From NCBI GenBank assembly GCA_045587025.1, contig JAZNBK010000041.1:40037-104036 (forward strand): a stretch of 64,000 nucleotides of DNA, in the 5' to 3' direction. This DNA comes from Eubacteriales bacterium. Lineage in GTDB: Bacteria; Bacillota; Clostridia; Oscillospirales; CAG-272. Under the pieces are notes generated by a model. The model worked only from the letters and a program-made list of their open reading frames with translations, was not told where the DNA came from and made no database searches. The position numbers and the translations under genes were made by a program. This document shows, one piece after another, positions 1 to 64,000 of the stretch (positions are counted from its first letter, which is position 1; each line of letters opens with the position of its first letter).

Positions 1-1
1 T

Positions 2-1684
<1,683 letters not shown>

Positions 1685-1690
1685 ATAAAA

Positions 1691-1737
1691 AACAGTCAGG
1701 CGTTTCTTTGAACAGAAATATGCTCTGACTGTTTTTA
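1691..1737. terminator. Hairpin terminator between convergent ligA and ribU-like gene
   Basis: aacagtcag (1691-1699) pairs with ctgactgtt (1725-1733). There is a T-run at 1732-1736 on the + strand and an A-run at 1685-1692 (a T-run on the - strand), so it may act in both directions. The loop is long (25 nt). Confidence 0.55.
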
Positions 1738-1875
1738 TATTATAAAGCTTTTCTTTTATTAATTTTAGAAATTATACCGTATATCAAAATAGGCAGACCG
1801 CTGCCGAGCGTAAATGCGAAAATATATAGGAAAAGGAACAGTATGTACGGAACCTTTTGTAATTTGTTTTCCTGA

Positions 1876-2550
1876 TTATTCTTTCCTGAAAAGCTCGAAA
1901 TTGCCGTCCAAAACATTTGCAAATATAAGAATTGAGGCAACGAGAAGAATAATTCCTAACGTTAATATTATTATACTGTTTTTGTTATATTTAAAGTTTG
2001 CTTTATCGTCTGTGAGTTTTGTTTTCCGCAAAGCGTTCGCTATCGGCTTGTAGATTATAAGCACGAGCGAGGCGTTAAACAACCCTTTTGTGAAATTAAA
2101 AGGCAGAAGCAAAGGCAAAATCGAAGCTACGATATCCTTCGACGTCGTGCCTGTCATATATAAGGGCGTAATCAATAGATTTGCCAAGAGCATTACGCTT
2201 ATCGTAGATAGAATTGCAAGCATAAGCGCTATGAGCGCCATATTTAAGCTTTTTCTTCTGCGATATACAAAAGAAGCGACGGCGCAAAAGGTGGCTGAAG
2301 AAATAAAATTCATAATAAAACCGTAAATTCCCGTATCGCTCACCGAAATAAACTCGACGAATGCAACTATAAAAGACATAAGTATTCCGGGTATTGTTCC
2401 CAAGAGCATTGCACCGACTGTAATTATAGTATCCTTCGCATCAAAGGTAAGAAAGCTCACCTTAAAGCGAAAAACGAACATACATACGTACGCCATTGCG
2501 CTGAAAAGCGCTATCAAAATTATTTTTCGTGTCTGATTTTTAGTATTCAT
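1876..2550 (-). CDS. ribU: Riboflavin transporter, ECF-type S component (RibU-like)
   Basis: 224-aa polytopic membrane protein. Segments such as LTFDAKDTIITVGAMLLG, NFISSATF and LLPFNFTKG resemble RibU/YpaA as I recall it. It is directly preceded by an FMN riboswitch. The C-terminal ~40 aa (an extra TM) exceeds typical RibU length. Confidence 0.75.
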   Translation of the reverse strand: MNTKNQTRKIILIALFSAMAYVCMFVFRFKVSFLTFDAKDTIITVGAMLLGTIPGILMSFIVAFVEFISVSDTGIYGFIMNFISSATFCAVASFVYRRRKSLNMALIALMLAILSTISVMLLANLLITPLYMTGTTSKDIVASILPLLLPFNFTKGLFNASLVLIIYKPIANALRKTKLTDDKANFKYNKNSIIILTLGIILLVASILIFANVLDGNFELFRKE

Positions 2551-2640
2551 AGCAGTACCCCGTTTTCAAATAGTATAAACAATTATATAATATTGTGAAA
2601 AAATAAATATGTGCTACGAGGTTTTTAAGAAAAATCTGGA

Positions 2641-2790
2641 TAAAAAAAGATATCCTAATGAGGATATCTGTGTCAAAAACTTTTCTCATCCGGACTATAC
2701 CGTCGGCACAGAAATTTCATCTGTTCGGCGCAATTGCTTGCGTTAGTGGGCTTTTACCACCGGTATGGAATCTAACCAATCCTCAAAGTA
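2641..2790 (-). promoter_or_regulatory. FMN riboswitch (RFN element) with intrinsic terminator
   Basis: The minus-strand read is GAGGATTGGTTAGATTCCATACCGGTGGTAAAAGCCCACTAACGC...GATGAAATTTCTGTGCCGACGGTATAGTCCGGATGAGAAAAG. This matches the conserved RFN cores (GGT.A.ATTCC, ACCGG.GGT, AGCCC, CCGACGGTATAGTCCGGATG). It is followed by the hairpin agatatcct/aggatatct (2648-2669) and a T-run (A-run 2642-2648 on +). Confidence 0.9.
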
Positions 2791-2798
2791 TTTATATT

Positions 2799-2821
2799 GC
2801 CACTGCCCATAGGGCAGTGGC
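2799..2821 (-). terminator. GC-rich hairpin after tuf (putative, non-canonical terminator)
   Basis: gccactgccc (2799-2808) pairs with gggcagtggc (2812-2821), 35 nt downstream of the tuf stop. On the minus strand it is followed by aatataaatac, which is A/T-rich but not a clean U-tract. Confidence 0.45.
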
Positions 2822-2855
2822 AATACTCACATATAAATTAATGCCTTAAAAAAAC

Positions 2856-4061
2856 TTACGCATTGATTTCAGCAACAACGCCGGAACCAACTGTTCTACC
2901 ACCCTCACGGATAGCGAAACGAAGACCTTTTTCAATAGCGATAGGTGTGATAAGTTCAACAGTCATGTTTACGTTATCACCGGGACGGCACATCTCTACG
3001 CCTTCAGGAAGAGTGATGATACCTGTAACGTCTGTGGTTCTGAAATAGAACTGAGGACGGTAACCGGAGAAGAAGGGCTTTTGACGGCCGCCTTCTTTTT
3101 CAGTAAGAACGTAAACCTGTCCTACAAACTTTGTGTGGGGCTGGATGGAGCCGGGCTTACAAAGAACCTGACCACGCTCGATCTCGTTCTTCTGAATACC
3201 ACGGAGAAGAGCACCGATGTTATCGCCTGCTTCTGCGAAGTCCAAAAGCTTATGGAACATTTCGATACCTGTAACAACAGTCTGCTTCTTTTCATCAGAA
3301 AGACCAACGATTTCGATTGTTTCGTTCATCTTAATTACGCCTCTCTCAACACGACCGGTAGCAACTGTACCACGTCCGGAGATAGAGAATACGTCCTCTA
3401 CAGGCATAAGGAAGGGGCTGTCTTCATTTCTTGCAGGGGTAGGAATGTACTCGTCAACAGCGTTCATAAGCTCGAGAATCGGCTTATAAGCTTCGTTGTC
3501 AAGACTTGAGTCAGCGCACTCGAGAGCTTCACGAGCAGAACCTCTTACGATGGGGGTATCGTCGCCCGGGAACTCGTACTCGCTAAGGAGGTCACGAACT
3601 TCCATCTCAACGAGGTCGAGAAGCTCAACGTCGTCTACGATATCGCACTTGTTAAGGAATACAACGATTGCAGGAACGCCTACCTGACGAGCAAGAAGAA
3701 CGTGCTCGCGGGTCTGCTGGAGAGGTCCGTCTGTACCTGCAACAACGAGGATAGCGCCGTCCATCTGAGCAGCACCTGTAATCATGTTCTTTACATAGTC
3801 TGCGTGGCCGGGGCAGTCAACGTGAGCGTAGTGACGGTTGTCGGTCTCGTACTCAACGTGACGGGTGTTGATCGTGATACCTCTTGCTCTCTCTTCGGGA
3901 GCGTTGTCGATCTGGTCGTATGCAAGGAACTCAACGTTACCCTGCTTCAAAGAAAGGGTCTTGGTGATAGCTGCAGTAAGAGTTGTCTTACCGTGGTCAA
4001 CGTGACCGATTGTTCCGATATTAACATGGGGTTTGTTTCTTTCAAATTTTGCCTTTGCCAT
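2856..4061 (-). CDS. tuf: Elongation factor Tu
   Basis: 401 aa. GTPase motifs [22 protein letters not shown]. Last gene of the rpsL-rpsG-fusA-tuf order. Confidence 0.99.
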
Positions 4062-4105
4062 AATAAATATCCTCCTAAATTTAAAATTTTATTTTTTATT
4101 TTTAA

Positions 4106-6181
4106 TTATTTCGCACGAACCTTTATAATCTCTTCCTGGATGGACTTAGGTACTTCCTGGAAGTGACTGGGCTCCATTGAATACACACCGCGTCCCTGTG
4201 TTCTGGAACGAAGCGCAGTCGCATATCCGAACATCTCGGAAAGCGGAACGTTAGAGTGAATCTGCTGAGCGCCTGTTACCGGCTCCATGCTTTCGATTGC
4301 ACCACGGCGAGAGTTCAAGTCGCCGATTACGTCGCCCATATAATCATCAGGTGTTGTAACAACGACCTTCATGATCGGCTCTGTAAGAACGGGGTTCGCC
4401 TTCTTCATAGCTTCCTTGAATGCCATAGAGCCGGCAATCTTGAATGCCATTTCAGAGGAGTCAACCTCGTGGTAAGAACCATCATAAAGCGTAACCTTAA
4501 CGTCTACTACGTTGTAGCCCGCAAGTACACCTGCCTGCATAGCGCCCTGAATACCTGCATCAACCGCGGGGATATATTCCTTCGGAATAGCCCCGCCCGT
4601 AACGGCGTTGATAAATTCATAGCCCTTGCCGGGTTCATTGGGTTCAAGCTTAATTTTAACGTGTCCGTACTGACCTTTACCACCGCTCTGACGAGCATAC
4701 TTGGTATCTTGTTCAACGGCCTTACGAATTGTTTCTTTGTAAGCAACCTGAGGATTACCGATATTTGCCTCTACCTTAAATTCACGGAGAAGTCTGTCTA
4801 CGATAATTTCAAGGTGGAGCTCACCCATACCTGCGATAATAGTCTGACCTGTTTCTTCATCCGTATAGGTTTTGAAGGTCGGGTCTTCTTCTGCAAGCTT
4901 AGAAAGCGCGATACCCATCTTTTCCTGTCCCGCTTTTGTCTTCGGTTCAATTGCAACGCGAATAACGGGCTCAGGGAATACCATGGATTCCAAGATTATG
5001 GGGTGCTTTTCATCACAGAAGGTGTCTCCTGTGGTAGTATTCTTAACACCTACGGCTGCCGCAATATCACCTGCATAGCAGCAGTCGATATCAACGCGGT
5101 CGTTAGCGTGCATCTGAAGAATACGTCCAAAGCGCTCGTCTCTATCCTTGGTACAGTTGTAAACCGGACTTCCCTTTTCAATACTACCGGAATATACTCT
5201 GAAGAAGCAGAGCTTTCCTACAAAGGGGTCGGTCATAATCTTGAACGCAAGAGCTGAGAAGGGTTCTTCGTCAGACGCCTTACGCTCGTCATCCTCGCCG
5301 GTCTTGGGATTTATACCCTTAATTGCGGGAATATCGATAGGAGAAGGCATATAATCAATAACTGCGTCAAGCAATTTCTGAACACCCTTATTCTTATACG
5401 ATGTACCGCAAACTACGGGGACGATTTTGTTATCAATGGTTGCCTGGCGAAGAGCTTTTTTCAATTCTTCAACTGTAATCTCTTCTCCATTGCAATATTT
5501 TTCGAAAAGCACTTCATCCGTTTCTGCGATTGATTCGATCATAGCGGAATGATATTCTTCTGCCAAATCCTTCATATCCTCCGGAATCGGCTCTACTCTC
5601 ATATCTTTTCCCATATCGTCGTAGTAAACGTCTGCCTCCATGTTCATAAGGTCAACAATTCCGCGGAACGTGTTTTCCTTACCAATAGGCAACTCGATCG
5701 CTACTGCATTAGCGTGAAGTCTTTCCTTCATCATCTTGATTACTCGATAAAAATCAGCACCGGTGATGTCCATCTTGTTGACATACGCCATTCTGGGTAC
5801 CTTGTACTCATTCGCCTGACGCCATACGGTCTCGGTCTGGGGCTCAACGCCTCCCTTTGCACAAAATACTGTAACGGCACCGTCAAGTACACGGAGAGAT
5901 CTCTCAACCTCAACGGTAAAGTCAACGTGACCGGGGGTATCAATGATATTGATACGATTCTGCTTCCAATAACAAGTGGTAGCAGCGGAAGTAATGGTAA
6001 TACCTCTCTCCTGTTCCTGCTCCATCCAGTCCATTGTTGCAGAACCTTCATGTGTTTCACCTATACGGTGAGTTTTACCGGTATAAAACAAGATACGTTC
6101 TGTCGTCGTGGTTTTACCGGCATCAATATGCGCCATGATACCGATATTACGAGTATTTTTAAGTGAATACTCTCTTGCCAT
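4106..6181 (-). CDS. fusA: Elongation factor G
   Basis: 691 aa. [27 protein letters not shown]. Position between rpsG and tuf. Confidence 0.99.
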
Positions 6182-6214
6182 GTTTTTTCTCCTTTCCTGT
6201 TTTCAACCGATATA

Positions 6215-6685
6215 TTAGAATTTATAGTGAGCAAACGCTCTGTTTGCTTCAGCCATACGATGAGTTTCTTCTTTCTTCTTGAAAGCGCCACCCATACCGG
6301 ACTTAGCGTCGATTATCTCGCCCGCAAGTCTCTCAGCCATTGTCTTTTCGCCGCGTGTTCTCGCAAACATGGTTACCCAACGAAGACCGAGTGTCTGACG
6401 ACGCTCAGCGCGTACTTCCATAGGAACCTGATAGTTTGAACCACCGATACGACGTGCCTTTACTTCCAACACAGGCATTACATTTTCAAGAGCTTCTGTA
6501 AATACTTCCAAAGGATTCTGCCCTACCTTAGCTTCTACTATTGCAAAAGCATCATATACAATCTTCTGGGCAACACCCTTCTTACCGTCATACATGATAT
6601 TATTGATAAGCTTTGTTACAAGCTTGGAATTGTACAACGGATCCGGCAATACATCTCTTTTGGAAATCTGACCTCTTCTTGGCAC
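6215..6685 (-). CDS. rpsG: 30S ribosomal protein S7
   Basis: The track ORF (to 6703) starts at an ATG that overlaps the RBS. The minus strand reads atgAAGGAGGgaagtacaGTGccaaga, so GTG at 6685 gives the canonical S7 N-terminus (M)[19 protein letters not shown]. Confidence 0.95.
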
Positions 6686-6843
6686 TGTACTTCCCTCCTT
6701 CATTAAAAATATGATATCTTAGGTACTCGAAAGCTAACTTTCGCAAGTGCTCGTCAGCGCAGTTCATAAATATAAACATTTATAATCACAGCACAAAAAT
6801 GACGGCAAATGCTTACCTCTCAACAATTAAGAGTGGTAGCTTA

Positions 6844-7257
6844 TTAGTTCTTTGGACGCTTTGCACCATACTTAGAACGTCCCTGCTTACGGTTTGCAAC
6901 ACCCTGTGCGTCAAGTGTACCACGAATAATGTGATAACGACAACCAGGCAAGTCACGAACACGTCCGCCTCTGATAAGGACAACCGAGTGTTCCTGCAAA
7001 TTATGTCCGATACCCGGAATGTAGGTCGTTGCTTCAAGTCCGTTTGTAAGTCTTACTCTGGCTATCTTACGAAGAGCAGAGTTCGGCTTTTTCGGGCTGG
7101 TTGTAGTAACCTTTGTGCAAACGCCTCTCTTTTGTGGAGCACTTTGGTCAGTCGCTTTCTTCGTGAGACTGTTAAATCCCTTTTGAAGAACAGGTGCCTT
7201 GGACTTGTAATCAAGTTTAGAACGGCCGTTTTTAACGAGCTGATTAAAGGTTGGCAT
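6844..7257 (-). CDS. rpsL: 30S ribosomal protein S12
   Basis: 137 aa. [12 protein letters not shown]..., [22 protein letters not shown] aaaggaggag lies upstream of ATG 7257. Confidence 0.98.
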
Positions 7258-7382
7258 GCTTCTCCTCCTTTTCTGTAATTATAATGCTTATATACAAACG
7301 CACCTCGCGGTGTGAGTATAACAATGTAAAATTTTTAACTAACCTACGAGAAAGCATAGTTATCCCATAGAAAATTCATTTA

Positions 7383-7411
7383 ATTATACCATTAATAACG
7401 GTGCTTGTCAA
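7383..7411 (-). promoter_or_regulatory. sigmaA-type promoter of the str operon
   Basis: The minus strand reads TTGACA (7411-7406), a 17-nt spacer, then TATAAT (7388-7383). Both hexamers are perfect consensus. It lies ~125 nt upstream of the rpsL ATG. Confidence 0.75.
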
Positions 7412-7509
7412 TACTTTTTTAAAATTATATTCTTGTATTTTCTCCTTTTTTGCTTTTTTTATGCATTTTGACCTTCTTCTCTTCCGAGCCGTAATGGCGC
7501 TCGGCACGC

Positions 7510-7548
7510 AAAAAAGAAATCCCGTCCGATTTTTCACGAACGGGATCT
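7510..7548 (-). terminator. rpoC intrinsic terminator
   Basis: aatcccgtccg (7518-7528) pairs with cgaacgggatc (7537-7547) with one mismatch. On the minus strand it is followed by a T-run (A-run 7510-7515 on +). It lies 28 nt after the rpoC stop. Confidence 0.8.
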
Positions 7549-7575
7549 TAAAACCATAGAAATTACGTCATATCA

Positions 7576-10500
7576 TTACGCCTCAGCGCTAACGATTTCA
7601 ACAGCTTCCTCTGTTTCATTTACTTCTTCGGCTTCTTCTATAATGTCGTATTTATCCTCAGCTGCGACAACGTCAATGTCGTGATAGCTTTCCAAACCGG
7701 TACCGGCAGGAATAAGCTTACCTATAATAACGTTTTCCTTCAAGCCGAGCAAGTGGTCAACCTTTCCTCTGATAGCTGCTTCGGTAAGAACCTTCGTGGT
7801 TTCCTGGAACGAAGCGGCAGAAAGGAAGGATTCGGTAAGGAGCGACGCCTTTGTGATACCAAGAAGCACGGGAGTAAACTCAGCCAAGCGAAGCGTTCTC
7901 TCGCCTGCATCTATTCTCGCCTGAATTGCTTCGTTTTCACTTCTCAATTCAAAAACATCAACCATAGTGCCTTCGAGGAGCCCCGTATCACCGGGATCTA
8001 CTACCTTAACCTTACGCGTCATCTGACGGGCAATAACTTCAACGTGTTTATCGTTGATTTCAACATCCTCGTTACGATAAACCTTCTGTACCTCACGGAT
8101 AATATAATCGTAGGTTGCTTCCAGTCCAACCGTATTAAGAACGTCTGCAGGAGATAAATAACCCTCCGTCAACGCCTGACCTCTGAACACCTGAGCGCCG
8201 TCTTCAACTATAATGCGCATACCGAAGGGAATCTCATAGATCGGCTCTTCGTCGTGTGCAAAATCAGGATTAGACACTCTTATTTTGCTTGTTTTGTTCT
8301 CGTTAATTATATGCGCTATACCGTCAATTTCGGTAACCACAGCCGTTTTCTTAGGTCTGCGCGCCTCGAAAAGCTCCTCGATACGAGGGAGACCTTGAGT
8401 AATATCAGATCCCGCGATACCACCTGTATGGAAGGTACGCATCGTAAGCTGAGTACCCGGCTCGCCGATAGACTGAGCGGCGATAACGCCTACTGCTTCT
8501 CCAACGCTTACAAGCTTTCCTGAAGCAAGGTCTGCTCCGTAGCAGTGAGCGCAGACGCCGCGTTTTGCACGGCAACGAAGAATAGTTCTTACCTCAACCT
8601 GCTCTACGCCTGCTTTTTCAATGTTGGCAGCGTCGTCCTCGCTTATCATAGTATCAGCAGCAACGAGAACCTCGCCGGTCGTGGGATTCACAATATCCTC
8701 TATCGAATATCTTCCCGCGATTCTGTCCTTGAGAGATTCAAGAACGTTCGGGCCGTTCATAATCTTGCTTACCTTGATACCTTCTCTTGAGCCACAGTCC
8801 TCTTCACGAACGATAACGTCCTGAGAAACGTCAACAAGACGACGTGTAAGATAACCAGAGTCTGCCGTTCTAAGCGCCGTATCAGACAAACTCTTACGAG
8901 AACCCTTAGCTCCTATAAAGTACTCAAGCATCGTAAGACCTTCACGGAAGTTGGACTTAATCGGAATTTCAATCGTCTTACCGTTGGTTGCAAACATAAG
9001 TCCGCGCATACCTGCGAGCTGACGCATCTGCTTAATACTTCCTCGAGCACCTGACGTACAAATCATATTAATAGAGTTATACTTATCAAAGCCCTTGGTA
9101 AGATAATCTGTCAGTTTATTGGTAGTATCCTCCCAAACCTTAATAGCGCTGTTATAACGCTCGTCGTTTGAGAGCTCACCGTCGAGATACAATTCTGTAA
9201 TATTATCAATCTCATTCTCTGCCTGCGCAAGCAAGGTTTTCTTTTCGGGAGGAATGGTCATATCGTACACGGAGATAGAAATAGAGCTCTTTGTAGAATA
9301 TTTATAACCCATCGCCTTGATATCGTCAAGAACTGCTGCGGCAGTAGCGAAGCCCTGGTTCTTGATAGTACGGTCTACTATCTGCTTTAATTCCTTACTG
9401 GTAGTTACAAAATCTACCTCAAGGTCAAATGCTTTTTCGGGATCCGTTCTATCAACGTATCCAAGATTTTGAGGAATTTTACTGTTGAAAATCAATCTAC
9501 CGAGGGTAGCGTTGATTATCTTCGTTTTCTTTTCGCCGTCAATTTCTTTTTCAACTCTTACCTTGATAGGAGCGTGCAGGCCTATTTCATTATTTTCATA
9601 AGCCATAACCGCCTCGTCAAAGTTGCGGAAGCACTTGCCCGCGCCCTTTTCATCCTCGCGCAAAAGCGTGAGATAATAGGAGCCAAGCACCATATCCTGT
9701 GAAGGTGTGGTAACGGCTTTTCCGTTAAGCGGCTTCAAAAGGTTATTCGCGGAAAGCATAAGGAATCTTGCCTCCGCCTGCGCTTCTGCAGAAAGCGGAA
9801 CGTGAACAGGCATCTGGTCGCCGTCAAAGTCCGCGTTAAATGCAGAACATACCAAAGGATGAAGCTTTATCGCTCTTCCCTCTACGAGCACCGGCTCAAA
9901 CGCCTGAATAGAAAGACGGTGAAGCGTAGGCGCACGGTTAAGAAGCACGGGATGCTCGCGAATTACGTATTCGAGCGCGTCCCAAACCTCAGGAACTACC
10001 TTGTCTACCTTCTTCTTCGCTTCCTTAATTCCACTCGCTTTTTGCGTCTCAATCAAACGCTTCATAACGAAAGGTCTGAACAGCTCAAGCGCCATTTCCT
10101 TAGGCAAACCGCACTGGAATATCTTGAGGTCAGGACCTACGACGATAACGGAACGGCCTGAATAGTCAACGCGCTTACCGAGAAGGTTCTGTCTAAATCT
10201 TCCCTGCTTACCTCTGAGCATCTCGGAAAGAGATTTGAGGTTACGGTTGCTCGCGCCTGTTACCGCCTTTCCGTGACGGCCGTTATCAATCAGAGCGTCA
10301 ACGAATTCCTGAAGCATTCTCTTCTCATTACGAATAATGATTTCAGGAGATTCAAGCTCAATCATTTTCTTCAAACGATTGTTTCTGTTAATAACTCTTC
10401 TATAAAGCTCGTTAAGGTCGGAAGCGGCAAATCTTCCGCCGTCGAGCTGAACCATAGGACGAATGTCGGGAGGAATGACCGGAATGGTATCCAAAATCAT

Positions 10501-11172
10501 CCACTCGGGACGGTTGCCCGATTTTCTGAATGCTTCAACTACCTCAAGACGCTTAATTATCTTGATTTTCTTTTGTCCGCTTGAAGTTACAAGCTCTTCC
10601 TTGAGCTCGGCGGCAAGCTTCTCAACGTCAATTTCCGCGAGCAATTCCTTAATTGCCTCAGCGCCCATACCTACGCGGAAATCGTTTTCATATTTCTCAT
10701 AATTGCTACGGTATTCAACCTCGGTAAGAAGCTGCTTCTTCTGAAGCGGAGTCGTACCGGGATCAAGAACGATATAGCTCGCAAAGTAAAGCACTCTCTC
10801 AAGAAGCTTCGGTGAAAGGTCGAGGATAAGTCCCATTCTTGAAGGAATGGCTCTGAAGTACCAGATGTGAGAAACGGGAGCTGCAAGCTCTATATGTCCC
10901 ATTCTCTCACGGCGCACCTTCTTGCTCGTAACCTCAACGCCGCACTTTTCACATACCTTACCCTTATATCGACGGCCTCTCTTATATTTTCCGCACAAGC
11001 ATTCAAAATCCTTCGTAGGACCAAAAATGGTTTCGCAGAAAAGACCGCCTTTTTCCGCTTTAAGCGTTCTGTAATTTATCGTTTCGGCCTTAGTAACCTC
11101 TCCGAATGACCAACTTCTTATCATTTCGGGAGAAGCCAAGCCGATTTTTATGGAATCAAATTTTCTGTCCAT
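7576..11172 (-). CDS. rpoC: DNA-directed RNA polymerase subunit beta'
   Basis: 1198 aa. Catalytic NADFDGDQM; N-terminal zinc motif CLCGKY...CEKCGVEV. Confidence 0.99.
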
Positions 11173-11248
11173 GCTTTTATATCACGCCGTCGCACAAGGA
11201 CGGCTATCCCCTCTCATAAATTAATGGTTAATGAGTGAAGTGTTGCAA

Positions 11249-14200
11249 TTAAAGGATATCCTCGTCACTTTCCAAATCATCAGATGCTTCTTCAAAAACA
11301 TCCTCATAGCTATCGTCGAACTCCTCGTCCTCCGAATAGTCATCTTCATCAGAAAGCTCATATTCTTCATCAACAGTTTCGCTACTGGAAATATTTTCGG
11401 TCTCTTCTATAACGGGAAGCTCCGGCAAATCATCGTCGTCAACGAGCTGTGAAAGCTCAATTTCCTCGCCGTTTTCGTCAAGAACACGAACGTCGAGAGC
11501 GAGCGACTGCAATTCTTTTACCAAAACCTTGAAGGATTCGGGAATGCCCGGAGTAGGAATGTTTTGTCCCTTTACAATTGCTTCATAAGTCTTAACGCGT
11601 CCTGTGACGTCGTCACTCTTGACGGTAAGGATTTCCTGAAGCGTGTAAGCTGCTCCGTACGCTTCCAAAGCCCAAACTTCCATTTCTCCGAAACGCTGAC
11701 CGCCGAACTGCGCTTTACCACCAAGCGGCTGCTGTGTTACGAGTGAGTACGGACCGTTTGAACGGGCGTGGATCTTATCATCTACCAAGTGATGAAGCTT
11801 GAGGTAATACATGATACCAACGGTAACGGGGTTATCAAACGCATCTCCCGTTCTGCCGTCGTAAAGCGTCATCTTACCGTCTATAACCTTTACGTTGTTC
11901 TCTTTACGGAACGCATTGAGCTTTTCTTCATCCTGCTCAATTTCAGAGTCAACTCTCTGCAAATCTATATTTCCGTTTTCGTCTGTTACCTCAATAAAGA
12001 GAGCTTTACCCTTTACGTTTTCTCCGTCGCGAATATCGCGCGCATAGCCCGCCTGACGTAAAAATTCTACGATGTCCTTCTCGTTTGCGCCGTCGAATAC
12101 GGGAGTCATAATCTTAACTCCGAGCTTCTTTGCGGCTAAGCCGAGGTGGACCTCAAGAACCTGTCCGATATTCATACGTGAAGGAACGCCAAGAGGATTA
12201 AGCACGATATCAAGCGGTGTTCCGTCTGAAAGGAAAGGCATATCTTCAGGGGGAAGTATTCTCGAAACGACACCCTTATTACCGTGACGGCCTGCCATTT
12301 TGTCTCCGACGGAAATCTTTCTCTTCTGCGCTATATATACGCGAACTACCTTATTTACACCGGGAGCGAGGTCGTCGGAATTTGAGCGGTCGAACACCTT
12401 TACGTCTACGACGATACCCGATTCTCCGTGCGGCAAACGAAGCGAGGAGTCTCTTACCTCTCTTGCCTTTTCGCCGAATATTGCGCGGAGCAATCTTTCC
12501 TCAGGCGTCAATTCGGTTTCACCCTTAGGCGTAACCTTACCTACGAGGATGTCGCCTGCGCGTACCTCAGTACCTATCTTTACGATACCCTCTTCGTCCA
12601 AATCCTTCAACGCATCGTCACCGACGTTAGGCACTTCGCGCGTGATTTCCTGCGGACCGAGCTTCGTATCTCTCGCCTCTACGGAATGTTCTTCTATATG
12701 AATGGACGTATAAGTATCCTCACGGACTAATTTTTCATTCAAAAGGACTGCGTCCTCGTAGTTGTATCCTTCCCAGGTCATAAAGCCGATAAGGGCGTTT
12801 TTACCAAGGGAAATTTCACCGTTAGAGGTAGCGGGACCGTCCGCAATTACCTGTCCTTTTATAATCTGCTCTCCCTGTTTAACTATCGGGCGTTGATTTA
12901 CACAAGTACCCTGGTTAGAGCGTTTGAACTTAATGAGGTGGTACGTTTCCTTCTTTCCGCTATCGGTAAGAATGGTAATGCTGTCGGAATCAACACGCTC
13001 AACGACACCGCCCTCACGAGCAACGACAACGGCGCCTGAATCGACTGCCGCCTTGTATTCCATACCCGTCGCAATATAGGGCGAGTCGGTCATCATAAGC
13101 GGAACTGCCTGCTTCTGCATGTTTGAACCCATAAGAGCACGGGTGTTGTCGTCGTTTTCAAGGAAGGGTATCATTGCCGTAGCAACGGAAACTACCATTT
13201 TAGGAGAGGCGTCCATATAATCAATCTTGTTACGGTCAACCTCTATAATCTCGGATTTATCACGGGCAATAACGCGCTTGTTTACGAAGCAGCCGTTTTC
13301 GTCAAGCTCTTCGTTCGCCTGAGCTATGATATAGCTGTCCTCGATATCGGCAGTCATATATTCAATTTCAGACGTTACTCTGCCCGTCGCCTTGTCCACC
13401 TTACGATAAGGCGCCTCCAAAAATCCGTAGTCATTAATCTTTGCGTAAGTTGCAAGATAAGAAATAAGACCGATGTTAGGACCTTCAGGCGTCTCGATAG
13501 GACACATTCTTCCATAGTGGGTATAATGCACGTCACGAACGTCAAAGGAAGCGCGGTCACGTGACAAACCGCCGGGACCGAGAGCAGAAAGACGGCGCTT
13601 GTGTGTCAGCTCTGCCAACGGGTTGTTCTGGTCCATAAACTGAGACAAGGGTGAGGAGCCGAAGAATTCACGGATCGCAGTCGCAACGGGGCGAGTATTA
13701 ATCAAATTCTGAGGAGTCATATCCTCGCTGTCGTGAACCGACATACGCTCCTTGATGTTCTTATCCATCTTGGACATACCGATACGCATCTGGTTCTGGA
13801 GAAGCTCTCCTACGCAACGCAAACGACGGTTGCCCAAATGGTCGATATCGTCAAACGAGCCAACGCCGTGCGTAAGGTTGAGCAAATAGTTGATAGATGA
13901 GAAAATATCATCCTTAGTTATATGCTTAGGGCAAAGCTCGGCAATTCTTTCCTTCGCCATTGCCTTTATCTGCTCTTCATCGCCTTCTGCCGCCGATATA
14001 ATATCGCAAAGGACGGAATATCTGACCTTTTCGTTAATACCGCAATCCTTGAGGTTGTAGCCGAGAACGTATTCCGGCTCGACGGTGCCGTTTGCAAATA
14101 CCTTTACCTCTGCTCCGGCTTCATTATTTATATATACTTCGTTTACAGCGGAGTGTTCAATCTTTTCTGCCAGATCACGAGAGATAATATCTCCTGCGTC

Positions 14201-15136
14201 GGCGATAAGCTCGCCCGTAATAACGCTTACGACAGGGCGCGCAAGCACGAAGCCCCTGATACGGTTCGCCAAAGCAAGCTTCTTATCGAACTTGTAACGT
14301 CCGACAGGCGCTAAATCGTAGCGCTTGGGATCAAAGAACAAGTTATTGACCAAAAGCTGAGCGCTCTCTATAATAGGCGGTTCGCCTGGACGAAGCTTTC
14401 TGTAAATTTCCTTAAGGGCTTCCTCTCCGAGAGTCGTATGTTCCGCTTCTGCATTTTTCGCACATTCGTCCTTTGAAAAGGTAGCGCGAAGTATTTCCTC
14501 GTCGCCGAACATTTCAATAATGCTTTCATCGGACTCCTCGCCGAGCGCACGAATCAGAACCGTTATCGGAATTTTTCTGGTTTTATCAATTTTTACGTAG
14601 AAAACGTTGCTTGCGTCTGTTTCATACTCAAGCCACGCTCCTCTATAAGGGATAACAGTGTTTTTATAGCTGTGATTTCCCGACTTATCCACCTCGCAGA
14701 GATAATATATACCGGGAGAACGAACAAGCTGAGAAACGATAACGCGCTCCGCACCGTTAATGACGAACGTTCCGTTTTCGGTCATAAGAGGGAAATTGCC
14801 CATATAAATATCGGACTGCTTCAACTCTCCCGTCTCTTTATTCGTCAATCTTACAGACACTTTAAGCGGTGCTTCGTAGGTAGCGTCTCTTTCCTTGCAT
14901 TCCTCGACCGAGTATCTCGGCTTAGAGTCAATAGAAAAGTCAACAAAGTTGATTTCAAGGTTGCCTGAATAATCCACAATAGGAGAAACATCCTTAAGAA
15001 CCTCAAACATTCCCTCTTCTAAAAACCACTTAAATGACTTTTTCTGAACCTCAATAAGATTTGGCATATCAAGCGCTTCATCAATCTTAGAAAAACTCAT
15101 TCTAACATTAGTGCCAAGCTTTTGGGGTTTTAGCAT
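11249..15136 (-). CDS. rpoB: DNA-directed RNA polymerase subunit beta
   Basis: The track ORF starts at TTG 15169. ATG 15136 is preceded by GGAGTGG (15144-15150) and gives [18 protein letters not shown]. Motifs [15 protein letters not shown] and PSRMNIGQV. Long acidic C-terminal tail. Confidence 0.98.
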
Positions 15137-15214
15137 AGTAGAACCACTCCATTCCAATAAATTTTTCAAAAATAAATACGTACCCTATTTACACGAATTT
15201 CGACAAGCAACGAA

Positions 15215-15258
15215 ACATAATTTACACAAATTTTACATAAGTTTTACATAAGTTTTAC
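15215..15258. repeat. Four tandem 11-bp units in the rpoB 5' leader
   Basis: Plus-strand units are acataatttac, acaaattttac, ataagttttac and ataagttttac. Each ends in tac, at 15225, 15236, 15247 and 15258, so the period is exactly 11 nt. Confidence 0.9.
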
Positions 15259-15321
15259 TCTTGAACAAACTATGAACGAAATGAAAAATTCGCAAAATAG
15301 GCGAGTATAATGCAATTTAGT

Positions 15322-15350
15322 ATTGTATCACAAATATTACCATTTGTCAA
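15322..15350 (-). promoter_or_regulatory. sigmaA-type promoter of rpoBC
   Basis: The minus strand reads TTGACA (15350-15345), a 17-nt spacer, then TACAAT (15327-15322). An AT-rich UP-like region lies upstream. The leader is ~180 nt. Confidence 0.65.
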
Positions 15351-15581
15351 GCATTTTCAAATAATTTGTAAAAAAATATTTTTTAGGCAATTAAACCAAC
15401 CAAAAAAAGAAAAAATATGCAAAATACACAAACAAATGCGCTGTTAAAATGAATTTTTAATATCAGAACTGTATTTGCTTCAAAAAAAAGAAATAAAAAA
15501 TGACGTTCCCCCACGTTAATTGAGGAAACGCCGTTTGTTTAATATTTGTTAATTTTTAAAAAACGCATAGGTTTTACGGTT

Positions 15582-16265
15582 TCACATAAACAGGCAGAGC
15601 AGAATAGGCAAGAAAATCGCAGGAATTAAATTCGCCGTACGAATTTTGGTAACGCCGAGCATATTAAGACCTATTGCGACAATCACCAAAGATCCGACAC
15701 AGGAAATTTCATTCATCATTGTGGGAGGCAGATGCGTGAGAAACAGCAGGGCAAACAAGGATATTGAGCCCTGATATACAAGCAAGGCAAGCGAGGAAAA
15801 GGCGCATCCTATACCCATGGTACTCGCCATTATAAGACAGGAAATCATATCTATTACTGCCTTTGCAAGTATAGTATCAGGGTTCCCCATAGCGTCCTCA
15901 ATAGCTCCTACTATCGCCATTGAGCCAACGCAGAAAAGAAGCGTACAGCTCACAAAGCCCTCGGCGACAGAAACGCTTTCATCGTTATGCTTCACCTTGG
16001 ACTGAAGGAAGTCGCCCAACCTGTTCACGTATTTCTCTATATTTATAAGCTCGCCTATAAGCGCGCCAACGCCGAGAGAGATAATAGCTATCAGAACGTT
16101 CTCTCCTTCAAGCGCGCCCGAAACGCCTATGAAAAATACGCAAAGCGCCATACCGTGTAATATTGTTTGGCTCACTCTTTGGGGTATTCCCTTTTTAAGA
16201 CGCGAACCGACAATGCCTGCTATCGCCACCAAGGCGGCGTTCACAAGCGTTCCAAGCATAAACAT
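15582..16265 (-). CDS. DUF554-family membrane protein
   Basis: 227 aa with about 6-7 TM segments. The N-terminus MFMLGTLVNAALVAIAGIVGSRLKKGIP is typical of the YdfK/YqgA (DUF554) family as I recall it. RBS agagga lies 6 nt before the ATG. Confidence 0.75.
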   Translation of the reverse strand: MFMLGTLVNAALVAIAGIVGSRLKKGIPQRVSQTILHGMALCVFFIGVSGALEGENVLIAIISLGVGALIGELINIEKYVNRLGDFLQSKVKHNDESVSVAEGFVSCTLLFCVGSMAIVGAIEDAMGNPDTILAKAVIDMISCLIMASTMGIGCAFSSLALLVYQGSISLFALLFLTHLPPTMMNEISCVGSLVIVAIGLNMLGVTKIRTANLIPAIFLPILLCLFM

Positions 16266-16319
16266 ATTCTGTCCTCTTTATGTATCTTATAGAAATATTT
16301 GCATTTAAAACACGAAAGG

Positions 16320-16348
16320 ATTATAGCACAAGAGGTTAAACATTTCAA
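16320..16348 (-). promoter_or_regulatory. Promoter of DUF554 gene
   Basis: The minus strand reads TTGAAA (16348-16343), a 17-nt spacer, then TGcTATAAT (extended -10; TATAAT 16325-16320). It begins 8 nt after the wecB stop. Confidence 0.55.
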
Positions 16349-16355
16349 TACTTTT

Positions 16356-17456
16356 TTAGAATTTTATCTTTTCCTTCAATATTTTTACGATTTGAGAAGA
16401 AACTCTGCCGTCGCCGTAGGAATACGCAGACGAGCGCATTTTAATATATTCTTCCCTGCTTTCAATGAGGCGTTTCGTATTAATATAAATCTCATCTGTT
16501 TCCGTACCGACCAGCTTCATAATTCCGCTCATACATCCCTCGCTCCGCTCCGTAGTATCTCGCATAATAAGCATAGGCACTCCGAGCGTTGCCGCCTCCT
16601 CCTGTATCCCTCCGCTATCACTCAAAACGAGAAACGATTTGGACAAAACGTTTTGAAAGTCATACACCGACATTGGCTCTGACAGAATTACGTTTTCAAC
16701 ACCCGAAAGATTTGGAACTATCAAAGAGCGAACGGCAGGATTAGGATGCATCGGGCAAATAATTTTCAAGCTCGGATATTCGGCGGCTATACGCCTCACC
16801 GCTAAACACATATTCAAAATCGGCCTTCCTATATTTTCCCTTCTGTGAGCGGTAAAGAGTATTATCTTTTTGCCCTTTTCCAGAAGCGCGTTTTTATAGG
16901 ATGCCGTTACCGTATAACGCAAGGCGTCCGTCACCGTGTTCCCTACGACGAAAATATTTTCTTCCTTTTTTCTTAATGATATTAAATTATCTTTGGCGGC
17001 AATAGTTGGCGCAAAGCAATAGTCGGCAATCAGATCTATCGCCGCCCTGTTCCATTCCTCAGGGAAAGGCGAATTTACGTCAAACGAACGAAGCCCCGCT
17101 TCTATATGAACGATAGGTATTTTTTGGTAGAATGCAGCCAAGGCAGACGCAAATGCAGTGAGGGTATCTCCGTGAACGATTACAATTTTGGGATTTACTG
17201 TTAAAATCACCTCTGCATAGGCAAGCAGAGCGTTCGCCGTCAGATTTGTAATATCGCTTTTCCCCTCGCAAATCCTCAGATTTTTATCAGGGATTATTTT
17301 AAAAAAGTCGAGGACGTCGTCTGCAAGCGTACTATGCTGCCCCGAATGACATACGTAAAGAGAAAATCCGCTCTCCTTTTTCAATTCGATAATCAACGGG
17401 GCTAACTTTATTGCTTCAGGACGCGTACCAAAGGACACAAATATTTTTTCACTCAT
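16356..17456 (-). CDS. wecB: UDP-N-acetylglucosamine 2-epimerase (non-hydrolysing)
   Basis: 366 aa. FGTRPEAIKLAPL, HSGQH, VHGDT, HIEAGLRSF...PFPEEWNR. Confidence 0.9.
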   Translation of the reverse strand: MSEKIFVSFGTRPEAIKLAPLIIELKKESGFSLYVCHSGQHSTLADDVLDFFKIIPDKNLRICEGKSDITNLTANALLAYAEVILTVNPKIVIVHGDTLTAFASALAAFYQKIPIVHIEAGLRSFDVNSPFPEEWNRAAIDLIADYCFAPTIAAKDNLISLRKKEENIFVVGNTVTDALRYTVTASYKNALLEKGKKIILFTAHRRENIGRPILNMCLAVRRIAAEYPSLKIICPMHPNPAVRSLIVPNLSGVENVILSEPMSVYDFQNVLSKSFLVLSDSGGIQEEAATLGVPMLIMRDTTERSEGCMSGIMKLVGTETDEIYINTKRLIESREEYIKMRSSAYSYGDGRVSSQIVKILKEKIKF

Positions 17457-17570
17457 CGTCGCTCTCCTTTCATCTTAATATATGAAAGGAATAAACAAAA
17501 AAATTACCGAAAAGCCCTCTGTCATCAAAGGAAAGAATTCGCTTTCTTGTAAAAAACTTAAAATTTTTAG

Positions 17571-17598
17571 TTGATTTTTATATAATATATGGTATAAT
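17571..17598 (+). promoter_or_regulatory. Promoter of amidase gene
   Basis: TTGATT (17571-17576), a 16-nt spacer, then TGgTATAAT (TATAAT 17593-17598). Confidence 0.5.
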
Positions 17599-17635
17599 TA
17601 AATGTATTCATATTGCTTTAAATAACGGAGTTTTA

Positions 17636-19642
17636 ATGAAAAAACTATTATTTTTATTGCTTTTTTTAATGCTTTTTCTAACGGGCTGCGGCTTCAACGC
17701 AGAAAACGTTATATTTGAAGATGCGGAATTTATATATGACGGCACCGAAAAAAGCATTTTTTGCAAATCTAAAATTCCCGAAAACATAAATTTAATATAT
17801 GAAAACAACTCTGCGACAGAGGCGGGAAGCTACACTACGTTGCTTTCCATATACGATAAAGACGGAGAGCTTTTAGCCGAAAAGAGCGCCACTCTTACGA
17901 TAAAAAAAGCCACCTACGACATGAGCTCCGTTACATTTGAAAGCAAAGAGGTTTCATACAACGGAAAAGAGCATACCATTTCTGTTTCTTCTCTTCTGCC
18001 CGAGGGAGTGTCGGTTTCTTATTCGCAAAATTCCTACAAAAACGCAGGCACATACACCGTTACCGCCTACTTTTCCGGTGATGAAAAAAACTACGAAAAA
18101 ATACCAAACATGTCCGCCGTTTTGACTATTCTGCCGATAGAGCCGAACCCTACATTCACCCTGCAAAACAGCTTTTTGCACTCGGCTTCAATTCCCGATT
18201 TGAAATCAGATATTGAAGGCAAGGCGGTCTTGGGAGAGAACCAATCGCTTGTACCGGGAACAAACGTATATTACTTCGATTTTTATCCAAAAAGCACTAA
18301 CTACAAAACGAAATTCGACATCCCGATTTCATTGACGGTAAAGTCATCGGTCAATTACATATCCGATAATTACAGCGTAGTAGAATACGTAGATTACGGA
18401 AAAACCGTCAAAAGCGTTTCTCTCTCGACCTACGAAAAGGATAACACTCTAAAGATTTTTTCACACTGGTCTAAAACGCAAAACGGCGCGCCTTTCGATT
18501 TTTCATCTCCCATTTATTCAGACCTGTCGTTATACGGAGTGTTTAAAACAGAAGCAAAAAAATATGTTAATCTGCATCACTCCGAATCAAACGTCAAGCG
18601 CTTCGGATACTATTCATATCTTTTTCCGGCAAAATTACCTGAGATAAACGATAATCTTTTTCTTGGATGGTATAAAGAACCGTCTTATTACGCAGAAAAG
18701 GTCGTCGCCCTTAGTGATGCAAGCATTAGCGATTTGTACGCTATGTATATTCCGAAGGTAATTCTTAACGAAAACGAGAAGCTGTGGGCGCCAATCAAAG
18801 ACGACTCGCCTAAAACGACCGCAACGGAAGATCTACTCACAAGCGCTTTAACAGATCTCCACCTGCAATTCATAAAAAATCATTCTCTTTCCACAGACGA
18901 ATATTTTTGCTATCTCAAAAACCTAAGTGACAAGCATCTGTTCATAACGAAAGGCGATAGTGAATATGAAATATATCACTTGGAATATTCGCCCTCTATC
19001 CAAATTCCAGACGAAGAGAGCGTAACTGTATTCGGAGATGAGACAAGGGGGCTTATCGTCACTGTAAAAAGAGATATTACGGCAAGGGATTTGGGCATTC
19101 TTATCTGCCTTGACGCAGGGCACGGAGGCAAAGACCCCGGAGCAGTTTCGGGACAAATTCGCGAGGCGGACATTGCCCTTTCGGTCATAAAGCTTCTTGC
19201 CGAAAAATGCGAGAGACAGGGCTTTTCCGTCCTGCTTACAAGAAGCTCTGACGTCTTTGTTGAGCTTATAGACAGATGCAAAATAGCTAATAAAGCAAAC
19301 TCCGACATTTTCGTTTCCGTCCACTGTAATTCTGCTACGAATTCAATAGCAAACGGCACTGAGGTCTATTACGCCTATGGCACAAAAAGCCAACTGCTCG
19401 CCTATAGCGTATACAACAAAATGATAAGCGCGGTCCCTCTGACGGACAGGGGGGTAAAAACTCAAAACTATACGGTAATAAAGGATACGAATATGCCCGC
19501 AATTCTATGCGAGCTCGCGTTCATTTCAAACAGAAACGACCTTTTGGTTCTCGCCGATCCAGACAGCCAAGAAAAGTGGGCAGAGGCGATCTGCAAAGGC
19601 ATCTGCTCCTATTACGGGGTTCCTTATCTGGAATTTGAATAA
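17636..19642 (+). CDS. Lipoprotein N-acetylmuramoyl-L-alanine amidase (Amidase_3 type) with repeat-domain N-terminal region
   Basis: 668 aa. Signal peptide plus lipobox (LFLTGCG). Two ~90-aa internal repeats (YDGTEKS..AGSYT..LTIKKA and YNGKEHT..AGTYT..LTILPI). Two repeat-like segments (FSHWSKTQNGAPFDF...LYGVF and FLGWYKEPSYY...LYAMY). C-terminal amidase core (CLDAGHGGKDPGAV, VSVHCNS, GTEVYY, CELAFISN). Confidence 0.85.
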   Translation: MKKLLFLLLFLMLFLTGCGFNAENVIFEDAEFIYDGTEKSIFCKSKIPENINLIYENNSATEAGSYTTLLSIYDKDGELLAEKSATLTIKKATYDMSSVTFESKEVSYNGKEHTISVSSLLPEGVSVSYSQNSYKNAGTYTVTAYFSGDEKNYEKIPNMSAVLTILPIEPNPTFTLQNSFLHSASIPDLKSDIEGKAVLGENQSLVPGTNVYYFDFYPKSTNYKTKFDIPISLTVKSSVNYISDNYSVVEYVDYGKTVKSVSLSTYEKDNTLKIFSHWSKTQNGAPFDFSSPIYSDLSLYGVFKTEAKKYVNLHHSESNVKRFGYYSYLFPAKLPEINDNLFLGWYKEPSYYAEKVVALSDASISDLYAMYIPKVILNENEKLWAPIKDDSPKTTATEDLLTSALTDLHLQFIKNHSLSTDEYFCYLKNLSDKHLFITKGDSEYEIYHLEYSPSIQIPDEESVTVFGDETRGLIVTVKRDITARDLGILICLDAGHGGKDPGAVSGQIREADIALSVIKLLAEKCERQGFSVLLTRSSDVFVELIDRCKIANKANSDIFVSVHCNSATNSIANGTEVYYAYGTKSQLLAYSVYNKMISAVPLTDRGVKTQNYTVIKDTNMPAILCELAFISNRNDLLVLADPDSQEKWAEAICKGICSYYGVPYLEFE

Positions 19643-19680
19643 GCGCATTACAAATTAATTTTCTCATCAATAAAAGCAAA

Positions 19681-19712
19681 AAGGAAATCTCGCAAAAGAT
19701 TTCCTTTTTTTG
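19681..19712 (+). terminator. Amidase gene intrinsic terminator
   Basis: aaggaaatct (19681-19690) pairs with agatttcctt (19697-19706), followed by a T-run to 19711. Confidence 0.85.
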
Positions 19713-19724
19713 TTGTATAAGGAT

Positions 19725-19754
19725 ACAGCCAGCGCCGATCAAGGCACTGGCTGT
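19725..19754. terminator. Second GC-rich hairpin in the convergent gap
   Basis: acagccag (19725-19732) pairs with ctggctgt (19747-19754), with 3 further inner pairs. On the + strand it is followed by tatttgtt. It could serve the 417-aa gene (stop 19780) from the minus side, but there is no U-tract there. Confidence 0.4.
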
Positions 19755-19779
19755 TATTTGTTAAATCAGATACAAATTA

Positions 19780-21033
19780 TTATTCGTCTTCCTTTTTGCT
19801 AAGATATGAAAAATCACGCAAATCAATGGTTTCGCCATCCACAGTTATCTTTTTACCATTTTTCCAAGAAATAGAGCTTTTTACCGGAATTTTAGTAATG
19901 CGTGGGTTTTCGTCAATCTTAACGTCAGATTTGATAAATGTATTTTTACCTAATGCAACGTGATACCCATCTCTCTTCTCGTCATTTGAAATGTCACGTT
20001 CAACATTCCATTTAGGTTGTTTCTTCTTCGTAATGTGAGCAATACAGCACCATAAAGCAGATTTCAATAAAAACGGCACTTCGAATTCGCATCTGCTTCG
20101 ATTATCCCGTTGATTACCTTCTAACCCGGAAAATATGTAGAGATGTTCAATGTTGTCTGGAAAATGCTTTAAGATAGTATCGCCGCTTACTAAAAAATAG
20201 CAATCGCCGGTAAGTTCAAGCGCTTTGTTTACAAATTCAACTAACAAGCAAAAAGGCAAATTACCAACAATATATTTCGTTTCTGCCGGCAAATCCTTTT
20301 TGTCAAACGCTAAGAAATCCTGTTCTTTGACTTTTTTTGTCGTCGGCAAAATATCAATCGACATCCCCTTGCCATCCAACCATCGGCCGTCAGAGGCGCA
20401 AGGGTCGAGACACTTATCTTTGTCAAGTTTCGTTATGTTAAAGAACTGTTCAATAACATCTTTTGGCGTGAGCCATAGATCAATAAATTCAATTTTTTCA
20501 GAGCACAAGGCGTCACGAGCCTGTTTTGAACCGCTTGCTTTATAACCGCTTTTGGTAATTTTTTCATTTTCCTCAATTGTGATAATATCCAATGACTGCT
20601 GGTTTAGGATATCTCTATATTCGCTAACATCTGCCGTTGGATCATCTTCGCACAAATCAAACATTTTTTTAAGCACTGCCTTGTTTGGCATATTATGATC
20701 CGCTGTTACGTATTGTCCAAGAGCATGGGCAGTTTCAACGTCTTTCGCATTTGAAGAGAAAAAGTTTTTATACTTTTTCCTTAGTTGTGTCGGCGTAAGA
20801 ATGAAATAATCATAAGGAAGAACCTCGTGATCCAAGCATACCTGAAGCGCATCCTTTGAAATTCTGATATTATTAATGGGGCGAGGCATTAGCAGCCTTG
20901 TCATAATACCGCCGCTGTTTCCTCCCCCACGAAGAATTTCTTTTTTCGCAGAAGGATCGTTGTGAGCTACAATGATACATTCCCTGCACGCCTCGGCTAA
21001 ACCTTTTGTAATTCTGTTTATATTGTTGTTCAT
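19780..21033 (-). CDS. Hypothetical fusion protein: unknown N-terminal domain plus class-I SAM methyltransferase-like core (TaqI/gamma-type adenine-MTase-like motifs)
   Basis: 417 aa. Residues 188-219 read LTPKDVIEQFFNITKLDKDKCLDPCASDGRWL (TP...(L)DPxxxxGxW(L), compare M.TaqI EPACAHGPFL from memory). SIDILP and EQDFL follow, then IVGNLPF (20251-20271) in the position of the (N/D)PP(Y/F) motif. I do not recognise the N-terminal ~185 aa or the C-terminal ~90 aa. RBS aggag lies 7 nt before the ATG. Composition is AT-rich. Confidence 0.6.
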   Translation of the reverse strand: MNNNINRITKGLAEACRECIIVAHNDPSAKKEILRGGGNSGGIMTRLLMPRPINNIRISKDALQVCLDHEVLPYDYFILTPTQLRKKYKNFFSSNAKDVETAHALGQYVTADHNMPNKAVLKKMFDLCEDDPTADVSEYRDILNQQSLDIITIEENEKITKSGYKASGSKQARDALCSEKIEFIDLWLTPKDVIEQFFNITKLDKDKCLDPCASDGRWLDGKGMSIDILPTTKKVKEQDFLAFDKKDLPAETKYIVGNLPFCLLVEFVNKALELTGDCYFLVSGDTILKHFPDNIEHLYIFSGLEGNQRDNRSRCEFEVPFLLKSALWCCIAHITKKKQPKWNVERDISNDEKRDGYHVALGKNTFIKSDVKIDENPRITKIPVKSSISWKNGKKITVDGETIDLRDFSYLSKKEDE

Positions 21034-21110
21034 ATAGAAACTCCTATAGATCTAATTGCTTTGCGTCTTAGCATCTAAGGTCCTTTTTCTCCAAGCTTTC
21101 TCTCGTTTTC

Positions 21111-21398
21111 TTAGTTTGCAGATCTTTTTACTGACCTAAGCTCCGCCTTGAGCGCTTTTATTTTCTCTTTTCTTTGCTTTTTTATTTTCTTTGAAGCTGA
21201 AAAGGCAGATAAGGTACACAAAGCAAGTAAAAGCCAGACGATTATTTTCAAAATATCAAAATCAAAACTTCCCTTTGTCGCAAAATGAAAAACCGGTTCT
21301 TTCGCTTCCTTGTTTTTAAAAAGCGACGCGGAAAAATCATGCTTTTCCGAAATTACAGGACGAAGACCGTCTGTTATACATTTGATTTTTTCGTACAT
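21111..21398 (-). CDS. Hypothetical small single-pass membrane protein
   Basis: 95 aa. One TM segment (ILKIIVWLLLALCTLSAFSA) followed by a Lys/Arg-rich helix (KKIKKQRKEKIKALKAELRSVKR). RBS ggaaaggaag. It lies 77 nt upstream of the 417-aa gene on the same strand. Confidence 0.55.
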   Translation of the reverse strand: MYEKIKCITDGLRPVISEKHDFSASLFKNKEAKEPVFHFATKGSFDFDILKIIVWLLLALCTLSAFSASKKIKKQRKEKIKALKAELRSVKRSAN

Positions 21399-21434
21399 AA
21401 TACAGCTTCCTTTCCAAAATCCATCTATAATATT

Positions 21435-21463
21435 ATATTATCACATATTCTTTCATCAGTCAA
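21435..21463 (-). promoter_or_regulatory. Promoter of the 95-aa / 417-aa cassette
   Basis: The minus strand reads TTGACT (21463-21458), a 17-nt spacer, then TGaTAATAT (TAATAT 21440-21435). It lies ~37 nt upstream of ATG 21398. Confidence 0.5.
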
Positions 21464-21536
21464 TAGTAATTGCCATAACTAAAGATTTTCTTATAATATT
21501 ATCCCCGTTTCGCGCTCTTATATTCTGTTTTAACGC

Positions 21537-22193
21537 TTATTGCTTTTTCGTGACGGCGAGAGCGCAGATCGGTACGCCTTTTGAGGAAAAATTCATCTCG
21601 TACTCGGTCATAACGTTGTCAATTGCATACTCCGAGGAATGCAGGTCGTAGGTTATATAATCACATTCGTAACCAAGCGCCGCAAGCTCGCCAAGTGAAA
21701 ACTCGAAGAGAACCTTGTTGTCGGTCTTAAAGAATATTTTCCCACCCGTCTTTAAAAGAGAAAAATAGACGCAAAGAAACGTCCTGTAGGTTAAACGCCG
21801 TTTCGCATATCCCTTTTTCGGCCAAGGATCGCTGAAATTCAAATATATCGCATCAAGTGAAGCTTGAGAAAAAATCTCGGGAAGCTCCTCTGCTCTCGCT
21901 ATCATAAAACGCAGATTGTCTGACGTCCTCTCCTCCGCCGTCGCTTTCGCCTTTTCTACGGCAATGACCATAACGTCATGAACTCTTTCCAGCGCTACAA
22001 GATAAGCATTTGGGTGCTTTTTTGCCATACCGCAAGCAAATCCGCCCTTTCCGCATCCTATTTCAAGCCAAAGCTCTCCCTCTCCCGCAAATACGTCCTT
22101 CGCAGATGAAATCGGCTCTTCTCTTTTTTCCAAAAGAAATTCCTTGCACGCCTCTAATCTCTGCGGTCCGTTCTTCTTTTTTCTCATTCTCAT
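21537..22193 (-). CDS. trmB: tRNA (guanine46-N7)-methyltransferase
   Basis: The track ORF (to 22274) is over-extended. ATG 22193 (or 22187) gives MRMRKKKNGPQRLE... Motifs LEIGCGKGGF and FSDPWPKKGYAKRRL. Confidence 0.9.
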   Translation of the reverse strand: MRMRKKKNGPQRLEACKEFLLEKREEPISSAKDVFAGEGELWLEIGCGKGGFACGMAKKHPNAYLVALERVHDVMVIAVEKAKATAEERTSDNLRFMIARAEELPEIFSQASLDAIYLNFSDPWPKKGYAKRRLTYRTFLCVYFSLLKTGGKIFFKTDNKVLFEFSLGELAALGYECDYITYDLHSSEYAIDNVMTEYEMNFSSKGVPICALAVTKKQ

Positions 22194-22294
22194 ATATTTT
22201 ACCCTATTTCTTATTTTTAAATTGATTTTTAAATGTAATAAGCGCCTGTTTGCCGTACTCATCGAAAGAAGCAAACAAGCGCTTTATTTTATAA

Positions 22295-22399
22295 TTATAA
22301 ATACATTATAATTCCCGCAATTGCTCCTCCAACCATTAAAAAGGCGAGAAAAAGCGCAAGCACACGAAATGCAATTTTAGCGCGTTCTTGTTTTTTCAT
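22295..22399 (-). CDS. Candidate 34-aa hydrophobic peptide (small ORF below the track cutoff)
   Basis: The ORF encodes MKKQERAKIAFRVLALFLAFLMVGGAIAGIIMYL followed by a stop codon. ATG 22399 is preceded by GGAGG (8-nt spacer), which overlaps the stop of the mreB-like gene. The product has a basic N-terminus followed by one TM helix. Confidence 0.45.
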   Translation of the reverse strand: MKKQERAKIAFRVLALFLAFLMVGGAIAGIIMYL

Positions 22400-22405
22400 A
22401 TTCTC

Positions 22406-23434
22406 TTACCTCCTTCCGATTGCCGCATTCTTAATATATTCACGAGAAATATTCACTGTACCCGTCGCTATTTTTTGGGGCAGATATTCGAGCATTTTTG
22501 AAAGACCAATAGCCGTTACTCCGAGCGGGTTTTTAAGCAGCACCGCCTTTACGCCGGTCACTCCGCCTATCATCTTGTCAAGTCCGTCGAGGGTGCTTCC
22601 CCCTCCGCACAGCAAAATACCCTTATTAAAAACGTCGTTAACACAGTCAGAAGGAATTTTAGTAATCGCCTTGCAAATCGCTTCAAGGATAGCAGAGGTG
22701 GGCTCTTCAAGGGCGACGAACATCTCGTCCGAGGAAATTCTGATAGTGCGAATGCCGCCTGAACTATCCTTTCCCTTTATATCCAAAAACTTTCTGTCAC
22801 TGCTCATCCAAACAGTTCCCACACCCGTTTTAATCGCCTCGGCAGTACGCATACTGATTTTTACGCCGTATTTTTCATTTATGTAATTCGCAATAGCAAG
22901 GTCAAACTGATTTCCCGCCACGTTGATAGTAGTTTTGTAAAAAATCCGTCCCCTGCAAATCAGCATTATATCCGTATGTGACGCGCCTATATTGACAGCG
23001 AGCGACGAAGTTCCGAGCGATATTCCGCTCCCGACCAACGAAGCGATAGGAGAATAAGCAAGGTAAGCTTCAGACGCTCCCGCCTGAACGCACAATTCAT
23101 AGAGCGCGCTCTCCTCAACCTCGCTGAAATTACAAGGAATACTCACAAGCAAACGAAGCTTTTCCGCCTGCGCTCCCGAGTTCCGAATACATCTGGATAT
23201 CATTTTTTGAGTATATTCTCTCGTAATTATACTATCCTTCAGAGGTCTTAGCATTTTAACGTTGCTTGTCCTGTTACGTGTAAGAAGATTTTCCGCATCG
23301 CTGCCAAGCGCCAACAAAGCGCCGTTAGAATAATCCACCGCTGCAACTGCAGCTTCGCCAAAAATTATTCCGACGCTCGGCTTGCTTACAACAATAGAAG
23401 CACTCCCTAAATCAATTCCTAATTCCGACTGCAT
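22406..23434 (-). CDS. mreB: MreB/Mbl-like actin-fold rod-shape protein
   Basis: 342 aa. GIDLGSASIVV phosphate-1 motif, LLCGGGSTLDGLDKMI adenosine motif, overall MreB length. No mreC/mreD adjacent. Confidence 0.8.
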   Translation of the reverse strand: MQSELGIDLGSASIVVSKPSVGIIFGEAAVAAVDYSNGALLALGSDAENLLTRNRTSNVKMLRPLKDSIITREYTQKMISRCIRNSGAQAEKLRLLVSIPCNFSEVEESALYELCVQAGASEAYLAYSPIASLVGSGISLGTSSLAVNIGASHTDIMLICRGRIFYKTTINVAGNQFDLAIANYINEKYGVKISMRTAEAIKTGVGTVWMSSDRKFLDIKGKDSSGGIRTIRISSDEMFVALEEPTSAILEAICKAITKIPSDCVNDVFNKGILLCGGGSTLDGLDKMIGGVTGVKAVLLKNPLGVTAIGLSKMLEYLPQKIATGTVNISREYIKNAAIGRR

Positions 23435-23571
23435 TTCATGCTCTCCTGATTTTTACGTTTTAGACAAAACAAAGAAGCCAAAAATCTTGCACAAGCAAGA
23501 CACTATCATTATACAATAACTTTTTTAGAATTGCAATACTTTTTTTATAGCCCTTTAAATCTTGCCTGTTT

Positions 23572-25800
23572 TTAAGAATAAATCTCTCTTATTAACCGTT
23601 CCTTTAACATTGTGTAGCGCATTATTTGCCTGTTATTATTGACCATTATTTCCATAACGTCCGAACGTCCTACCAAAACAACCATCTGCTTGGCACGTGT
23701 TACTGCCGTATAGATGAGATTTCTCGTCATCAGCAAGGGGGAGCAGGAATAAAGAGGTATAATGACGACGGGATATTCACTTCCCTGACTTTTATGTACC
23801 GTTATCGCATACGCATGCTCAAGCTCGTCCAAAAGCGAGAAATCACACTTCGCAATGCGATCGTCATAGGAAACATACACCACTTGTTCCTTTTTGTCGA
23901 TTTTTTCGATTACGCCTATATCTCCGTTGAAAACCCCGTTTCCGACATAACCGTCTCTTTCCCATTCAACGTCATAATTGTTTTTAATCTGCATAACGCG
24001 GTCACCAACCCGAAAGACCGTGTTTCCAGACCTTATCTCAGAAGCGCCTTCTCTTGCGGGGTTGAGCTTTTCTCGCAAAATCTGATTTAAAATTTCGGTT
24101 CCCGAGCTGCCTTTTTTTGATGGGGTAATGACCTGAATTTTATCGACGATATCTCTGCCATAGGTTTTAGGTAATCGCTCCGTTATTAATCTTGAAACCG
24201 TCGAAGCGATATTTTCTTCCGCTCGGGCAATATGGAAGAAATCTCCTGTTTTTTTATCCATCACAGGCATTTTTCCGTGATTTATACTATGAGCGTTCAC
24301 TACGATAAGACTGTCCTCGGATTGTCTGAAAATTTCATTCAGACATATCGTATTAAATTGGTCCGAGGCGATTATATCGTTTAACACGTTTCCGCACCCT
24401 ACGGAGGGTAGCTGGTCGGCGTCTCCTATCAAGATAACCCTCGCGCCGTTCTTTACAGCGCAAAGCAGGGCTTCCATAAGTGTCAAATCTACCATTGACG
24501 CCTCGTCAACTATTATCACGTCCTCTTCCAAAAGATTTTTTTGGTTTCTGTTAAACCTCGGAACAGGTCCGCTGTTTCTCTCCATTTCCAACATTCTATG
24601 TATCGTTTTTGCCTCCTCGCTCGTCGCTTCTGACATACGCTTTGCGGCTCGTCCCGTGGGGGCTGACAAGGCGACCTTCATACCGAGCGATTTGAATATG
24701 CTCATGAGCGCTTTTATTACCGTGGTTTTTCCTGTTCCGGGGCCTCCCGTAATTACCGTGACGCCCGAGCGCAAAACCTCAGAAATGGCTTTTTTCTGCA
24801 TTTTCGCATATTTTATTCCGAATTGACTCTCTATTTTATCTATAAAAAGCTCGATATCGCTATGCTCAAATATTGCGCAAAATCTATCGAGCGCAACGAG
24901 CTTTTTGGCTACGAAGCTCTCTGCCTCTGCAAAGCGCTTCGAAAAAATATATTCGACGTCATCCTTCTGATATTCTACGACGACTCCATCTTCCAAAGCG
25001 TCTCTGAGCGCATCTGAAATTTTATCGTCGTCTATCTGCAAGCGGCTCGCGGCGACGGAAATCAGCTTGTCCTTCGGAACACAGGAATGTCCGCTAGTTG
25101 CGGCGCTATACTCTAAAACGTATACAAGACCTCGCTCAAGGCGCTTTGGAAATTCCTTTTTAATTCCGAGCGACATTGCGAACTCGTCCGCCTGCTCGAA
25201 GCTGATTCCGAAATTTCCGTCGCATAATTTATAAGGATTTTCCTTTATTATCCCTACTGCCCCTGCGCCCCATTTCAGATAAATCTTGCCTATCGAATTT
25301 GTACTGAGATGTCCGCTACAGAACATCATCATATTTCTGATGCCTGCCTGCTCGGCGAACGAGATGGCTATATCTGCCGCCTTTTTCTTTGAAATCCCCG
25401 GTATTTCCGCCAACCACTCGGGGTGGTTTTCCAAAACGTCAAAGGTGTCTACGCCATATATTGATACTATTTTTTTCGCAGTTACAGGCCCTATACCCTT
25501 TACGTTCCCCGCAGACAGATAAGCGAGCATAGAGTTCACGTCGGTAGGCAGCAGCTTCTCAAAGCCAACAATTTCAAATTGCCGACCGTATTCGTTGTGC
25601 ATATTCCATTTTCCATACAATTTCACCTGCTCGCCGACACAAATATAAGGCATTTCTCCGACGGCGGTAATATACTCTTTTTCAGAAATTGAAACGACAA
25701 TGACTGTATAATCAGTTGTGGGACTGTGATATATTATTTCCTCCACAGTCCCGCTGATCTCTTCTTCAATTCCGTTATTATTTATATTCCTTGTTTCCAA
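23572..25800 (-). CDS. recD2: RecD2-type SF1B ATP-dependent DNA helicase
   Basis: 742 aa. Walker A GGPGTGKTT, VIIVDEASMV, LIGDADQLPSVG, AITVHKSQGSEYP. N-terminal OB/HhH-like region. Confidence 0.9.
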   Translation of the reverse strand: METRNINNNGIEEEISGTVEEIIYHSPTTDYTVIVVSISEKEYITAVGEMPYICVGEQVKLYGKWNMHNEYGRQFEIVGFEKLLPTDVNSMLAYLSAGNVKGIGPVTAKKIVSIYGVDTFDVLENHPEWLAEIPGISKKKAADIAISFAEQAGIRNMMMFCSGHLSTNSIGKIYLKWGAGAVGIIKENPYKLCDGNFGISFEQADEFAMSLGIKKEFPKRLERGLVYVLEYSAATSGHSCVPKDKLISVAASRLQIDDDKISDALRDALEDGVVVEYQKDDVEYIFSKRFAEAESFVAKKLVALDRFCAIFEHSDIELFIDKIESQFGIKYAKMQKKAISEVLRSGVTVITGGPGTGKTTVIKALMSIFKSLGMKVALSAPTGRAAKRMSEATSEEAKTIHRMLEMERNSGPVPRFNRNQKNLLEEDVIIVDEASMVDLTLMEALLCAVKNGARVILIGDADQLPSVGCGNVLNDIIASDQFNTICLNEIFRQSEDSLIVVNAHSINHGKMPVMDKKTGDFFHIARAEENIASTVSRLITERLPKTYGRDIVDKIQVITPSKKGSSGTEILNQILREKLNPAREGASEIRSGNTVFRVGDRVMQIKNNYDVEWERDGYVGNGVFNGDIGVIEKIDKKEQVVYVSYDDRIAKCDFSLLDELEHAYAITVHKSQGSEYPVVIIPLYSCSPLLMTRNLIYTAVTRAKQMVVLVGRSDVMEIMVNNNRQIMRYTMLKERLIREIYS

Positions 25801-25807
25801 ATTTCCC

Positions 25808-26128
25808 TCAATTTACGTTTTTGTAAAGATTATGATTAAAATAAATGTCTACGCCTAACCGTTTATACTCCTCTATTTCAGATCGGGAGATATTAACGTC
25901 GCTCAACAGCACGGGCGGCTGCTCAAATACGCTCTTTTTTTCGGTCAAAAGCTGAGCGCTCTTCACGGCGCAAAAAAGCTCGTAGACATCCTGATTTGGC
26001 TCTATATGAACACCGACCGACATCTTGTTGCGATTTACGAAGAAGCCCGCAATTGAACGCAAAATACAATACAAGCCCCACACCGCCAAAACACAAACAA
26101 AAATCTCTGCTAATTCCGCTACGGTCAT
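25808..26128 (-). CDS. Hypothetical membrane-anchored protein
   Basis: The track ORF starts at 26170. ATG 26128 has GGAGGG 7 nt upstream and gives MTVAELAEIFVCVLAVWGLYCIL (an N-terminal TM). 106 aa, with no family I recognise. Confidence 0.5.
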   Translation of the reverse strand: MTVAELAEIFVCVLAVWGLYCILRSIAGFFVNRNKMSVGVHIEPNQDVYELFCAVKSAQLLTEKKSVFEQPPVLLSDVNISRSEIEEYKRLGVDIYFNHNLYKNVN

Positions 26129-26210
26129 AAAAACGCCCTCCGAAATATAAAAGTTGTATCTCTTATACATAATATGCGAAGGAAACGCTTTTGGTGTTTT
26201 TGCTTCTACA

Positions 26211-27389
26211 TTATTTCAACTGTGAAAGCTTTTCTGCAAGGTCGGTCTTTTCCCAAGGAGCGTCGAGGTCCTCTCTGCCCATATGACCGTACGCCGCAAA
26301 GTTCTTGTAAATGGGGCGACGGAGGTCAAATTTCTTTATTATAGCGGCAGGTCGAAGGTCGACAAGCTCTGAAATTGCATCTGAAATTTTTTCTTCATCT
26401 ATCTTTGCCGTGCCGAAGGCGTCAATCATAACGGAAACCGGCTTTGCAACGCCTATTGCGTACGCAATTTGAACCTCGCACTTATCTGCAAGTCCTGACG
26501 CTACTATGTTTTTCGCAATATATCGAGCGGCATAGGATGCAGAACGGTCAACCTTTGTCGGATCCTTTCCCGAGAACGCTCCGCCGCCGTGTCTTGAATA
26601 GCCACCGTATGTATCGACTATAATTTTTCTTCCCGTAAGTCCCGTATCACCCTGAGGTCCGCCTACGACGAAGCGTCCCGTAGGATTTACGAATATTTTT
26701 ATATTTCCGTCGTTAAGATTTTTCGGAATTATCGGCTCGATTACCTCTTTTATAATATCGGCGCGAATCTGCTCGATAGATACGTCGGGATCGTGCTGTG
26801 ATGAAACGACGACCGTATCTACTCTCGTCGGATTTTCGTCGATATATTCAACCGTCACCTGCGTTTTTCCGTCGGGGCGAAGATATGCAAGCGTGCCGTT
26901 TTTACGAACCTCGGTCAAGCGCTTTGCAAGCTTATGTGAAAGTGAAATCGGCAGCGGCATAAGCTCGGGCGTTTCGTTGCAGGCATATCCAAACATAAGC
27001 CCCTGGTCGCCTGCGCCTGTATCAAGCTCGTCCTGCATATCACCTGATTTCGCCTCCGCGCATTTGTCAACTCCCATAGCAATATCGGGGGACTGCTCGT
27101 GAATCGAGGTGAGAACGGCGCAGGTATCGCAGTCAAACCCGAATTTTGCTCTGTCATATCCGATTTCTCTCACAGTTTCTCTCACGATATTTTGAATATC
27201 TACGCTTGCGGTCGTGGTTATTTCTCCCATAACGTTTATAATACCCGTAGTTGCAAAGGTCTCGCACGCAACTCGTGAATTAGGGTCCTTTTCTAACAAA
27301 GCGTCCAAAATCGCATCTGAAATTTTATCGCAAATTTTATCGGGATGTCCTTCTGTTACCGACTCTGACGTGAACAGTTTTTTCTTCAT
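26211..27389 (-). CDS. metK: S-adenosylmethionine synthetase
   Basis: The track ORF (to 27440) reads through the riboswitch terminator. ATG 27389 with RBS AAGGAG gives [25 protein letters not shown]. Motifs GAGDQG and [16 protein letters not shown]. Confidence 0.98.
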
Positions 27390-27417
27390 TTTTATATCTC
27401 CTTGTGTTTTAATCGAT

Positions 27418-27540
27418 AAAAAATGCCTCGGAGATGTCAAGTCCGAGGCAATAAGACTCTCATCTAACAGGATTTAGCACCTTGCAAAAACAGGTTGCCG
27501 GGCTTCATAGGGCCAGTCCCTCCGCCACTCTTGATAAGAA
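27418..27540 (-). promoter_or_regulatory. SAM-I (S-box) riboswitch with terminator
   Basis: The minus strand reads TTCTTATCAAGAGTGGCGGAGGGACTGGCCCTATGAAGCCCGGCAACCTGTTTTTGCAAGGTGCTAAATCCTGTTAGATGAGAG (27540 down to about 27455). This is followed by the terminator tgcctcgga/tccgaggca (27424-27450) and a T-run (A-run 27418-27423 on +). Confidence 0.93.
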
Positions 27541-27622
27541 AATATTTACTTACAATTATATATAACACATTTTATCACTTTTTTCAAGTGTTTTTTTCTT
27601 TTTTTGCACTTTTATCGAAAAA

Positions 27623-28270
27623 TTATGCGTTTTTCAATTCTTCAATTGCCTTTTTTCTATCAAAAGCGCCAAAAACCGCAGAGCCGGCGACGACGATATC
27701 TACGCCCGTTTTTGCCACCTCGCTTATATTCTTTGCGCCAACGCCTCCGTCGACCTCTAATAATACGTCAAGCCCTCTGCGCTGCGCTTCTCGCTTGACA
27801 AGTTGTATTTTAGAAAGAGTTTCAGGAATAAGCGACTGTCCTCCAAATCCCGGTTCTACACTCATAATTAAAACCAAGTCGCATTTTTCAAGATAAGGAA
27901 AAATCTCCTCTGCCTTCGTTTTCGGTTTTATGGAAAGTCCTGCCTTGCAGTTGTTTTTCCGTATCTCGTCAAGGGTGGCAGAAACGTCCTTGCACGCCTC
28001 GTAATGAACTGTTATTATATCCGCTCCCGCCTTTGCAAATTCGCCTATGTATCTTATCGGCTCCTCTATCATCAGGTGTACGTCGAATTTTATGTCAGTC
28101 GCTCCTCTGAGCGAAGCTATGACAGGCACGCCAAAGCTTATATTAGGAACAAATATTCCGTCCATAACGTCTAAATGGATATATTCTGCTCCTGCCTTTT
28201 CTACCTCTCTTACTTCCTCGCCCAATTTAGCGAAATCGCAGGCAAGTGCTGATGGCGATATCTGTATCAT
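27623..28270 (-). CDS. rpe: Ribulose-phosphate 3-epimerase
   Basis: 215 aa. IHLDVMDG, MSVEPGFGGQ, EVDGG. Confidence 0.95.
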   Translation of the reverse strand: MIQISPSALACDFAKLGEEVREVEKAGAEYIHLDVMDGIFVPNISFGVPVIASLRGATDIKFDVHLMIEEPIRYIGEFAKAGADIITVHYEACKDVSATLDEIRKNNCKAGLSIKPKTKAEEIFPYLEKCDLVLIMSVEPGFGGQSLIPETLSKIQLVKREAQRRGLDVLLEVDGGVGAKNISEVAKTGVDIVVAGSAVFGAFDRKKAIEELKNA

Positions 28271-28426
28271 TTATACTCTCCTTAAAATAATAATTATCTG
28301 AAATGTTTTTGTGTCACACATAAGATTTTTCCATAAGATAATAATGCGGAAGAAAATCCGACGCTCGTATCTTACCACGGACATTCAAATAAAGGCAGTG
28401 AAAAGTCGAGATAAGAACGGGCATCT

Positions 28427-28467
28427 GAAAACTCATACCGTCCGTTGCTCTGAGCGACGGACGTATG
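28427..28467 (-). terminator. ispDF operon terminator
   Basis: cataccgtccgttgc (28434-28448) pairs with gcgacggacgtatg (28454-28467) with a 1-nt bulge. On the minus strand it is followed by agttttc (T4). Confidence 0.65.
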
Positions 28468-28480
28468 GGCGCTTATCGGT

Positions 28481-28963
28481 TCAATCCTTCAGATTTAAAA
28501 GACATACCGCATGAGCAGCTATTCCTTCTTCCGCTCCGCTAAAGCCGAGCCCCTCCTCCGTCGTCGCCTTAACGTTCACCGCATTTACATCACAACCAAA
28601 CGCGTTTGCAATATTTTCTCTCATTTCCTGTATATACGGCGCGAGCTTCGGCTTCTGCGCTATTATGGTACAGTCAATGTTTGCAACGTCTGCGCCCATT
28701 GATTTCATAATCTCGCTCACCCTTTCGGCGAGGAGGCGGCTCGATATCCCCAGATATTCTTTGCTGCTATCGGGGAAATGAATACCGATATCGCCCTGCC
28801 CTAAAGCGCCTAAAACCGAGTCCATTACAGCGTGCAAAAGAACATCGGCATCCGAATGTCCCAAAAGTCCGCAGGTATGCGGTATTTTAACGCCGCCTAT
28901 GACTAAATCTCTTTCCTTTACTAAACGATGAACGTCGTAGCCGTGACCAATTCTCATTTTCAT
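28481..28963 (-). CDS. ispF: 2-C-methyl-D-erythritol 2,4-cyclodiphosphate synthase
   Basis: 160 aa. [22 protein letters not shown]. Its start overlaps the ispD stop (ATGA at 28960-28963). Confidence 0.97.
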
Positions 28964-29769
28964 TTTGTTTTTTCTTTCTTTTTCGTTTTGCTTTTTACTG
29001 TTTTCGTGTTATCGGCTTCCGCCTTGCGCCTTTTTATTACGGTCTCAAAATACTCAAGGTCCTCTCTCGTAGTGAGCTTCATATTCTCATATCCTGTATC
29101 CACCATTTTAATTCTTTGTCCTATATTCTCTATTATCATGTTGTCGTCGGTAACCGTAATTCCTTTTTCCAAAGCAAGTTTTGATGCGGCTATATACAAG
29201 GGAAGATAAAACACCTGAGGTGTCTGCGCTATCCATAGCTCCTCCCTTTTTGGAGTATCTTCGATAAAGCCCTTTGAATTAACTCTTTTTATAGTGTCCT
29301 TCACTCTGCAGCCCGCAGAGGAAGCTCTGTATGCGTAAGCGCTCGCCACAACGTCCGCTATCTCCCCGGGTGTTATCAGGCATCTTGCGACGTCGTGTAT
29401 TGCTATATATTCCGTCTTTTTTGAAACGTTTTTTACACCGCGCAGAGCAGATTCGCTTCTGGTGGCGCCACCCTTGCATATTCCTTTTACCTTCTTTATG
29501 CCGTATTCCGACAAAAGAAGCTCTATATTTTCAATCTCATCCTCTCTGCACGCTAAGACGATTTCATCTATATATTTACAGCTCTCAAACGCCTTTAGCG
29601 TATGGATGATGACAGGAATGTCGCAAATTTTCATCATCTGCTTGGTCTTGTTATTTTCGCTTTTCATTCGGCTTCCGCTGCCGCCTGCCAAAAGCACCGC
29701 CGCAGTATAGGGACGCACTCGCCCTTTGAAGAACCGCACAATATTGGATAAATAGTAAGTAAAGCTCAT
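28960..29769 (-). CDS. ispD: 2-C-methyl-D-erythritol 4-phosphate cytidylyltransferase with Lys-rich C-terminal tail
   Basis: ATG 29769 (the track ORF starts at 29802, overlapping the upstream gene). [14 protein letters not shown]-loop-like motif. C-terminal extension [24 protein letters not shown]. Confidence 0.9.
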
Positions 29770-29773
29770 ATTC

Positions 29774-30100
29774 TCACTTCCTGTGATAAACGTAGTACGC
29801 AATAATCTCTCTTTCTCTTCCGTCGACAGAGTTATACCCCGAAATGACCACTCCGTCCCCTGACATAAGAGTAGAAATTTGAAGCTCGTCGATATTCCCT
29901 CTGAAGATAATGTCAGAGGAAGAAAAAACGATTAATTCATTATTTCTTATGCTTAAATTTCCGCCTCTTCCGACCACGTCGTCATTACCGTCTCTGCGCT
30001 CTGTGACATACCTGATCAGTTGACCGTGTAATTCCTGCGCTTTCCTTCGGCGCTCTGACCTGCTTTGTAGGTCTTTTTTCTTTTTGAAAAGGTTAAACAT
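29774..30100 (-). CDS. Hypothetical protein (basic N-terminus, beta-rich C-terminal part)
   Basis: 108 aa. GGAGG lies 4 nt before ATG 30100. The stop is 4 nt before the ispD ATG, so the gene is probably co-transcribed. No family I recognise. Confidence 0.55.
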   Translation of the reverse strand: MFNLFKKKKDLQSRSERRRKAQELHGQLIRYVTERRDGNDDVVGRGGNLSIRNNELIVFSSSDIIFRGNIDELQISTLMSGDGVVISGYNSVDGREREIIAYYVYHRK

Positions 30101-30317
30101 AACGCCTCCGACGAACCGAATACTACAGCAAAAAAGGCAGATTTTTTCGGCTTCAATTTGCTTTCATTTTATTATAGCATGTTTATTAAAAAAAATAAAG
30201 TTCTTTTGAAAATTTTTATCTTTTTAGCCAATAAACACGCACTTTTTGTGCATTTTGACTATTTTTTTCGTCACTTTGCTATTTCTTTTGTTTTTTTTAT
30301 TTTTTTGTATTTTACTA

Positions 30318-30372
30318 TTGACATTTTAAATTAAAATGGTGTATAATAGCATTACAGTGGTGAAAAATGGTG
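30318..30372 (+). promoter_or_regulatory. Pmra promoter with three TGGTG direct repeats (candidate MraZ boxes)
   Basis: TTGACA (30318-30323), an 18-nt spacer, then TATAAT (30342-30347). TGGTG occurs at 30337-30341, 30358-30362 and 30368-30372 (spacings 21 and 10 nt), the last two each followed by an A5 run. Confidence 0.6.
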
Positions 30373-30429
30373 GAAAAATACATAAAATTACCACAAAAAA
30401 TCGTCAAAATCTCGAGAGGAGGAGTAAAA

Positions 30430-30867
30430 ATGGCTTTTGTCGGCACATATAAGCACTCGCTTGACGCTAAAAACAGAATTTTTATTCCTGCTAAGTTCAG
30501 AGAAAAGCTTGGCGATTCCTTTTATATTACAAGGAAGCTCACTACTAATTCTCTCGTTATCTATTCCGAAGAGGAGTGGGAAAAGAAAGCGGAAATAATC
30601 GATAGCATCGCCGACTCTGTTGGCGAGGACATCAAGGAGCTTTTCTACTCGGAAGCTATAGACCCCGTCCCTGATTCTCAAGGCAGAGTAACTCTCACCC
30701 CTGCTCTCGTTGAATACGCGAAAATTGATAAAAATATCGTAATCGCCGGATACGGCAGTTACATTCAAATATGGCCCGAGGAAGTTTGGGAAGAAAGACA
30801 AAAGGAAAAGCAAACGGAAGAAAGGATGAAGCACATTCAGGAAATTAACCTGCGCTTCAACCTATAA
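30430..30867 (+). CDS. mraZ: Transcriptional regulator MraZ
   Basis: The track ORF starts at 30367, inside the leader. ATG 30430 with RBS GAGAGGAGGAG gives MAFVGTYKHSLDAKNRIFIPAKFR. 145 aa with two DxxxR-type half-domains. Confidence 0.95.
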   Translation: MAFVGTYKHSLDAKNRIFIPAKFREKLGDSFYITRKLTTNSLVIYSEEEWEKKAEIIDSIADSVGEDIKELFYSEAIDPVPDSQGRVTLTPALVEYAKIDKNIVIAGYGSYIQIWPEEVWEERQKEKQTEERMKHIQEINLRFNL

Positions 30868-30868
30868 T

Positions 30869-31810
30869 ATGCAAATATCTTTCAACCATAAATCAGTACT
30901 TCTCGACGAATGTATTACCTCCCTTAATATACGAGAAGGACTCACTTATGTTGACTGTACCACAGGCGGTGGCGGACATTCTCTTGAGATAGCAAAGCGT
31001 CTCGGTTCCGACGCAAAGCTCATTTGTTTTGACCGCGACAACACCGCCATTATGGCAGCAAAAGAACGACTTTCGGATTATCTGCCGAAAATCATATTCA
31101 TAAATGAGAATTTTTCCGAGCTTGGAAACGTTCTCGACGACCTTAAAATCGACAACTTGGGCGGCGTTCTCGCAGACCTTGGTTGCTCGTCCTATCAATT
31201 CGACACGCCCGAGAGAGGTTTTTCGTATAACCACGACGCGCCGCTCGATATGAGAATGGATAGGTCAAGCCCCTTAGATGCGTACAAGGTAGTAAACACC
31301 TATCCAAAGGAAGATTTAAAAAGGATAATTTACGAGTACGGAGAAGAGCGTTTCGCTTCATCTATTGCGGATAAAATAGTTAAAAACCGTGAGATTGAAG
31401 AAATAAAAACGACCCATCAGTTATCTGAAATTATAAAATCAGCCATACCGAAGGCGTCACGTTCAGACGGTCCTCATCCCGCAAAAAGAACATTTCAGGC
31501 GATAAGGATAGAGGTAAACGGAGAGCTCGACGCAATTGCGCCAACTATCGAAAATGCGCAAAGGCGAATGGTAAAGGGCGGCAGAATAGCAATAATTTCC
31601 TTTCATTCGTTAGAGGACAGAATTGTTAAGCAGGCCTACGCTAAGCTCGCAAGCGGATGTGAATGTCCGAAGGACTTCCCTATTTGTGTTTGCGGCAAAA
31701 AGCCGAAGCTTCAAATTCTTACGAAGAAACCCATTCTTCCCTCAGACGCTGAGCTGGAAGAAAACCCGCGCGCAAGGAGCGCAAAGCTACGCGTAGCAGA
31801 AAAGCTTTAA
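30869..31810 (+). CDS. rsmH: 16S rRNA (cytosine1402-N4)-methyltransferase
   Basis: 313 aa. HKSVLLDE, DCTTGGGGHS, SFHSLEDR. Confidence 0.97.
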   Translation: MQISFNHKSVLLDECITSLNIREGLTYVDCTTGGGGHSLEIAKRLGSDAKLICFDRDNTAIMAAKERLSDYLPKIIFINENFSELGNVLDDLKIDNLGGVLADLGCSSYQFDTPERGFSYNHDAPLDMRMDRSSPLDAYKVVNTYPKEDLKRIIYEYGEERFASSIADKIVKNREIEEIKTTHQLSEIIKSAIPKASRSDGPHPAKRTFQAIRIEVNGELDAIAPTIENAQRRMVKGGRIAIISFHSLEDRIVKQAYAKLASGCECPKDFPICVCGKKPKLQILTKKPILPSDAELEENPRARSAKLRVAEKL

Positions 31811-31841
31811 AAAGCTGATAATAAACAAGGAGGCGAAAGCA

Positions 31842-32504
31842 GTGACACGCACAATATTATTTACCACAAGAAGCGCTGAGGTAAATCCTTTATATACGAA
31901 GTTCCGCGATAAGTTCTCTTATCAAGGCACTACCGTAGGCGAATTTATGCGTAACAAGGCGAAGAATGACGGCCACTCGGAGCAACGTCAAAAAGCTTAT
32001 CAGAATATGCGTCGTGACACAACTGCGGAAAACAGGATTACGAAAGCAAATTCTCTTCCAAGAGAAAACGGCTTTGTCCCCCCCTCTGATTTTACGACCG
32101 TGCTTCCGAAGGTGAATATTAGGGAAAACGTCAAAGCACGCTCACGTATGCCTATCGGAACGATTATGATTATGTTCCTGTGCGCTATTATCCTTATGGC
32201 TCTCATTTATATTGGAATGAACGTAAACAATATGACGCACGAAATCGCTCTTATGAAAGCTCAGTCAGACGAGCTTAAGGTTGCTGAAAGAGCGCTTGTC
32301 TCCCGACTTGATGAGAAAAACGACCTGGAGCTTATCGAAGAGATTGCAACCGAGCAGCTCGGAATGGTAAGACGAAACTCTGTTGAACATAACTATCTTT
32401 CATTTGGAGATTCCGATTCCGCCTCAGTTTATAACAACGAGGACGAAAGCAATCCTATTTTTGCGGGATTGTTGAGCGCTTTTACCGCGGGCTTCAACAA
32501 ATAA
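31842..32504 (+). CDS. ftsL: FtsL-like cell-division protein (single TM plus coiled coil) with long N-terminal cytoplasmic region
   Basis: GTG 31842 is preceded by AAGGAGG. TM IMIMFLCAIILMALIYIGM is followed by the coiled coil EIALMKAQSDELKVAERALVSRL. Position between rsmH and the PBP gene. Confidence 0.7.
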   Translation: MTRTILFTTRSAEVNPLYTKFRDKFSYQGTTVGEFMRNKAKNDGHSEQRQKAYQNMRRDTTAENRITKANSLPRENGFVPPSDFTTVLPKVNIRENVKARSRMPIGTIMIMFLCAIILMALIYIGMNVNNMTHEIALMKAQSDELKVAERALVSRLDEKNDLELIEEIATEQLGMVRRNSVEHNYLSFGDSDSASVYNNEDESNPIFAGLLSAFTAGFNK

Positions 32505-32533
32505 GAATAAAATCCATAATTTTAAAATAAGAT

Positions 32534-32567
32534 ATAGCGATAGATTGCGGTAAACAACTATCGCTAT
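32534..32567 (+). other. Intra-operon hairpin between ftsL and PBP gene
   Basis: atagcgatag (32534-32543) pairs with ctatcgctat (32558-32567), followed by cctgtttattt. Possible attenuator or processing site. Confidence 0.4.
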
Positions 32568-32591
32568 CCTGTTTATTTGGGAGGAAAAAAC

Positions 32592-34880
32592 TTGAACATA
32601 CCCCACAAGGCGTCAAAAAAAGACAATATAGGACTTACGCACAAAAGAGCTTTTGCAGTATTCTGCGTGTTTGGCGCAGCTCTGCTCTTTTTGGTAGGGA
32701 AAATTTTTTATATGCAGTACTTTAAGTATGATAGCTATCAGCAAAAGGTACTCGACCAAATAACGTACAGCTCTTCTCTTTCTGCAAGGCGCGGAAATAT
32801 TTACGACTCAAACATGAATCCCTTGGCGACTAACAAAACCGTTTGGCGTATATTCATTTCTCCGAAAGATATATACGAATACAGCATAAAAAACAACCTG
32901 AATTATTCAGACATTATATCAAAAGGGCTTTCCGAAATTCTCGATATTCCTTACGATACCATATATGAGAAAACGCAAAAGAAAAACCGTCTCGACGAGA
33001 CGATAATGAAGGAAGTGGACGAAAAGACGACCGATAAGGTTCTCACATTCATCACCGAGAACGGACTTTCGAGAATGGTCTATACTCAAGCCAGCACGAC
33101 GAGATATTATCCGTTTGGAAATTTAGCCGCGCACGTTATCGGCTTTACGGGAAGCGATAATCAAGGTCTTTTCGGTCTCGAGCAATACTACGACGATGAC
33201 CTGACGGGTGTTGACGGAAAGTACATTACGGCGGTAGACGCTCACAGTAACGAAATTCCCTACGATTATTCGAGCTACATACCCGCAAAGGACGGTCTCA
33301 GCATCGTCACGACCATAGATTCCTTCATTCAAAGGGAGCTTGAAAACGAGCTCGCGGAAATCATTTCCGAGTTTAACGTCCAAAATCGCGCGACGGGAAT
33401 AGTGATGAACGTAAATACAGGCGCTATATACGCAATGGCTACCGCGCCTGATTTTAATTTGAACGAGCCGTACGTATTGGACGAAGTTTCAGAAAGTATA
33501 TTAAAAGGAAGCAATTATGCAGAGGATAGCGACGAGTATAAATCGTTACGCACTTCTCTGCTCTACGATATGTGGAGAAACAAGGCGGTAAGCGAGTTGT
33601 ACGAGCCCGGCTCCACCTACAAAATCATAACCGCTTCTATGGGAATAGAGCTCGGCGCTACGACCTATAACGACCACTCGTTTAGCTGCCCCGGATATCA
33701 CATCGTAGGAGGCGCCAGAATCGGTTGTTGGCGTCCTGCCGGTCACGGCTCGGGAATCACCTTCGCATACGGATTACAGCAATCCTGCAACCCCACTCTT
33801 ATGCAGCTCGCCGCAAGAATAGGCAGCTCAAACTTCTATAACTATTTCAAATCGTTTGGCTACCTTTCAAAAACGGGCATCGACCTTCCGAGCGAAAGCC
33901 AAACTATCTTCCACACCGAAAAAGGTCTCGGAACGGTTGAATTGGCGACCGCTTCTTTCGGACAGCGTTTCAAGGTAACACCTATACAGCAAATTACGGC
34001 TATTGCGGCAGTTGCAAACGGCGGATATCTGGTAACACCCCATCTAATCGACTCTCTTATAGACAGCGAGGGCAATACGGTATATCAGTACGAGCAGGAG
34101 ACGAAGCGGCAGGTAATATCGTCGCAAACCGCAAAAGTAGTCAGTGAAATACTTGAGGAAGGCGTTTCAGGCACGGGCGCCTCAAAGAACGCTTACGTCG
34201 CAGGATACAGAATAGCTGCGAAAACAGGTACGAGTGAAAAGCTTGATAAGCCCGATAAGAACGGAAACTTTACGCTCCGCATAGGTTCCTGCGTTGCATA
34301 CGCGCCTTACGTCGATACGTCGATAGCGGTAATAATAATAGTAGATGAGCCAATCGTAAACTATTACGGCGCTACGGTTGCAGCTCCCTACATTTCCGAC
34401 CTTCTGACGAAAATTATGCCTTATCTCGGATATGAGCCGAATTATACCGACGAACAGCTCAACTCTCTTTCTGTAAGGATAGGAAATTACGTCGGAAAAA
34501 CCGTAGGTGCGGCAAAGAAAGCTCTTTCCTCACTCGGACTCTCATCAGACGCATTGGGCGCTGACGACAGCGCGATAATTACCGCTCAAAGTCCCGCTCC
34601 CTCAACCTCACTTACAAAGAATATGGGCTCTGTAATCCTGTATACCGAGTATAATAACACGGAAACTACGACAGTTCCAAACGTTCTTGGAAAGAGCGTA
34701 ACGGAAGCAAACCAGATACTCCTTTCAAGAGGTCTTAATATCAAGGTAGAGGGCGCAAAGAATTACGCAATAAGCGATACGGTATACGCAAAGGCGACCT
34801 ATCAATCTATAGAAGCGGGTATGTCGGCAGAAAAAGGAACCGTAATTACGGTAAAATTTCTTTACGACGACCGCGATTAA
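32592..34880 (+). CDS. Class B penicillin-binding protein (FtsI/PBP2B/SpoVD-like) with two C-terminal PASTA-like domains
   Basis: SxxK GSTYKI, SxN QQSCNP, KTGT. The start is either TTG 32592 (GGGAGG 7 nt upstream) or TTG 32577 as in the track. Confidence 0.92.
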   Translation: MNIPHKASKKDNIGLTHKRAFAVFCVFGAALLFLVGKIFYMQYFKYDSYQQKVLDQITYSSSLSARRGNIYDSNMNPLATNKTVWRIFISPKDIYEYSIKNNLNYSDIISKGLSEILDIPYDTIYEKTQKKNRLDETIMKEVDEKTTDKVLTFITENGLSRMVYTQASTTRYYPFGNLAAHVIGFTGSDNQGLFGLEQYYDDDLTGVDGKYITAVDAHSNEIPYDYSSYIPAKDGLSIVTTIDSFIQRELENELAEIISEFNVQNRATGIVMNVNTGAIYAMATAPDFNLNEPYVLDEVSESILKGSNYAEDSDEYKSLRTSLLYDMWRNKAVSELYEPGSTYKIITASMGIELGATTYNDHSFSCPGYHIVGGARIGCWRPAGHGSGITFAYGLQQSCNPTLMQLAARIGSSNFYNYFKSFGYLSKTGIDLPSESQTIFHTEKGLGTVELATASFGQRFKVTPIQQITAIAAVANGGYLVTPHLIDSLIDSEGNTVYQYEQETKRQVISSQTAKVVSEILEEGVSGTGASKNAYVAGYRIAAKTGTSEKLDKPDKNGNFTLRIGSCVAYAPYVDTSIAVIIIVDEPIVNYYGATVAAPYISDLLTKIMPYLGYEPNYTDEQLNSLSVRIGNYVGKTVGAAKKALSSLGLSSDALGADDSAIITAQSPAPSTSLTKNMGSVILYTEYNNTETTTVPNVLGKSVTEANQILLSRGLNIKVEGAKNYAISDTVYAKATYQSIEAGMSAEKGTVITVKFLYDDRD

Positions 34881-35010
34881 ATCACTTGAACGGATAAAGG
34901 ACGTATATCACAAAGGATAATAAAAGATGTCGAAACCATTTTCGAAATATAAGAGCGAGGGCAAAAGCGCTTTTGCTTCCTATATTAATATCTTTTGTGA
35001 GGTGTCCGAT

Positions 35011-36531
35011 TTGAAACTTTCAGAGCTTATCTATGAAAACGAATACTCAAGCAAATGCCCTGCAAACGTTATAGAAATTACAGAAATTGTTACCGACACG
35101 TCTAAAATCACAAAAAACTGCCTCTTTATTTGTATCGCGGGCAGAAAATATAATCCGCACAAAATGCTCGATTATATTGCAAAAAAAGGCGCAGCGGCTA
35201 TTATAACGCAGGTAGGCGAGGAATACGAAAGGACTATTTCAGCGCCTATCTTTGAGGTTAATAACTCAAGGGAGATACTCTCGCTTGCTTATGCAAGGTT
35301 TTACAAAAATCCGCAAAAGCGCCTGCGTATGATAGGAATTACAGGCACTAACGGAAAAACCTCTACCTCTTATATTCTGCGTTCGATTTTAAGACGCGCG
35401 GGATATAAGGTAGGACTTATAGGCACTGTTGAATGTCTAATCGAAAACGAAGTTTACAGTCTGCCCGACAACACGCAAAACGCAGATAAGCTAAAGACGA
35501 TGACCACTCCCGACGCAGAGATACTTTATAAAATTCTCGACAAAATGGTATCGGCGGGAATTGAATACGTTATTATGGAGGTATCTTCTCATTCCCTTGC
35601 GCTAAAAAAGGTTTCTCCGATATTTTTCGATATTGCTATATTTACGAACCTCGCCCCCGAGCATCTCGATTTTCATATAACTATGGAAAACTATATGCTA
35701 TCAAAAGCGGAGCTTTTCAGACGTTGCAAATACGGAATATTCAATTGTGATAGCGAATACGCGCAAGAGATAATAAACAAGAGCTCTTGCGAGGTCATAC
35801 GCTGTTCCGTTTCGGGACGTGAGAAATACAGGGCAGAGGACGTGAAATTATTAGGCAGTCGCGGCGTGGAATATATCTATTCAAGCCCCGATTTGCAGAT
35901 GAAAATCAAAAGCGGAATACCCGCCGTATTCACGGTATACAATTCCCTGTTCGCAATTATAGCGGCGTTAAAATTAGGCGTCCCCTATCAAACGATAATA
36001 GACGCTTTATATTATATACCGAGCGTTTCCGGGCGTCTCGAACGCCTGAATCTCGGAGACGAGGACAATGAATTTTCCGTCTTTATTGACTTCGCTCATA
36101 CCGAATCTGCTCTTAAAAACATACTAAATACGGTGAGGAGCTTTCGCTCGGGCGGCGAAAGGATAGTTCTCCTGTTCGGCTGCGGCGGAAACCGTGACAG
36201 AACGAAAAGAGCGCCTATGGGCAGAGTGGCGGAAGAGCTTTCCGATTTTGTAATCGTAACGTCCGATAATAGCAGAAACGAGGATAAAAAACAGATAATA
36301 AGAGATATTTTGGAGGGAATGAACGACGTGAACAAGCGCCGTGTCATTCTTGACAGAAAAAAGGCGATAGAATACGCCATATTAAACGCAAAAAAGAACG
36401 ATATAATTATTTTGGCAGGCAAAGGGCACGAAATGTATCAAATAGACAGCGAGGGCGAATACTTTTTTGACGAACGCAAAATAGTTAGCTGCGCGCTTGA
36501 AAAACGCAGAAACGGAGATAATAATAAATGA
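35011..36531 (+). CDS. murE: UDP-N-acetylmuramoyl-L-alanyl-D-glutamate--2,6-diaminopimelate ligase
   Basis: GITGTNGKTSTS. DNSR in the position of the DNPR motif suggests the meso-DAP type (inference). TTG 35011 (GAGGTG RBS) gives the typical (M)KLSELI N-terminus. The track ATG 34927 is the alternative start. Confidence 0.93.
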   Translation: MKLSELIYENEYSSKCPANVIEITEIVTDTSKITKNCLFICIAGRKYNPHKMLDYIAKKGAAAIITQVGEEYERTISAPIFEVNNSREILSLAYARFYKNPQKRLRMIGITGTNGKTSTSYILRSILRRAGYKVGLIGTVECLIENEVYSLPDNTQNADKLKTMTTPDAEILYKILDKMVSAGIEYVIMEVSSHSLALKKVSPIFFDIAIFTNLAPEHLDFHITMENYMLSKAELFRRCKYGIFNCDSEYAQEIINKSSCEVIRCSVSGREKYRAEDVKLLGSRGVEYIYSSPDLQMKIKSGIPAVFTVYNSLFAIIAALKLGVPYQTIIDALYYIPSVSGRLERLNLGDEDNEFSVFIDFAHTESALKNILNTVRSFRSGGERIVLLFGCGGNRDRTKRAPMGRVAEELSDFVIVTSDNSRNEDKKQIIRDILEGMNDVNKRRVILDRKKAIEYAILNAKKNDIIILAGKGHEMYQIDSEGEYFFDERKIVSCALEKRRNGDNNK

Positions 36532-37940
36532 GGATTAAATTGGCTTATCCCCTGACTCTTGGGGCGATAGCGGAATATACAAATGCAGAAATTTTCTTAA
36601 ATCAGGATAAAATAATAAATTTTATAACTACGGACACAAGAGAGCTTGAAGCAGGAGATTTGTTCGTAGCTCTGAAGGGCGAAAGCTTCGACGGCAATGA
36701 CTATGCGCCCAAAGCCATTGAATTGGGCGCCATAGGCGCATTGTGCGACAGAGTTGCGCCCGGAGCGGACGACAGTAAAATGCTGATCTGCTCTGATACC
36801 GTAGCGGCGCTCGGTGCGCTTGCAAAGCAATATCTTTCTTTACACAGAAAAAAGGTCGTCGCAATTACGGGAAGCGTCGGAAAAACGACAACGAAGGAAT
36901 TCGTTTATTCCGTGCTTTCTCAAAAATTCAAGGTGCACAAAACCGCGGGAAATCTCAACAACGAGCTTGGTCTCCCCTACACCGTGCTTTCAATGCCTCA
37001 GGACGCGCAAATTCTCGTAACCGAAATGGGAATGAGCGGTCTCGGAGAAATTGAATATCTGTCCGAAATTGCAAAGCCGGATATCGCGCTTGTAACGATA
37101 ATAGGTTCTTCACACCTGGAGCATCTCGGCACGAGGGAGAACATTTGTAAAGCAAAAATGGAAATAGTAAAGGGAATGAACAAAGAGGGCGTCCTGCTCG
37201 TAAACGGCGACGAGCCGTTGCTCCGTTCTCAGTCCTATTCAAAATATAATCCAAGATTCCTTTCGCTGTCAAATTCGAGCGAGCCGTCTGAATACAAGGT
37301 CAGCAATATAACGACGGAGAAGGAATTTACCCTCTTTGATTTTTCATACAACAAAGATACCTTCAAGCTGAAGGCGAGCGGTATAGGAAGGCATATTGCT
37401 CAGGCAGGAGCTTTCGCCTCTGCCGTTGGTCTTATGCTCGGTATGGAAAGAGAAGAAATAGAAAAAGGTCTCATGAGCTACAAGACCGAAAAAATGCGTC
37501 AAAACATATATAAAATCGGAGAAATAACTATAATAGACGACTGTTATAACGCTTCTCCCGAATCTATGCGCGCGGCATCAGACGTGCTTTTCGATATTGC
37601 GAAGAGAGAAAATTCCCGCGCCGTTGCCCTGCTCGGCGATATGAAGGAATTAGGAGAAAACACACGCGTTCTGCACGAGGGCGTGGGCGAATATCTCGCA
37701 AAAAACGGACTAGCCCTTCTCTTCACCTTCGGTTTAATTGCGGAAAACTATGCAATTGGGGCGAAAAAAGGCGGAATGGATACGTCGGATATCTTTTCAA
37801 ATCCCAACGTAACTGCGCCTGAAATAAGCGGAGACGCACTCGTAAAGCATTTAAGAGCGGGCGACGTTTTGTTAATTAAAGCGTCTCGCGCCATGTCAGC
37901 CGAAAAAATCATAAATTATCTAAGCGAGCATATAAATTAA
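36528..37940 (+). CDS. murF: UDP-N-acetylmuramoyl-tripeptide--D-alanyl-D-alanine ligase
   Basis: 470 aa. AITGSVGKTTTKE. Overlaps the murE stop by 4 nt. Confidence 0.95.
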   Translation: MRIKLAYPLTLGAIAEYTNAEIFLNQDKIINFITTDTRELEAGDLFVALKGESFDGNDYAPKAIELGAIGALCDRVAPGADDSKMLICSDTVAALGALAKQYLSLHRKKVVAITGSVGKTTTKEFVYSVLSQKFKVHKTAGNLNNELGLPYTVLSMPQDAQILVTEMGMSGLGEIEYLSEIAKPDIALVTIIGSSHLEHLGTRENICKAKMEIVKGMNKEGVLLVNGDEPLLRSQSYSKYNPRFLSLSNSSEPSEYKVSNITTEKEFTLFDFSYNKDTFKLKASGIGRHIAQAGAFASAVGLMLGMEREEIEKGLMSYKTEKMRQNIYKIGEITIIDDCYNASPESMRAASDVLFDIAKRENSRAVALLGDMKELGENTRVLHEGVGEYLAKNGLALLFTFGLIAENYAIGAKKGGMDTSDIFSNPNVTAPEISGDALVKHLRAGDVLLIKASRAMSAEKIINYLSEHIN

Positions 37941-37977
37941 TATAAATTATAAGACCATCATAAGAAAGGAATACTCT

Positions 37978-38967
37978 ATGCCAACTATTGCTTATTATCT
38001 GATCTCGTTAGTCGCTGTTTTCGCTTTAACAGCGCTGTTTACACGATACCTCATACCGAAGCTCAAAAGCTGGAAAATGGGGCAGAAAATTTTAGATATA
38101 GGCCCTCGTTGGCACAAATCAAAGGAAAATACGCCTACTATGGGCGGACTTGCATTTTTAGTTTCCGCGACCTTGGTTTGCGCCGTTTTAGCCGTCGTTG
38201 CCCGTCGTGACGCAACGTTAAAGGAACTGCTTTTCATGATCTTTACGCTCCTGTATGCAATTGCTAACGGCATTACGGGAATTATAGACGATATGGTAAA
38301 ATTCAGAAAGCAGCAAAACGAAGGTCTGACGAAAACGCAAAAAATCATTTTGCAGATAGTTTTTTCAGGCGCATACTTGGCTCTTTTGAGAATTTACGAG
38401 CTTATAGAGACAAGCGCTTATATTCCCTTCCTTGACACTTACGTAGAGCTTGGCTTCGCTTATTATTTCTTCGCTATGGTACTCTGCGTAGGAGTTGTAA
38501 ATTTTGCTAATTTCACAGACGGCATAGACGGACTTCTTTCCTCCGTTACTATGATAATAGGTCTTTTCTTCGCATATGCGTCTATTCGATACGATTTAAT
38601 TTCATCCACTATCATATCGGGCGCTTTATCGGGCGCAACCCTTGGATTTTTGGTATATAATTTCTACCCTGCTAAAATTTTCATGGGAGACACCGGCTCG
38701 CTCTTCTTAGGCGGACTCGTCGTCGGCTCTGCGTTTATGATAAACAACCCGCTCATCGTTATCCTCGTGGGCATTATCTATATATTTGAAGGCATTTCGG
38801 TAGCCCTTCAGATATGCTCCTTCAAGCTTACCAGAAAGCGTATATTCAAAATGGCGCCGATACACCACCATTTCGAAAAATGCGGTTGGAGCGAGATAAA
38901 AATAGTCAGTGTATTTTCTATTATCACGCTTATCGCTTGTATAATTTCCGCATTTGGTCTCAACTGA
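37978..38967 (+). CDS. mraY: Phospho-N-acetylmuramoyl-pentapeptide transferase
   Basis: 329 aa, 10-TM pattern. NFTDGIDGL, MGDTGSL, HHHFE. Confidence 0.97.
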   Translation: MPTIAYYLISLVAVFALTALFTRYLIPKLKSWKMGQKILDIGPRWHKSKENTPTMGGLAFLVSATLVCAVLAVVARRDATLKELLFMIFTLLYAIANGITGIIDDMVKFRKQQNEGLTKTQKIILQIVFSGAYLALLRIYELIETSAYIPFLDTYVELGFAYYFFAMVLCVGVVNFANFTDGIDGLLSSVTMIIGLFFAYASIRYDLISSTIISGALSGATLGFLVYNFYPAKIFMGDTGSLFLGGLVVGSAFMINNPLIVILVGIIYIFEGISVALQICSFKLTRKRIFKMAPIHHHFEKCGWSEIKIVSVFSIITLIACIISAFGLN

Positions 38968-38997
38968 TTAAAACTGAACTGAAAAGGAGTCCTGTCT

Positions 38998-40407
38998 ATG
39001 CAAAATGATAACAAAAACCAGAACGAAATCGGCTTCGGCAGGTCTTCTTCTGTAACGCAGTCACAAGCAGTTAACGGCTCTAACGGGCAAGAATTACATA
39101 AAAATCAAAAGAGTAGCGGCTCTCGCAAAAAAGGAATTTCGTCCTTTTTCCGCGACATTTCCCTCTCCGACGCCTTCGGAAAAGAAAACGACCTGCCAAG
39201 CTTTATAAAGCGGTTACCAAAGCCGCTTCGTATCCTCTGGCAGATGGCGTTTGGCGGCGCTGACAAAAATGCGAAAAAGCTCGTCCCTCGGGACTGCGCC
39301 GGAATTGACCGTGTGATGCTTATTATTATTTGTATTCTCATTTGTATCGGCTCGGTAATGGTTTTCAGCGCCAGCTACGCATATGCGGAAACACGCTATA
39401 ACGACAGCTTACATTTCGTAAAGAAGCAATGTATGTTCGTAATACTTGGCTTTATCGCTATGTTTTTAACCTCAATATTTACTCCCGAGTTTTACAAGAC
39501 GATAGCAAGAGGTGTTTATGCCGTATCGCTTTTGCTTCTTGTAGCGGTTCTTATAATGGGCTTTGCGGGAAACGGAGCGCAGAGGTGGTTAAGTATAGGC
39601 CCTATATCATTTCAGCCGTCAGAAATAGCCAAAATGGCTCTGGTAATGGTTCTCGCCTGGTATTATTCCGTTTTCGGCGACAGGGCAATGGACTATAAAA
39701 ACAAAAGAAAATCCATGTTTTACGGAATTTTATATCCCTTTGCTATCATCGGAATAACTGCAGGTCTCGTAATGCTCGAAAAGCATTTGTCCTGCCTTAT
39801 AATTTTAGGTTGTATAGGTCTTATAATAATGTTCGTCGCCGGCTCTAACGCAAAAGTTTTGGGAATCCTTTGCGGCGGCGGACTTCTCGGCGTGGGAACG
39901 CTCGCAGTCGCGCTTGAGTATACTCGCAAGCGTCTCGTAATCTGGCTCAATCCTGAAAAGTACCCTCTTGCAGGCGGCTGGCAAACTCTCGAAGGTATGA
40001 TGGCTATCGGCTCGGGCGGACTTCTCGGCTTAGGACTCGGGAACAGCAGAATGAAATACAGCTATGTTTCAGAGCCGGCGAATGACTTCATCTTCACTAT
40101 CACCTGCGAGGAGCTCGGCTTTGTGGGCGCCGTAGTAATAATCGCGATATTTGCCCTTTTCATTTGGAGGGGCTACGTAATCGCTCTGAACAACCGCGAC
40201 ACATTTTCAAGGATCACCGCCTTTGGAATAACGACTCAGGTGGCGGTGCAAGTAGTTTTGAACATTGCCGTAGTTACCAACTCTATCCCCAACACCGGTA
40301 TAGCGCTTCCCTTCTTTAGCTACGGAGGCACTTCACTCGTGATTCTTTTCGCTGAAATGGGAATCCTGCTTTCCATATCGCGCTTCTCTCATTTAAAATA
40401 CAGATAA
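38998..40407 (+). CDS. ftsW: SEDS-family peptidoglycan polymerase FtsW/SpoVE with ~105-aa N-terminal extension
   Basis: 469 aa. QPSEIAK, PNTGIALPFFSYGGTS. A polar Ser/Gln/Lys-rich N-terminus precedes the first TM. Confidence 0.92.
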   Translation: MQNDNKNQNEIGFGRSSSVTQSQAVNGSNGQELHKNQKSSGSRKKGISSFFRDISLSDAFGKENDLPSFIKRLPKPLRILWQMAFGGADKNAKKLVPRDCAGIDRVMLIIICILICIGSVMVFSASYAYAETRYNDSLHFVKKQCMFVILGFIAMFLTSIFTPEFYKTIARGVYAVSLLLLVAVLIMGFAGNGAQRWLSIGPISFQPSEIAKMALVMVLAWYYSVFGDRAMDYKNKRKSMFYGILYPFAIIGITAGLVMLEKHLSCLIILGCIGLIIMFVAGSNAKVLGILCGGGLLGVGTLAVALEYTRKRLVIWLNPEKYPLAGGWQTLEGMMAIGSGGLLGLGLGNSRMKYSYVSEPANDFIFTITCEELGFVGAVVIIAIFALFIWRGYVIALNNRDTFSRITAFGITTQVAVQVVLNIAVVTNSIPNTGIALPFFSYGGTSLVILFAEMGILLSISRFSHLKYR

Positions 40408-40423
40408 TTTAAAAGGAGCGATT

Positions 40424-41533
40424 ATGAAAATTCTATTGACAGGCGGCGGTACTGCGGGGCACGTAAATCCCGCAATAGCGATAGCTCAGATAATAAAGGA
40501 AAACAATAAGGATGCAGAAATTGCGTTCGTAGGCACGAGCCGAGGCATTGAAAACAAATTGGTAACGAATGCGGGCTTTCCTATATATCATACAAAAATT
40601 ATGGGCCTCTCGCGCAGTATTTCTCCAAAGAACCTTTACGCTCTGTGGCTCGCATTCTACTCGCCGTTAAAGGCGAGGGCGCTCGTTCGAAAATTCAAGC
40701 CGGACCTCATCGTAGGAACAGGCGGATACGTGTGCTGGCCGACGTTAAAGGCAGGTGTCAGCTTAGGCGTAAAAACTGCGCTCCACGAGTCAAACGTCGT
40801 GCCCGGCGTTGCAGTTAAGATGCTGCAAGACAGCGTAGACAAGATACTTCTGAACTTTGAAGAAAGCAAAAAAGAATTAAAGCACCCCGAAAAAGCTATC
40901 ACGGTAGGAAACCCTATGAGAGTTGGCTTCAAGCTCGGAAACAGAGAAAAAACGCGCAATGAGCTCGGGTTAAAGGATGAAGATAAGCTTATCCTCTCCT
41001 TTGGCGGAAGCTTAGGGGCGGCAGAGGTAAATAACGCCTGTATCGAAATGATGGCGAATTACTCAAGTAAAAACGAAAACGTTTTCCATATTCACGCCAC
41101 TGGCGAAAAAAATTACGAGGGGTGCAAGGCAAAATTCGATTCCCTTATTCCCTCCCCATCAGCCAACGTTAAAATAGAAAAGTATATAGATAATATGCCC
41201 GAGCTTATGAGCGCCTGCGACGTCGTTATCGCGAGAGCGGGGGCAATGACGCTTTCCGAAATTGCGCTTATGGGAAAGGCAAGCATCCTTATCCCGTCTC
41301 CAAACGTAACTAATAATCATCAATATAAAAATGCGAAAGCACTCTCAGATAAAGACGCAACTCTGCTTTTAGAGGAAAAGGACCTGACCTGCGAAACGCT
41401 CACAAGGTCTGTTAAAAGTATTCTTGAAGATAAGAAAAGAAAAGAACAGCTCGAAGAAAACGTAAAGAGCTTCGCAGTAAGCGACGCGAACAAGAGAGTT
41501 TACGAGGAGCTTATAAAGCTCATAAAGGAATAG
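40424..41533 (+). CDS. murG: UDP-GlcNAc:lipid I N-acetylglucosaminyltransferase
   Basis: 369 aa. GGGTAGHVNPA; C-terminal RAGAMTLSE. Confidence 0.96.
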   Translation: MKILLTGGGTAGHVNPAIAIAQIIKENNKDAEIAFVGTSRGIENKLVTNAGFPIYHTKIMGLSRSISPKNLYALWLAFYSPLKARALVRKFKPDLIVGTGGYVCWPTLKAGVSLGVKTALHESNVVPGVAVKMLQDSVDKILLNFEESKKELKHPEKAITVGNPMRVGFKLGNREKTRNELGLKDEDKLILSFGGSLGAAEVNNACIEMMANYSSKNENVFHIHATGEKNYEGCKAKFDSLIPSPSANVKIEKYIDNMPELMSACDVVIARAGAMTLSEIALMGKASILIPSPNVTNNHQYKNAKALSDKDATLLLEEKDLTCETLTRSVKSILEDKKRKEQLEENVKSFAVSDANKRVYEELIKLIKE

Positions 41534-41556
41534 CGCAATCTGAAAGGAAGTAAAAA

Positions 41557-42642
41557 ATGCGATATAATTATGATGACGAGCACACAAAAATTATGCCGTC
41601 AGCCAAGGATATCCACGCAAAAAAAGAGGCAAAATCCGTGAGCAAAAGCTCGGCAGAACCAAAAGATAGAAGAACCGTCAGAAATCAAAGCGGCGTAAAT
41701 CGCCCTACGGGATTCAGACCTGTTTCTGCTGCGCCGCAGTCAGAACTGCAAAAAAAATCCGTACCTCAGAGCAAATCTTCTCCTAAACCCCTGAACGAAA
41801 ATTATAGTAAACAAAACGCTGAGCCGACGGCTTCTGCGAGAAGGAAAACCGAGAGGAATAAAAAAGGTCACGTGCCTTCACGGTTTACAGGACTTCTGCT
41901 CGCAATTATTCTGCTCATTTCGATTATATGCCTGGTTTGTTTTTCAATCTTATCGACTAAAATAACTAATATTTATATTAAAGACGAGGACAATGGCTTT
42001 AACGATTTCATTCTCTCCTCCTGCGAAAAGCTAAAGGGAAAATCATACCTTTTCATCTCCACAAAAGCCATAGAAGCGGAAATACTGAAAGAATCTCCTT
42101 TGATTAAGGACGTTAAGTTTACAGGTAAATTTCCAAGAAAGCTGCAAATTTCGGCAATCTACGATAATCCCGATTTTTACACCGTTGCAAACGACGTCGT
42201 ATATACCCTGAATTCAGACCTGAAGGTGCTGGGAATGTCTGATATAAGCGATGAAGCCACACTATCGGAGGCGTCCCTTGTCAAACTCCTTCTGCCCGAA
42301 TTTAAAGAAGCAAAATTGGGAGAATTTCTGGAGTTTACAAGCAGTGACGCCTATATAAAAAGAGTTTGCGACGCGCTTTGCAGCTACACTGCTCTCGGTG
42401 AAATTTCTTTTATTAATTTGACCAACACGCAAAGGATATACTTCATTTTTGACACCAACTACCGCTGCGATTTAGGCGACTCGGGCGACCTTGATACAAA
42501 GCTCATCTCTGCCGAAAATATATACGAAAAGAAGATAATACCTATAAAAAGCGCTTCCCCGAACAGAACCGCAATAATTAACGTTGCTACCCCCGCTTCC
42601 GCAAGCATAAGAACCGACGTGGATTTGGGTGTAACGAAGTAA
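41557..42642 (+). CDS. ftsQ: FtsQ/DivIB-type cell-division protein with ~105-aa basic low-complexity N-terminus
   Basis: 361 aa. A single TM (LLLAIILLISIICLVCFSIL) followed by a POTRA-like region (ITNIYIKDEDNGF...). Position between murG and ftsZ. Confidence 0.75.
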   Translation: MRYNYDDEHTKIMPSAKDIHAKKEAKSVSKSSAEPKDRRTVRNQSGVNRPTGFRPVSAAPQSELQKKSVPQSKSSPKPLNENYSKQNAEPTASARRKTERNKKGHVPSRFTGLLLAIILLISIICLVCFSILSTKITNIYIKDEDNGFNDFILSSCEKLKGKSYLFISTKAIEAEILKESPLIKDVKFTGKFPRKLQISAIYDNPDFYTVANDVVYTLNSDLKVLGMSDISDEATLSEASLVKLLLPEFKEAKLGEFLEFTSSDAYIKRVCDALCSYTALGEISFINLTNTQRIYFIFDTNYRCDLGDSGDLDTKLISAENIYEKKIIPIKSASPNRTAIINVATPASASIRTDVDLGVTK

Positions 42643-42893
42643 TTTCTCAGTTTTTTCTTGTATGATAAAAAACTATGCAAAAAAATGTTAACAAACGGTT
42701 AATTTTTGCAAAAATGCTTGAAAATAACCCCCTAAAAATTGTATTATATAACCATAAGGTTATATTAGATTAAACTTGAAATGTCATCGTATTTTTCGTG
42801 TGCCATTTTTTAATCTAAGCAACACGATTTTAAAAACAAACAGGGGGCATCGGACAAGCGCCGAGCGCTTATCTGTCACGGGAGGTATCATTT

Positions 42894-44006
42894 ATGGACT
42901 TTAATTTTCAGGCAGAAGAAACAGTGACCAACGTTAACATTAAGGTTATCGGTGTTGGCGGCGGCGGTAACAACGCAGTAAATAGAATGATTTTCAGCAA
43001 TATCAGGGGTGTTGAGTTCATTGCTATCAACACAGACATTCAGGCGCTCGAGAGCTCAAGCGCTTCTAAAAAGTTGATTATCGGTAACAAGCTTACAAAG
43101 GGACACGGCGCAGGCGCCTTCCCCGAAACGGGAAGAAAAGCCGCAGAAGAAAGTCTCGACGAGATAAAAGAGCTTATCGGCGACGCTGATATGGTATTTA
43201 TCACAGCCGGTATGGGTGGCGGAACCGGTACAGGAGCTGCTCCCGTAGTTGCTAAGGTTGCTCGTGAAATGGGCGTTTTGACCGTTGCAATCGTTACAAA
43301 GCCCTTTAGCTTTGAAGGCAGAAAGAGAATGCTTCAGGCAGAGGAAGGCGTTAAAGCCCTTAAAGAATATGCTGACTCCCTCATCATTATCCCCAACGAT
43401 AGATTAAAGCAGATTTCAGACGGACATCTCACGATGGTTAAGGCGTTTGAAATGGCGGACGACACTCTTCGCAAGGGTGTGCAGAGCGTATCCGAATTGG
43501 TTAACATTCCTGCATTTATCAACCTCGACTTCGCCGACGTTTCTTCCGTTATGACGGATGCCGGCTTGGCTCATATGGGCGTTGGTAGCGCGACAGGCGA
43601 GGATAAGGCTCAGCTTGCAGCAAAGGCGGCTATCTCCTCTCCCCTTTTGGAGACCTCCATCGAGGGCGCTACGGGTATCTTGGTAAGCATCACCGCTTCC
43701 CCCGATATCAGTCTCGACGATATCACCTTGGCTTCCGACTTGATTGCCGAAGAAGCTCATCCCGACGCAAACATCATTTGGGGCGCAGCGTTTGACCCTG
43801 AGCTTGATGATGAAATGCGTATCACGGTAATCGCAACCGGTTTTGAAAGCGGAAAGAAATTTAGAGAAACAACACCTGCTTCTCCCGTAGCGGAAAGCAA
43901 GGAACCTCAGTTCGTTTCAGACGGTTCTGCAAGAAGCTCTGAGGAATCTGATTACGACGACATCCTTTCTCTCTTAGGAAAAGGAAAAGCTCCAAGAAGA
44001 TTTTAA
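42894..44006 (+). CDS. ftsZ: Cell-division GTPase FtsZ
   Basis: 370 aa. [25 protein letters not shown]. Conserved C-terminal peptide [10 protein letters not shown]. Confidence 0.99.
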
Positions 44007-44098
44007 TCTTACATAATAGAAAAGGTAGCAATAATTGGACGTACTCTTAAGGACAGTTTTAAAATCCGATAGAATACGATAATACTACCGACAGGAAA

Positions 44099-44140
44099 AG
44101 GACAGAGAAAGCAACTGCAAATTCTCTGTCCTCTTTTCTT
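44099..44140 (+). terminator. ftsZ terminator 1
   Basis: aggacagagaa (44099-44109) pairs with ttctctgtcct (44122-44132), followed by cttttctt. Confidence 0.8.
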
Positions 44141-44150
44141 GACAAGCACT

Positions 44151-44181
44151 GCATCTGTGTCCACAGATGCTATTTTATTTT
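44151..44181 (+). terminator. ftsZ terminator 2 (tandem)
   Basis: gcatctgtg (44151-44159) pairs with cacagatgc (44162-44170), followed by tattttatttt. Confidence 0.65.
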
Positions 44182-44199
44182 GGTGATATGTTTACTTTC

Positions 44200-44404
44200 G
44201 CAAACGCGATATATTTTCGCTTGCGTGAAAATGCGATATTATCTCCCTTTTGGTCGGTAGCGATATGATATAAATTCCTCGCGCCAAGCATACTACACGC
44301 CCAAAGGGCATATCGCATCGAAGATATATCGCACGCAGCGCGCGTATATCACAAATCTTACGAGGGATTTATATCGCTGCGTAGTGTCCTTAAGGGCACT
44401 ACGC
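44200..44404. repeat. Cluster of GCGATAT / ATATCGC heptamers with nested imperfect inverted repeats
   Basis: GCGATAT occurs at 44206, 44233 and 44260 (exact 27-nt spacing). ATATCGC occurs at 44310, 44326 and 44371, plus ATATCAC at 44346. The arm agcgatat(gatat)aaattcctcg (44259-44281) is the reverse complement of cgagggatttatatcgct (44361-44378). A terminal hairpin is formed by gcgtagtg/cactacgc (44379-44404). Confidence 0.85.
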
Positions 44405-44464
44405 TAAGCTTGCTACCTTTTTTGTTTTTCATAAAAATTCTGTAGAAATAATCTTTAGCGATTT

Positions 44465-46291
44465 TTATGCCTTTTTTCTTTGCGCCTCGGCTTTGAGACG
44501 CGTGGGGGTGTCGAGTATTCTCTTGCGAAGTCGAATGTGCTTTGGCGTTACCTCGATAAGCTCGTCCTCGGCGATAAATTCGATTGCTTCCTCCAAGCTC
44601 ATATTTCTTGGAGTAATAAGCGTAAGCGCCTCGTCCGCGCCCTTTGAGCGTACCGCTGTCAGATGCTTTTTCTTACACACGTTTACGCTGATATCTCCCT
44701 GCTTCGGATTTTCGCCTACTATCATACCCTCGTATACCTCTACAGAAGCGCCTACGAACAAAGGACCTCTATCCTGTGTATAGTATAATCCGTAGCTCGT
44801 CGTTTCTCCCGTTTCACTTGCGACGAGCGAGCCGGTAAAGCGGACGTTTATATCGCCCTTATAAGGGGCGTAGCCCTCAAATATCGTATTGAGTATTCCC
44901 TCTCCTCTCGTGTCGGTCATAAACTCGCTTCTATAGCCGAAAAGACAACGGGTAGGAATAAGATAGAAAAGACGCTGTCTTGAACCGCGAAGCTGCATAT
45001 CGAGAAGCTCGCCCTTTCTTGCGCCCAGCTTTTCCATTACCGAGCCGATATATTCCTCGGGCACGTCTATTTCAACACGCTCGATTGGCTCGTGCTTCAC
45101 ACCGTCAATCTCTTTAAACAAAACGTGCGGAGTGGAGCAAGCCAACTCGTAGCCCTCTCTTCTCATCGTCTCTATCAAAATAGACAGGTGCATTTCTCCG
45201 CGTCCCGCGACCTTGAAGCTCTCGGTAGTATCGCCGTCTGAAACTCTGAGCGAAACGTCCTTGAGAAGCTCCTTGTAAAGCCGTTCACGAAGATGACGGC
45301 TCGTTACGAACTTGCCTTCTCTGCCTGCAAAGGGGCTATCGTTTACCGAGAAGGTCATTTCCATGGTCGGCTCGCTCACCTTTACAAATTCGAGCGGTTC
45401 AATTGCGTTAAGAGAGGTAACCGTATCACCGATATTGATTTCTTCGGCTCCCGAGAAGCATACGATATCACCTACGCGCGCGCTATCCACCTTCACTCTG
45501 CTAAGACCGTCAAACTGGTATATAGAAACGATTTTCGCGCGCTTGTGGCTCTCTGACGAATGATAATTCGATATAGCGACCTCTTGATTCACCTTCAGCG
45601 TTCCTCTTTCGATACGTCCGATACCGATTCTGCCGACGTAGTCATTATAGTCGATAGAGGAAACGAGGAGCTGTAATTCCTCAGCGTCCTCTCCCTCAGG
45701 ACAGGGGATATATTCTAAAATCGTATTGAAAAGCGGTTTTAAATCCGTTCCGCTCTCAAAGGGCGAAAGCGAAGCCGTTCCTGCTCTGCCCGAGCAGAAA
45801 AGCATCGGAGAATCGAGCTGCTCGTCGGTGGCGTTCAGATCCATCAGAAGCTCGAGGACCTCCTCCTCGACCTCCTCAAGCCGCGCGTCAGGGCGGTCGA
45901 TTTTATTTACTACTACGATAACTCTATGATTAAGGGAAAGCGCCTTTTCAAGAACGAAGCGCGTCTGAGGCATAGGGCCTTCCGCCGCGTCAACCAACAA
46001 AATTACGCCGTTCACCATCTTCAAAATACGCTCAACCTCGCCGCCAAAATCGGCGTGTCCGGGAGTATCTACAATATTTATCTTAACGTCGCCGTAATGC
46101 ACCGCCGTATTTTTCGCAAGAATAGTAATGCCGCGCTCCTTTTCGATAGCATTATTATCCATTACTCTTTCTTCGGTTACCTGATTTTCACGATATACGC
46201 CTCCCTGACGAAGCATTTCGTCGACGAGAGTGGTTTTTCCATGGTCAACGTGCGCTATAATAGCAACATTTCTCAAATCCGTGCGTTTCAA
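44465..46291 (-). CDS. typA: Translational GTPase TypA/BipA
   Basis: 608 aa. TTG start with RBS agaggt. [25 protein letters not shown]. Confidence 0.96.
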
Positions 46292-46519
46292 AATTCTTAC
46301 CTCTTTTTCATCTTCTATATAGAAATTAATTAACTTAGATATTATATCACAATTTTTATAGTAATTACAATAGTTTTGTCAAAATATTTGTTTTTTTTCC
46401 TGCTTTTTGCAGGCGCAATTCAGACGGCTTTTTCTTGTTTTATACGCATAACGATTATATATTTTTCCTTGATTTCCAAGTGTTTAATCCGCTTCTCTGC
46501 GATTTTTATCATATTTCTA

Positions 46520-46548
46520 TTGATTTTTATGTATCAATATGTTATAAT
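46520..46548 (+). promoter_or_regulatory. Promoter of the CNNM/CorC-type gene
   Basis: TTGATT (46520-46525), a 17-nt spacer, then TGtTATAAT (TATAAT 46543-46548). This implies a ~190-nt 5' leader. Confidence 0.55.
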
Positions 46549-46746
46549 GAATGAAATATAACAAAAAAGGAGTTGGTTTTGTGGATTCGCTTCCGCGAAG
46601 TAGGTGGTATATTATCAATACTTCACCTCTGAAAAAATATAACGTAAGGTTTGTTGACTGGTTACGTGTTTGGGTATCGAATATAAATTGATATCTGTAT
46701 TTTAATCACAAAACAAATTATTACCGTATAAATTTTTGGAGGAAAT

Positions 46747-48078
46747 ATGTCAACTTTATTTCAGCAATTGTTATTGCAACTTATTCTTATTTTAATTAAC
46801 GCTTTTTTTGCGTCTACCGAGATTGCGGTTATATCCCTTAACGAATCAAAGTTAAAGGCGCGCGCAGAGGACGGCGACAAAAAAGCAGGTAAAATTCTCA
46901 AGATTGTAGAAGAGCCCACGAGGTTTCTTTCAACTATACAAATCGGCATTACCTTGGCAGGATTTTTAGGTTCTGCTTTTGCTGCCGACAACTTTTCGAA
47001 AAGACTTTCGTCCTTCCTTATAAGAACCTTTGATATTTCTCTTTCACAGGCGGATACTATCAATACGATATCGGTCATTATCATTACGCTTATTCTCTCC
47101 TTCTTCACTCTTGTTTTTGGAGAGCTGGTTCCGAAGCGTTTGGCAATGCGTCATAAGGAAAAGCTTGCGCAAGCCACTTGCGGTGCAATTTCCTTTCTCT
47201 CTAACGTATTGAACCCTATAATTTGGTTTCTGACCGTATCTACTAACTGCGTTCTCCGTATCTTCGGCATCGACCCGAAGGAAAAGGACGAGGTGGTGTC
47301 CGAGGAGGATATCGTTATTATGCTCGACGCAGGCGTTGACGAAGGGCGCTTCGATGAAAACGACATCGAGTACATAAAGAACGTATTTAAGCTCGACGCA
47401 ATGTTCGCAAAGGACGTTATGACTCCGAGAAAATCTCTGTTACTCGTAGAAAATACTGCGACCGACGAAGAAATAATGGGAATCATAGAAAACGAGTGCT
47501 TCTCAAGAATTCCCGTCTATTCGGAAAATTCCGATAATATTATAGGTATTTTCCATTGCCGTGATTATCTCATCAATCATACAAAGCCGAATTTCAAGCT
47601 CGAGGACATATTGTTCGCTCCCACCTTCGTTCCCGAAAGCGCAAAATTAGACGCGCTCTTTAAGGATATGCAGAAGGAGCATCATCACATTGTAATCGTA
47701 GTTAACGAGTTCGGTGAGACTGCGGGTATCGTTACAATGGAGGATATCCTTGAGGAAATCGTGGGCGAAATTTGGGACGAAACCGACGAGGCGGTAGAAC
47801 CCATAGTACAGACGGGCGAGGATACCTATCGCGTATTGTGCTCTGCCCTCACAGAATCGTTCTTTGAATTTTTCTCACTCAAATACGAGGATGCAACCGA
47901 AGCCATTACGGTAAACGGCTGGATCTCCGAGCTCTTGGGCAATATCCCAGAGCAGGGCTTCTCGTTTGATTATGAAAATCTCTCAATAACAGTTACCGTT
48001 GCCGATGAATTAATGGCGCACGAAATTTCTGTAAAGGTAAACAAGCCGCAGGAAGATGAAGAAGCAGAAAAGGAATAA
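46747..48078 (+). CDS. Hemolysin-family / CNNM-type protein (DUF21 TM domain, CBS pair, CorC_HlyC)
   Basis: 443 aa. N-terminal 4-TM DUF21-like region (TEIAVISLNESKL), CBS region (VMTPRKSLLLVE...FSRIPVY), EHHHIVIVVNEFGETAGIVTMEDILEEIVGEI, and a C-terminal CorC_HlyC-like domain. Confidence 0.88.
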   Translation: MSTLFQQLLLQLILILINAFFASTEIAVISLNESKLKARAEDGDKKAGKILKIVEEPTRFLSTIQIGITLAGFLGSAFAADNFSKRLSSFLIRTFDISLSQADTINTISVIIITLILSFFTLVFGELVPKRLAMRHKEKLAQATCGAISFLSNVLNPIIWFLTVSTNCVLRIFGIDPKEKDEVVSEEDIVIMLDAGVDEGRFDENDIEYIKNVFKLDAMFAKDVMTPRKSLLLVENTATDEEIMGIIENECFSRIPVYSENSDNIIGIFHCRDYLINHTKPNFKLEDILFAPTFVPESAKLDALFKDMQKEHHHIVIVVNEFGETAGIVTMEDILEEIVGEIWDETDEAVEPIVQTGEDTYRVLCSALTESFFEFFSLKYEDATEAITVNGWISELLGNIPEQGFSFDYENLSITVTVADELMAHEISVKVNKPQEDEEAEKE

Positions 48079-48233
48079 TTCCGTTTTGCTATAAATTATT
48101 CGTGAAAAAACATATATTTTTTAGCAAATAACTCTTGCATTTATGAAAAATATGTGTTATAATAGTTTTTGTCAATTTGTGATGTAAATAAAATATATAA
48201 ATATCGTTGCATCGTTTTAGGAGGTGTCAAGAA

Positions 48234-48419
48234 ATGGCAAAGTGTTGTGTATGCGGTAAGAGCGTTGTCTTTGGACATGCAGTTTCGCACTCTAACCGTA
48301 AGACTAACAGAACCTGGAAGCCCAACATTCGTAAAGTAAAGGCGGTTGTTGGTGGCTCAAACAAGACAGTTAGCGTATGTTCTCGCTGTCTGCGTGCAGG
48401 CAAGGTAGAGCGCGCATAA
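48234..48419 (+). CDS. rpmB: 50S ribosomal protein L28
   Basis: ATG 48234 after RBS TAGGAGGTG (the track ORF starts at 48207). MAKCCVCGKSVVFGHAVSHSNRKTNRTWKPN. 61 aa. Confidence 0.95.
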   Translation: MAKCCVCGKSVVFGHAVSHSNRKTNRTWKPNIRKVKAVVGGSNKTVSVCSRCLRAGKVERA

Positions 48420-48426
48420 TCGAATG

Positions 48427-48460
48427 AAAATCCGCCAATGATTTTGGCGGTTTTTTCTTT
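48427..48460 (+). terminator. rpmB terminator
   Basis: ccgccaa (48432-48438) pairs with ttggcgg (48444-48450), followed by T6. Confidence 0.85.
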
Positions 48461-48497
48461 TTAATTCAGTTTAAGTAAATAACTTCAGAGGTGAAAA

Positions 48498-49214
48498 ATG
48501 AAAAACATAGCGCTTATTGATTGCCGTGTTAGCGAGAAATGCCGTATAAGTTTAGAAGGTTACGGTTTTTCTCTTGTTGCCTTGCCCCCATTCCCTCTTT
48601 TGGACAACTCGGTAAAATCTCATCCTGACATGCTCGTTTTCGCGGACGATGACAGGATAATATCTCATCAAAAATATAAGGAAATCGCAGAGGCGGAATT
48701 TTCCTTGATTTCAAAGCTCCGCCCCAATTTAAAACAAATTTTCTCTCTTGAGCCGATTTCGGAAAAATATCCGAACGATATACTTTTTAACGCCTGTAAA
48801 ATCGGAAAGCGAATATTCGCCCGATATGATTTCATTTCTTCGGAGATAAAAAAGCTCGCAAGAGAAAAGCAATATTCTATCCATAACATAAGGCAGGGAT
48901 ATAGCGCCTGCTCCTGCCTTAACGTAGATGAAAACAGTATTATAACCTCAGACCCCTCTCTTGCAAGAGCGGCGAGAGAGTGCGGTATTTCGGTGCTTTC
49001 GATAGAAAAGGGGCATATAACGCTTCCCTTCCAGGATTATGGCTTCATTGGCGGCGCAGGCGGAGCTTTTGACGACAAGGTCTTTTTTCTCGGCAACGTC
49101 GATTTGCATCCAAACGGAGATGAAATAAAGGAATTCATAAGCAAAAGAGGCAAGCTTGCGGTTTCGCTTTCCGACGAAGTGCTCGCAGATTGCGGAAAGA
49201 TTATTTTTATATAG
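48498..49214 (+). CDS. Conserved-looking hypothetical protein
   Basis: 238 aa, soluble. RBS agaggtg. Notable segments: KSHPDMLVF, IRQGYSACSCLNVDENSIITSD, DYGFIGGAGG. I cannot name a family with confidence. Confidence 0.6.
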   Translation: MKNIALIDCRVSEKCRISLEGYGFSLVALPPFPLLDNSVKSHPDMLVFADDDRIISHQKYKEIAEAEFSLISKLRPNLKQIFSLEPISEKYPNDILFNACKIGKRIFARYDFISSEIKKLAREKQYSIHNIRQGYSACSCLNVDENSIITSDPSLARAARECGISVLSIEKGHITLPFQDYGFIGGAGGAFDDKVFFLGNVDLHPNGDEIKEFISKRGKLAVSLSDEVLADCGKIIFI

Positions 49215-50295
49215 ATTTTTCTTCCTTGCGTTTTAAAACACTTTTCAAGACCGCAGCGAATACGGGTCCTAAAATCATTCCGCCGACCCCAAAGAACGAC
49301 AGTCCCAAATACATTGAGAAAAGTGTCAATAGCGGGTGAATACCAAATTTAGCGCCGATTATTTTCGGCTCTATTATCTGCCTTATTACAGTGATTACAA
49401 GATAAAGCAAAAGCAAGCCGATCCCTAAAAACAAATTCCCTCTCGCAAATTCAAAAAGCGACCAGGGTATCAATATACTCCCTACCCCCAAGACGGGAAG
49501 AATATCTACGACAGCGCATATAACGGAAAGTATAAGCGCATATTTTATCCTTAATATGAGAAAGCCAATCAGCAAAAGCGAAAAGGTGATTACCATAATA
49601 GTAAAATAAGCGCAGATATATTTGAACGAGGTGTCGAAAAGTGTATTTTTCAATTCCTTGCCCTTTTCCTGCCACTTTTGCGGAAAGATAGACAATACTC
49701 GCTTATTGATGTTTTTGAGGTCCATACTGAAATAAAATGCAGCTATAACGGAAACGAGTATAAATATCATCAACCTTGGTAATGCGAGCAGGAGCTTGCT
49801 TATCACCTTCGGTACACCGCTCATAATTGCGCTCACGCCGTTTTCGATAAATGCGCCTATATATTCGTCTATCCCCGTAAAAACGCCTGTATCGGAATTA
49901 TACGAGCCGAAAAAGTATATTTTTTCTCGTATTCCTTCGACGTACAGCTCAAGCTTTTCAAGTATATCGCTAATAACGTACGGATTTTCTTCCAAATAAG
50001 CGATGAAATCCCGTATCTCTTTTATTACCCGAGTGATAATAAAAAACAAGACGCTGCTAAGAAGCGAAAGCGCGACGGATACGAATATAAAATTCAAAAC
50101 CTTCGACGAAAGCCCTGTTTTCCTGTGCATATACTCTGAAAGAGGTCTTACGGCAAAGGCGACACCCCAAGATATTATAAATGGCATCAGCGCCCAAATA
50201 ACGTATTTGAAAACGACGTAGATAACCGCAACGGCTCCAAGGGCGCATATTAAAGCGGAGGCATATCGAACAAAATCTATTTTCCTTATATTCAT
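49207..50295 (-). CDS. ytvI: AI-2E family transporter, YtvI-like sporulation membrane protein
   Basis: 362 aa, multi-TM. The N-terminus (MNIRKIDFVRY...VFKYVIWALMPFIISWGVAFAVRPL) and overall pattern resemble YtvI. Its 3' end overlaps the convergent 238-aa gene by 8 nt. Confidence 0.7.
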   Translation of the reverse strand: MNIRKIDFVRYASALICALGAVAVIYVVFKYVIWALMPFIISWGVAFAVRPLSEYMHRKTGLSSKVLNFIFVSVALSLLSSVLFFIITRVIKEIRDFIAYLEENPYVISDILEKLELYVEGIREKIYFFGSYNSDTGVFTGIDEYIGAFIENGVSAIMSGVPKVISKLLLALPRLMIFILVSVIAAFYFSMDLKNINKRVLSIFPQKWQEKGKELKNTLFDTSFKYICAYFTIMVITFSLLLIGFLILRIKYALILSVICAVVDILPVLGVGSILIPWSLFEFARGNLFLGIGLLLLYLVITVIRQIIEPKIIGAKFGIHPLLTLFSMYLGLSFFGVGGMILGPVFAAVLKSVLKRKEEKSI

Positions 50296-50387
50296 AGCAC
50301 CTCCGCATCAAGTATTGCTCATCTATATGAATTAACTATATATATTGTATTCAATTTTACATTAAAATATTTAAAGGAGATTTTCAA

Positions 50388-50861
50388 ATGGTAATTATTG
50401 AAATGGAAAACGGTAAAAAAATAAAGCTTGAGCTTTATCCCGAAGTTGCGCCCAAAACGGTCGCTAACTTTGAAAAGCTTGTAAAAGAGGGCTTCTACGA
50501 CGGACTTACCTTCCACCGCATTATTCCCGGTTTTATGATACAGGGAGGCGATCCGCTCGGCAACGGAATGGGCGGTTCTGATGAAAAGATAGTCGGAGAA
50601 TTTGCAATTAACGGCTTCAACAATACTCTGAAGCACACGAGAGGCGTCATCTCGATGGCTCGCTCCCAGATGCCTAATTCCGCCTCCTCACAATTCTTTA
50701 TTATGCACGAGGATGCTCCTCACCTTGACGGCTCTTATGCAGCGTTTGGAAAGGTTGTTGAGGGCATCGAAACAGTTGATGAAATTGCCTCGGTTCCTAC
50801 CGATTTTTCGGACAGACCTCGCATTGCGGTCGTAATCAAGAAAATGACGATAGAAGAATAA
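50388..50861 (+). CDS. ppiB: Peptidyl-prolyl cis-trans isomerase (cyclophilin type)
   Basis: 157 aa. FHRIIPGFMIQGGDP, SQFFI. Confidence 0.96.
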   Translation: MVIIEMENGKKIKLELYPEVAPKTVANFEKLVKEGFYDGLTFHRIIPGFMIQGGDPLGNGMGGSDEKIVGEFAINGFNNTLKHTRGVISMARSQMPNSASSQFFIMHEDAPHLDGSYAAFGKVVEGIETVDEIASVPTDFSDRPRIAVVIKKMTIEE

Positions 50862-50870
50862 AGCGAAACG

Positions 50871-50914
50871 AAAAAACCATAACCACTCTCGCTTGAGTTG
50901 GTTATGGTTTTTTT
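50871..50914. terminator. Bidirectional terminator between ppiB and obg
   Basis: aaccataacca (50875-50885) pairs with tggttatggtt (50899-50909). It is flanked by an A6 run on the left and a T7 run on the right. Confidence 0.85.
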
Positions 50915-50915
50915 A

Positions 50916-52220
<1,305 letters not shown>

Positions 52221-53552
52221 TTAATTGCCTTCCTCGCCTCTTTGTCTTACGACTATCCTTATAGGCGTTCCTTTAAAGCCGAACACCTCTCTTATACAAT
52301 TCTCTATATATCTTTGATAGGAGAAATGGAACAACTCCGCATTGTTGCAGAAAATTACGAAGGACGGGGGCGCTACCGACGCCTGAGTCATATAATAAAG
52401 CTTCAGGTGCTTGCCCTTGTCGGAGGGGGGCTGATGCCTTGACGTCGCATCGTTCAAAAGGTCGTTAAGCACGCCTGTCGTTATGCGACGCTTCGATGCC
52501 TCATATACCTCGTTTACCAAATTATATATATTACTTATTCTCTGCCCTGTGAGCGCTGAGACATAAATAATGGGAGCGTAAGTCATATAAGAAAGCGCAG
52601 TTCTTATTTTCTTTTCAAAATTATTTACCGTATTGTTATCTTTTTCGAGCAAGTCCCACTTGTTCACTACAATAATAGACGCCTTGCCTGCCTCGTGCGC
52701 TATACCTGCGATTTTTTCATCCTGCTCGGTAATGCCCTCTGTCGCATCTATCATAATAAGACAAACGTCCGCTCTCTCTACCGCCATATGAGCCCTGAGA
52801 ACGCTGAATTTTTCGAGCTTGTCCTCTATCTTGCTTTTACGACGTATGCCTGCGGTATCTATAAAATTATAACTGCCGTACTCATTTCTAACCACAGAGT
52901 CCACTGCGTCTCGGGTAGTTCCCGGAATGTTTGAAACGATGTGTCTGTCCTCGCCAAGCATCTTGTTTATTATAGAAGATTTACCTGCGTTCGGCTTTCC
53001 TATAACGGCGACGTTTATCATTCCGTTATCCTCTTCATCCTTGTTTTGAGGCGGAATTTCTTCTAAGATAGCGTCGAGCAAATCTCCCGTACCGCTACCG
53101 TGAAGAGAGGAGAGCGCTATCGGCTCTCTTTCAAAGCCAAGCTCATAGAATTCATAAAACTCGGCAGGAACCCGTCCCACCTTATCTGCCTTGTTTACGC
53201 AAAGGATTATCGGCTTCCCTGATTTTTTAAGCATAACGGCAATATCTCTGTCATCTGCCAAAAGCCCCGCTCTTATATCGCAAAGAAAGATAATTACGTC
53301 GGCTGACTCAATTGCTATCTGCGCCTGAGTTCTCATCTGCATCAAGATAACGTCGTCGGTTTTCGTTTCTATACCGCCCGTATCGATTAAGACAAATTTC
53401 CGACCCGACCATTCTCCTTCACCGTAAATTCTATCTCTTGTAACACCCGGAATATCCTCAACTATAGAACGTCTTTCTCCGATTATCTTATTAAACAACG
53501 TGCTTTTTCCCACGTTGGGACGCCCTACAATAGCAACTATCGGTTTTCCCAT
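52221..53552 (-). CDS. der: Ribosome-associated GTPase Der/EngA
   Basis: 443 aa. Two G domains (GRPNVGKST and GKPNAGKSS) plus a KH-like C-terminus. Confidence 0.97.
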   Translation of the reverse strand: MGKPIVAIVGRPNVGKSTLFNKIIGERRSIVEDIPGVTRDRIYGEGEWSGRKFVLIDTGGIETKTDDVILMQMRTQAQIAIESADVIIFLCDIRAGLLADDRDIAVMLKKSGKPIILCVNKADKVGRVPAEFYEFYELGFEREPIALSSLHGSGTGDLLDAILEEIPPQNKDEEDNGMINVAVIGKPNAGKSSIINKMLGEDRHIVSNIPGTTRDAVDSVVRNEYGSYNFIDTAGIRRKSKIEDKLEKFSVLRAHMAVERADVCLIMIDATEGITEQDEKIAGIAHEAGKASIIVVNKWDLLEKDNNTVNNFEKKIRTALSYMTYAPIIYVSALTGQRISNIYNLVNEVYEASKRRITTGVLNDLLNDATSRHQPPSDKGKHLKLYYMTQASVAPPSFVIFCNNAELFHFSYQRYIENCIREVFGFKGTPIRIVVRQRGEEGN

Positions 53553-53562
53553 TTCTTATCCC

Positions 53563-54876
53563 TCACTCTCTGTTCAAAACTTCGGATATTAAAGAGTATC
53601 CGTCATTCTCGTTTGCAACTATTTTAACTCCGAGCTTCTTTGAAAGCTCGTCGATACTCATACCGCACAAGAACAAATCTCTGTCATAACGCAACGCATT
53701 TGCAGGCAAAATCAATTTATCTCCAAGCTCTTTTCCCACTAACTGCTCGAATATATCCTTCCCTGTCAAAAGTCCCGCTACGGTAATCTGCTCTCCGAAA
53801 TAATTATTCTTTATCTTATAAACGTTTACCTTTACCTCAGGATACAAGCTTTCGAGCTTTTCGCACATTGCTTTAATGTGCGGATATACAGCATAGCCCG
53901 TAGCGACAGAGACGCAGGACTCCTTTTTTGGCGTTTCGCCATAATTCATCATTTGGGAAAGCTCGAAATCAAATTCACTCTGCAAGGAGCGTAACATACC
54001 CACTCCATTTTCTATCTGACTGTATTCCTCATAATATTCTTCGCTCGGTATATCAAGTCCTGCCTTCAGGTAAAGCTCGTCGCCTGCGAAAAATAATCTG
54101 GTCCCGTTTTTACTTTTAAACGCTTCTGAAAACTCATCTATTTGAGCAATAATACTCGCGCACTCCTCGGGTGAAAATGGCGACAGCGGATAAAGCCCGT
54201 CTCTGAAATCGGTAAGCCCTGCAGGAACGATAGACACACTCTCAAGCGACGGATAGAGAGAGGAAAGGTCTCGCATCGTCCTGTCAAGATCTATGCCGTC
54301 GTTTATTCCTCTGCACAAAACAATCTGTCCGTGCATTTTTATACCGGCTTCAGCAAGCTTTTCAAGATATGACAGAACCTCGCCAGCGCGCTTGTTATTC
54401 ATCATTGAAACACGCAGTTCGGGGTTTGTCGTATGAATTGAAACGTTTATCGGAGAAAAACGCATTTTTATAATGCGGTCTATGTCCTTGTCCTGAAGGT
54501 TCGTCAAGGTTATATAGTTTCCGTGCAAAAAGGAGAGTCGCGAGTCGTCGTCCTTAAAATACAGGGTTTCTCTCATTCCCTTCGGCAGCTGGTCAATAAA
54601 GCAGAAGATACATTTGTTTTTGCAGGACTGCTTTTTGTCCATAAGAGGTGTTTCAAAGCAAAGCCCTATATCGTCGTATATACCCTTTTTAATCTTTACC
54701 GAAAAGATTTTTTCTTCTCTTTTTAAAGATAATATTATCTTTTTTTCTGCGAGATAAAAGCGATAATCGAGAACGTCGTTTATATCATTCCCATTAATAG
54801 AAATAAGTATATCGCCTTCCCTTATTCCTGCGCTTTCGGCAGAAGAATTTTTTTCTACTCCAACTATACTAACCAT
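53563..54876 (-). CDS. PDZ plus radical-SAM-like DUF512 protein
   Basis: ATG 54876 with RBS ggaga (the track start at 54903 is a TTG). PDZ-like segment SAESAGIREGDILISING. Cys cluster CKNKCIFCF. 437 aa. Confidence 0.8.
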   Translation of the reverse strand: MVSIVGVEKNSSAESAGIREGDILISINGNDINDVLDYRFYLAEKKIILSLKREEKIFSVKIKKGIYDDIGLCFETPLMDKKQSCKNKCIFCFIDQLPKGMRETLYFKDDDSRLSFLHGNYITLTNLQDKDIDRIIKMRFSPINVSIHTTNPELRVSMMNNKRAGEVLSYLEKLAEAGIKMHGQIVLCRGINDGIDLDRTMRDLSSLYPSLESVSIVPAGLTDFRDGLYPLSPFSPEECASIIAQIDEFSEAFKSKNGTRLFFAGDELYLKAGLDIPSEEYYEEYSQIENGVGMLRSLQSEFDFELSQMMNYGETPKKESCVSVATGYAVYPHIKAMCEKLESLYPEVKVNVYKIKNNYFGEQITVAGLLTGKDIFEQLVGKELGDKLILPANALRYDRDLFLCGMSIDELSKKLGVKIVANENDGYSLISEVLNRE

Positions 54877-54954
54877 ATTTTCTCCAAAGAATTTATAGAC
54901 CAAGCTTGTTTTTAAGCTACATGCTTAGAAAACAATAATACTCCAATATAATAC

Positions 54955-54983
54955 ATTATATCACAGAATAAGCTATAATGCAA
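54955..54983 (-). promoter_or_regulatory. Promoter of DUF512-der-obg operon
   Basis: The minus strand reads TTGCAT (54983-54978), a 17-nt spacer, then TATAAT (54960-54955). Confidence 0.6.
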
Positions 54984-55017
54984 ATAATTTTCTATTTTAA
55001 AGAAAGTTTTATCGCAT

Positions 55018-55048
55018 AAAAATGCGCGCCCCTGAAAATCAGGGGCGC
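55018..55048 (-). terminator. Terminator of beta-helix paralog A
   Basis: gcgcccct (55026-55033) pairs with aggggcgc (55041-55048). On the minus strand a T-run follows (A-run 55018-55022 on +). Confidence 0.85.
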
Positions 55049-55067
55049 TTAGTTGTAAATTCAATTT

Positions 55068-58000
55068 TTATTTGATTTTACCCATTCTCGTATAGTCGAT
55101 TTCCTGCAAGATTCTGACGTATGCCGCATTCATCTCGGAGGATATATCATTCCAAGCAGATTCAGGAATTGTATAATTGTAATCCTTGATATTCGGCATT
55201 ACATCCGAATAATCGTATTGATAGTAGTTGTTATAAACCGCTTCCATACCCTCGATAAAGCCAGCGTAACCACGGTTACGTACGTCATTTGTAATAACGT
55301 CGTCAAGAGTATCGCCTTCTCTCAATCCGCCTAAGATCAGATTGTTGGATATAAACGCAAATGCGGGCTGTCTTTCAAGACGCTCCATTGCTGCGATATC
55401 GTCAAGAGTTACGGTAAATCCTCTTCCGTTTGAAGCAACCAGAGTACGCTCAGGCATTATCGCTATCTGCCCATTTGCATTGATATACTCGTATTCGGGG
55501 ATATAAAGCATTTCGCCATCCTCAACGTCGTCGGCATAAACGAACTGCTTACCGGAAAGCTGCTGCGGAGCGTAGGTAGGCATATATCCGCCCATTTCAT
55601 ACGCCTTCAAAATAAGCTTGATGCGTGTGAAGTTCGCCATATATTCGGGGAAGCGCTGCTTGAGAATCTCGGTGTTCTGATCATTGAAGCGCGCTTTGAT
55701 CTCGGCCTCTCTGTCGCCCTTCCACCAGTGACCTGCCTCGTTGTTTCTCGGATCTCCGTCACCGTAGTAGTAATAGAAGAGACCTGACTGGTTGATTGAA
55801 TCTCCTTGGGTAATCTTTCCTGTTGCTTCATCGTAGTCAAGACCCTTTGCATCCGCAATCTCCGCTAAGCTACGGAAAATCATAATGTTCGCATAGCATA
55901 CGTTACCGTGTCCTGAGGACGAATACCAGCCCTTATTGAAGTTGGATTTTGAACCGAGTGTGCTTACTATATTTCCGTACGCGTAAATTCCGCTTGATTT
56001 ACCGTCGTTGTAAACTGCGTTATGTGTAGCGTGGAACTTGTGGAAAAGGTTAAAACGAATATGGTGTCCGCGTGTATTCGAGCCAGTCATATAAATCATA
56101 CCGCCGTCGGTTACATATCTGTTACCGCCTGCGAATTCGTTATACTCAATAATGTTCTCAAGACCCAGATTAGTCATACAGCAGTCAAGAAAAGTGTTGT
56201 GTGAAACAACTACCCGACAGCCGTTTACGCTAAGTCCGTACGGAGAGGTCGCGCTTGAAGCGTTAATAACGTTATTCTGTATAATAATGTTGCTCGGCTT
56301 AACAGCTGTTACGGAATCTGCGCCCGAAATTGCAACCATAGCACCTGCGATTGCATTAGAAAATTCGGAATGAATCAAAGCGCAGTTGTAAGAGTTCTGG
56401 AAGTTAAAGCCGGTAGATACCGTATTCTTGGTAGAAATATTCTGAACCACAACGTTGCTACAAGCGTAGAAGTGCATACCTGCTCCGCCCGTGCCGTCTA
56501 TGTGAATGTTATCAACGATAGCGTACTCAACATCGAGCATCTGGAACGCAACTATACCGTCATCGCCAGAATAAGCAATCTTCTGACCTGCAAAGTTATC
56601 GGACTTCGGATAAATATAGAGATTACCCGTTTCCTTGTCTACAAACCATTCGCCGGGAGCGTCAAGCGCTTCTATAGCATTGAAGAGGTAGAATACGTTA
56701 CGTCCTGCCGCCGAGTTCGACGAAACGAGCGCTCCGTATCTGCAGGGCTGTACGGATTTAAGCGAATAGTAGCCGTCATCCTTTTTCGTGCCTAAGTAAT
56801 TGCCCAAATGTACGCAGTTGGGGTCTATATTGTAATATTCGAATTCCCAACCGGAATAAACGTTACCGTAATACCAGATATCTCCCGTGTTTATCCAGGA
56901 AAGAGGTCCGTCAGCGATGTTCTTGTTGGGATAACGAATTTCCCAACCAATAACAGAATCGAGAGTGAGCGTTCCGCCGGAACTGTTTACTCTTTCAACC
57001 CAACCGGCATAGTTCACGGTCGCAGTATCCGAAACGCTTCCTATATCATATACGTGGGTGAAGTACAACAAATCGGTAGGATCGATATCGGTTCCGTCCT
57101 CATAATAAGCGTTAGGATAACGAGCAAGAGTGAATTCCTCGCCATCGACAAAAACGCTTGCGTGTCCTGAGATGGACACTTCTCTTAAGTCTGAGGGCTC
57201 AAAGCCGTTTTCAAAAAGATTTACGTATAATACTTTATCCTTTGCTTCGTCGGGAATGCGCGACGCTATACTGTCATTTGCTGCGTCTATCTTCTTGAAT
57301 TTACTACCGTCTATCGTCTGGTTTGTGGTAATCGTTACCTTCTCATCACCGTATCCTATAACGAAGAGAGGAGACAAAATCGTACCGCTATTGGTCGAGC
57401 TGAACTTAACGGTCTCATCAACGAAGTAGGTACCGCCCTCTATCCAGATAGCGCCGCCACCCTCGTTGTTCATCAATTCAATCGCCTTGGCTATAGTCTT
57501 AACGGGCTTCTTCTTGGTACCCGAATTTGCATCGTCGCCGCTATTTGCGGATACGTAAACCTGCTTCTTTGCCTTAGATGCGGGGTAATCGTCTATCGAA
57601 ATTTTATCAATGATGGTAACCTCGTCGGGAAGCTCATCCTTAGTGATAAAGAATCTGTCCATTACGGAATCAACGTTTTCGATAGCGTTATCATATTCCT
57701 CGCTGATATCAGCAAGCTCAGAGGGGAGATTGTGATTTATAAGGGTAGGAGCAACGAATTCCTCGCCAAAAACGTTCTCAATCTTTATGTCGTAGCTCTT
57801 GCCCTTAGGAATTTTCAAAAGAGTTTCGTTAATAAATTCTCTCAATGCGAAGGTAATAGCAGAATCGCCGTTTCCGTAAAGAGCAAGCTTGTTCGCCGTT
57901 TGCTCCATCGCATACGTGCCAACGTCAAGCTCCTTTGCGGTCTCTGCTCTTCTCGTGTTTCCTACGAGAATCTCATAGGTTACCTCTTTTTCAGAAGGAG

Positions 58001-58658
58001 CAACTATCGGAACGTCTGCGCCTGCTATGCTGGCAAATAGCTCCTGCAAATATGCCGTCATAACCTTTTCTGACGAGCTTATGCCGTTCCCTCTTACTAT
58101 AACGAAATCGGAAACGTCTACGCCGCCGATGGTCAGAGTATCTACAGTGTACTCACTCTTACGGGTATATCCTTCGCCCGCAGGATACAAGAGTCCCTCG
58201 TCTGCGACAAGATATGACATGAAATGCTCAAGAGCCCTCAAGGTGTATTTTTCAGAACCACCGATAATAAGCAAGCGATTATTTACCATACCGATAAAGT
58301 AGTCATTTGCGCGGAGGGTTTCATACACCTGTTTACTTTCCTCACGGTTTGTATTACCTATAAGAATCTCAAGAGTTCCTACAGGAGCGGTCTCGCCCGG
58401 CATAAGAAAGTCGGAGCCGGCTCTGGGCATGCTTCCGTATTTCGTCCTGAGTGACGTAACAAAATCAACGGCAGCATCTGACAATGTACTTGAAGCGCCT
58501 TCAGGATAGACAATGGAATAGTCAAGCCAATTCAAAAGCGCCTCCGTTGCATACGTAGGGATTTCTTCTTCGTCGCCGCTCGGTTTTTTGTTACATGACA
58601 CCAATGAAAATGCCAAAACAACAGCGAGCAACAACACTAACCATTTTGCTTTTTTCAT
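55068..58658 (-). CDS. Large surface lipoprotein with right-handed parallel beta-helix region (paralog A)
   Basis: ATG 58658 with RBS GGAGGAAA (the track ORF starts at 58685). 1196 aa. Signal peptide plus lipobox MKKAKWLVLLLAVVLAFSLVSC. Duplicated N-terminal module (LEILIGNTNREES... and YEILVGNTRRAET...). Beta-helix entry motif KKQVYVSANSGDDANSGTKKKPVKTIAKAI...GGGAIWIEGGTY. PbH1-like repeats (VDNIHIDGTGG..., VVVQNISTKN...). Confidence 0.8.
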   Translation of the reverse strand: MKKAKWLVLLLAVVLAFSLVSCNKKPSGDEEEIPTYATEALLNWLDYSIVYPEGASSTLSDAAVDFVTSLRTKYGSMPRAGSDFLMPGETAPVGTLEILIGNTNREESKQVYETLRANDYFIGMVNNRLLIIGGSEKYTLRALEHFMSYLVADEGLLYPAGEGYTRKSEYTVDTLTIGGVDVSDFVIVRGNGISSSEKVMTAYLQELFASIAGADVPIVAPSEKEVTYEILVGNTRRAETAKELDVGTYAMEQTANKLALYGNGDSAITFALREFINETLLKIPKGKSYDIKIENVFGEEFVAPTLINHNLPSELADISEEYDNAIENVDSVMDRFFITKDELPDEVTIIDKISIDDYPASKAKKQVYVSANSGDDANSGTKKKPVKTIAKAIELMNNEGGGAIWIEGGTYFVDETVKFSSTNSGTILSPLFVIGYGDEKVTITTNQTIDGSKFKKIDAANDSIASRIPDEAKDKVLYVNLFENGFEPSDLREVSISGHASVFVDGEEFTLARYPNAYYEDGTDIDPTDLLYFTHVYDIGSVSDTATVNYAGWVERVNSSGGTLTLDSVIGWEIRYPNKNIADGPLSWINTGDIWYYGNVYSGWEFEYYNIDPNCVHLGNYLGTKKDDGYYSLKSVQPCRYGALVSSNSAAGRNVFYLFNAIEALDAPGEWFVDKETGNLYIYPKSDNFAGQKIAYSGDDGIVAFQMLDVEYAIVDNIHIDGTGGAGMHFYACSNVVVQNISTKNTVSTGFNFQNSYNCALIHSEFSNAIAGAMVAISGADSVTAVKPSNIIIQNNVINASSATSPYGLSVNGCRVVVSHNTFLDCCMTNLGLENIIEYNEFAGGNRYVTDGGMIYMTGSNTRGHHIRFNLFHKFHATHNAVYNDGKSSGIYAYGNIVSTLGSKSNFNKGWYSSSGHGNVCYANIMIFRSLAEIADAKGLDYDEATGKITQGDSINQSGLFYYYYGDGDPRNNEAGHWWKGDREAEIKARFNDQNTEILKQRFPEYMANFTRIKLILKAYEMGGYMPTYAPQQLSGKQFVYADDVEDGEMLYIPEYEYINANGQIAIMPERTLVASNGRGFTVTLDDIAAMERLERQPAFAFISNNLILGGLREGDTLDDVITNDVRNRGYAGFIEGMEAVYNNYYQYDYSDVMPNIKDYNYTIPESAWNDISSEMNAAYVRILQEIDYTRMGKIK

Positions 58659-58707
58659 AATTTCCTCCAAAAAATTTTTTATCAAAAAAATATAATTATA
58701 CTATCTA

Positions 58708-58736
58708 ATTATACCTTATTTACACCTAAAAGTAAA
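58708..58736 (-). promoter_or_regulatory. Promoter of paralog A
   Basis: The minus strand reads TTTACT (58736-58731), a 17-nt spacer, then TATAAT (58713-58708), 50 nt upstream of the ATG. Confidence 0.55.
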
Positions 58737-58790
58737 TACGGAATTATAGACAAATTTTGAGCTCGTTTTTTGTTTATATTGCTATTTCCC

Positions 58791-58825
58791 AAAAAATATT
58801 CACCCGAACCGTATTGATTCGGGTG
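58791..58825 (-). terminator. Terminator of paralog B
   Basis: cacccgaa (58801-58808) pairs with ttcgggtg (58818-58825). On the minus strand it is followed by aatatttttt. Confidence 0.8.
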
Positions 58826-58843
58826 AACAACAAATTTGAATTT

Positions 58844-61800
58844 TTATTCAATTTTACCCATTACGCTGAAATCAATTCCCTGTAATATTCTCACAAAAGA
58901 AGTGTTCATTTCCTGCGTTATACTATCCCACGCCTCTTTTGGAATCGTATAATCGCGCTTACTGATATTAGGCATAATGCTCGAGTAATTATACTTATGA
59001 TAATTGTTATATATATCGCTCGTGCCTTCAATATATCCCTTATATTTTTCGACGCCGTTCGTTATCACGTCATCAATCGTATCATTTGGCTTCAACCCAC
59101 CTAAAACGAGGTTGTTCGATATGAAGGAAAAGGCGGGCTGTCTTTCTAAGCGCTCCATTGCGGCAATATCATCGTACGTTACGGTAAATCCATTTCCGTT
59201 TTCAGCCGTCAAGGTGCGCTCGGACATCACGGCAATTTTTCCCGATTCGTCGATATACTCGTATTCGGGAATGTAAAGCTTTTCCCCATCCTCAACGTCG
59301 GTATAAATAAACTCCTTGCCGGAAAGTGTTTTTGGCTCATAGGTAGGTCTGTATCCCTCGTCATACGCCGCCAAAATCAACTTAATGCGAGTAATGTTTG
59401 CCATATAGTCGGGAAAACGCTGCTTCAAAATGGCGGTATTGGATTTATTGAAGCGATAATCTATCTCTTCAATTCTATGACCTGTCCACCAGTGCCCTGC
59501 TTCACTGTTTCTCGAATCACCGTCGCCGTAATAGTAATAGAAAAGTCCCGATTCGTCTATTGAATCGCCCGTTATGTATTTTTTTGTCTCTTCATCCAGG
59601 TCGAGTCCCTTTGCCGCTGCTATCTCCTCTTGGCTACGGAATATCATAATATTAGCATAGCATACGTTTCCGTGTCCTGAGGATGAATACCAGCCCTTAT
59701 TGAAGTTGGAGTCCGAGCCAAGCGTGCTTACTATATTTCCGTATGTATATACGCCGCTCGTTTTGCCGTCGTTATAAACTGCGTTATGAGTCGCGTGGAA
59801 TTGGTGGAAAAGATTATAACGAATATGATGGCCGCGGTTATTATATCCCGTCATATATACCATGCCTCCGTCGGTTACGAACTTATTTCCGCCGACAAAT
59901 TCGTTATATTCAATTATATTCTCAAGACCTGACGTCGTTATACAGGCATCTATGAAGTCATTGTGCGAAATAACTATACGACAACCGGTCGCCTGAAGTC
60001 CATTTGATCTCGTCTGACTCGTATCTCTGACTATATTGTTCTGGAAAATTATATTAGTCGGCTTTAATTCGGTTATCGAATTGACGTTCGTAATATTAAC
60101 CATAGCACTATCTTTAGAGTGCGAAAATTCCGAGTGTGTTACGGCTATATTATTCGAAAGCTCAATTACCAAGCCGGAATATCTGACGTTGGTCGTCGAT
60201 ATGTTCTGAAGCACGACGTTATCGCAAGAGAAGGTATATACGCCCGTGTGGCTCGCGCCGTTCACGTGTATATTATCAACGACTGCGAACGAAGTCTCAA
60301 GCATCCTCAGAAGCGTTAATTTGTTATCGCCCGAATAAGTGATATATTGCTTTGAAATATCTTCTTTTTTAGGATAAATATAGAGGTTTCCGGTTTCTTT
60401 ATCTATAAACCATTCGCCAGGCACATCGAGCGCCTCGATAGCGTTAAACATATAGAAGGTGTTGCGGCCTGCGGCAGAGTTTGACGACACGCTAGCGCCG
60501 TATATACATGGCTGTACCGATTTTAGAGAATAGAAGCCGCCTTCCTTTTCAAAGCCCAGAAGGTTACCATCGTGGACGCAGTTCGGGTCCATCGTATAAT
60601 ATCCGAACTCCCAACCGGAATACACACTTCCGTAATACCAGATATCACCCGTATTTACCCAAGAGCATACCTCGTCGTCATTATCTTCGTAATGGGGTAG
60701 CTGAATCTCCCAACCTATCTGGGAATTCATCGTGAGTCCCGAGCCGGGTGAATTTACTCTCTCTACCCAGCCCGCATAGTTCATTGTCTCCTTCATCGAG
60801 ACGCTTCCCACTTCATACACGTGGTTGAAATACATCAAATCCTTTATATCGATATGCGTTACCCCGTCCTCGTAATACGCATTCGGGAATCGGGCTAAGG
60901 TAAATTCCTCGCCATCCACGTAAAGAGTAGCGCTTCCGTCCGTAGTTACCTTTGGAATATCGTTATAAGTAAATCCAAGATCATAAAGGTTGGTATAAAC
61001 GACCTTATCCTGCGCTTCCTCGGGAAGACGCGCCGCTACCTTATCAATAGTAGGATCTACCTTTTTAAAATTCTGATTGTTTATTAAGGTGTTATCTGTA
61101 ATGACTACCGGCTCGTCGCCGTACCCGATAATAAACAAAGGAGATTCAATAGTTCCGCTATGTGTAGAATCAAAGGTGATAGATTCGGTGACGGTATACA
61201 TTCCTCCCTCTATCCAAATAACACCGCCTCCCGCATTTTTCATTTTTTCGGCGGCCCTGGCTATACTTCTCAAGGGAGCTTCCTCTGTGCCGGGGTTTGA
61301 ATCACTTCCCCTTTTTACCGAGACGTAGATCTGCTTCTTTTGCTTGGATGCGGGGAAATCGTCTAATGAAATTTTGTCGAGAACGGTAATCTCTTCGGGC
61401 AGCTCATCCACAGTTATAAAAAACCTGTCTATTACAGAATCGACGTTCTCTACTGCATTTTCATATTCACCGCTGATGTCGACTATTTTCAGGGGAAGAT
61501 TAGTTTCTACGAGGGAAGGCATTATGACCGTCTCGCCAAAAACGTTTTCAACCGAAATGTTATGTCCGCTACCCTTTGGTATTCCCGTCAGCTCATTTTT
61601 AACAAAGGTCTTTATTGCATATGAAATCGAATGCTTTCCGTTGCCGTAAATGGCGAGCTTAGAGTCGGTCTGCTCTATCGCATACGTATCCTCCTCAAGC
61701 AACTTCGAGGTCTCTTCCCTCTTAGTATCTCCTATGAGAATTTCATAAGCGGATTCCTCTGCGTAAGAATTGACCTTCGGAACATCTACGCCACAGATAT

Positions 61801-62425
61801 CGGCAATCTGCCCTCTTAGCTCGTCTACCATCCGCTTGTCCTCGTCACTCAACCCCTCTCCGAGAACTATGGTATATTCCGACACGCCAACTCCGCCTAT
61901 CGTTAAATAATCTATCAGATAGTCATACCTGTAGGTATATTCGATTTCGGGGCGCAGAAGTCCCTCGTCTCCAAGAAAATACTCTTTAAAATATTCTATT
62001 GCCTTTACGGTATACTCGTCAGAGCCGCCTATAATGACCAAGCGGTCTCCTGCCATACCGACGAAATAGTCGTTTACACGAAGCTCTTCGAATATCTCTA
62101 TACTTTCCTTACGGTTCGTGTTGCCTATAAGTATCTCCCGCGCCGTCTCAGAAATTTCATCTTCCGATGCAACGAAATCGGAGATAGCTTTGAGGTCTAC
62201 GTTATATTTTTCGGATATACCTCTGCTTAAATCCAAAAAGGCATCGGATATCGACTCGGAGACGTTATCTGAATATACGAGCGTGTATTCCTGCCAATTT
62301 TCAAGCAGCGCCGCCTTGAACGTAGTAACCTCATCTTCCACAACGGGCGGTTGTTTATGACACGATGTAAAGGCAAGCGCCAAAGAAAAAACAATGACTG
62401 CTATCAAAAAAATTCTTTTTTTCAT
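58844..62425 (-). CDS. Large surface lipoprotein with right-handed parallel beta-helix region (paralog B)
   Basis: 1193 aa. MKKRIFLIAVIVFSLALAFTSC signal peptide and lipobox. Collinear with paralog A over its full length, with the same module order and conserved blocks. Confidence 0.8.
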   Translation of the reverse strand: MKKRIFLIAVIVFSLALAFTSCHKQPPVVEDEVTTFKAALLENWQEYTLVYSDNVSESISDAFLDLSRGISEKYNVDLKAISDFVASEDEISETAREILIGNTNRKESIEIFEELRVNDYFVGMAGDRLVIIGGSDEYTVKAIEYFKEYFLGDEGLLRPEIEYTYRYDYLIDYLTIGGVGVSEYTIVLGEGLSDEDKRMVDELRGQIADICGVDVPKVNSYAEESAYEILIGDTKREETSKLLEEDTYAIEQTDSKLAIYGNGKHSISYAIKTFVKNELTGIPKGSGHNISVENVFGETVIMPSLVETNLPLKIVDISGEYENAVENVDSVIDRFFITVDELPEEITVLDKISLDDFPASKQKKQIYVSVKRGSDSNPGTEEAPLRSIARAAEKMKNAGGGVIWIEGGMYTVTESITFDSTHSGTIESPLFIIGYGDEPVVITDNTLINNQNFKKVDPTIDKVAARLPEEAQDKVVYTNLYDLGFTYNDIPKVTTDGSATLYVDGEEFTLARFPNAYYEDGVTHIDIKDLMYFNHVYEVGSVSMKETMNYAGWVERVNSPGSGLTMNSQIGWEIQLPHYEDNDDEVCSWVNTGDIWYYGSVYSGWEFGYYTMDPNCVHDGNLLGFEKEGGFYSLKSVQPCIYGASVSSNSAAGRNTFYMFNAIEALDVPGEWFIDKETGNLYIYPKKEDISKQYITYSGDNKLTLLRMLETSFAVVDNIHVNGASHTGVYTFSCDNVVLQNISTTNVRYSGLVIELSNNIAVTHSEFSHSKDSAMVNITNVNSITELKPTNIIFQNNIVRDTSQTRSNGLQATGCRIVISHNDFIDACITTSGLENIIEYNEFVGGNKFVTDGGMVYMTGYNNRGHHIRYNLFHQFHATHNAVYNDGKTSGVYTYGNIVSTLGSDSNFNKGWYSSSGHGNVCYANIMIFRSQEEIAAAKGLDLDEETKKYITGDSIDESGLFYYYYGDGDSRNSEAGHWWTGHRIEEIDYRFNKSNTAILKQRFPDYMANITRIKLILAAYDEGYRPTYEPKTLSGKEFIYTDVEDGEKLYIPEYEYIDESGKIAVMSERTLTAENGNGFTVTYDDIAAMERLERQPAFSFISNNLVLGGLKPNDTIDDVITNGVEKYKGYIEGTSDIYNNYHKYNYSSIMPNISKRDYTIPKEAWDSITQEMNTSFVRILQGIDFSVMGKIE

Positions 62426-62470
62426 ATTTTCCTCCGAAAATCAAGCGTTTATAATTTTATTTACATCTTA

Positions 62471-62499
62471 ATTATACGTTAATTATCACTAAAAGTAAA
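62471..62499 (-). promoter_or_regulatory. Promoter of paralog B
   Basis: The minus strand reads TTTACT (62499-62494), a 17-nt spacer, then TATAAT (62476-62471), 46 nt upstream of the ATG. The geometry matches the paralog A promoter. Confidence 0.55.
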
Positions 62500-62547
62500 T
62501 AAGTAATTATTACAAACTTTTATTAATTTTTTGTATATATTGTCATT

Positions 62548-62585
62548 AAAAAAACTATCCACCCAAGCGAACTTCGGGTGGATAG
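62548..62585 (-). terminator. Terminator of paralog C
   Basis: ctatccaccc (62555-62564) pairs with gggtggatag (62576-62585). On the minus strand a T7 run follows (A-run 62548-62554 on +). Confidence 0.85.
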
Positions 62586-62594
62586 CCGTCTTAA

Positions 62595-64000
62595 CTATTT
62601 TTCGATCTTGCCCATTCTGGTATAATCAATTGTACGTAGGATATTGACGAAGGATGCATTCATTTCCTTGGTTATGGTATCCCATGCGGTTTCCGATATC
62701 GTGTAATTATAATCCCTGACACCTGGCATAATTTGTGAGTAATCGTACTTGTAGTAGTTGTTATAAATTGCGCTTGTGCCGTCGATAAAGCCCTTGTATA
62801 CCTCTACGTGATTAGTAATGACGTCATCGATAGTATCGCTCGGTCTCAATCCGCCTAAAATGAGGTTGTTGGATATAAACGCAAACGCGGGCTGTCTTTC
62901 AAGACGCTCCATTGCTGCGATATCGTCGTACGTTACGGTAAATCCATTTCCGTTTTCAGCCGTCAAGGTGCGCTCAGGCATTACTGCGATTTTGCCCGAT
63001 GCGTTGATATACTCGTATTCGGGAATATAAAGCATTGCTCCGTCCTCTACGTTTTTATAGACGAACTCTTTGCCTGAAAGTGTTTGCGGCTCGTAGGTAG
63101 GTCTGTAGCCGACGTCATACGCCGCCAAGATCAACTGAATACGTGAGAGGTTTGCCATATAATCGGGGAAACGTTGCTTCAACGCTACAACGTTAGACTG
63201 ATTCAGACGGTAAGCTACCTCTTCTCTTCTGTGTCCCGGCCACCAGTGACCTGCCTCGCTGTTTCTCGGATCTCCGTCGCCGTAGTAGTAATAGAACAAT
63301 CCTGATTCATTTATACTGTCACCGGTTACTATCATCTCTGTTCCTTCATCGGTGTCATATCCCTTCGCCGCCGCTATCTCCTCTGCGCTGCGGAACACCA
63401 TAATGTTTGCATAGCATACGTTTCCGTGTCCCGAGGATGAGTACCAGCCCTTATTGTAGTTAGAGGTCGAGCCAAGCGTGTTTACTATGTTTCCATACGA
63501 ATACACGCCGCTTGTTTTACCGTCGTTATAAATTGCGTTATGAGTTGCGTGGAAGTGGTGGAAGAGATTATAACGAATATGGTGTCCGCGGTTATTATAG
63601 CCGGTCATATATACCATACCGCCGTCGGTTACGTATTTATTTCCGCCTGCAAATTCATTATACTCTATGATGTTCTCTACACCTGTATTAGTCATACACG
63701 CGTCAAGGAAGGTGTTATGAGAAATGACCGCGCGGCACGCCGTTACGCTAAGTCCATACGCATTCGACGGACTTGTATCACGAACTATATTGTTCTGGAA
63801 AATTATATTGCTCGGCTTAAGTGTTTTCGTTGAATCCGCATTTGTAATATTAACAATAACTGCCTGAATTGAACGTGAGAACTCGGAATTTATTATAGCT
63901 GCATTATTAGTAACATGAAGTACCAAGCCCGAGTTGTTCGTATTCGTCGTCGAGATATTCTGCATTACGATATTATCGCAGCTGTAAGTATAGATACCCG
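62595..64000 (-). CDS. Beta-helix lipoprotein paralog C (5' part beyond window edge)
   Basis: The frame stays open to nt 64000. Upstream of the tracked Met it reads GIYTYSCDNIVMQNISTT, which aligns with GVYTFSCDNVVLQNISTT of paralog B. At least 467 aa are visible, collinear with the C-terminal 40% of A and B. Confidence 0.8.
   Translation of the reverse strand, partial: GIYTYSCDNIVMQNISTTNTNNSGLVLHVTNNAAIINSEFSRSIQAVIVNITNADSTKTLKPSNIIFQNNIVRDTSPSNAYGLSVTACRAVISHNTFLDACMTNTGVENIIEYNEFAGGNKYVTDGGMVYMTGYNNRGHHIRYNLFHHFHATHNAIYNDGKTSGVYSYGNIVNTLGSTSNYNKGWYSSSGHGNVCYANIMVFRSAEEIAAAKGYDTDEGTEMIVTGDSINESGLFYYYYGDGDPRNSEAGHWWPGHRREEVAYRLNQSNVVALKQRFPDYMANLSRIQLILAAYDVGYRPTYEPQTLSGKEFVYKNVEDGAMLYIPEYEYINASGKIAVMPERTLTAENGNGFTVTYDDIAAMERLERQPAFAFISNNLILGGLRPSDTIDDVITNHVEVYKGFIDGTSAIYNNYYKYDYSQIMPGVRDYNYTISETAWDTITKEMNASFVNILRTIDYTRMGKIEK

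Follow-up and report, generated by a model that had tools for sequence, protein, structure and literature searches.

Restriction-modification (R-M) enzymes of Types IIG and IIL are roughly 900-1000 aa long. In MmeI, an N-terminal endonuclease is followed by a central methyltransferase (MTase) and a C-terminal recognition domain (PMC2582602); MmeI and BpuSI both combine, in a single chain, an effector, a gamma-class adenine MTase of the NPP[YF] type, and C-terminal recognition (PMC2582602, PMC3185434). Here, we describe a 417-aa protein, encoded in a gut Clostridia genome, that would have the same module order in one chain, given the putative functions of its first and last modules. As with the Type IIG and IIL enzymes, its gene is solitary, patchily distributed, and horizontally transferred. 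It differs from them in its length, in having no helical spacer, in its tiny putative recognition element, and in finding no match to the PADLOC model REase_MTase_IIG. In addition, its N-terminal domain (N-domain), unlike that of MmeI or BpuSI, is not of the PD-(D/E)xK type and matches no solved fold.

M.TaqI, Eco57I, and the N6_Mtase family share with this protein a class-I Rossmann fold and the motif order TP (motif X), D/E-P-x-C-x-x-G (I), an acidic motif II, DFL (III), and N-x-P-F (IV). However, its core is only ~155 aa and its putative recognition domain <80 aa, its motif IV is mostly N[LI]PF, its family carries an extra invariant motif (EGNQxDxRSR), and no Pfam N6_Mtase, Eco57I, or TaqI-like model matches it at E<=1. 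KsgA, Erm, and Dim1 provide the best structural matches in the PDB, and N-[LI]-P-[FY], the form that motif IV takes in KsgA and Erm, is common to both sides. Unlike these enzymes, our protein has a different motif I and no helical C-domain, it scores far under the ksgA cut-off, and its gene lacks the conserved synteny of a housekeeping gene (0/40 relatives).

True homology, covering the core, the C-terminal tail (C-tail), and a shared motif set, links the protein to PHROG 799 and to phage MTases of ~220 aa (P0115, P0119, P0123). The phage enzymes have the canonical NPPF and either lack the N-domain or have it as a separate neighbouring gene (L050). Similarly, the BFVD entry A0A5B9N4L3, from Aeromonas phage 2L372X, matches our structural model with a TM-score of 0.64 (E=1e-7). 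As far as could be determined, there is no characterised member of this ~220-aa group. Finally, the R.PabI-type "restriction glycosylases" show by precedent that a restriction effector can be a small protein of ~200 aa that partners an adenine methylase and has a fold and chemistry not seen before. The N-domain differs from R.PabI in showing no similarity to it in sequence or fold; a Foldseek search of the PDB, which would include the half-pipe fold, found nothing.

The gene, its insertion site, and its distribution

The open reading frame (ORF) and all of the motifs quoted in a first-pass annotation, which had been made from the DNA letters alone, were recovered in place (Table 1). The full-length AF2 model of the product has a pLDDT of 90.6 and a pTM of 0.86. 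Across the 41 ORFs of the window (that is, the whole stretch of 64,000 nucleotides that was analysed) GC content is 44.4 +/- 2.6%, against 38.4% for this gene; its GC3 (37.3% vs 47.0 +/- 3.0%) is the lowest of the 41. The first-pass annotation had the direction right, and its hand estimate of ~36% GC was slightly low.

The neighbours of the gene are an Amidase_3 cell-wall amidase, a 95-aa membrane ORF, and trmB; as had been noted from the sequence, no restriction, specificity, or helicase gene adjoins the 417-aa ORF. A functional pairing with the upstream 95-aa membrane ORF was considered and rejected, because that ORF is native: the sister genome has it but lacks the methylase gene. The word "orphan," which had been applied to the gene, is appropriate in the sense that it has no partner gene, but not in the sense of an ORFan: ~100 full-length relatives (104 homologs) exist at 50-76% identity.

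Table 1. Positions of the gene, its modules and motifs, and the features of the insertion site
Feature	Positions in window	Strand	Details
Whole gene	19780..21033	minus	ATG start, 417 aa plus stop codon, three modules; from ORF list and translation
N-domain, conserved alpha/beta module	20491..21033	minus	Residues 1-181; no PDB structural match
GGGNSGG glycine-rich loop	20908..20928	minus	Residues 36-42
DHNMPN motif	20683..20700	minus	Residues 112-117
DIITIEEN motif	20566..20589	minus	Residues 149-156
Class-I methyltransferase core	20014..20481	minus	Residues 185-340; gamma-type order TP, motif I, II/III, IV
Motif I DPCASDGRW, putative SAM-binding loop	20380..20406	minus	Residues 210-218
Motif IV GNLPF, putative catalytic N-x-P-F	20251..20265	minus	Residues 257-261
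Small beta-rich C-terminal module, putative minimal DNA-recognition element	19780..20013	minus	Residues 341-417, includes stop codon
Shine-Dalgarno AGGAG	21041..21045	minus	7 nt 5' of ATG, read from sequence
Hairpin	19725..19754	.	Directly 3' of gene, within inserted DNA; inverted repeat I4
Inserted segment, approximate, ~1.4 kb	19717..21110	.	Comparison with sister genome G005
Native bidirectional terminator	19678..19709	.	Insertion site, outside the element

The inserted segment is bounded by the native bidirectional terminator and by the stop codon of the native 95-aa ORF. In the closest sister genome (G005) the empty site consists of ~60 bp with one bidirectional terminator. The terminator in the window has a 13-14-bp stem with a T-run after it on both strands, and the sister genome has an equivalent hairpin. 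The hairpin that belongs to the inserted DNA has arms of 12 nt with 92% complementarity. The borders of the segment are not transposon-like, with neither a target-site duplication nor a terminal inverted repeat.

The gene is absent from 40 related genomes (24 of the same genus and 16 of the same order), and among 401 sampled genomes of the phylum the window's own copy stands alone. Indeed, the family is rare and patchy, with members in only 6 of ~185,000 species genomes. When two lineages are compared, the gene shows a divergence of 1.1%, whereas the flanking trmB and amidase genes differ by 8% and ~12%, respectively. The insertion site is different in each genome, and several of these sites are in R-M or defence islands. 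Most members of the family are chromosomal singletons in bacteria; others are carried on viral contigs, among them a subclade at ~50% identity. Searches with tblastn against cultured phages and against plasmids gave no match in either collection. Together, these data support the view that the gene is solitary and mobile, has a phage ancestry, and was horizontally acquired. Horizontal acquisition had already been suggested; the absence from all 40 relatives, the empty site in the sister genome, the low GC content, and the divergence of 1.1% against 8% bear it out. The comparison with sister genomes, which had been proposed as a check, also establishes that this is not a conserved syntenic housekeeping gene.

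The methyltransferase core and the C-terminal tail

Residues 185-340 are a small class-I methyltransferase core with its motifs in gamma-class order. The segment LTPKDV...CLDPCASDGRWL occupies residues 188-219 (20377-20472), with LTP at 188-190, and is followed by SIDILP (225-230), EQDFL (237-241, with DFL at 239-241), and IVGNLPF (255-261; 20251-20271). The S-DI-P motif of the core thus lies between DPCASDGRW and DFL. These motifs, in the linear order X, I, II, III, IV, are invariant across 40 sequences. The TaqI-like order proposed in the first-pass annotation holds. In motif I the invariant residues are D210, C212, A213, D215, R217, and W218; in motif IV they are G257, N258, P260, and F261. 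The second position of the N-x-P-F tetrad is mostly not Pro among the homologs (NLPF 56, NIPF 37, NPPF 5, NVPF 3), and the NLPF of this protein, which had been singled out earlier, is a genuine variant of NPPF.

The core itself had been proposed from these motifs, and the confident AF2 model, the structural matches, and the profile matches all agree with it. In Foldseek searches with the model, every significant match in the PDB and in BFVD is a class-I MTase (probability 1.0). The best PDB matches are KsgA, Erm, and Dim1 (E=2e-4 to 1e-2), with HsdM and small MTases also found, and the best BFVD matches are small phage MTases. Residues 184-281 match PHROG 799, "DNA methyltransferase," at E=2e-8, and when the core of the window family is made into a profile, it retrieves the ~220-aa phage MTases with E-values of 1e-26 to 1e-34. 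Judged by these profile comparisons, the core belongs to the same family as PHROG 799 and the ~220-aa methylases of large-phage contigs. We consider it probable, and say so with good confidence, that the protein is a DNA adenine methylase.

The whole protein matches no Pfam family at E<=1 (including PF02384, PF07669, and PF12950), no PADLOC family (including MTase_II and REase_MTase_IIG), and nothing in NCBIfam beyond a sub-threshold fragment of ksgA; PHROG 799 gives the only family match. A search of Pfam and REBASE had been suggested at the outset; no Pfam or REBASE-type model matches the protein. Sequence searches of the PDB (single-sequence and profile, with the full protein and both N-domain alignments) returned chance-level matches only. 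These were ERV1, caspase, interferon-gamma, and a Walker-B-like stretch of DnaA at E=0.16.

In the AF2 model the C-terminal module contains beta strands from residue 343 to 404. Its invariant residues are N350, D355, G356, H358, A360, G362, and N364, and an equivalent C-tail is carried by the 220-aa phage MTases.

The N-domain and its methylase neighbours

The first-pass annotation left the N-terminal part of the protein unassigned; in our analysis it appears as a separate and conserved module that would partner adenine DNA methyltransferases. Modelled alone, the N-domain has a pLDDT of 90.4. Foldseek against the PDB gave no fold match (best E=1.8), and this includes the PD-(D/E)xK, HNH, GIY-YIG, PLD, and half-pipe nuclease folds. 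The domain likewise has no match in Pfam, NCBIfam, PHROGs, or PADLOC, and none to the restriction endonuclease models in PADLOC or NCBIfam.

What the domain does have is a signature: GGGxxGG, R-I-S, D-H-N-x-P-N, D-L-I-T-x-E-E-N, and R-D. The four segments picked out earlier (AHNDP, GGGNSGG, TADHNMPNKAV, and DIITIEENEK) are confirmed in the N-terminal half. Invariant in alignment A2 are G36-G38, G41, and G42 of the glycine-rich loop, D112, H113, N114, and N117 of DHNMPN, and D149, I151, E154, and E155 of DIITIEEN. In the stand-alone proteins described below, the loop reads GGGGNS, the H-N-P is invariant (alignment A3), and the equivalent of DIITIEEN is D-L-I-T-x-[EK]-[EQ]-[DN]. No conserved (D/E)xK was seen in either A2 or A3.

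Several candidate identities were tried and rejected. It had been suggested that the N-domain be checked for a PD-(D/E)xK or HNH fold. Neither was seen: there is no fold match at all, the strands are separated by helices, and both a conserved (D/E)xK and a second His/Asn with a Cys pair are missing. A degenerate P-loop/Walker-B (GGGxxGG with hhhhEE) was rejected on the grounds that Foldseek finds no P-loop and that no strand precedes the Gly loop. A DNA mimic of the Ocr type was rejected on its pI of 7.6.

The N-domain is also encoded by stand-alone genes, as proteins of ~200 aa that fall into 58 clusters. The homology of the stand-alone and fused forms is clear from hhalign (99.5%, E=1e-22), and the stand-alone profile retrieves the window's own N-domain at E=5e-21. 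In each of the six independent loci examined (6/6), the stand-alone gene adjoins a gene of an adenine-MTase family, and in three of the four bacterial operons its start codon overlaps the upstream stop. One of these (L062) is an insertion that separates ackA from rpmF; in it the stop codon of the gene for a 524-aa Type II MTase overlaps, as TAATG, the start of the N-domain gene, whose product is 194 aa long. In a second (L064) the order is N6_Mtase, one unannotated gene, and the N-domain gene; in two more (L063 and L065) it is N6_Mtase, two unannotated genes, MT-A70, and the N-domain gene, and then PDC-S31 or Mrr. Two viral contigs (L050/L051; 117 and 232 kb) have the N-domain gene and the gene for a 220-aa NPPF MTase in convergent orientation, and the pair sits among the nucleotide-metabolism genes nrdD, nrdG, and tk. 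In L061 the N-domain gene stands in tandem 5' of a 344-aa NPPF MTase.

The neighbouring MTases thus belong to at least three families: N6_Mtase with NPPY, MT-A70 with DPPW, and the PHROG-799 type with NPPF. The partners in L050 and L061 match PHROG 799 at 1e-15 and 1e-16. The bacterial partners match models of Type II DNA MTases, which for the 520-aa enzymes is a full-length Type II model. The bacterial stand-alone operons lie in defence-type contexts (Mrr, PDC-S31, Fic, integrase), and both modules are found on large viral contigs of 69-255 kb.

Similarly informative is the way in which motifs decay among the 96 full-length fusions. All motifs are kept in 72, and in 8 the N-domain motifs are lost while the MTase is intact. 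The reverse, lost MTase motifs with the N-domain kept, is seen only in P0107, so that the asymmetry is one of regular-expression motif calls and a single MTase-dead case. P0107 lies 12 bp behind its paralog P0088, in which the MTase is intact and the N-domain degenerate. In this small sample, with six stand-alone loci, the R-M pattern is present: a putative effector linked to an MTase, and a methylase that outlives the putative effector but not the reverse. In our view it is highly likely that the N-domain serves adenine MTases as a dedicated partner module.

What the protein may do

Among the roles listed in the first-pass annotation, a fused R-M-like enzyme becomes the most interesting, since the N-domain partners adenine MTases. 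We propose that the core would methylate adenine N6 in DNA at a short motif, with recognition by the C-tail. The N-domain would be a nuclease- or glycosylase-like effector against unmethylated DNA; it would rely on the invariant His, Asp, Asn, Arg, and Glu, and would be targeted by the fused methylase and C-tail. The module order would then be that of Types IIG and IIL, namely effector, methylase, and recognition. The effector may be deployed as a subunit, often translationally coupled (in bacterial operons and large phages), or as a fusion (in the window family), and the gene, in a selfish or a defence role, would spread by entering the terminator regions that separate housekeeping genes.

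These statements are not all equally firm. The best reading, with chances that approach even, is that the 417-aa protein is a miniature single-chain R-M-like element with a new effector domain. That the N-domain is a restriction-type effector is a tentative assignment. In the boldest version the N-domain would belong to a class of restriction effectors not recognised before, with a new fold and working only with adenine DNA methyltransferases, and the 417-aa protein would be the smallest known self-contained R-M enzyme, a mobile selfish gene that inserts at terminators; we offer this as a speculative possibility.

Some observations speak against an effector. The unannotated proteins (~315, 375, and 390 aa) of the three- to five-gene operons could be the nuclease. 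For a specificity domain the C-tail is very small, and a fused nuclease of low specificity would endanger its host. Type IIG enzymes have loosely tethered nuclease domains, whereas the full-length model here is compact. The main rival would be an orphan phage-derived DNA adenine methyltransferase, serving anti-restriction or epigenetic ends, in which the N-domain is a benign accessory, such as a clamp that binds DNA, a module for oligomerisation or activation, or a domain that handles a cofactor. The compact model (pTM 0.86) suits this rival, as do the lack of a separate nuclease gene nearby and of a nuclease fold match, the eight lineages that function with a decayed N-domain, and an MTase core family that is typical of large phages, with its ~50%-identity subclade on viral contigs. 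Similarly, where the MTase/N-domain pair adjoins nrdD, nrdG, and tk on the one pair of viral contigs, DNA modification or anti-restriction fits better than restriction. However, an accessory acting in cis leaves unexplained the tandem of P0088, with a live MTase and a dead N-domain, and P0107, with the reverse. It also sits poorly with an N-domain that pairs with three unrelated MTase families, including 520-aa enzymes that match a Type II model, with bacterial operons beside Mrr, PDC-S31, Fic, and integrase genes, and with invariant His, Asp, Asn, Glu, Arg, and Gln residues that look catalytic rather than structural. On balance we regard the orphan methylase as somewhat unlikely.

There are two further alternatives. 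The large viral contigs that carry both modules, the pair within a nucleotide-metabolism cluster, and an N-domain that looks enzymatic yet defies classification could all be accommodated if the core and the N-domain were two steps of a large-phage pathway of DNA base hypermodification, taking adenine beyond methylation, which bacteria captured secondarily. We find this improbable: the family consists mostly of bacterial chromosomal singletons, the bacterial operons pair the N-domain with genes matching ordinary Type II MTase models, and further modification genes (kinases, transferases, glycosylases) are not consistently nearby. More improbable still is a KsgA/Erm-type enzyme that methylates adenine N6 in rRNA or tRNA, and which may be mobile and either resistance-like or translation-modifying, although KsgA, Erm, and Dim1 head the PDB matches, the ksgA model gives a weak match, the motif IV form is shared, and Erm genes are mobile too. 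The match to the ksgA model (TIGR00755) covers residues 232-274 only, at E=0.045 and 13 bits against a cut-off of 171. DPCxxDGRW after TP is the gamma-class pattern of DNA enzymes and not GxGxG, and the C-terminal module is beta-rich, whereas the RNA-binding domain of KsgA and Erm is helical. In addition, relatives have NPPF and match the phage "DNA methyltransferase" PHROGs, the partners of the N-domain are all of adenine-MTase families with the bacterial ones matching Type II DNA MTase models, and several copies lie in R-M islands. The first-pass annotation had left RNA as a possible target, a reading that weakens given that DNA methylases, phages, and R-M-type loci account for all of the genomic associations.

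To return to the R-M-like reading, its consequences depend on the N-domain. If this is a restriction-type effector, it would add a new catalytic fold to the short list of restriction-enzyme folds. It would also define a set of unannotated R-M-like operons, with N6_Mtase and the N-domain as their core and MT-A70 and two unannotated genes as optional members. In addition, a single-chain enzyme of 417 aa, less than half the size of the MmeI type, would be attractive for engineering. If it is not an effector, the N-domain would still represent an uncharacterised domain family whose link to adenine methylation is strict, in gut Firmicutes and Mollicutes-like bacteria as well as in large phages, and the protein a member of a family of mini-methylases that is invisible to Pfam and would be left unassigned by methylome studies of gut metagenomes.

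A low-GC gene inserted beside a native terminator

The fusion gene encodes an N-terminal domain (N-domain, residues 1-181), a methyltransferase (MTase) core (185-340) and a C-terminal tail (341-417) that is a putative recognition element. The first-pass annotation described the ORF, its motifs, composition and neighbours accurately, and on translation every motif it quoted was found where it had been placed in the 417-aa ORF. The GC content is 38.4%, against 44.4 ± 2.6% for the 41 ORFs of the window, and the GC3 (37.3% versus 47.0 ± 3.0%) is the lowest among them. The gene is flanked by a convergent Amidase_3 cell-wall amidase, a 95-aa membrane ORF, and trmB. The composition profile also contains short, very-low-GC stretches (27-29%) at 15000-15600 and 17400-17800, which are probably intergenic or promoter regions.

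In G005, the closest sister genome (70% identity in TrmB), the epimerase and amidase genes are followed by ~60 bp containing a single bidirectional terminator, then by a small ORF and trmB. The extra DNA of the window is delimited in the table; no target-site duplication, terminal inverted repeat or recombinase was found at this insertion. The membrane ORF (21111-21398, minus strand) upstream of the fusion gene is native, with a 106-aa homolog between trmB and the amidase in G005. If this ORF is co-transcribed with the fusion gene, the insertion is the cause, and we rejected a functional pairing of the ORF with the methylase because G005 has the homolog and no methylase gene.

Features around the fusion gene (window positions) and loci of stand-alone N-domain genes in other genomes or contigs (L numbers; positions on each locus)
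Feature or locus	Position	Strand	Description
Fusion-gene ORF	19780-21033	minus	417 aa encoded
Ribosome-binding site AGGAG	7 nt before ATG of fusion gene		
Hairpin	just downstream of fusion gene		
Native terminator	19678-19709		equivalent to that of G005, kept in window
Extra DNA versus G005	roughly 19717-21110		~1.4 kb; sole gene is the fusion gene
L062			524-aa NPPY enzyme (full-length Type II MTase model match, E=7e-46), then N-domain gene
L064			N6_Mtase, 390-aa unknown gene, then N-domain gene
L063, L065	1-6710, 1-5552		NPPY N6_Mtase, ~316-aa gene, ~374-aa gene, MT-A70, N-domain gene
L050/L051	1089-5197 (L050)		viral contigs of 117 and 232 kb, same region on both; 220-aa NPPF mini-methylase, N-domain gene
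L061			112-kb viral contig; N-domain gene in tandem before 344-aa NPPF methylase

A goat-gut contig has the same arrangement around the fusion gene. Here, the gene differs from that of the window at 14 of 1254 nt (1.1%), versus 71 of 886 nt (8.0%) for the trmB segment and ~12% for the amidase segment. Of these 14 differences, only 4 alter the protein sequence, so synonymous divergence is roughly tenfold below that of the flanks; protein identity is 99.0% for the fusion, 97.4% for an MreB-like protein, and 94.5% for RecD2. On these comparisons, the gene was exchanged between the two lineages long after their split and, given also the empty site in G005 and the low GC, the horizontal origin proposed in the first-pass annotation stands. 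The middle part of the amidase (18600-19540, plus strand) is ~12% diverged from the goat-gut strain, more than trmB and far more than the fusion gene; this region evolves fast, in a protein that is probably located at the cell surface.

Other copies of the fusion gene occupy unrelated sites: ftsK/dipeptidase, typA/dnaB, cotJ/OAD, next to an NgoMIV-type restriction-modification (R-M) pair, within a GmrSD/Type III island, and next to EcoRI-like methylases. A search of 5.8 billion proteins returned 104 relatives, mostly full-length and 50-76% identical, all without annotation. The family is small, for only 70 matches came from 1.84 billion cluster representatives searched with a profile. The gene was found in none of the 24 same-genus and 16 same-order genomes searched, and in only 6 of ~185,000 species representatives: gut Clostridia/Acutalibacteraceae MAGs, a “Mycoplasma sp.” MAG, and a 3-kb contig binned as “Alphaproteobacteria.” The family is rare, patchy and mobile, yet no ORFan; with 104 relatives, the earlier “orphan” label is weak.

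IMG/VR viral contigs of 33 and 78 kb carry a subclade of ~50% identity. Copies in two “Mycoplasma sp.” MAGs of very low GC (22-24%; L003:8001-9257 and L031:6001-7104) have six in-frame TGA codons each, with TGA encoding invariant Trp residues, and so the hosts of the family include users of genetic code 4 besides Clostridia. In a horse-faeces MAG labelled “Alphaproteobacteria bacterium”, a 3.2-kb contig (L023, JAKSUO010000141.1) carries a copy with 72% identity; since all other hosts are Firmicutes or Mollicutes-like, this label is probably a binning artefact. Two short metagenomic copies, L035:603-1837 and L040:222-1456, have early stops other than TGA (codon 43 and codon 301); each is either a pseudogene or the result of an assembly error.

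The methyltransferase half

An AlphaFold model of the full protein (40-sequence alignment) reached a pLDDT of 90.6 and a pTM of 0.86, and its significant Foldseek matches were class-I methyltransferases without exception. These comprised KsgA/Erm/Dim1, a Type I HsdM and small RNA MTases in the PDB, and, in BFVD, small phage proteins (best TM 0.64, E=1e-7) together with annotated phage DNA methyltransferases. On the MTase core the first-pass annotation was right, and its interpretation as a whole is partly supported. Residues 184-281 match PHROG 799, “DNA methyltransferase” (E=2e-8); Pfam, NCBIfam and PADLOC did not recognise the protein. The invariant motifs follow the gamma-class order (D-L-W-L-T-P, DPCASDGRW, S-x-D-I-x-P, DFL, V-G-N-x-P-F), and are followed by YFLV-x-GDT, an unusual invariant E-G-N-Q-x-D-x-R-S-R, and WCC. 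The NLPF variant noted in the first pass is genuine: motif IV is NLPF in 56 family members, NIPF in 37, canonical NPPF in 5 and NVPF in 3, so that NLPF is the norm alongside NIPF and interchanges with NPPF.

A profile of the MTase half retrieved ~220-aa proteins from viral contigs of 69-255 kb (E=1e-26 to 1e-34) with every core motif, canonical GNPPF and an identical type of short C-terminal tail. Core and tail (residues ~185-400) therefore belong to a mini-methylase family of large phages. In P0121, a 391-aa protein from the representatives search, a GNAT acetyltransferase domain is fused C-terminally to the mini-methylase core. The core is a Pfam-invisible new addition to a known enzyme type, and DNA m6A methylase activity is probable.

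The N-domain and its probable methyltransferase partners

The N-domain, left unassigned by the first-pass annotation, is the interesting part of the protein. Modelled alone (14 locus-derived sequences; pLDDT 90.4), it adopts an alpha/beta fold with three short strands. The invariant polar residues are G36-38, G41-42, R57, S59, K97, D112, H113, N114, N117, Q146, D149, E154, E155, and R173. Foldseek gave no PDB match (best E 1.8, TM ~0.2), sequence profiles gave only chance-level PDB matches, Pfam, NCBIfam, PHROGs and PADLOC gave none, and we found no literature on the family. It is a family not yet described, unmatched in the PDB and the four libraries searched.

The N-domain signature (GGGGNS, R-I-S, F-D-H-N-P-P-N-K, D-L-I-T-x-E-x-D, R-D) is also carried by 58 clusters of ~200-aa stand-alone proteins, homologous to the fused form with an hhalign probability of 99.5% (E=1e-22). 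At every readable locus, an adenine methyltransferase gene adjoins the N-domain gene (see table). In L062, the two genes overlap at a TAATG stop/start and sit between ackA and rpmF. The N-domain gene of L063/L065 also has a TAATG overlap; the MT-A70 there has a DPPW motif and matches a Type II MTase model (E=1e-54), no model of Pfam, PADLOC or NCBIfam recognised the ~316-aa or the ~374-aa protein, and PDC-S31/DUF2971 or Mrr lies downstream. This conserved five-gene operon is a candidate uncharacterised multi-gene R-M-like system. In L050/L051, the two genes are convergent, a few bp apart, and adjoin nrdD, a second NRDD-family ORF (possibly a split nrdD), and thymidine kinase (tk). The L061 methylase matches PHROG 799 (1e-16).

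Fusion, translational coupling or adjacency thus ties the N-domain to no fewer than three unrelated families of adenine MTases. The domain behaves as a dedicated functional partner of adenine methylation, and very probably serves adenine DNA MTases as a dedicated partner module.

Possible roles of the N-domain

Under R-M logic, the N-domain would act against DNA protected by the methylase, and three observations favour this. The minimal L062 cassette, set between housekeeping genes, resembles a classical Type II M+R pair. Motif loss is asymmetric: 72 of 96 full-length fusions keep all motifs, eight have lost N-domain motifs (Gly loop and/or DHN) with all MTase motifs kept, and only one (P0107) has lost MTase motifs I, IV and EGNQ with all N-domain motifs kept. 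P0107 lies 12 bp downstream of its paralog P0088, the two forming a tandem pair on a 7.4-kb phage-like contig (L066:356-2736). In P0088 the MTase is intact and the N-domain degenerate, with DYN in place of DHN and the Gly loop missing; a duplicated fusion seems to have subfunctionalised here, resolving into “M-like” and “R-like” proteins. In addition, the order of putative effector, gamma-MTase and small putative recognition tail parallels MmeI and BpuSI (PMC2582602, PMC3185434), and the patchy distribution, low GC, terminator insertion and defence-island residence of the fusion gene fit R-M cassettes. However, the N-domain is unlike any known nuclease, other unannotated genes of the larger operons could be the nuclease, phage copies lie among nucleotide-metabolism genes, the putative recognition tail is tiny, and the sample of stand-alone loci is small. 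Because of this counter-evidence, we propose a restriction effector only tentatively.

The main rival, a methylase of orphan or anti-restriction type whose N-domain is a harmless accessory, is somewhat less likely than a restriction effector, and a two-step DNA hypermodification pathway from large phages is highly improbable. Least probable is an RNA m6A methylase of the KsgA/Erm type, an option left open by the first-pass annotation: the ksgA model scores 13 bits on the 417-aa protein against a cut-off of 171, and the resemblance to KsgA is structural only. A decaying remnant is unlikely, as every motif is intact in a protein 99% conserved between lineages whose flanks are 8-12% apart. Taken as a whole, this is an R-M-like or methylase system with a partner module of no known family.

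Follow-up and report, generated by a model that had tools for sequence, protein, structure and literature searches.

Glycoside hydrolases of family GH141, such as BT_1002 of Bacteroides thetaiotaomicron (PDB 5MQP), Xyn141E of Acetivibrio thermocellus and the Wf141 endo-fucanases, are built on a right-handed beta-helix whose N-cap is of the DUF1565 type. A beta-sandwich ending in (L)D.(P/A)GEW(F/Y).D…Y.YP is inserted after the first coils, and two conserved Asp lie one to two coils apart. The catalytic Asp pairs are separated by 41 residues in BT_1002 and by 37 in Xyn141E (PMC10154630, PMC5593877), the signatures “xDG…” and “xRxDx” were described for the family (PMC12786026), and the reported counts never rise above two per genome (PMC10154630). 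Other beta-helix glycosidases, namely GH120 XylC (3VST), GH110 alpha-1,3-galactosidases (9I4F, 8YK2) and GH136 lacto-N-biosidases (6KQT, 7V6I), also contain accessory beta domains. Mixed alpha/beta domains of the “GH20b” type are found in GH20, GH84, GH115 and GH67 enzymes, and polysaccharide utilization loci (PULs), including Gram-positive ones, place paralogous surface glycan-active proteins side by side. The solved structure closest in sequence to the proteins considered here is 9rx2, a 717-aa “Parallel beta-helix repeat protein”. We know of no description of its function or source organism, and a literature search found no paper mentioning it; therefore, no function can be transferred from it.

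The window analyzed here, a stretch of 64,000 nucleotides from an uncultured gut Eubacteriales bacterium, ends in the array that encodes these proteins (Table 1). Three minus-strand ORFs, seen in the ORF listing and translations, have stops at 55068, 58844, and 62595, i.e., spaced by 3776 and 3751 bp, which agrees with the ~3.75-kb period of same-strand paralogs given in the preliminary description. Their products (copies A, B, and C) are collinear, as it proposed, with pairwise identity of 60-65%. In BLASTP (E = 0 for each pair), A and B are 60% identical over the full length, and the visible part of C is 76% identical to B and 69% to A. The blocks NKGWYSSSGHGNVCYANIM and DDIAAMERLERQPAF were found in all three copies and DKETGNLYIYPK in A and B. 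Copy A starts at the ATG at 58658, with a GGAGG ribosome-binding site (RBS) 7 nt upstream; the mechanical ORF call starts earlier, at the TTG at 58685. Copy C, previously regarded as open-ended, is complete as the 1185-aa protein P0002 (100% identity across the visible 467 aa). All three proteins are encoded on one 108,545-bp NCBI contig, where the copy A protein matches exactly. In strain L087, the ortholog of copy B is P0001 (92% identical).

Table 1. Window coordinates of the array genes, their protein regions and the spacers between them.
Feature	Coordinates	Strand	Basis
Copy A, third in transcription order, 1196-aa lipoprotein, complete	55068..58658	(-)	ORF, translation
Copy B, second in order, 1193-aa lipoprotein, complete	58844..62425	(-)	ORF, translation, BLASTP
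Copy C, first in order, C-terminal 467 aa visible	62595..64000	(-)	Translation
Copy A signal peptide, lipobox L-V-S-C22 (Cys codon 58593-58595)	58593..58658	(-)	Translation
Copy A, two tandem alpha/beta modules, residues 36-165 and 170-300 (span 36-300)	57759..58553	(-)	BLASTP, AF2
Copy A 366-450, beta-helix N-cap and first coils, KKQ.YVS..G.D.N.GT..P motif	57309..57563	(-)	
Copy A 451-690, beta-sandwich insertion domain, ends LDAPGEWF.D…LYIYP	56589..57308	(-)	
Copy A 691-930, beta-helix coils: variable (699-798), then conserved candidate catalytic coils	55869..56588	(-)	AF2, identity, invariant columns
Copy A 931-1196, C-terminal extension, contains DDIAAMERLERQPAF	55071..55868	(-)	AF2
Copy A, candidate catalytic residues E838, D851, R868	56145-56147, 56106-56108, 56055-56057	(-)	
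Copy A, candidate catalytic residues D885, H917	56004-56006, 55908-55910	(-)	
Copy B motif: EYNEF (839-843), TDGGM (851-855), YNDGK (884-888)	59762..59911	(-)	
Copy C motif: EYNEF … TDGGM … YNDGK	63516..63665	(-)	
B-A spacer: terminator of B, promoter-like site, RBS of A	58659..58843	(-)	Homologous spacers
C-B spacer: terminator of C, promoter-like site, RBS of B	62426..62594	(-)	Homologous spacers
Terminator-like hairpin 3' of copy A	55026..55048	(-)	10-bp stem, 8 GC pairs, then T-run

Every copy comes with a separate promoter-like site and a separate strong terminator. Ahead of A, a TTTACT-17-TATAAT element (58736-58708) follows the terminator of B (stem 58829-58797 plus T-run), and the same element ahead of B (62499-62471) follows the terminator of C (stem 62587-62553 plus T-run). 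The two spacers are homologous to one another and to both spacers in strain L087; neither invertible nor slippage elements were apparent there, and an Rfam search gave no match. The array adjoins a DUF512/radical-SAM-like gene and then the ribosome-assembly GTPases Der/EngA and Obg, as had been noted. A PPIase gene is also present in this housekeeping neighborhood. Within the window, no transporter, regulator, other CAZyme or glycan-use partner adjoins the array, in line with the earlier account. The locus resembles PULs in its side-by-side paralogs, but differs from them in that it has no transporter, binding protein or regulator, each gene is monocistronic, and the paralogs belong to one family and not to a mixed enzyme set.

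The expected lipoprotein signal was recognized in all copies (LVSC in A, FTSC in B, and LASC in C, from P0002), and the lipobox Cys is invariant in two comparisons of family copies (16/16 and 22/22). Residues 1-32 of copy A have low pLDDT in the AF2 model. Behind the lipobox, the N-terminal module is indeed duplicated: its halves are 30% identical over 89 aa (BLASTP E 1e-6), and both, mixing helices and strands, are confidently modeled. Whole-protein Foldseek matched GH20, GH84, GH115, and GH67 enzymes (E 1e-4 to 6e-3). Since the output gives no matched residues, we infer that these matches belong to the N-terminal modules, which would then resemble the N-domains of GH20, GH84, and GH115 enzymes. 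Copy B has weak Pfam matches to Glyco_hydro_20b (E 0.036) and DUF3876, and the same alpha/beta module heads other Clostridia Beta_helix proteins. In contrast to the GH20b-type domains, the module in the array proteins is tandem-duplicated and stands between a lipobox and a beta-helix, the latter taking the place of a TIM barrel.

The lipoboxes and the AF2 model of copy A (pLDDT 77, pTM 0.71), in which a beta domain is inserted into a right-handed beta-helix, bear out the earlier reading of beta-helix lipoproteins. The N-cap region aligns with residues 25-117 of BT_1002 and 18-131 of 9rx2; matches to DUF1565 and Pfam Beta_helix stay below cut-offs. The insertion domain aligns with BT_1002 249-297 and 9rx2 235-273, and its E670 and D674 are invariant across the broad family. 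Its Pfam GH141_M score is 29.6 bits (cut-off 27), with only the last 35 model positions covered; the cut-off is exceeded in both A and B. The C-terminal extension comprises helices (976-1021), a beta-rich part (1038-1147) and terminal helices. It was previously given as ~330 aa, whereas about 265 aa lie past the last regular coils, and in the full model it holds strands resembling closing coils. Modeled alone, it reached pLDDT 64 and matched no fold in the PDB at E<=1e-3; in profile searches, the end of 9rx2 gave a weak alignment to the extreme C-terminus of the broader core family.

In Foldseek searches with the AF2 model, the best PDB match is GH141 BT_1002 (E 2.5e-18, TM 0.54 on target), although identity in the structural alignment is only 15%, and the GH120, GH110, and GH136 beta-helix hydrolases come next. 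The latter likeness (E 3e-9 to 3e-3) is far weaker and limited to the cap or general fold; ErLnb136 (6kqs) matches residues 287-446 by sequence, but no catalytic motif common to these families and the array proteins was seen. Profile searches gave 9rx2 (E 2.9e-39) and BT_1002 (E 4e-29). The match to 9rx2 spans the cap, insertion, catalytic coils and C-terminal end, while the GH141 similarity covers the cap, insertion domain and fold, with the catalytic coils of BT_1002 not detectably matched. The N-cap, the inserted beta-sandwich with its terminal motif, and the two Asp are common to GH141 and the array proteins; compared to GH141, the latter add a lipobox, two N-terminal modules and the ~265-aa extension, and are roughly double in size. 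The much shorter 9rx2 lacks the two N-terminal modules and the C-terminal insertion. No confident full-length match to a characterized family was obtained.

The signature EYNE…D.G..Y…R.N…D is invariant in 22/22 array copies examined. E838, N840, D851, Y856, R868, N870, D885, Y894, and N896 are unchanged in these copies and in relatives down to 23-30% identity, and the polar/acidic signature holds across phyla. The motif matches 9rx2 residues 491-580 (E 9.5e-9), which shares EYNE…DG.GIY…R.NY.HH…D. Judged from sequence, the array proteins and 9rx2 most likely fall in one GH141-like sub-clade marked by the signature; no demonstrated activity was found for any member. The array form, EYNE…D.G..Y…R.N…(Y.D), is unlike the pattern of the other cap-plus-GH141_M class. 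In hhalign, the EYNE class aligned with the “GDHG…WGRD…LDDGS” class (probability 100%, E 8e-110), pairing D851 and D885 with the two conserved Asp of the latter. Because BT_1002 escaped the catalytic-coil profile even with E<=10 allowed, the proposed correspondence of D851/D885 to BT_1002 D523/D564 is based on transitive alignment and on spacing, which is 34 residues in copy A. Proteins of the same fold and location could also be polysaccharide lyases (or epimerases or esterases), in which a metal would be coordinated by the conserved acidic residues and asparagines, and a polymer containing uronic acid would be attacked with R868, or another basic residue close by, as catalytic base. Weaker matches do include PL6 7o84, chondroitinase B 1dbg, capsule lyases and depolymerases, pectate lyase 5olp, RG lyase 5olq, and mannuronan epimerase 5lw3; precomputed Pfam “Pel9A-like_beta_helix” matches exist on related copies, and R868 is invariant beside E838, D851, and D885. 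Nevertheless, we consider this unlikely: hydrolases match best by far (GH141 E 2.5e-18 and GH120 3e-9, versus >=1e-4 for lyases), at the sequence level lyases match the cap or generic coils and not the conserved motif, and the two-Asp arrangement mirrors that of the GH141 classes.

Full-length relatives are few, with 22 matches among 5.8 billion cluster representatives and ~20-30 50%-identity representatives covering most of the protein length, so the proteins can be regarded as accessory, as was suggested. A ubiquitous single-copy ortholog was not found. Instead, tandem arrays of two to at least six copies are the near-universal state among relatives carrying such genes (2, 3, 3, 5, and >=6 copies; three of these arrays at the same locus), compared with at most two GH141 reported per genome. 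Since the copies also cluster by array in the tree (100% bootstrap), the pattern fits repeated lineage-specific duplication or concerted evolution. The preliminary description took the expansion to be recent. This does not hold, because the copies are only 60-65% identical and the A-B dS of ~2.3 is saturated; L006 has a syntenic three-copy array at the same DUF512/der/obg locus with ~47% identical copies, likewise not flanked by a sugar transporter, a regulator or another CAZyme. That the genes are a set of tailspike-like depolymerases carried by a prophage or mobile element is effectively refuted. Phage tailspikes and depolymerases occur among the weak fold matches, and one weak PHROG “tail protein” match (E 4e-5) covers copy A 322-421 (linker and cap), but the proteins carry lipoprotein signals, the array has the same GC content as the remaining window, no phage or transposase genes lie nearby (window, L006, and other related arrays), and the chromosomal position is kept across three lineages.

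Divergence is unevenly distributed. Sliding identity places inter-copy variability at residues 1-100, 451-500, and 699-798, while residues 849-948 are 76-94% identical between copy pairs; between strains, divergence along the array is mosaic (100% down to 73% DNA identity). The dN/dS between strain orthologs is 0.10-0.18 (0.10 for copy B and P0001), and purifying selection is strongest over copy B residues 602-901 (0.02-0.04). Signal peptides are near-identical inside arrays and mature N-termini diverge. Large, lipid-anchored, multi-copy proteins of this kind, with mosaic similarity among copies and strains and no activity known for the family, might be non-catalytic adhesins, glycan-binding or antigenically varied coat proteins, with the beta-helix as a scaffold only. 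We regard this as quite improbable: an invariant polar/acidic signature is typical of active sites and not of scaffolds, the dN/dS over 602-901 is very low, and no switching elements were seen in the spacers. Of the two roles proposed earlier, enzyme or adhesin, the second becomes less likely since the catalytic-type residues are invariant, and a carbohydrate-active role is the best reading, given the top GH141 fold match and the invariant acidic motif. Such enzymes might remodel or release the cell's own envelope glycans (capsule, exopolysaccharide or secondary cell-wall polymers), with paralogs matching variable self-glycans. The lack of an uptake system in a housekeeping neighborhood (DUF512, der, obg, PPIase), the plain sigma-70-type promoter-like sites with no adjacent regulator, the mosaic strain divergence, which is frequent at surface-structure loci, and the capsule depolymerase tailspikes among weaker fold matches speak for it. 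Its probability is low, however: the neighbors noted for the arrays examined include no glycosyltransferase, flippase or capsule genes, two related arrays adjoin catabolic genes (GH123 with AraC; NagA/NagB-like genes), and the organisms carrying the arrays come, to judge by MAG and contig titles, from herbivore and other gut samples, where diet glycans are the obvious substrates.

We therefore give a somewhat better than even chance that A, B, and C are lipid-anchored surface carbohydrate-active enzymes, most likely GH141-like glycoside hydrolases of the beta-helix clan. As such, each protein would be cut at its lipobox Cys and tethered outside the membrane of a Clostridia-type (monoderm) cell, where the two alpha/beta modules and a helical linker may hold the catalytic body off the membrane. 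By analogy with BT_1002, a glycan chain would bind in the groove between the beta-helix and the beta-sandwich insertion, and conservation and alignment suggest that D851 and D885, possibly with help from E838 and H917, would carry out acid/base hydrolysis. Each copy would be transcribed from its own homologous promoter and stopped at its own terminator, and the array would grow, shrink and reshuffle by duplication and recombination in each lineage. Because all copies keep the candidate catalytic residues, with the largest differences at 699-798 and in the N-terminal modules, the best reading of the array is an enzyme battery, which would share one chemistry and differ in substrate or linkage preferences.

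The three same-strand genes of the preliminary description were found as minus-strand open reading frames with stops at 55068, 58844 and 62595, and every shared sequence block cited there was located. Copies A and B have 60% identity over their full length, and the visible part of C has 76% identity to B and 69% to A. This visible part is 100% identical to the C-terminus of a database protein of 1185 aa (P0002), which represents full-length copy C, and a single NCBI contig, 108,545 bp long, is on record as carrying A, B and full C. The GC content of the array is similar to that of the remainder of the window. Two other large ORFs, examined because their sizes resemble those of the paralogs, were rejected as further copies, being the unrelated rpoC (1198 aa) and rpoB (1306 aa). 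Among 15 billion proteins, the window RpoC is the sole member of its 90%-identity cluster, thus the organism is rarely sampled.

The anatomy of the proteins was considered with the use of a full-length AF2 model (pLDDT 77, pTM 0.71). The lipobox Cys that closes the signal peptide is invariant in 22/22 family copies; set against the pattern [LVI][ASTVI][GAS]C, the lipobox reads LVSC in A, LASC in C and FTSC in B, where F at position -3 is atypical. With a signal peptide ending in a lipobox, A, B and C are predicted lipoproteins. The N-terminal module that follows also heads other Clostridia proteins, all with Beta_helix domains. The GH20, GH84, GH115 and GH67 enzymes that are included in the whole-protein Foldseek list would match these N-terminal modules, and a weak GH20b Pfam match was obtained for B. 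In the syntenic array of locus L006, the third copy is only 920 aa long and has a lipobox of its own but neither module; at least one paralog can therefore do without them. In a related protein of 3367 aa (P0043), the core and C-terminal extension (residues ~294-1197) stand at the protein's end, and in another of 1641 aa (P0016), the core relative, including the catalytic coils, runs from ~residue 593 on, behind Listeria-Bacteroides repeat domains; these layouts are alternative ways to display one enzyme body. When modelled alone, the C-terminal 269 aa gave a mediocre model (pLDDT 64), for which a fold search of the PDB returned no match. It is also worth noticing that the cap motif matches the N-terminal domain of asparagine-tRNA ligases (8fa3 at E 4.6e-5 with the family profile; 8fa3 and 4zya weakly, at E ~0.5, with a single sequence), which is probably the likeness of a common short structural motif.

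Features of the array, its proteins, the window and related loci (BT_1002, characterised GH141 enzyme; 9rx2, solved beta-helix protein; GH141_M, Pfam insertion domain)
Feature	Location	Strand	Remarks
Copy A	window 55068-58658	minus	1196 aa; ATG start with GGAGG 5' of it
Copy B	window 58844-62425	minus	1193 aa
Copy C	window 62595 to beyond 64000	minus	467 residues inside the window
DUF512/PDZ/radical-SAM-like gene	window 53563-54903	minus	directly downstream of the array
rpoC and rpoB	window 7576-15169	minus
FMN riboswitch	window 2674-2794	minus	94.5 bits
SAM riboswitch	window 27457-27540	minus	74.2 bits
Signal peptide ending in lipobox	A residues 1-22
Two alpha/beta modules	A residues 36-165 and 170-300		internal duplication, BLASTP E 1e-6
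Cap motif Q.Y.S…G.D…GT…P.KT	A residues 365-416 (window ~57411-57566)
Beta-helix cap	A residues 366-450		aligns with BT_1002 residues 25-117 and with 9rx2
Beta-rich insertion	A residues 451-690		ends LDAPGEWF.D…LYIYP; AF2 model and GH141_M match
Beta-helix coils	A residues 691-930
Helical and beta extension	A residues 931-1196
Array in L006/L013 (GCA_045654845.1)			three copies, directly upstream of DUF512-der-obg-PPIase-AI-2E-DUF6873, as in the window
Shortened third copy	L006 13787-16549
Array in L168/L169			two copies, between beta-lactamase-family gene and DUF512/obg
Array in L002/L003	L002 2203-21321 (signal-peptide comparison)		at least six copies; upstream flank same as L168
Array in L170	L170 1702-21397 (signal-peptide comparison)		five copies, adjoining GH123 gene and AraC regulator
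Array in L171			three copies, near NagA/NagB-like genes
Array in L087 (Logan SRR17418337)			related strain of the window organism; C-B-A order, as in the window

The best Foldseek match is the GH141 enzyme BT_1002 (PDB 5mqp; E 2.5e-18, probability 1.00, TM 0.54 on the target), followed by GH120 XylC and then by GH110 and GH136 beta-helix hydrolases. The right-handed parallel beta-helix catalytic domain characteristic of GH141 is predicted in the model. The second GH141 feature, a beta-sandwich insertion that separates the N-cap coils from the remaining helix, is also present: the insertion region aligns with BT_1002 residues 249-297, and GH141_M (PF21231) scores 29.6 bits in A and 28.2 bits in B against a cut-off of 27, the match being limited to model positions 122-156, the last 35. 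By sequence, the closest solved structure is 9rx2 ("Parallel beta-helix repeat protein"), for which a literature search found no paper. The core profile (alignment A2) matches 9rx2 in all parts (E 2.9e-39) and BT_1002 in the cap and insertion only (E 4e-29); the conserved-coil profile has 9rx2 as its sole match (E 9.5e-9), with no match to BT_1002 even at E ≤ 10. Phmmer searches of the PDB with the related protein P0019 and with an ORF of locus L073 aligned BT_1002 only to ~residue 499. The NCBIfam search gave only matches far below threshold. Assignment to GH136 (LnbX type) was rejected, since 6kqs is matched in sequence only in the linker ahead of the helix and in the cap (residues 287-446, E 1.2e-4; residues 366-445, E 7e-5) and not across the catalytic beta-helix, and the GH136 fold match reaches only E 3e-3. 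Among the rival explanations, the one with the most weight is that this scaffold carries out a lyase reaction or some other chemistry; beta-helix polysaccharide lyases (PL1, PL6, PL9) gave cap and generic-coil matches only, and lyases, together with phage depolymerases, lie far behind the hydrolases in the Foldseek ranking. An origin as phage-derived depolymerases is essentially excluded; the PHROGs search returned one weak match, covering linker and cap (residues 322-421). GH141 membership of A, B and C is plausible. However, they differ from the described GH141 enzymes in having another motif class, a lipobox, duplicated N-terminal modules, a C-terminal extension and an arrangement in tandem arrays.

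The candidate active site lies in the conserved coils. Residues E838, N840, D851, Y856, R868, N870, D885, Y894 and N896 are invariant down to ~23-30% identity, as are E670 and D674 of the insertion domain, and the candidate catalytic residues are kept in 22/22 array copies examined. Surface proteins without catalysis come third in weight among the rivals. The motif (I/V)EYNE, D.G..Y, R.N..H and Y.D, its elements separated by ~10 residues, is found in A, B and C within a cap, GH141_M and beta-helix core, the combination by which the EYNE clade is defined, and it matches 9rx2 residues 491-580 (E 9.5e-9). ORFs with cap and GH141_M in the fetched loci (L018-L167) fall into two mutually exclusive classes of catalytic-coil motif. 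The class EYNE…D.G..Y…R.N, which includes A, B and C and is shared by 9rx2, accounts for 55 of 155 related ORFs; the class DHG..N.WGRD…LDDGS comprises another 42, none of them with the EYNE motif. The profiles of the two classes were aligned by hhalign with a probability of 100% (E 8e-110), D851 falling on the GDHG Asp and D885 on the leading Asp of LDDGS. For GH141, the signature motifs xDG… and xRxDx were described (PMC12786026), and the catalytic pairs are D523/D564 in BT_1002 and D540/D577 in Xyn141E (PMC10154630, PMC5593877). The Asp-pair spacing is 34 residues in A, compared to 41 in BT_1002 and 37 in Xyn141E. The phmmer alignment of the L073 ORF, a Bacteroidota protein of the second class, reaches BT_1002 residue 499, and D523 lies ~one coil further, at the position of the GDHG Asp. 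From the hhalign pairing, the published pairs, the spacing and this alignment, we infer D851 and D885 as a candidate acid/base pair.

Each copy is followed by a strong hairpin with a T-run; the stems behind C and B are 14 bp long, and the one behind A is GC-rich and 10 bp long. An identical promoter-like TTTACT-17-TATAAT is located upstream of B and of A, and the B-A and C-B spacers are homologous to one another and to those of the related strain. The promoter is thus part of the duplication unit, and by sequence each copy looks monocistronic and would be transcribed independently from a shared promoter type. No RNA elements were found in the array by the Rfam search. In agreement with the view that no transporter or regulator partner is visible nearby, the window neighbours encode DUF512, Der, Obg, PPIase, AI-2E and DUF6873, and the adjoining transporter, binding protein and regulator of a polysaccharide utilisation locus (PUL) are absent among them. 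The upstream flank of the array falls outside the window; in syntenic L006, it holds genes for a peptidase M24 and DUF4432. The DUF512/PDZ/radical-SAM-like gene forms a conserved right-hand boundary of the array in three lineages (window, L006, L168); its protein taken from a mechanical TTG start is absent from the collection, so the real start is probably different. Faint hints of a glycan context come from two relatives, with GH123 and AraC in L170 and NagA/NagB-like genes in L171, and none from the window. The action of the proteins on the cell's own envelope glycans is second in weight among the rivals.

At least two tandem copies occur in 18/81 fetched loci with a core match. Sixteen of these multi-copy loci fall within the full-length lipoprotein subfamily or among the Clostridia relatives nearest to it (L014-L016), and the other two, L145 and L165, are distant metagenome loci with ~23-27% identity. 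In the NJ tree, copies cluster by array with 100% bootstrap; therefore, arrays arose or were homogenised within lineages. In the arrays of L170 and L002, signal peptides are near-identical within the array, as in MKKTKLLAILFV..LALASCGGN shared by four L170 copies, and the mature N-termini diverge; 5' ends and promoters may be homogenised within arrays. A word-indexed search returned 22 relatives among 5.8 billion cluster representatives, ~15 of them full-length. An exhaustive profile search gave 17,442 proteins at E ≤ 1e-3, and the core was found in 1,560 50%-identity clusters at E < 1e-30; almost all of these matches cover the core only, with ~20-30 50%-identity representatives spanning most of the length. 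MAGs of uncultured "Eubacteriales", Oscillospiraceae and Clostridia are the source of the full-length relatives, and a large share of these MAGs is gut-derived as judged by titles; the core-only relatives are from Planctomycetota, Verrucomicrobiota, Acidobacteriota, Lentisphaerota and others. A metagenome scan with the family alignment showed only distant single-domain relatives among the matches listed.

The proposal that the family was recently expanded is not borne out by substitution rates: dS between A and B is ~2.3 and saturated, which speaks for old genes and no recent burst. Because of this saturation, the paralog dN/dS (0.13 for A-B) is uninformative. Between the window and L087 orthologs, dN/dS is 0.18 for A, 0.10 for B and 0.13 for C, falling to 0.02-0.04 in B residues 602-901, and dS is 0.08, 0.40 and 0.79 in the order C, B, A. 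Judged by sequence comparison, the array genes are old and are predicted to be functional. The likeness among copies is mosaic, A being nearer C in the N-terminal part and B nearer C in the C-terminal part: at residues 101-150, A-C identity is 86% versus 58-62% for the other two pairs, and at residues 849-898, B-C is the closest pair (94%). Gene conversion between copies may lie behind this pattern. Window 56097-63628 forms one collinear alignment with L087 1-7566, in which DNA identity is 100% inside C, ~90% in B and 73-80% in the A beta-helix, a pattern that suggests recombination with divergent alleles between strains. Variation is highest at residues 1-100, 451-500 and 699-798, and lowest at 849-948.

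On the best reading of the sequence and model data, A, B and C would be glycoside hydrolases that belong to a GH141-like clade and are anchored by lipid at the cell surface; they would share one chemistry, and their binding surfaces would have diverged. A further-reaching proposal, which we consider rather unlikely, assumes that the EYNE clade has a specificity of its own and stands as a distinct glycoside hydrolase family or as a GH141 subfamily; besides lipoproteins of the A/B/C type and 9rx2, the clade takes in many relatives with a single copy (Planctomycetota, Verrucomicrobiota, Acidobacteriota and others). In one group of gut Clostridia, it would have become a self-diversifying tandem battery of surface depolymerases, in which duplication, gene conversion and recombination between strains reshuffle the alleles and the number of copies (2 to at least 6). 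If this proposal is correct, then the arrays would give monoderm (Gram-positive-type) bacteria an alternative to PULs, without a transporter, with which to follow complex glycans that vary. No new principle is involved, as glycanases with a beta-helix, anchoring as a lipoprotein and the expansion of gene families are well known. Should the copies be active enzymes, the clade would mark a large pool of candidate beta-helix glycanases adjoining GH141, a family whose members are already known to make unusual cuts in rhamnogalacturonan-II, xylan and fucoidan. The tandem arrays are natural paralog sets, with one catalytic motif and different grooves, convenient for mapping specificity determinants, and they may be the means by which little-studied Clostridia of the gut degrade complex glycans of the diet or the host without classical utilisation loci.
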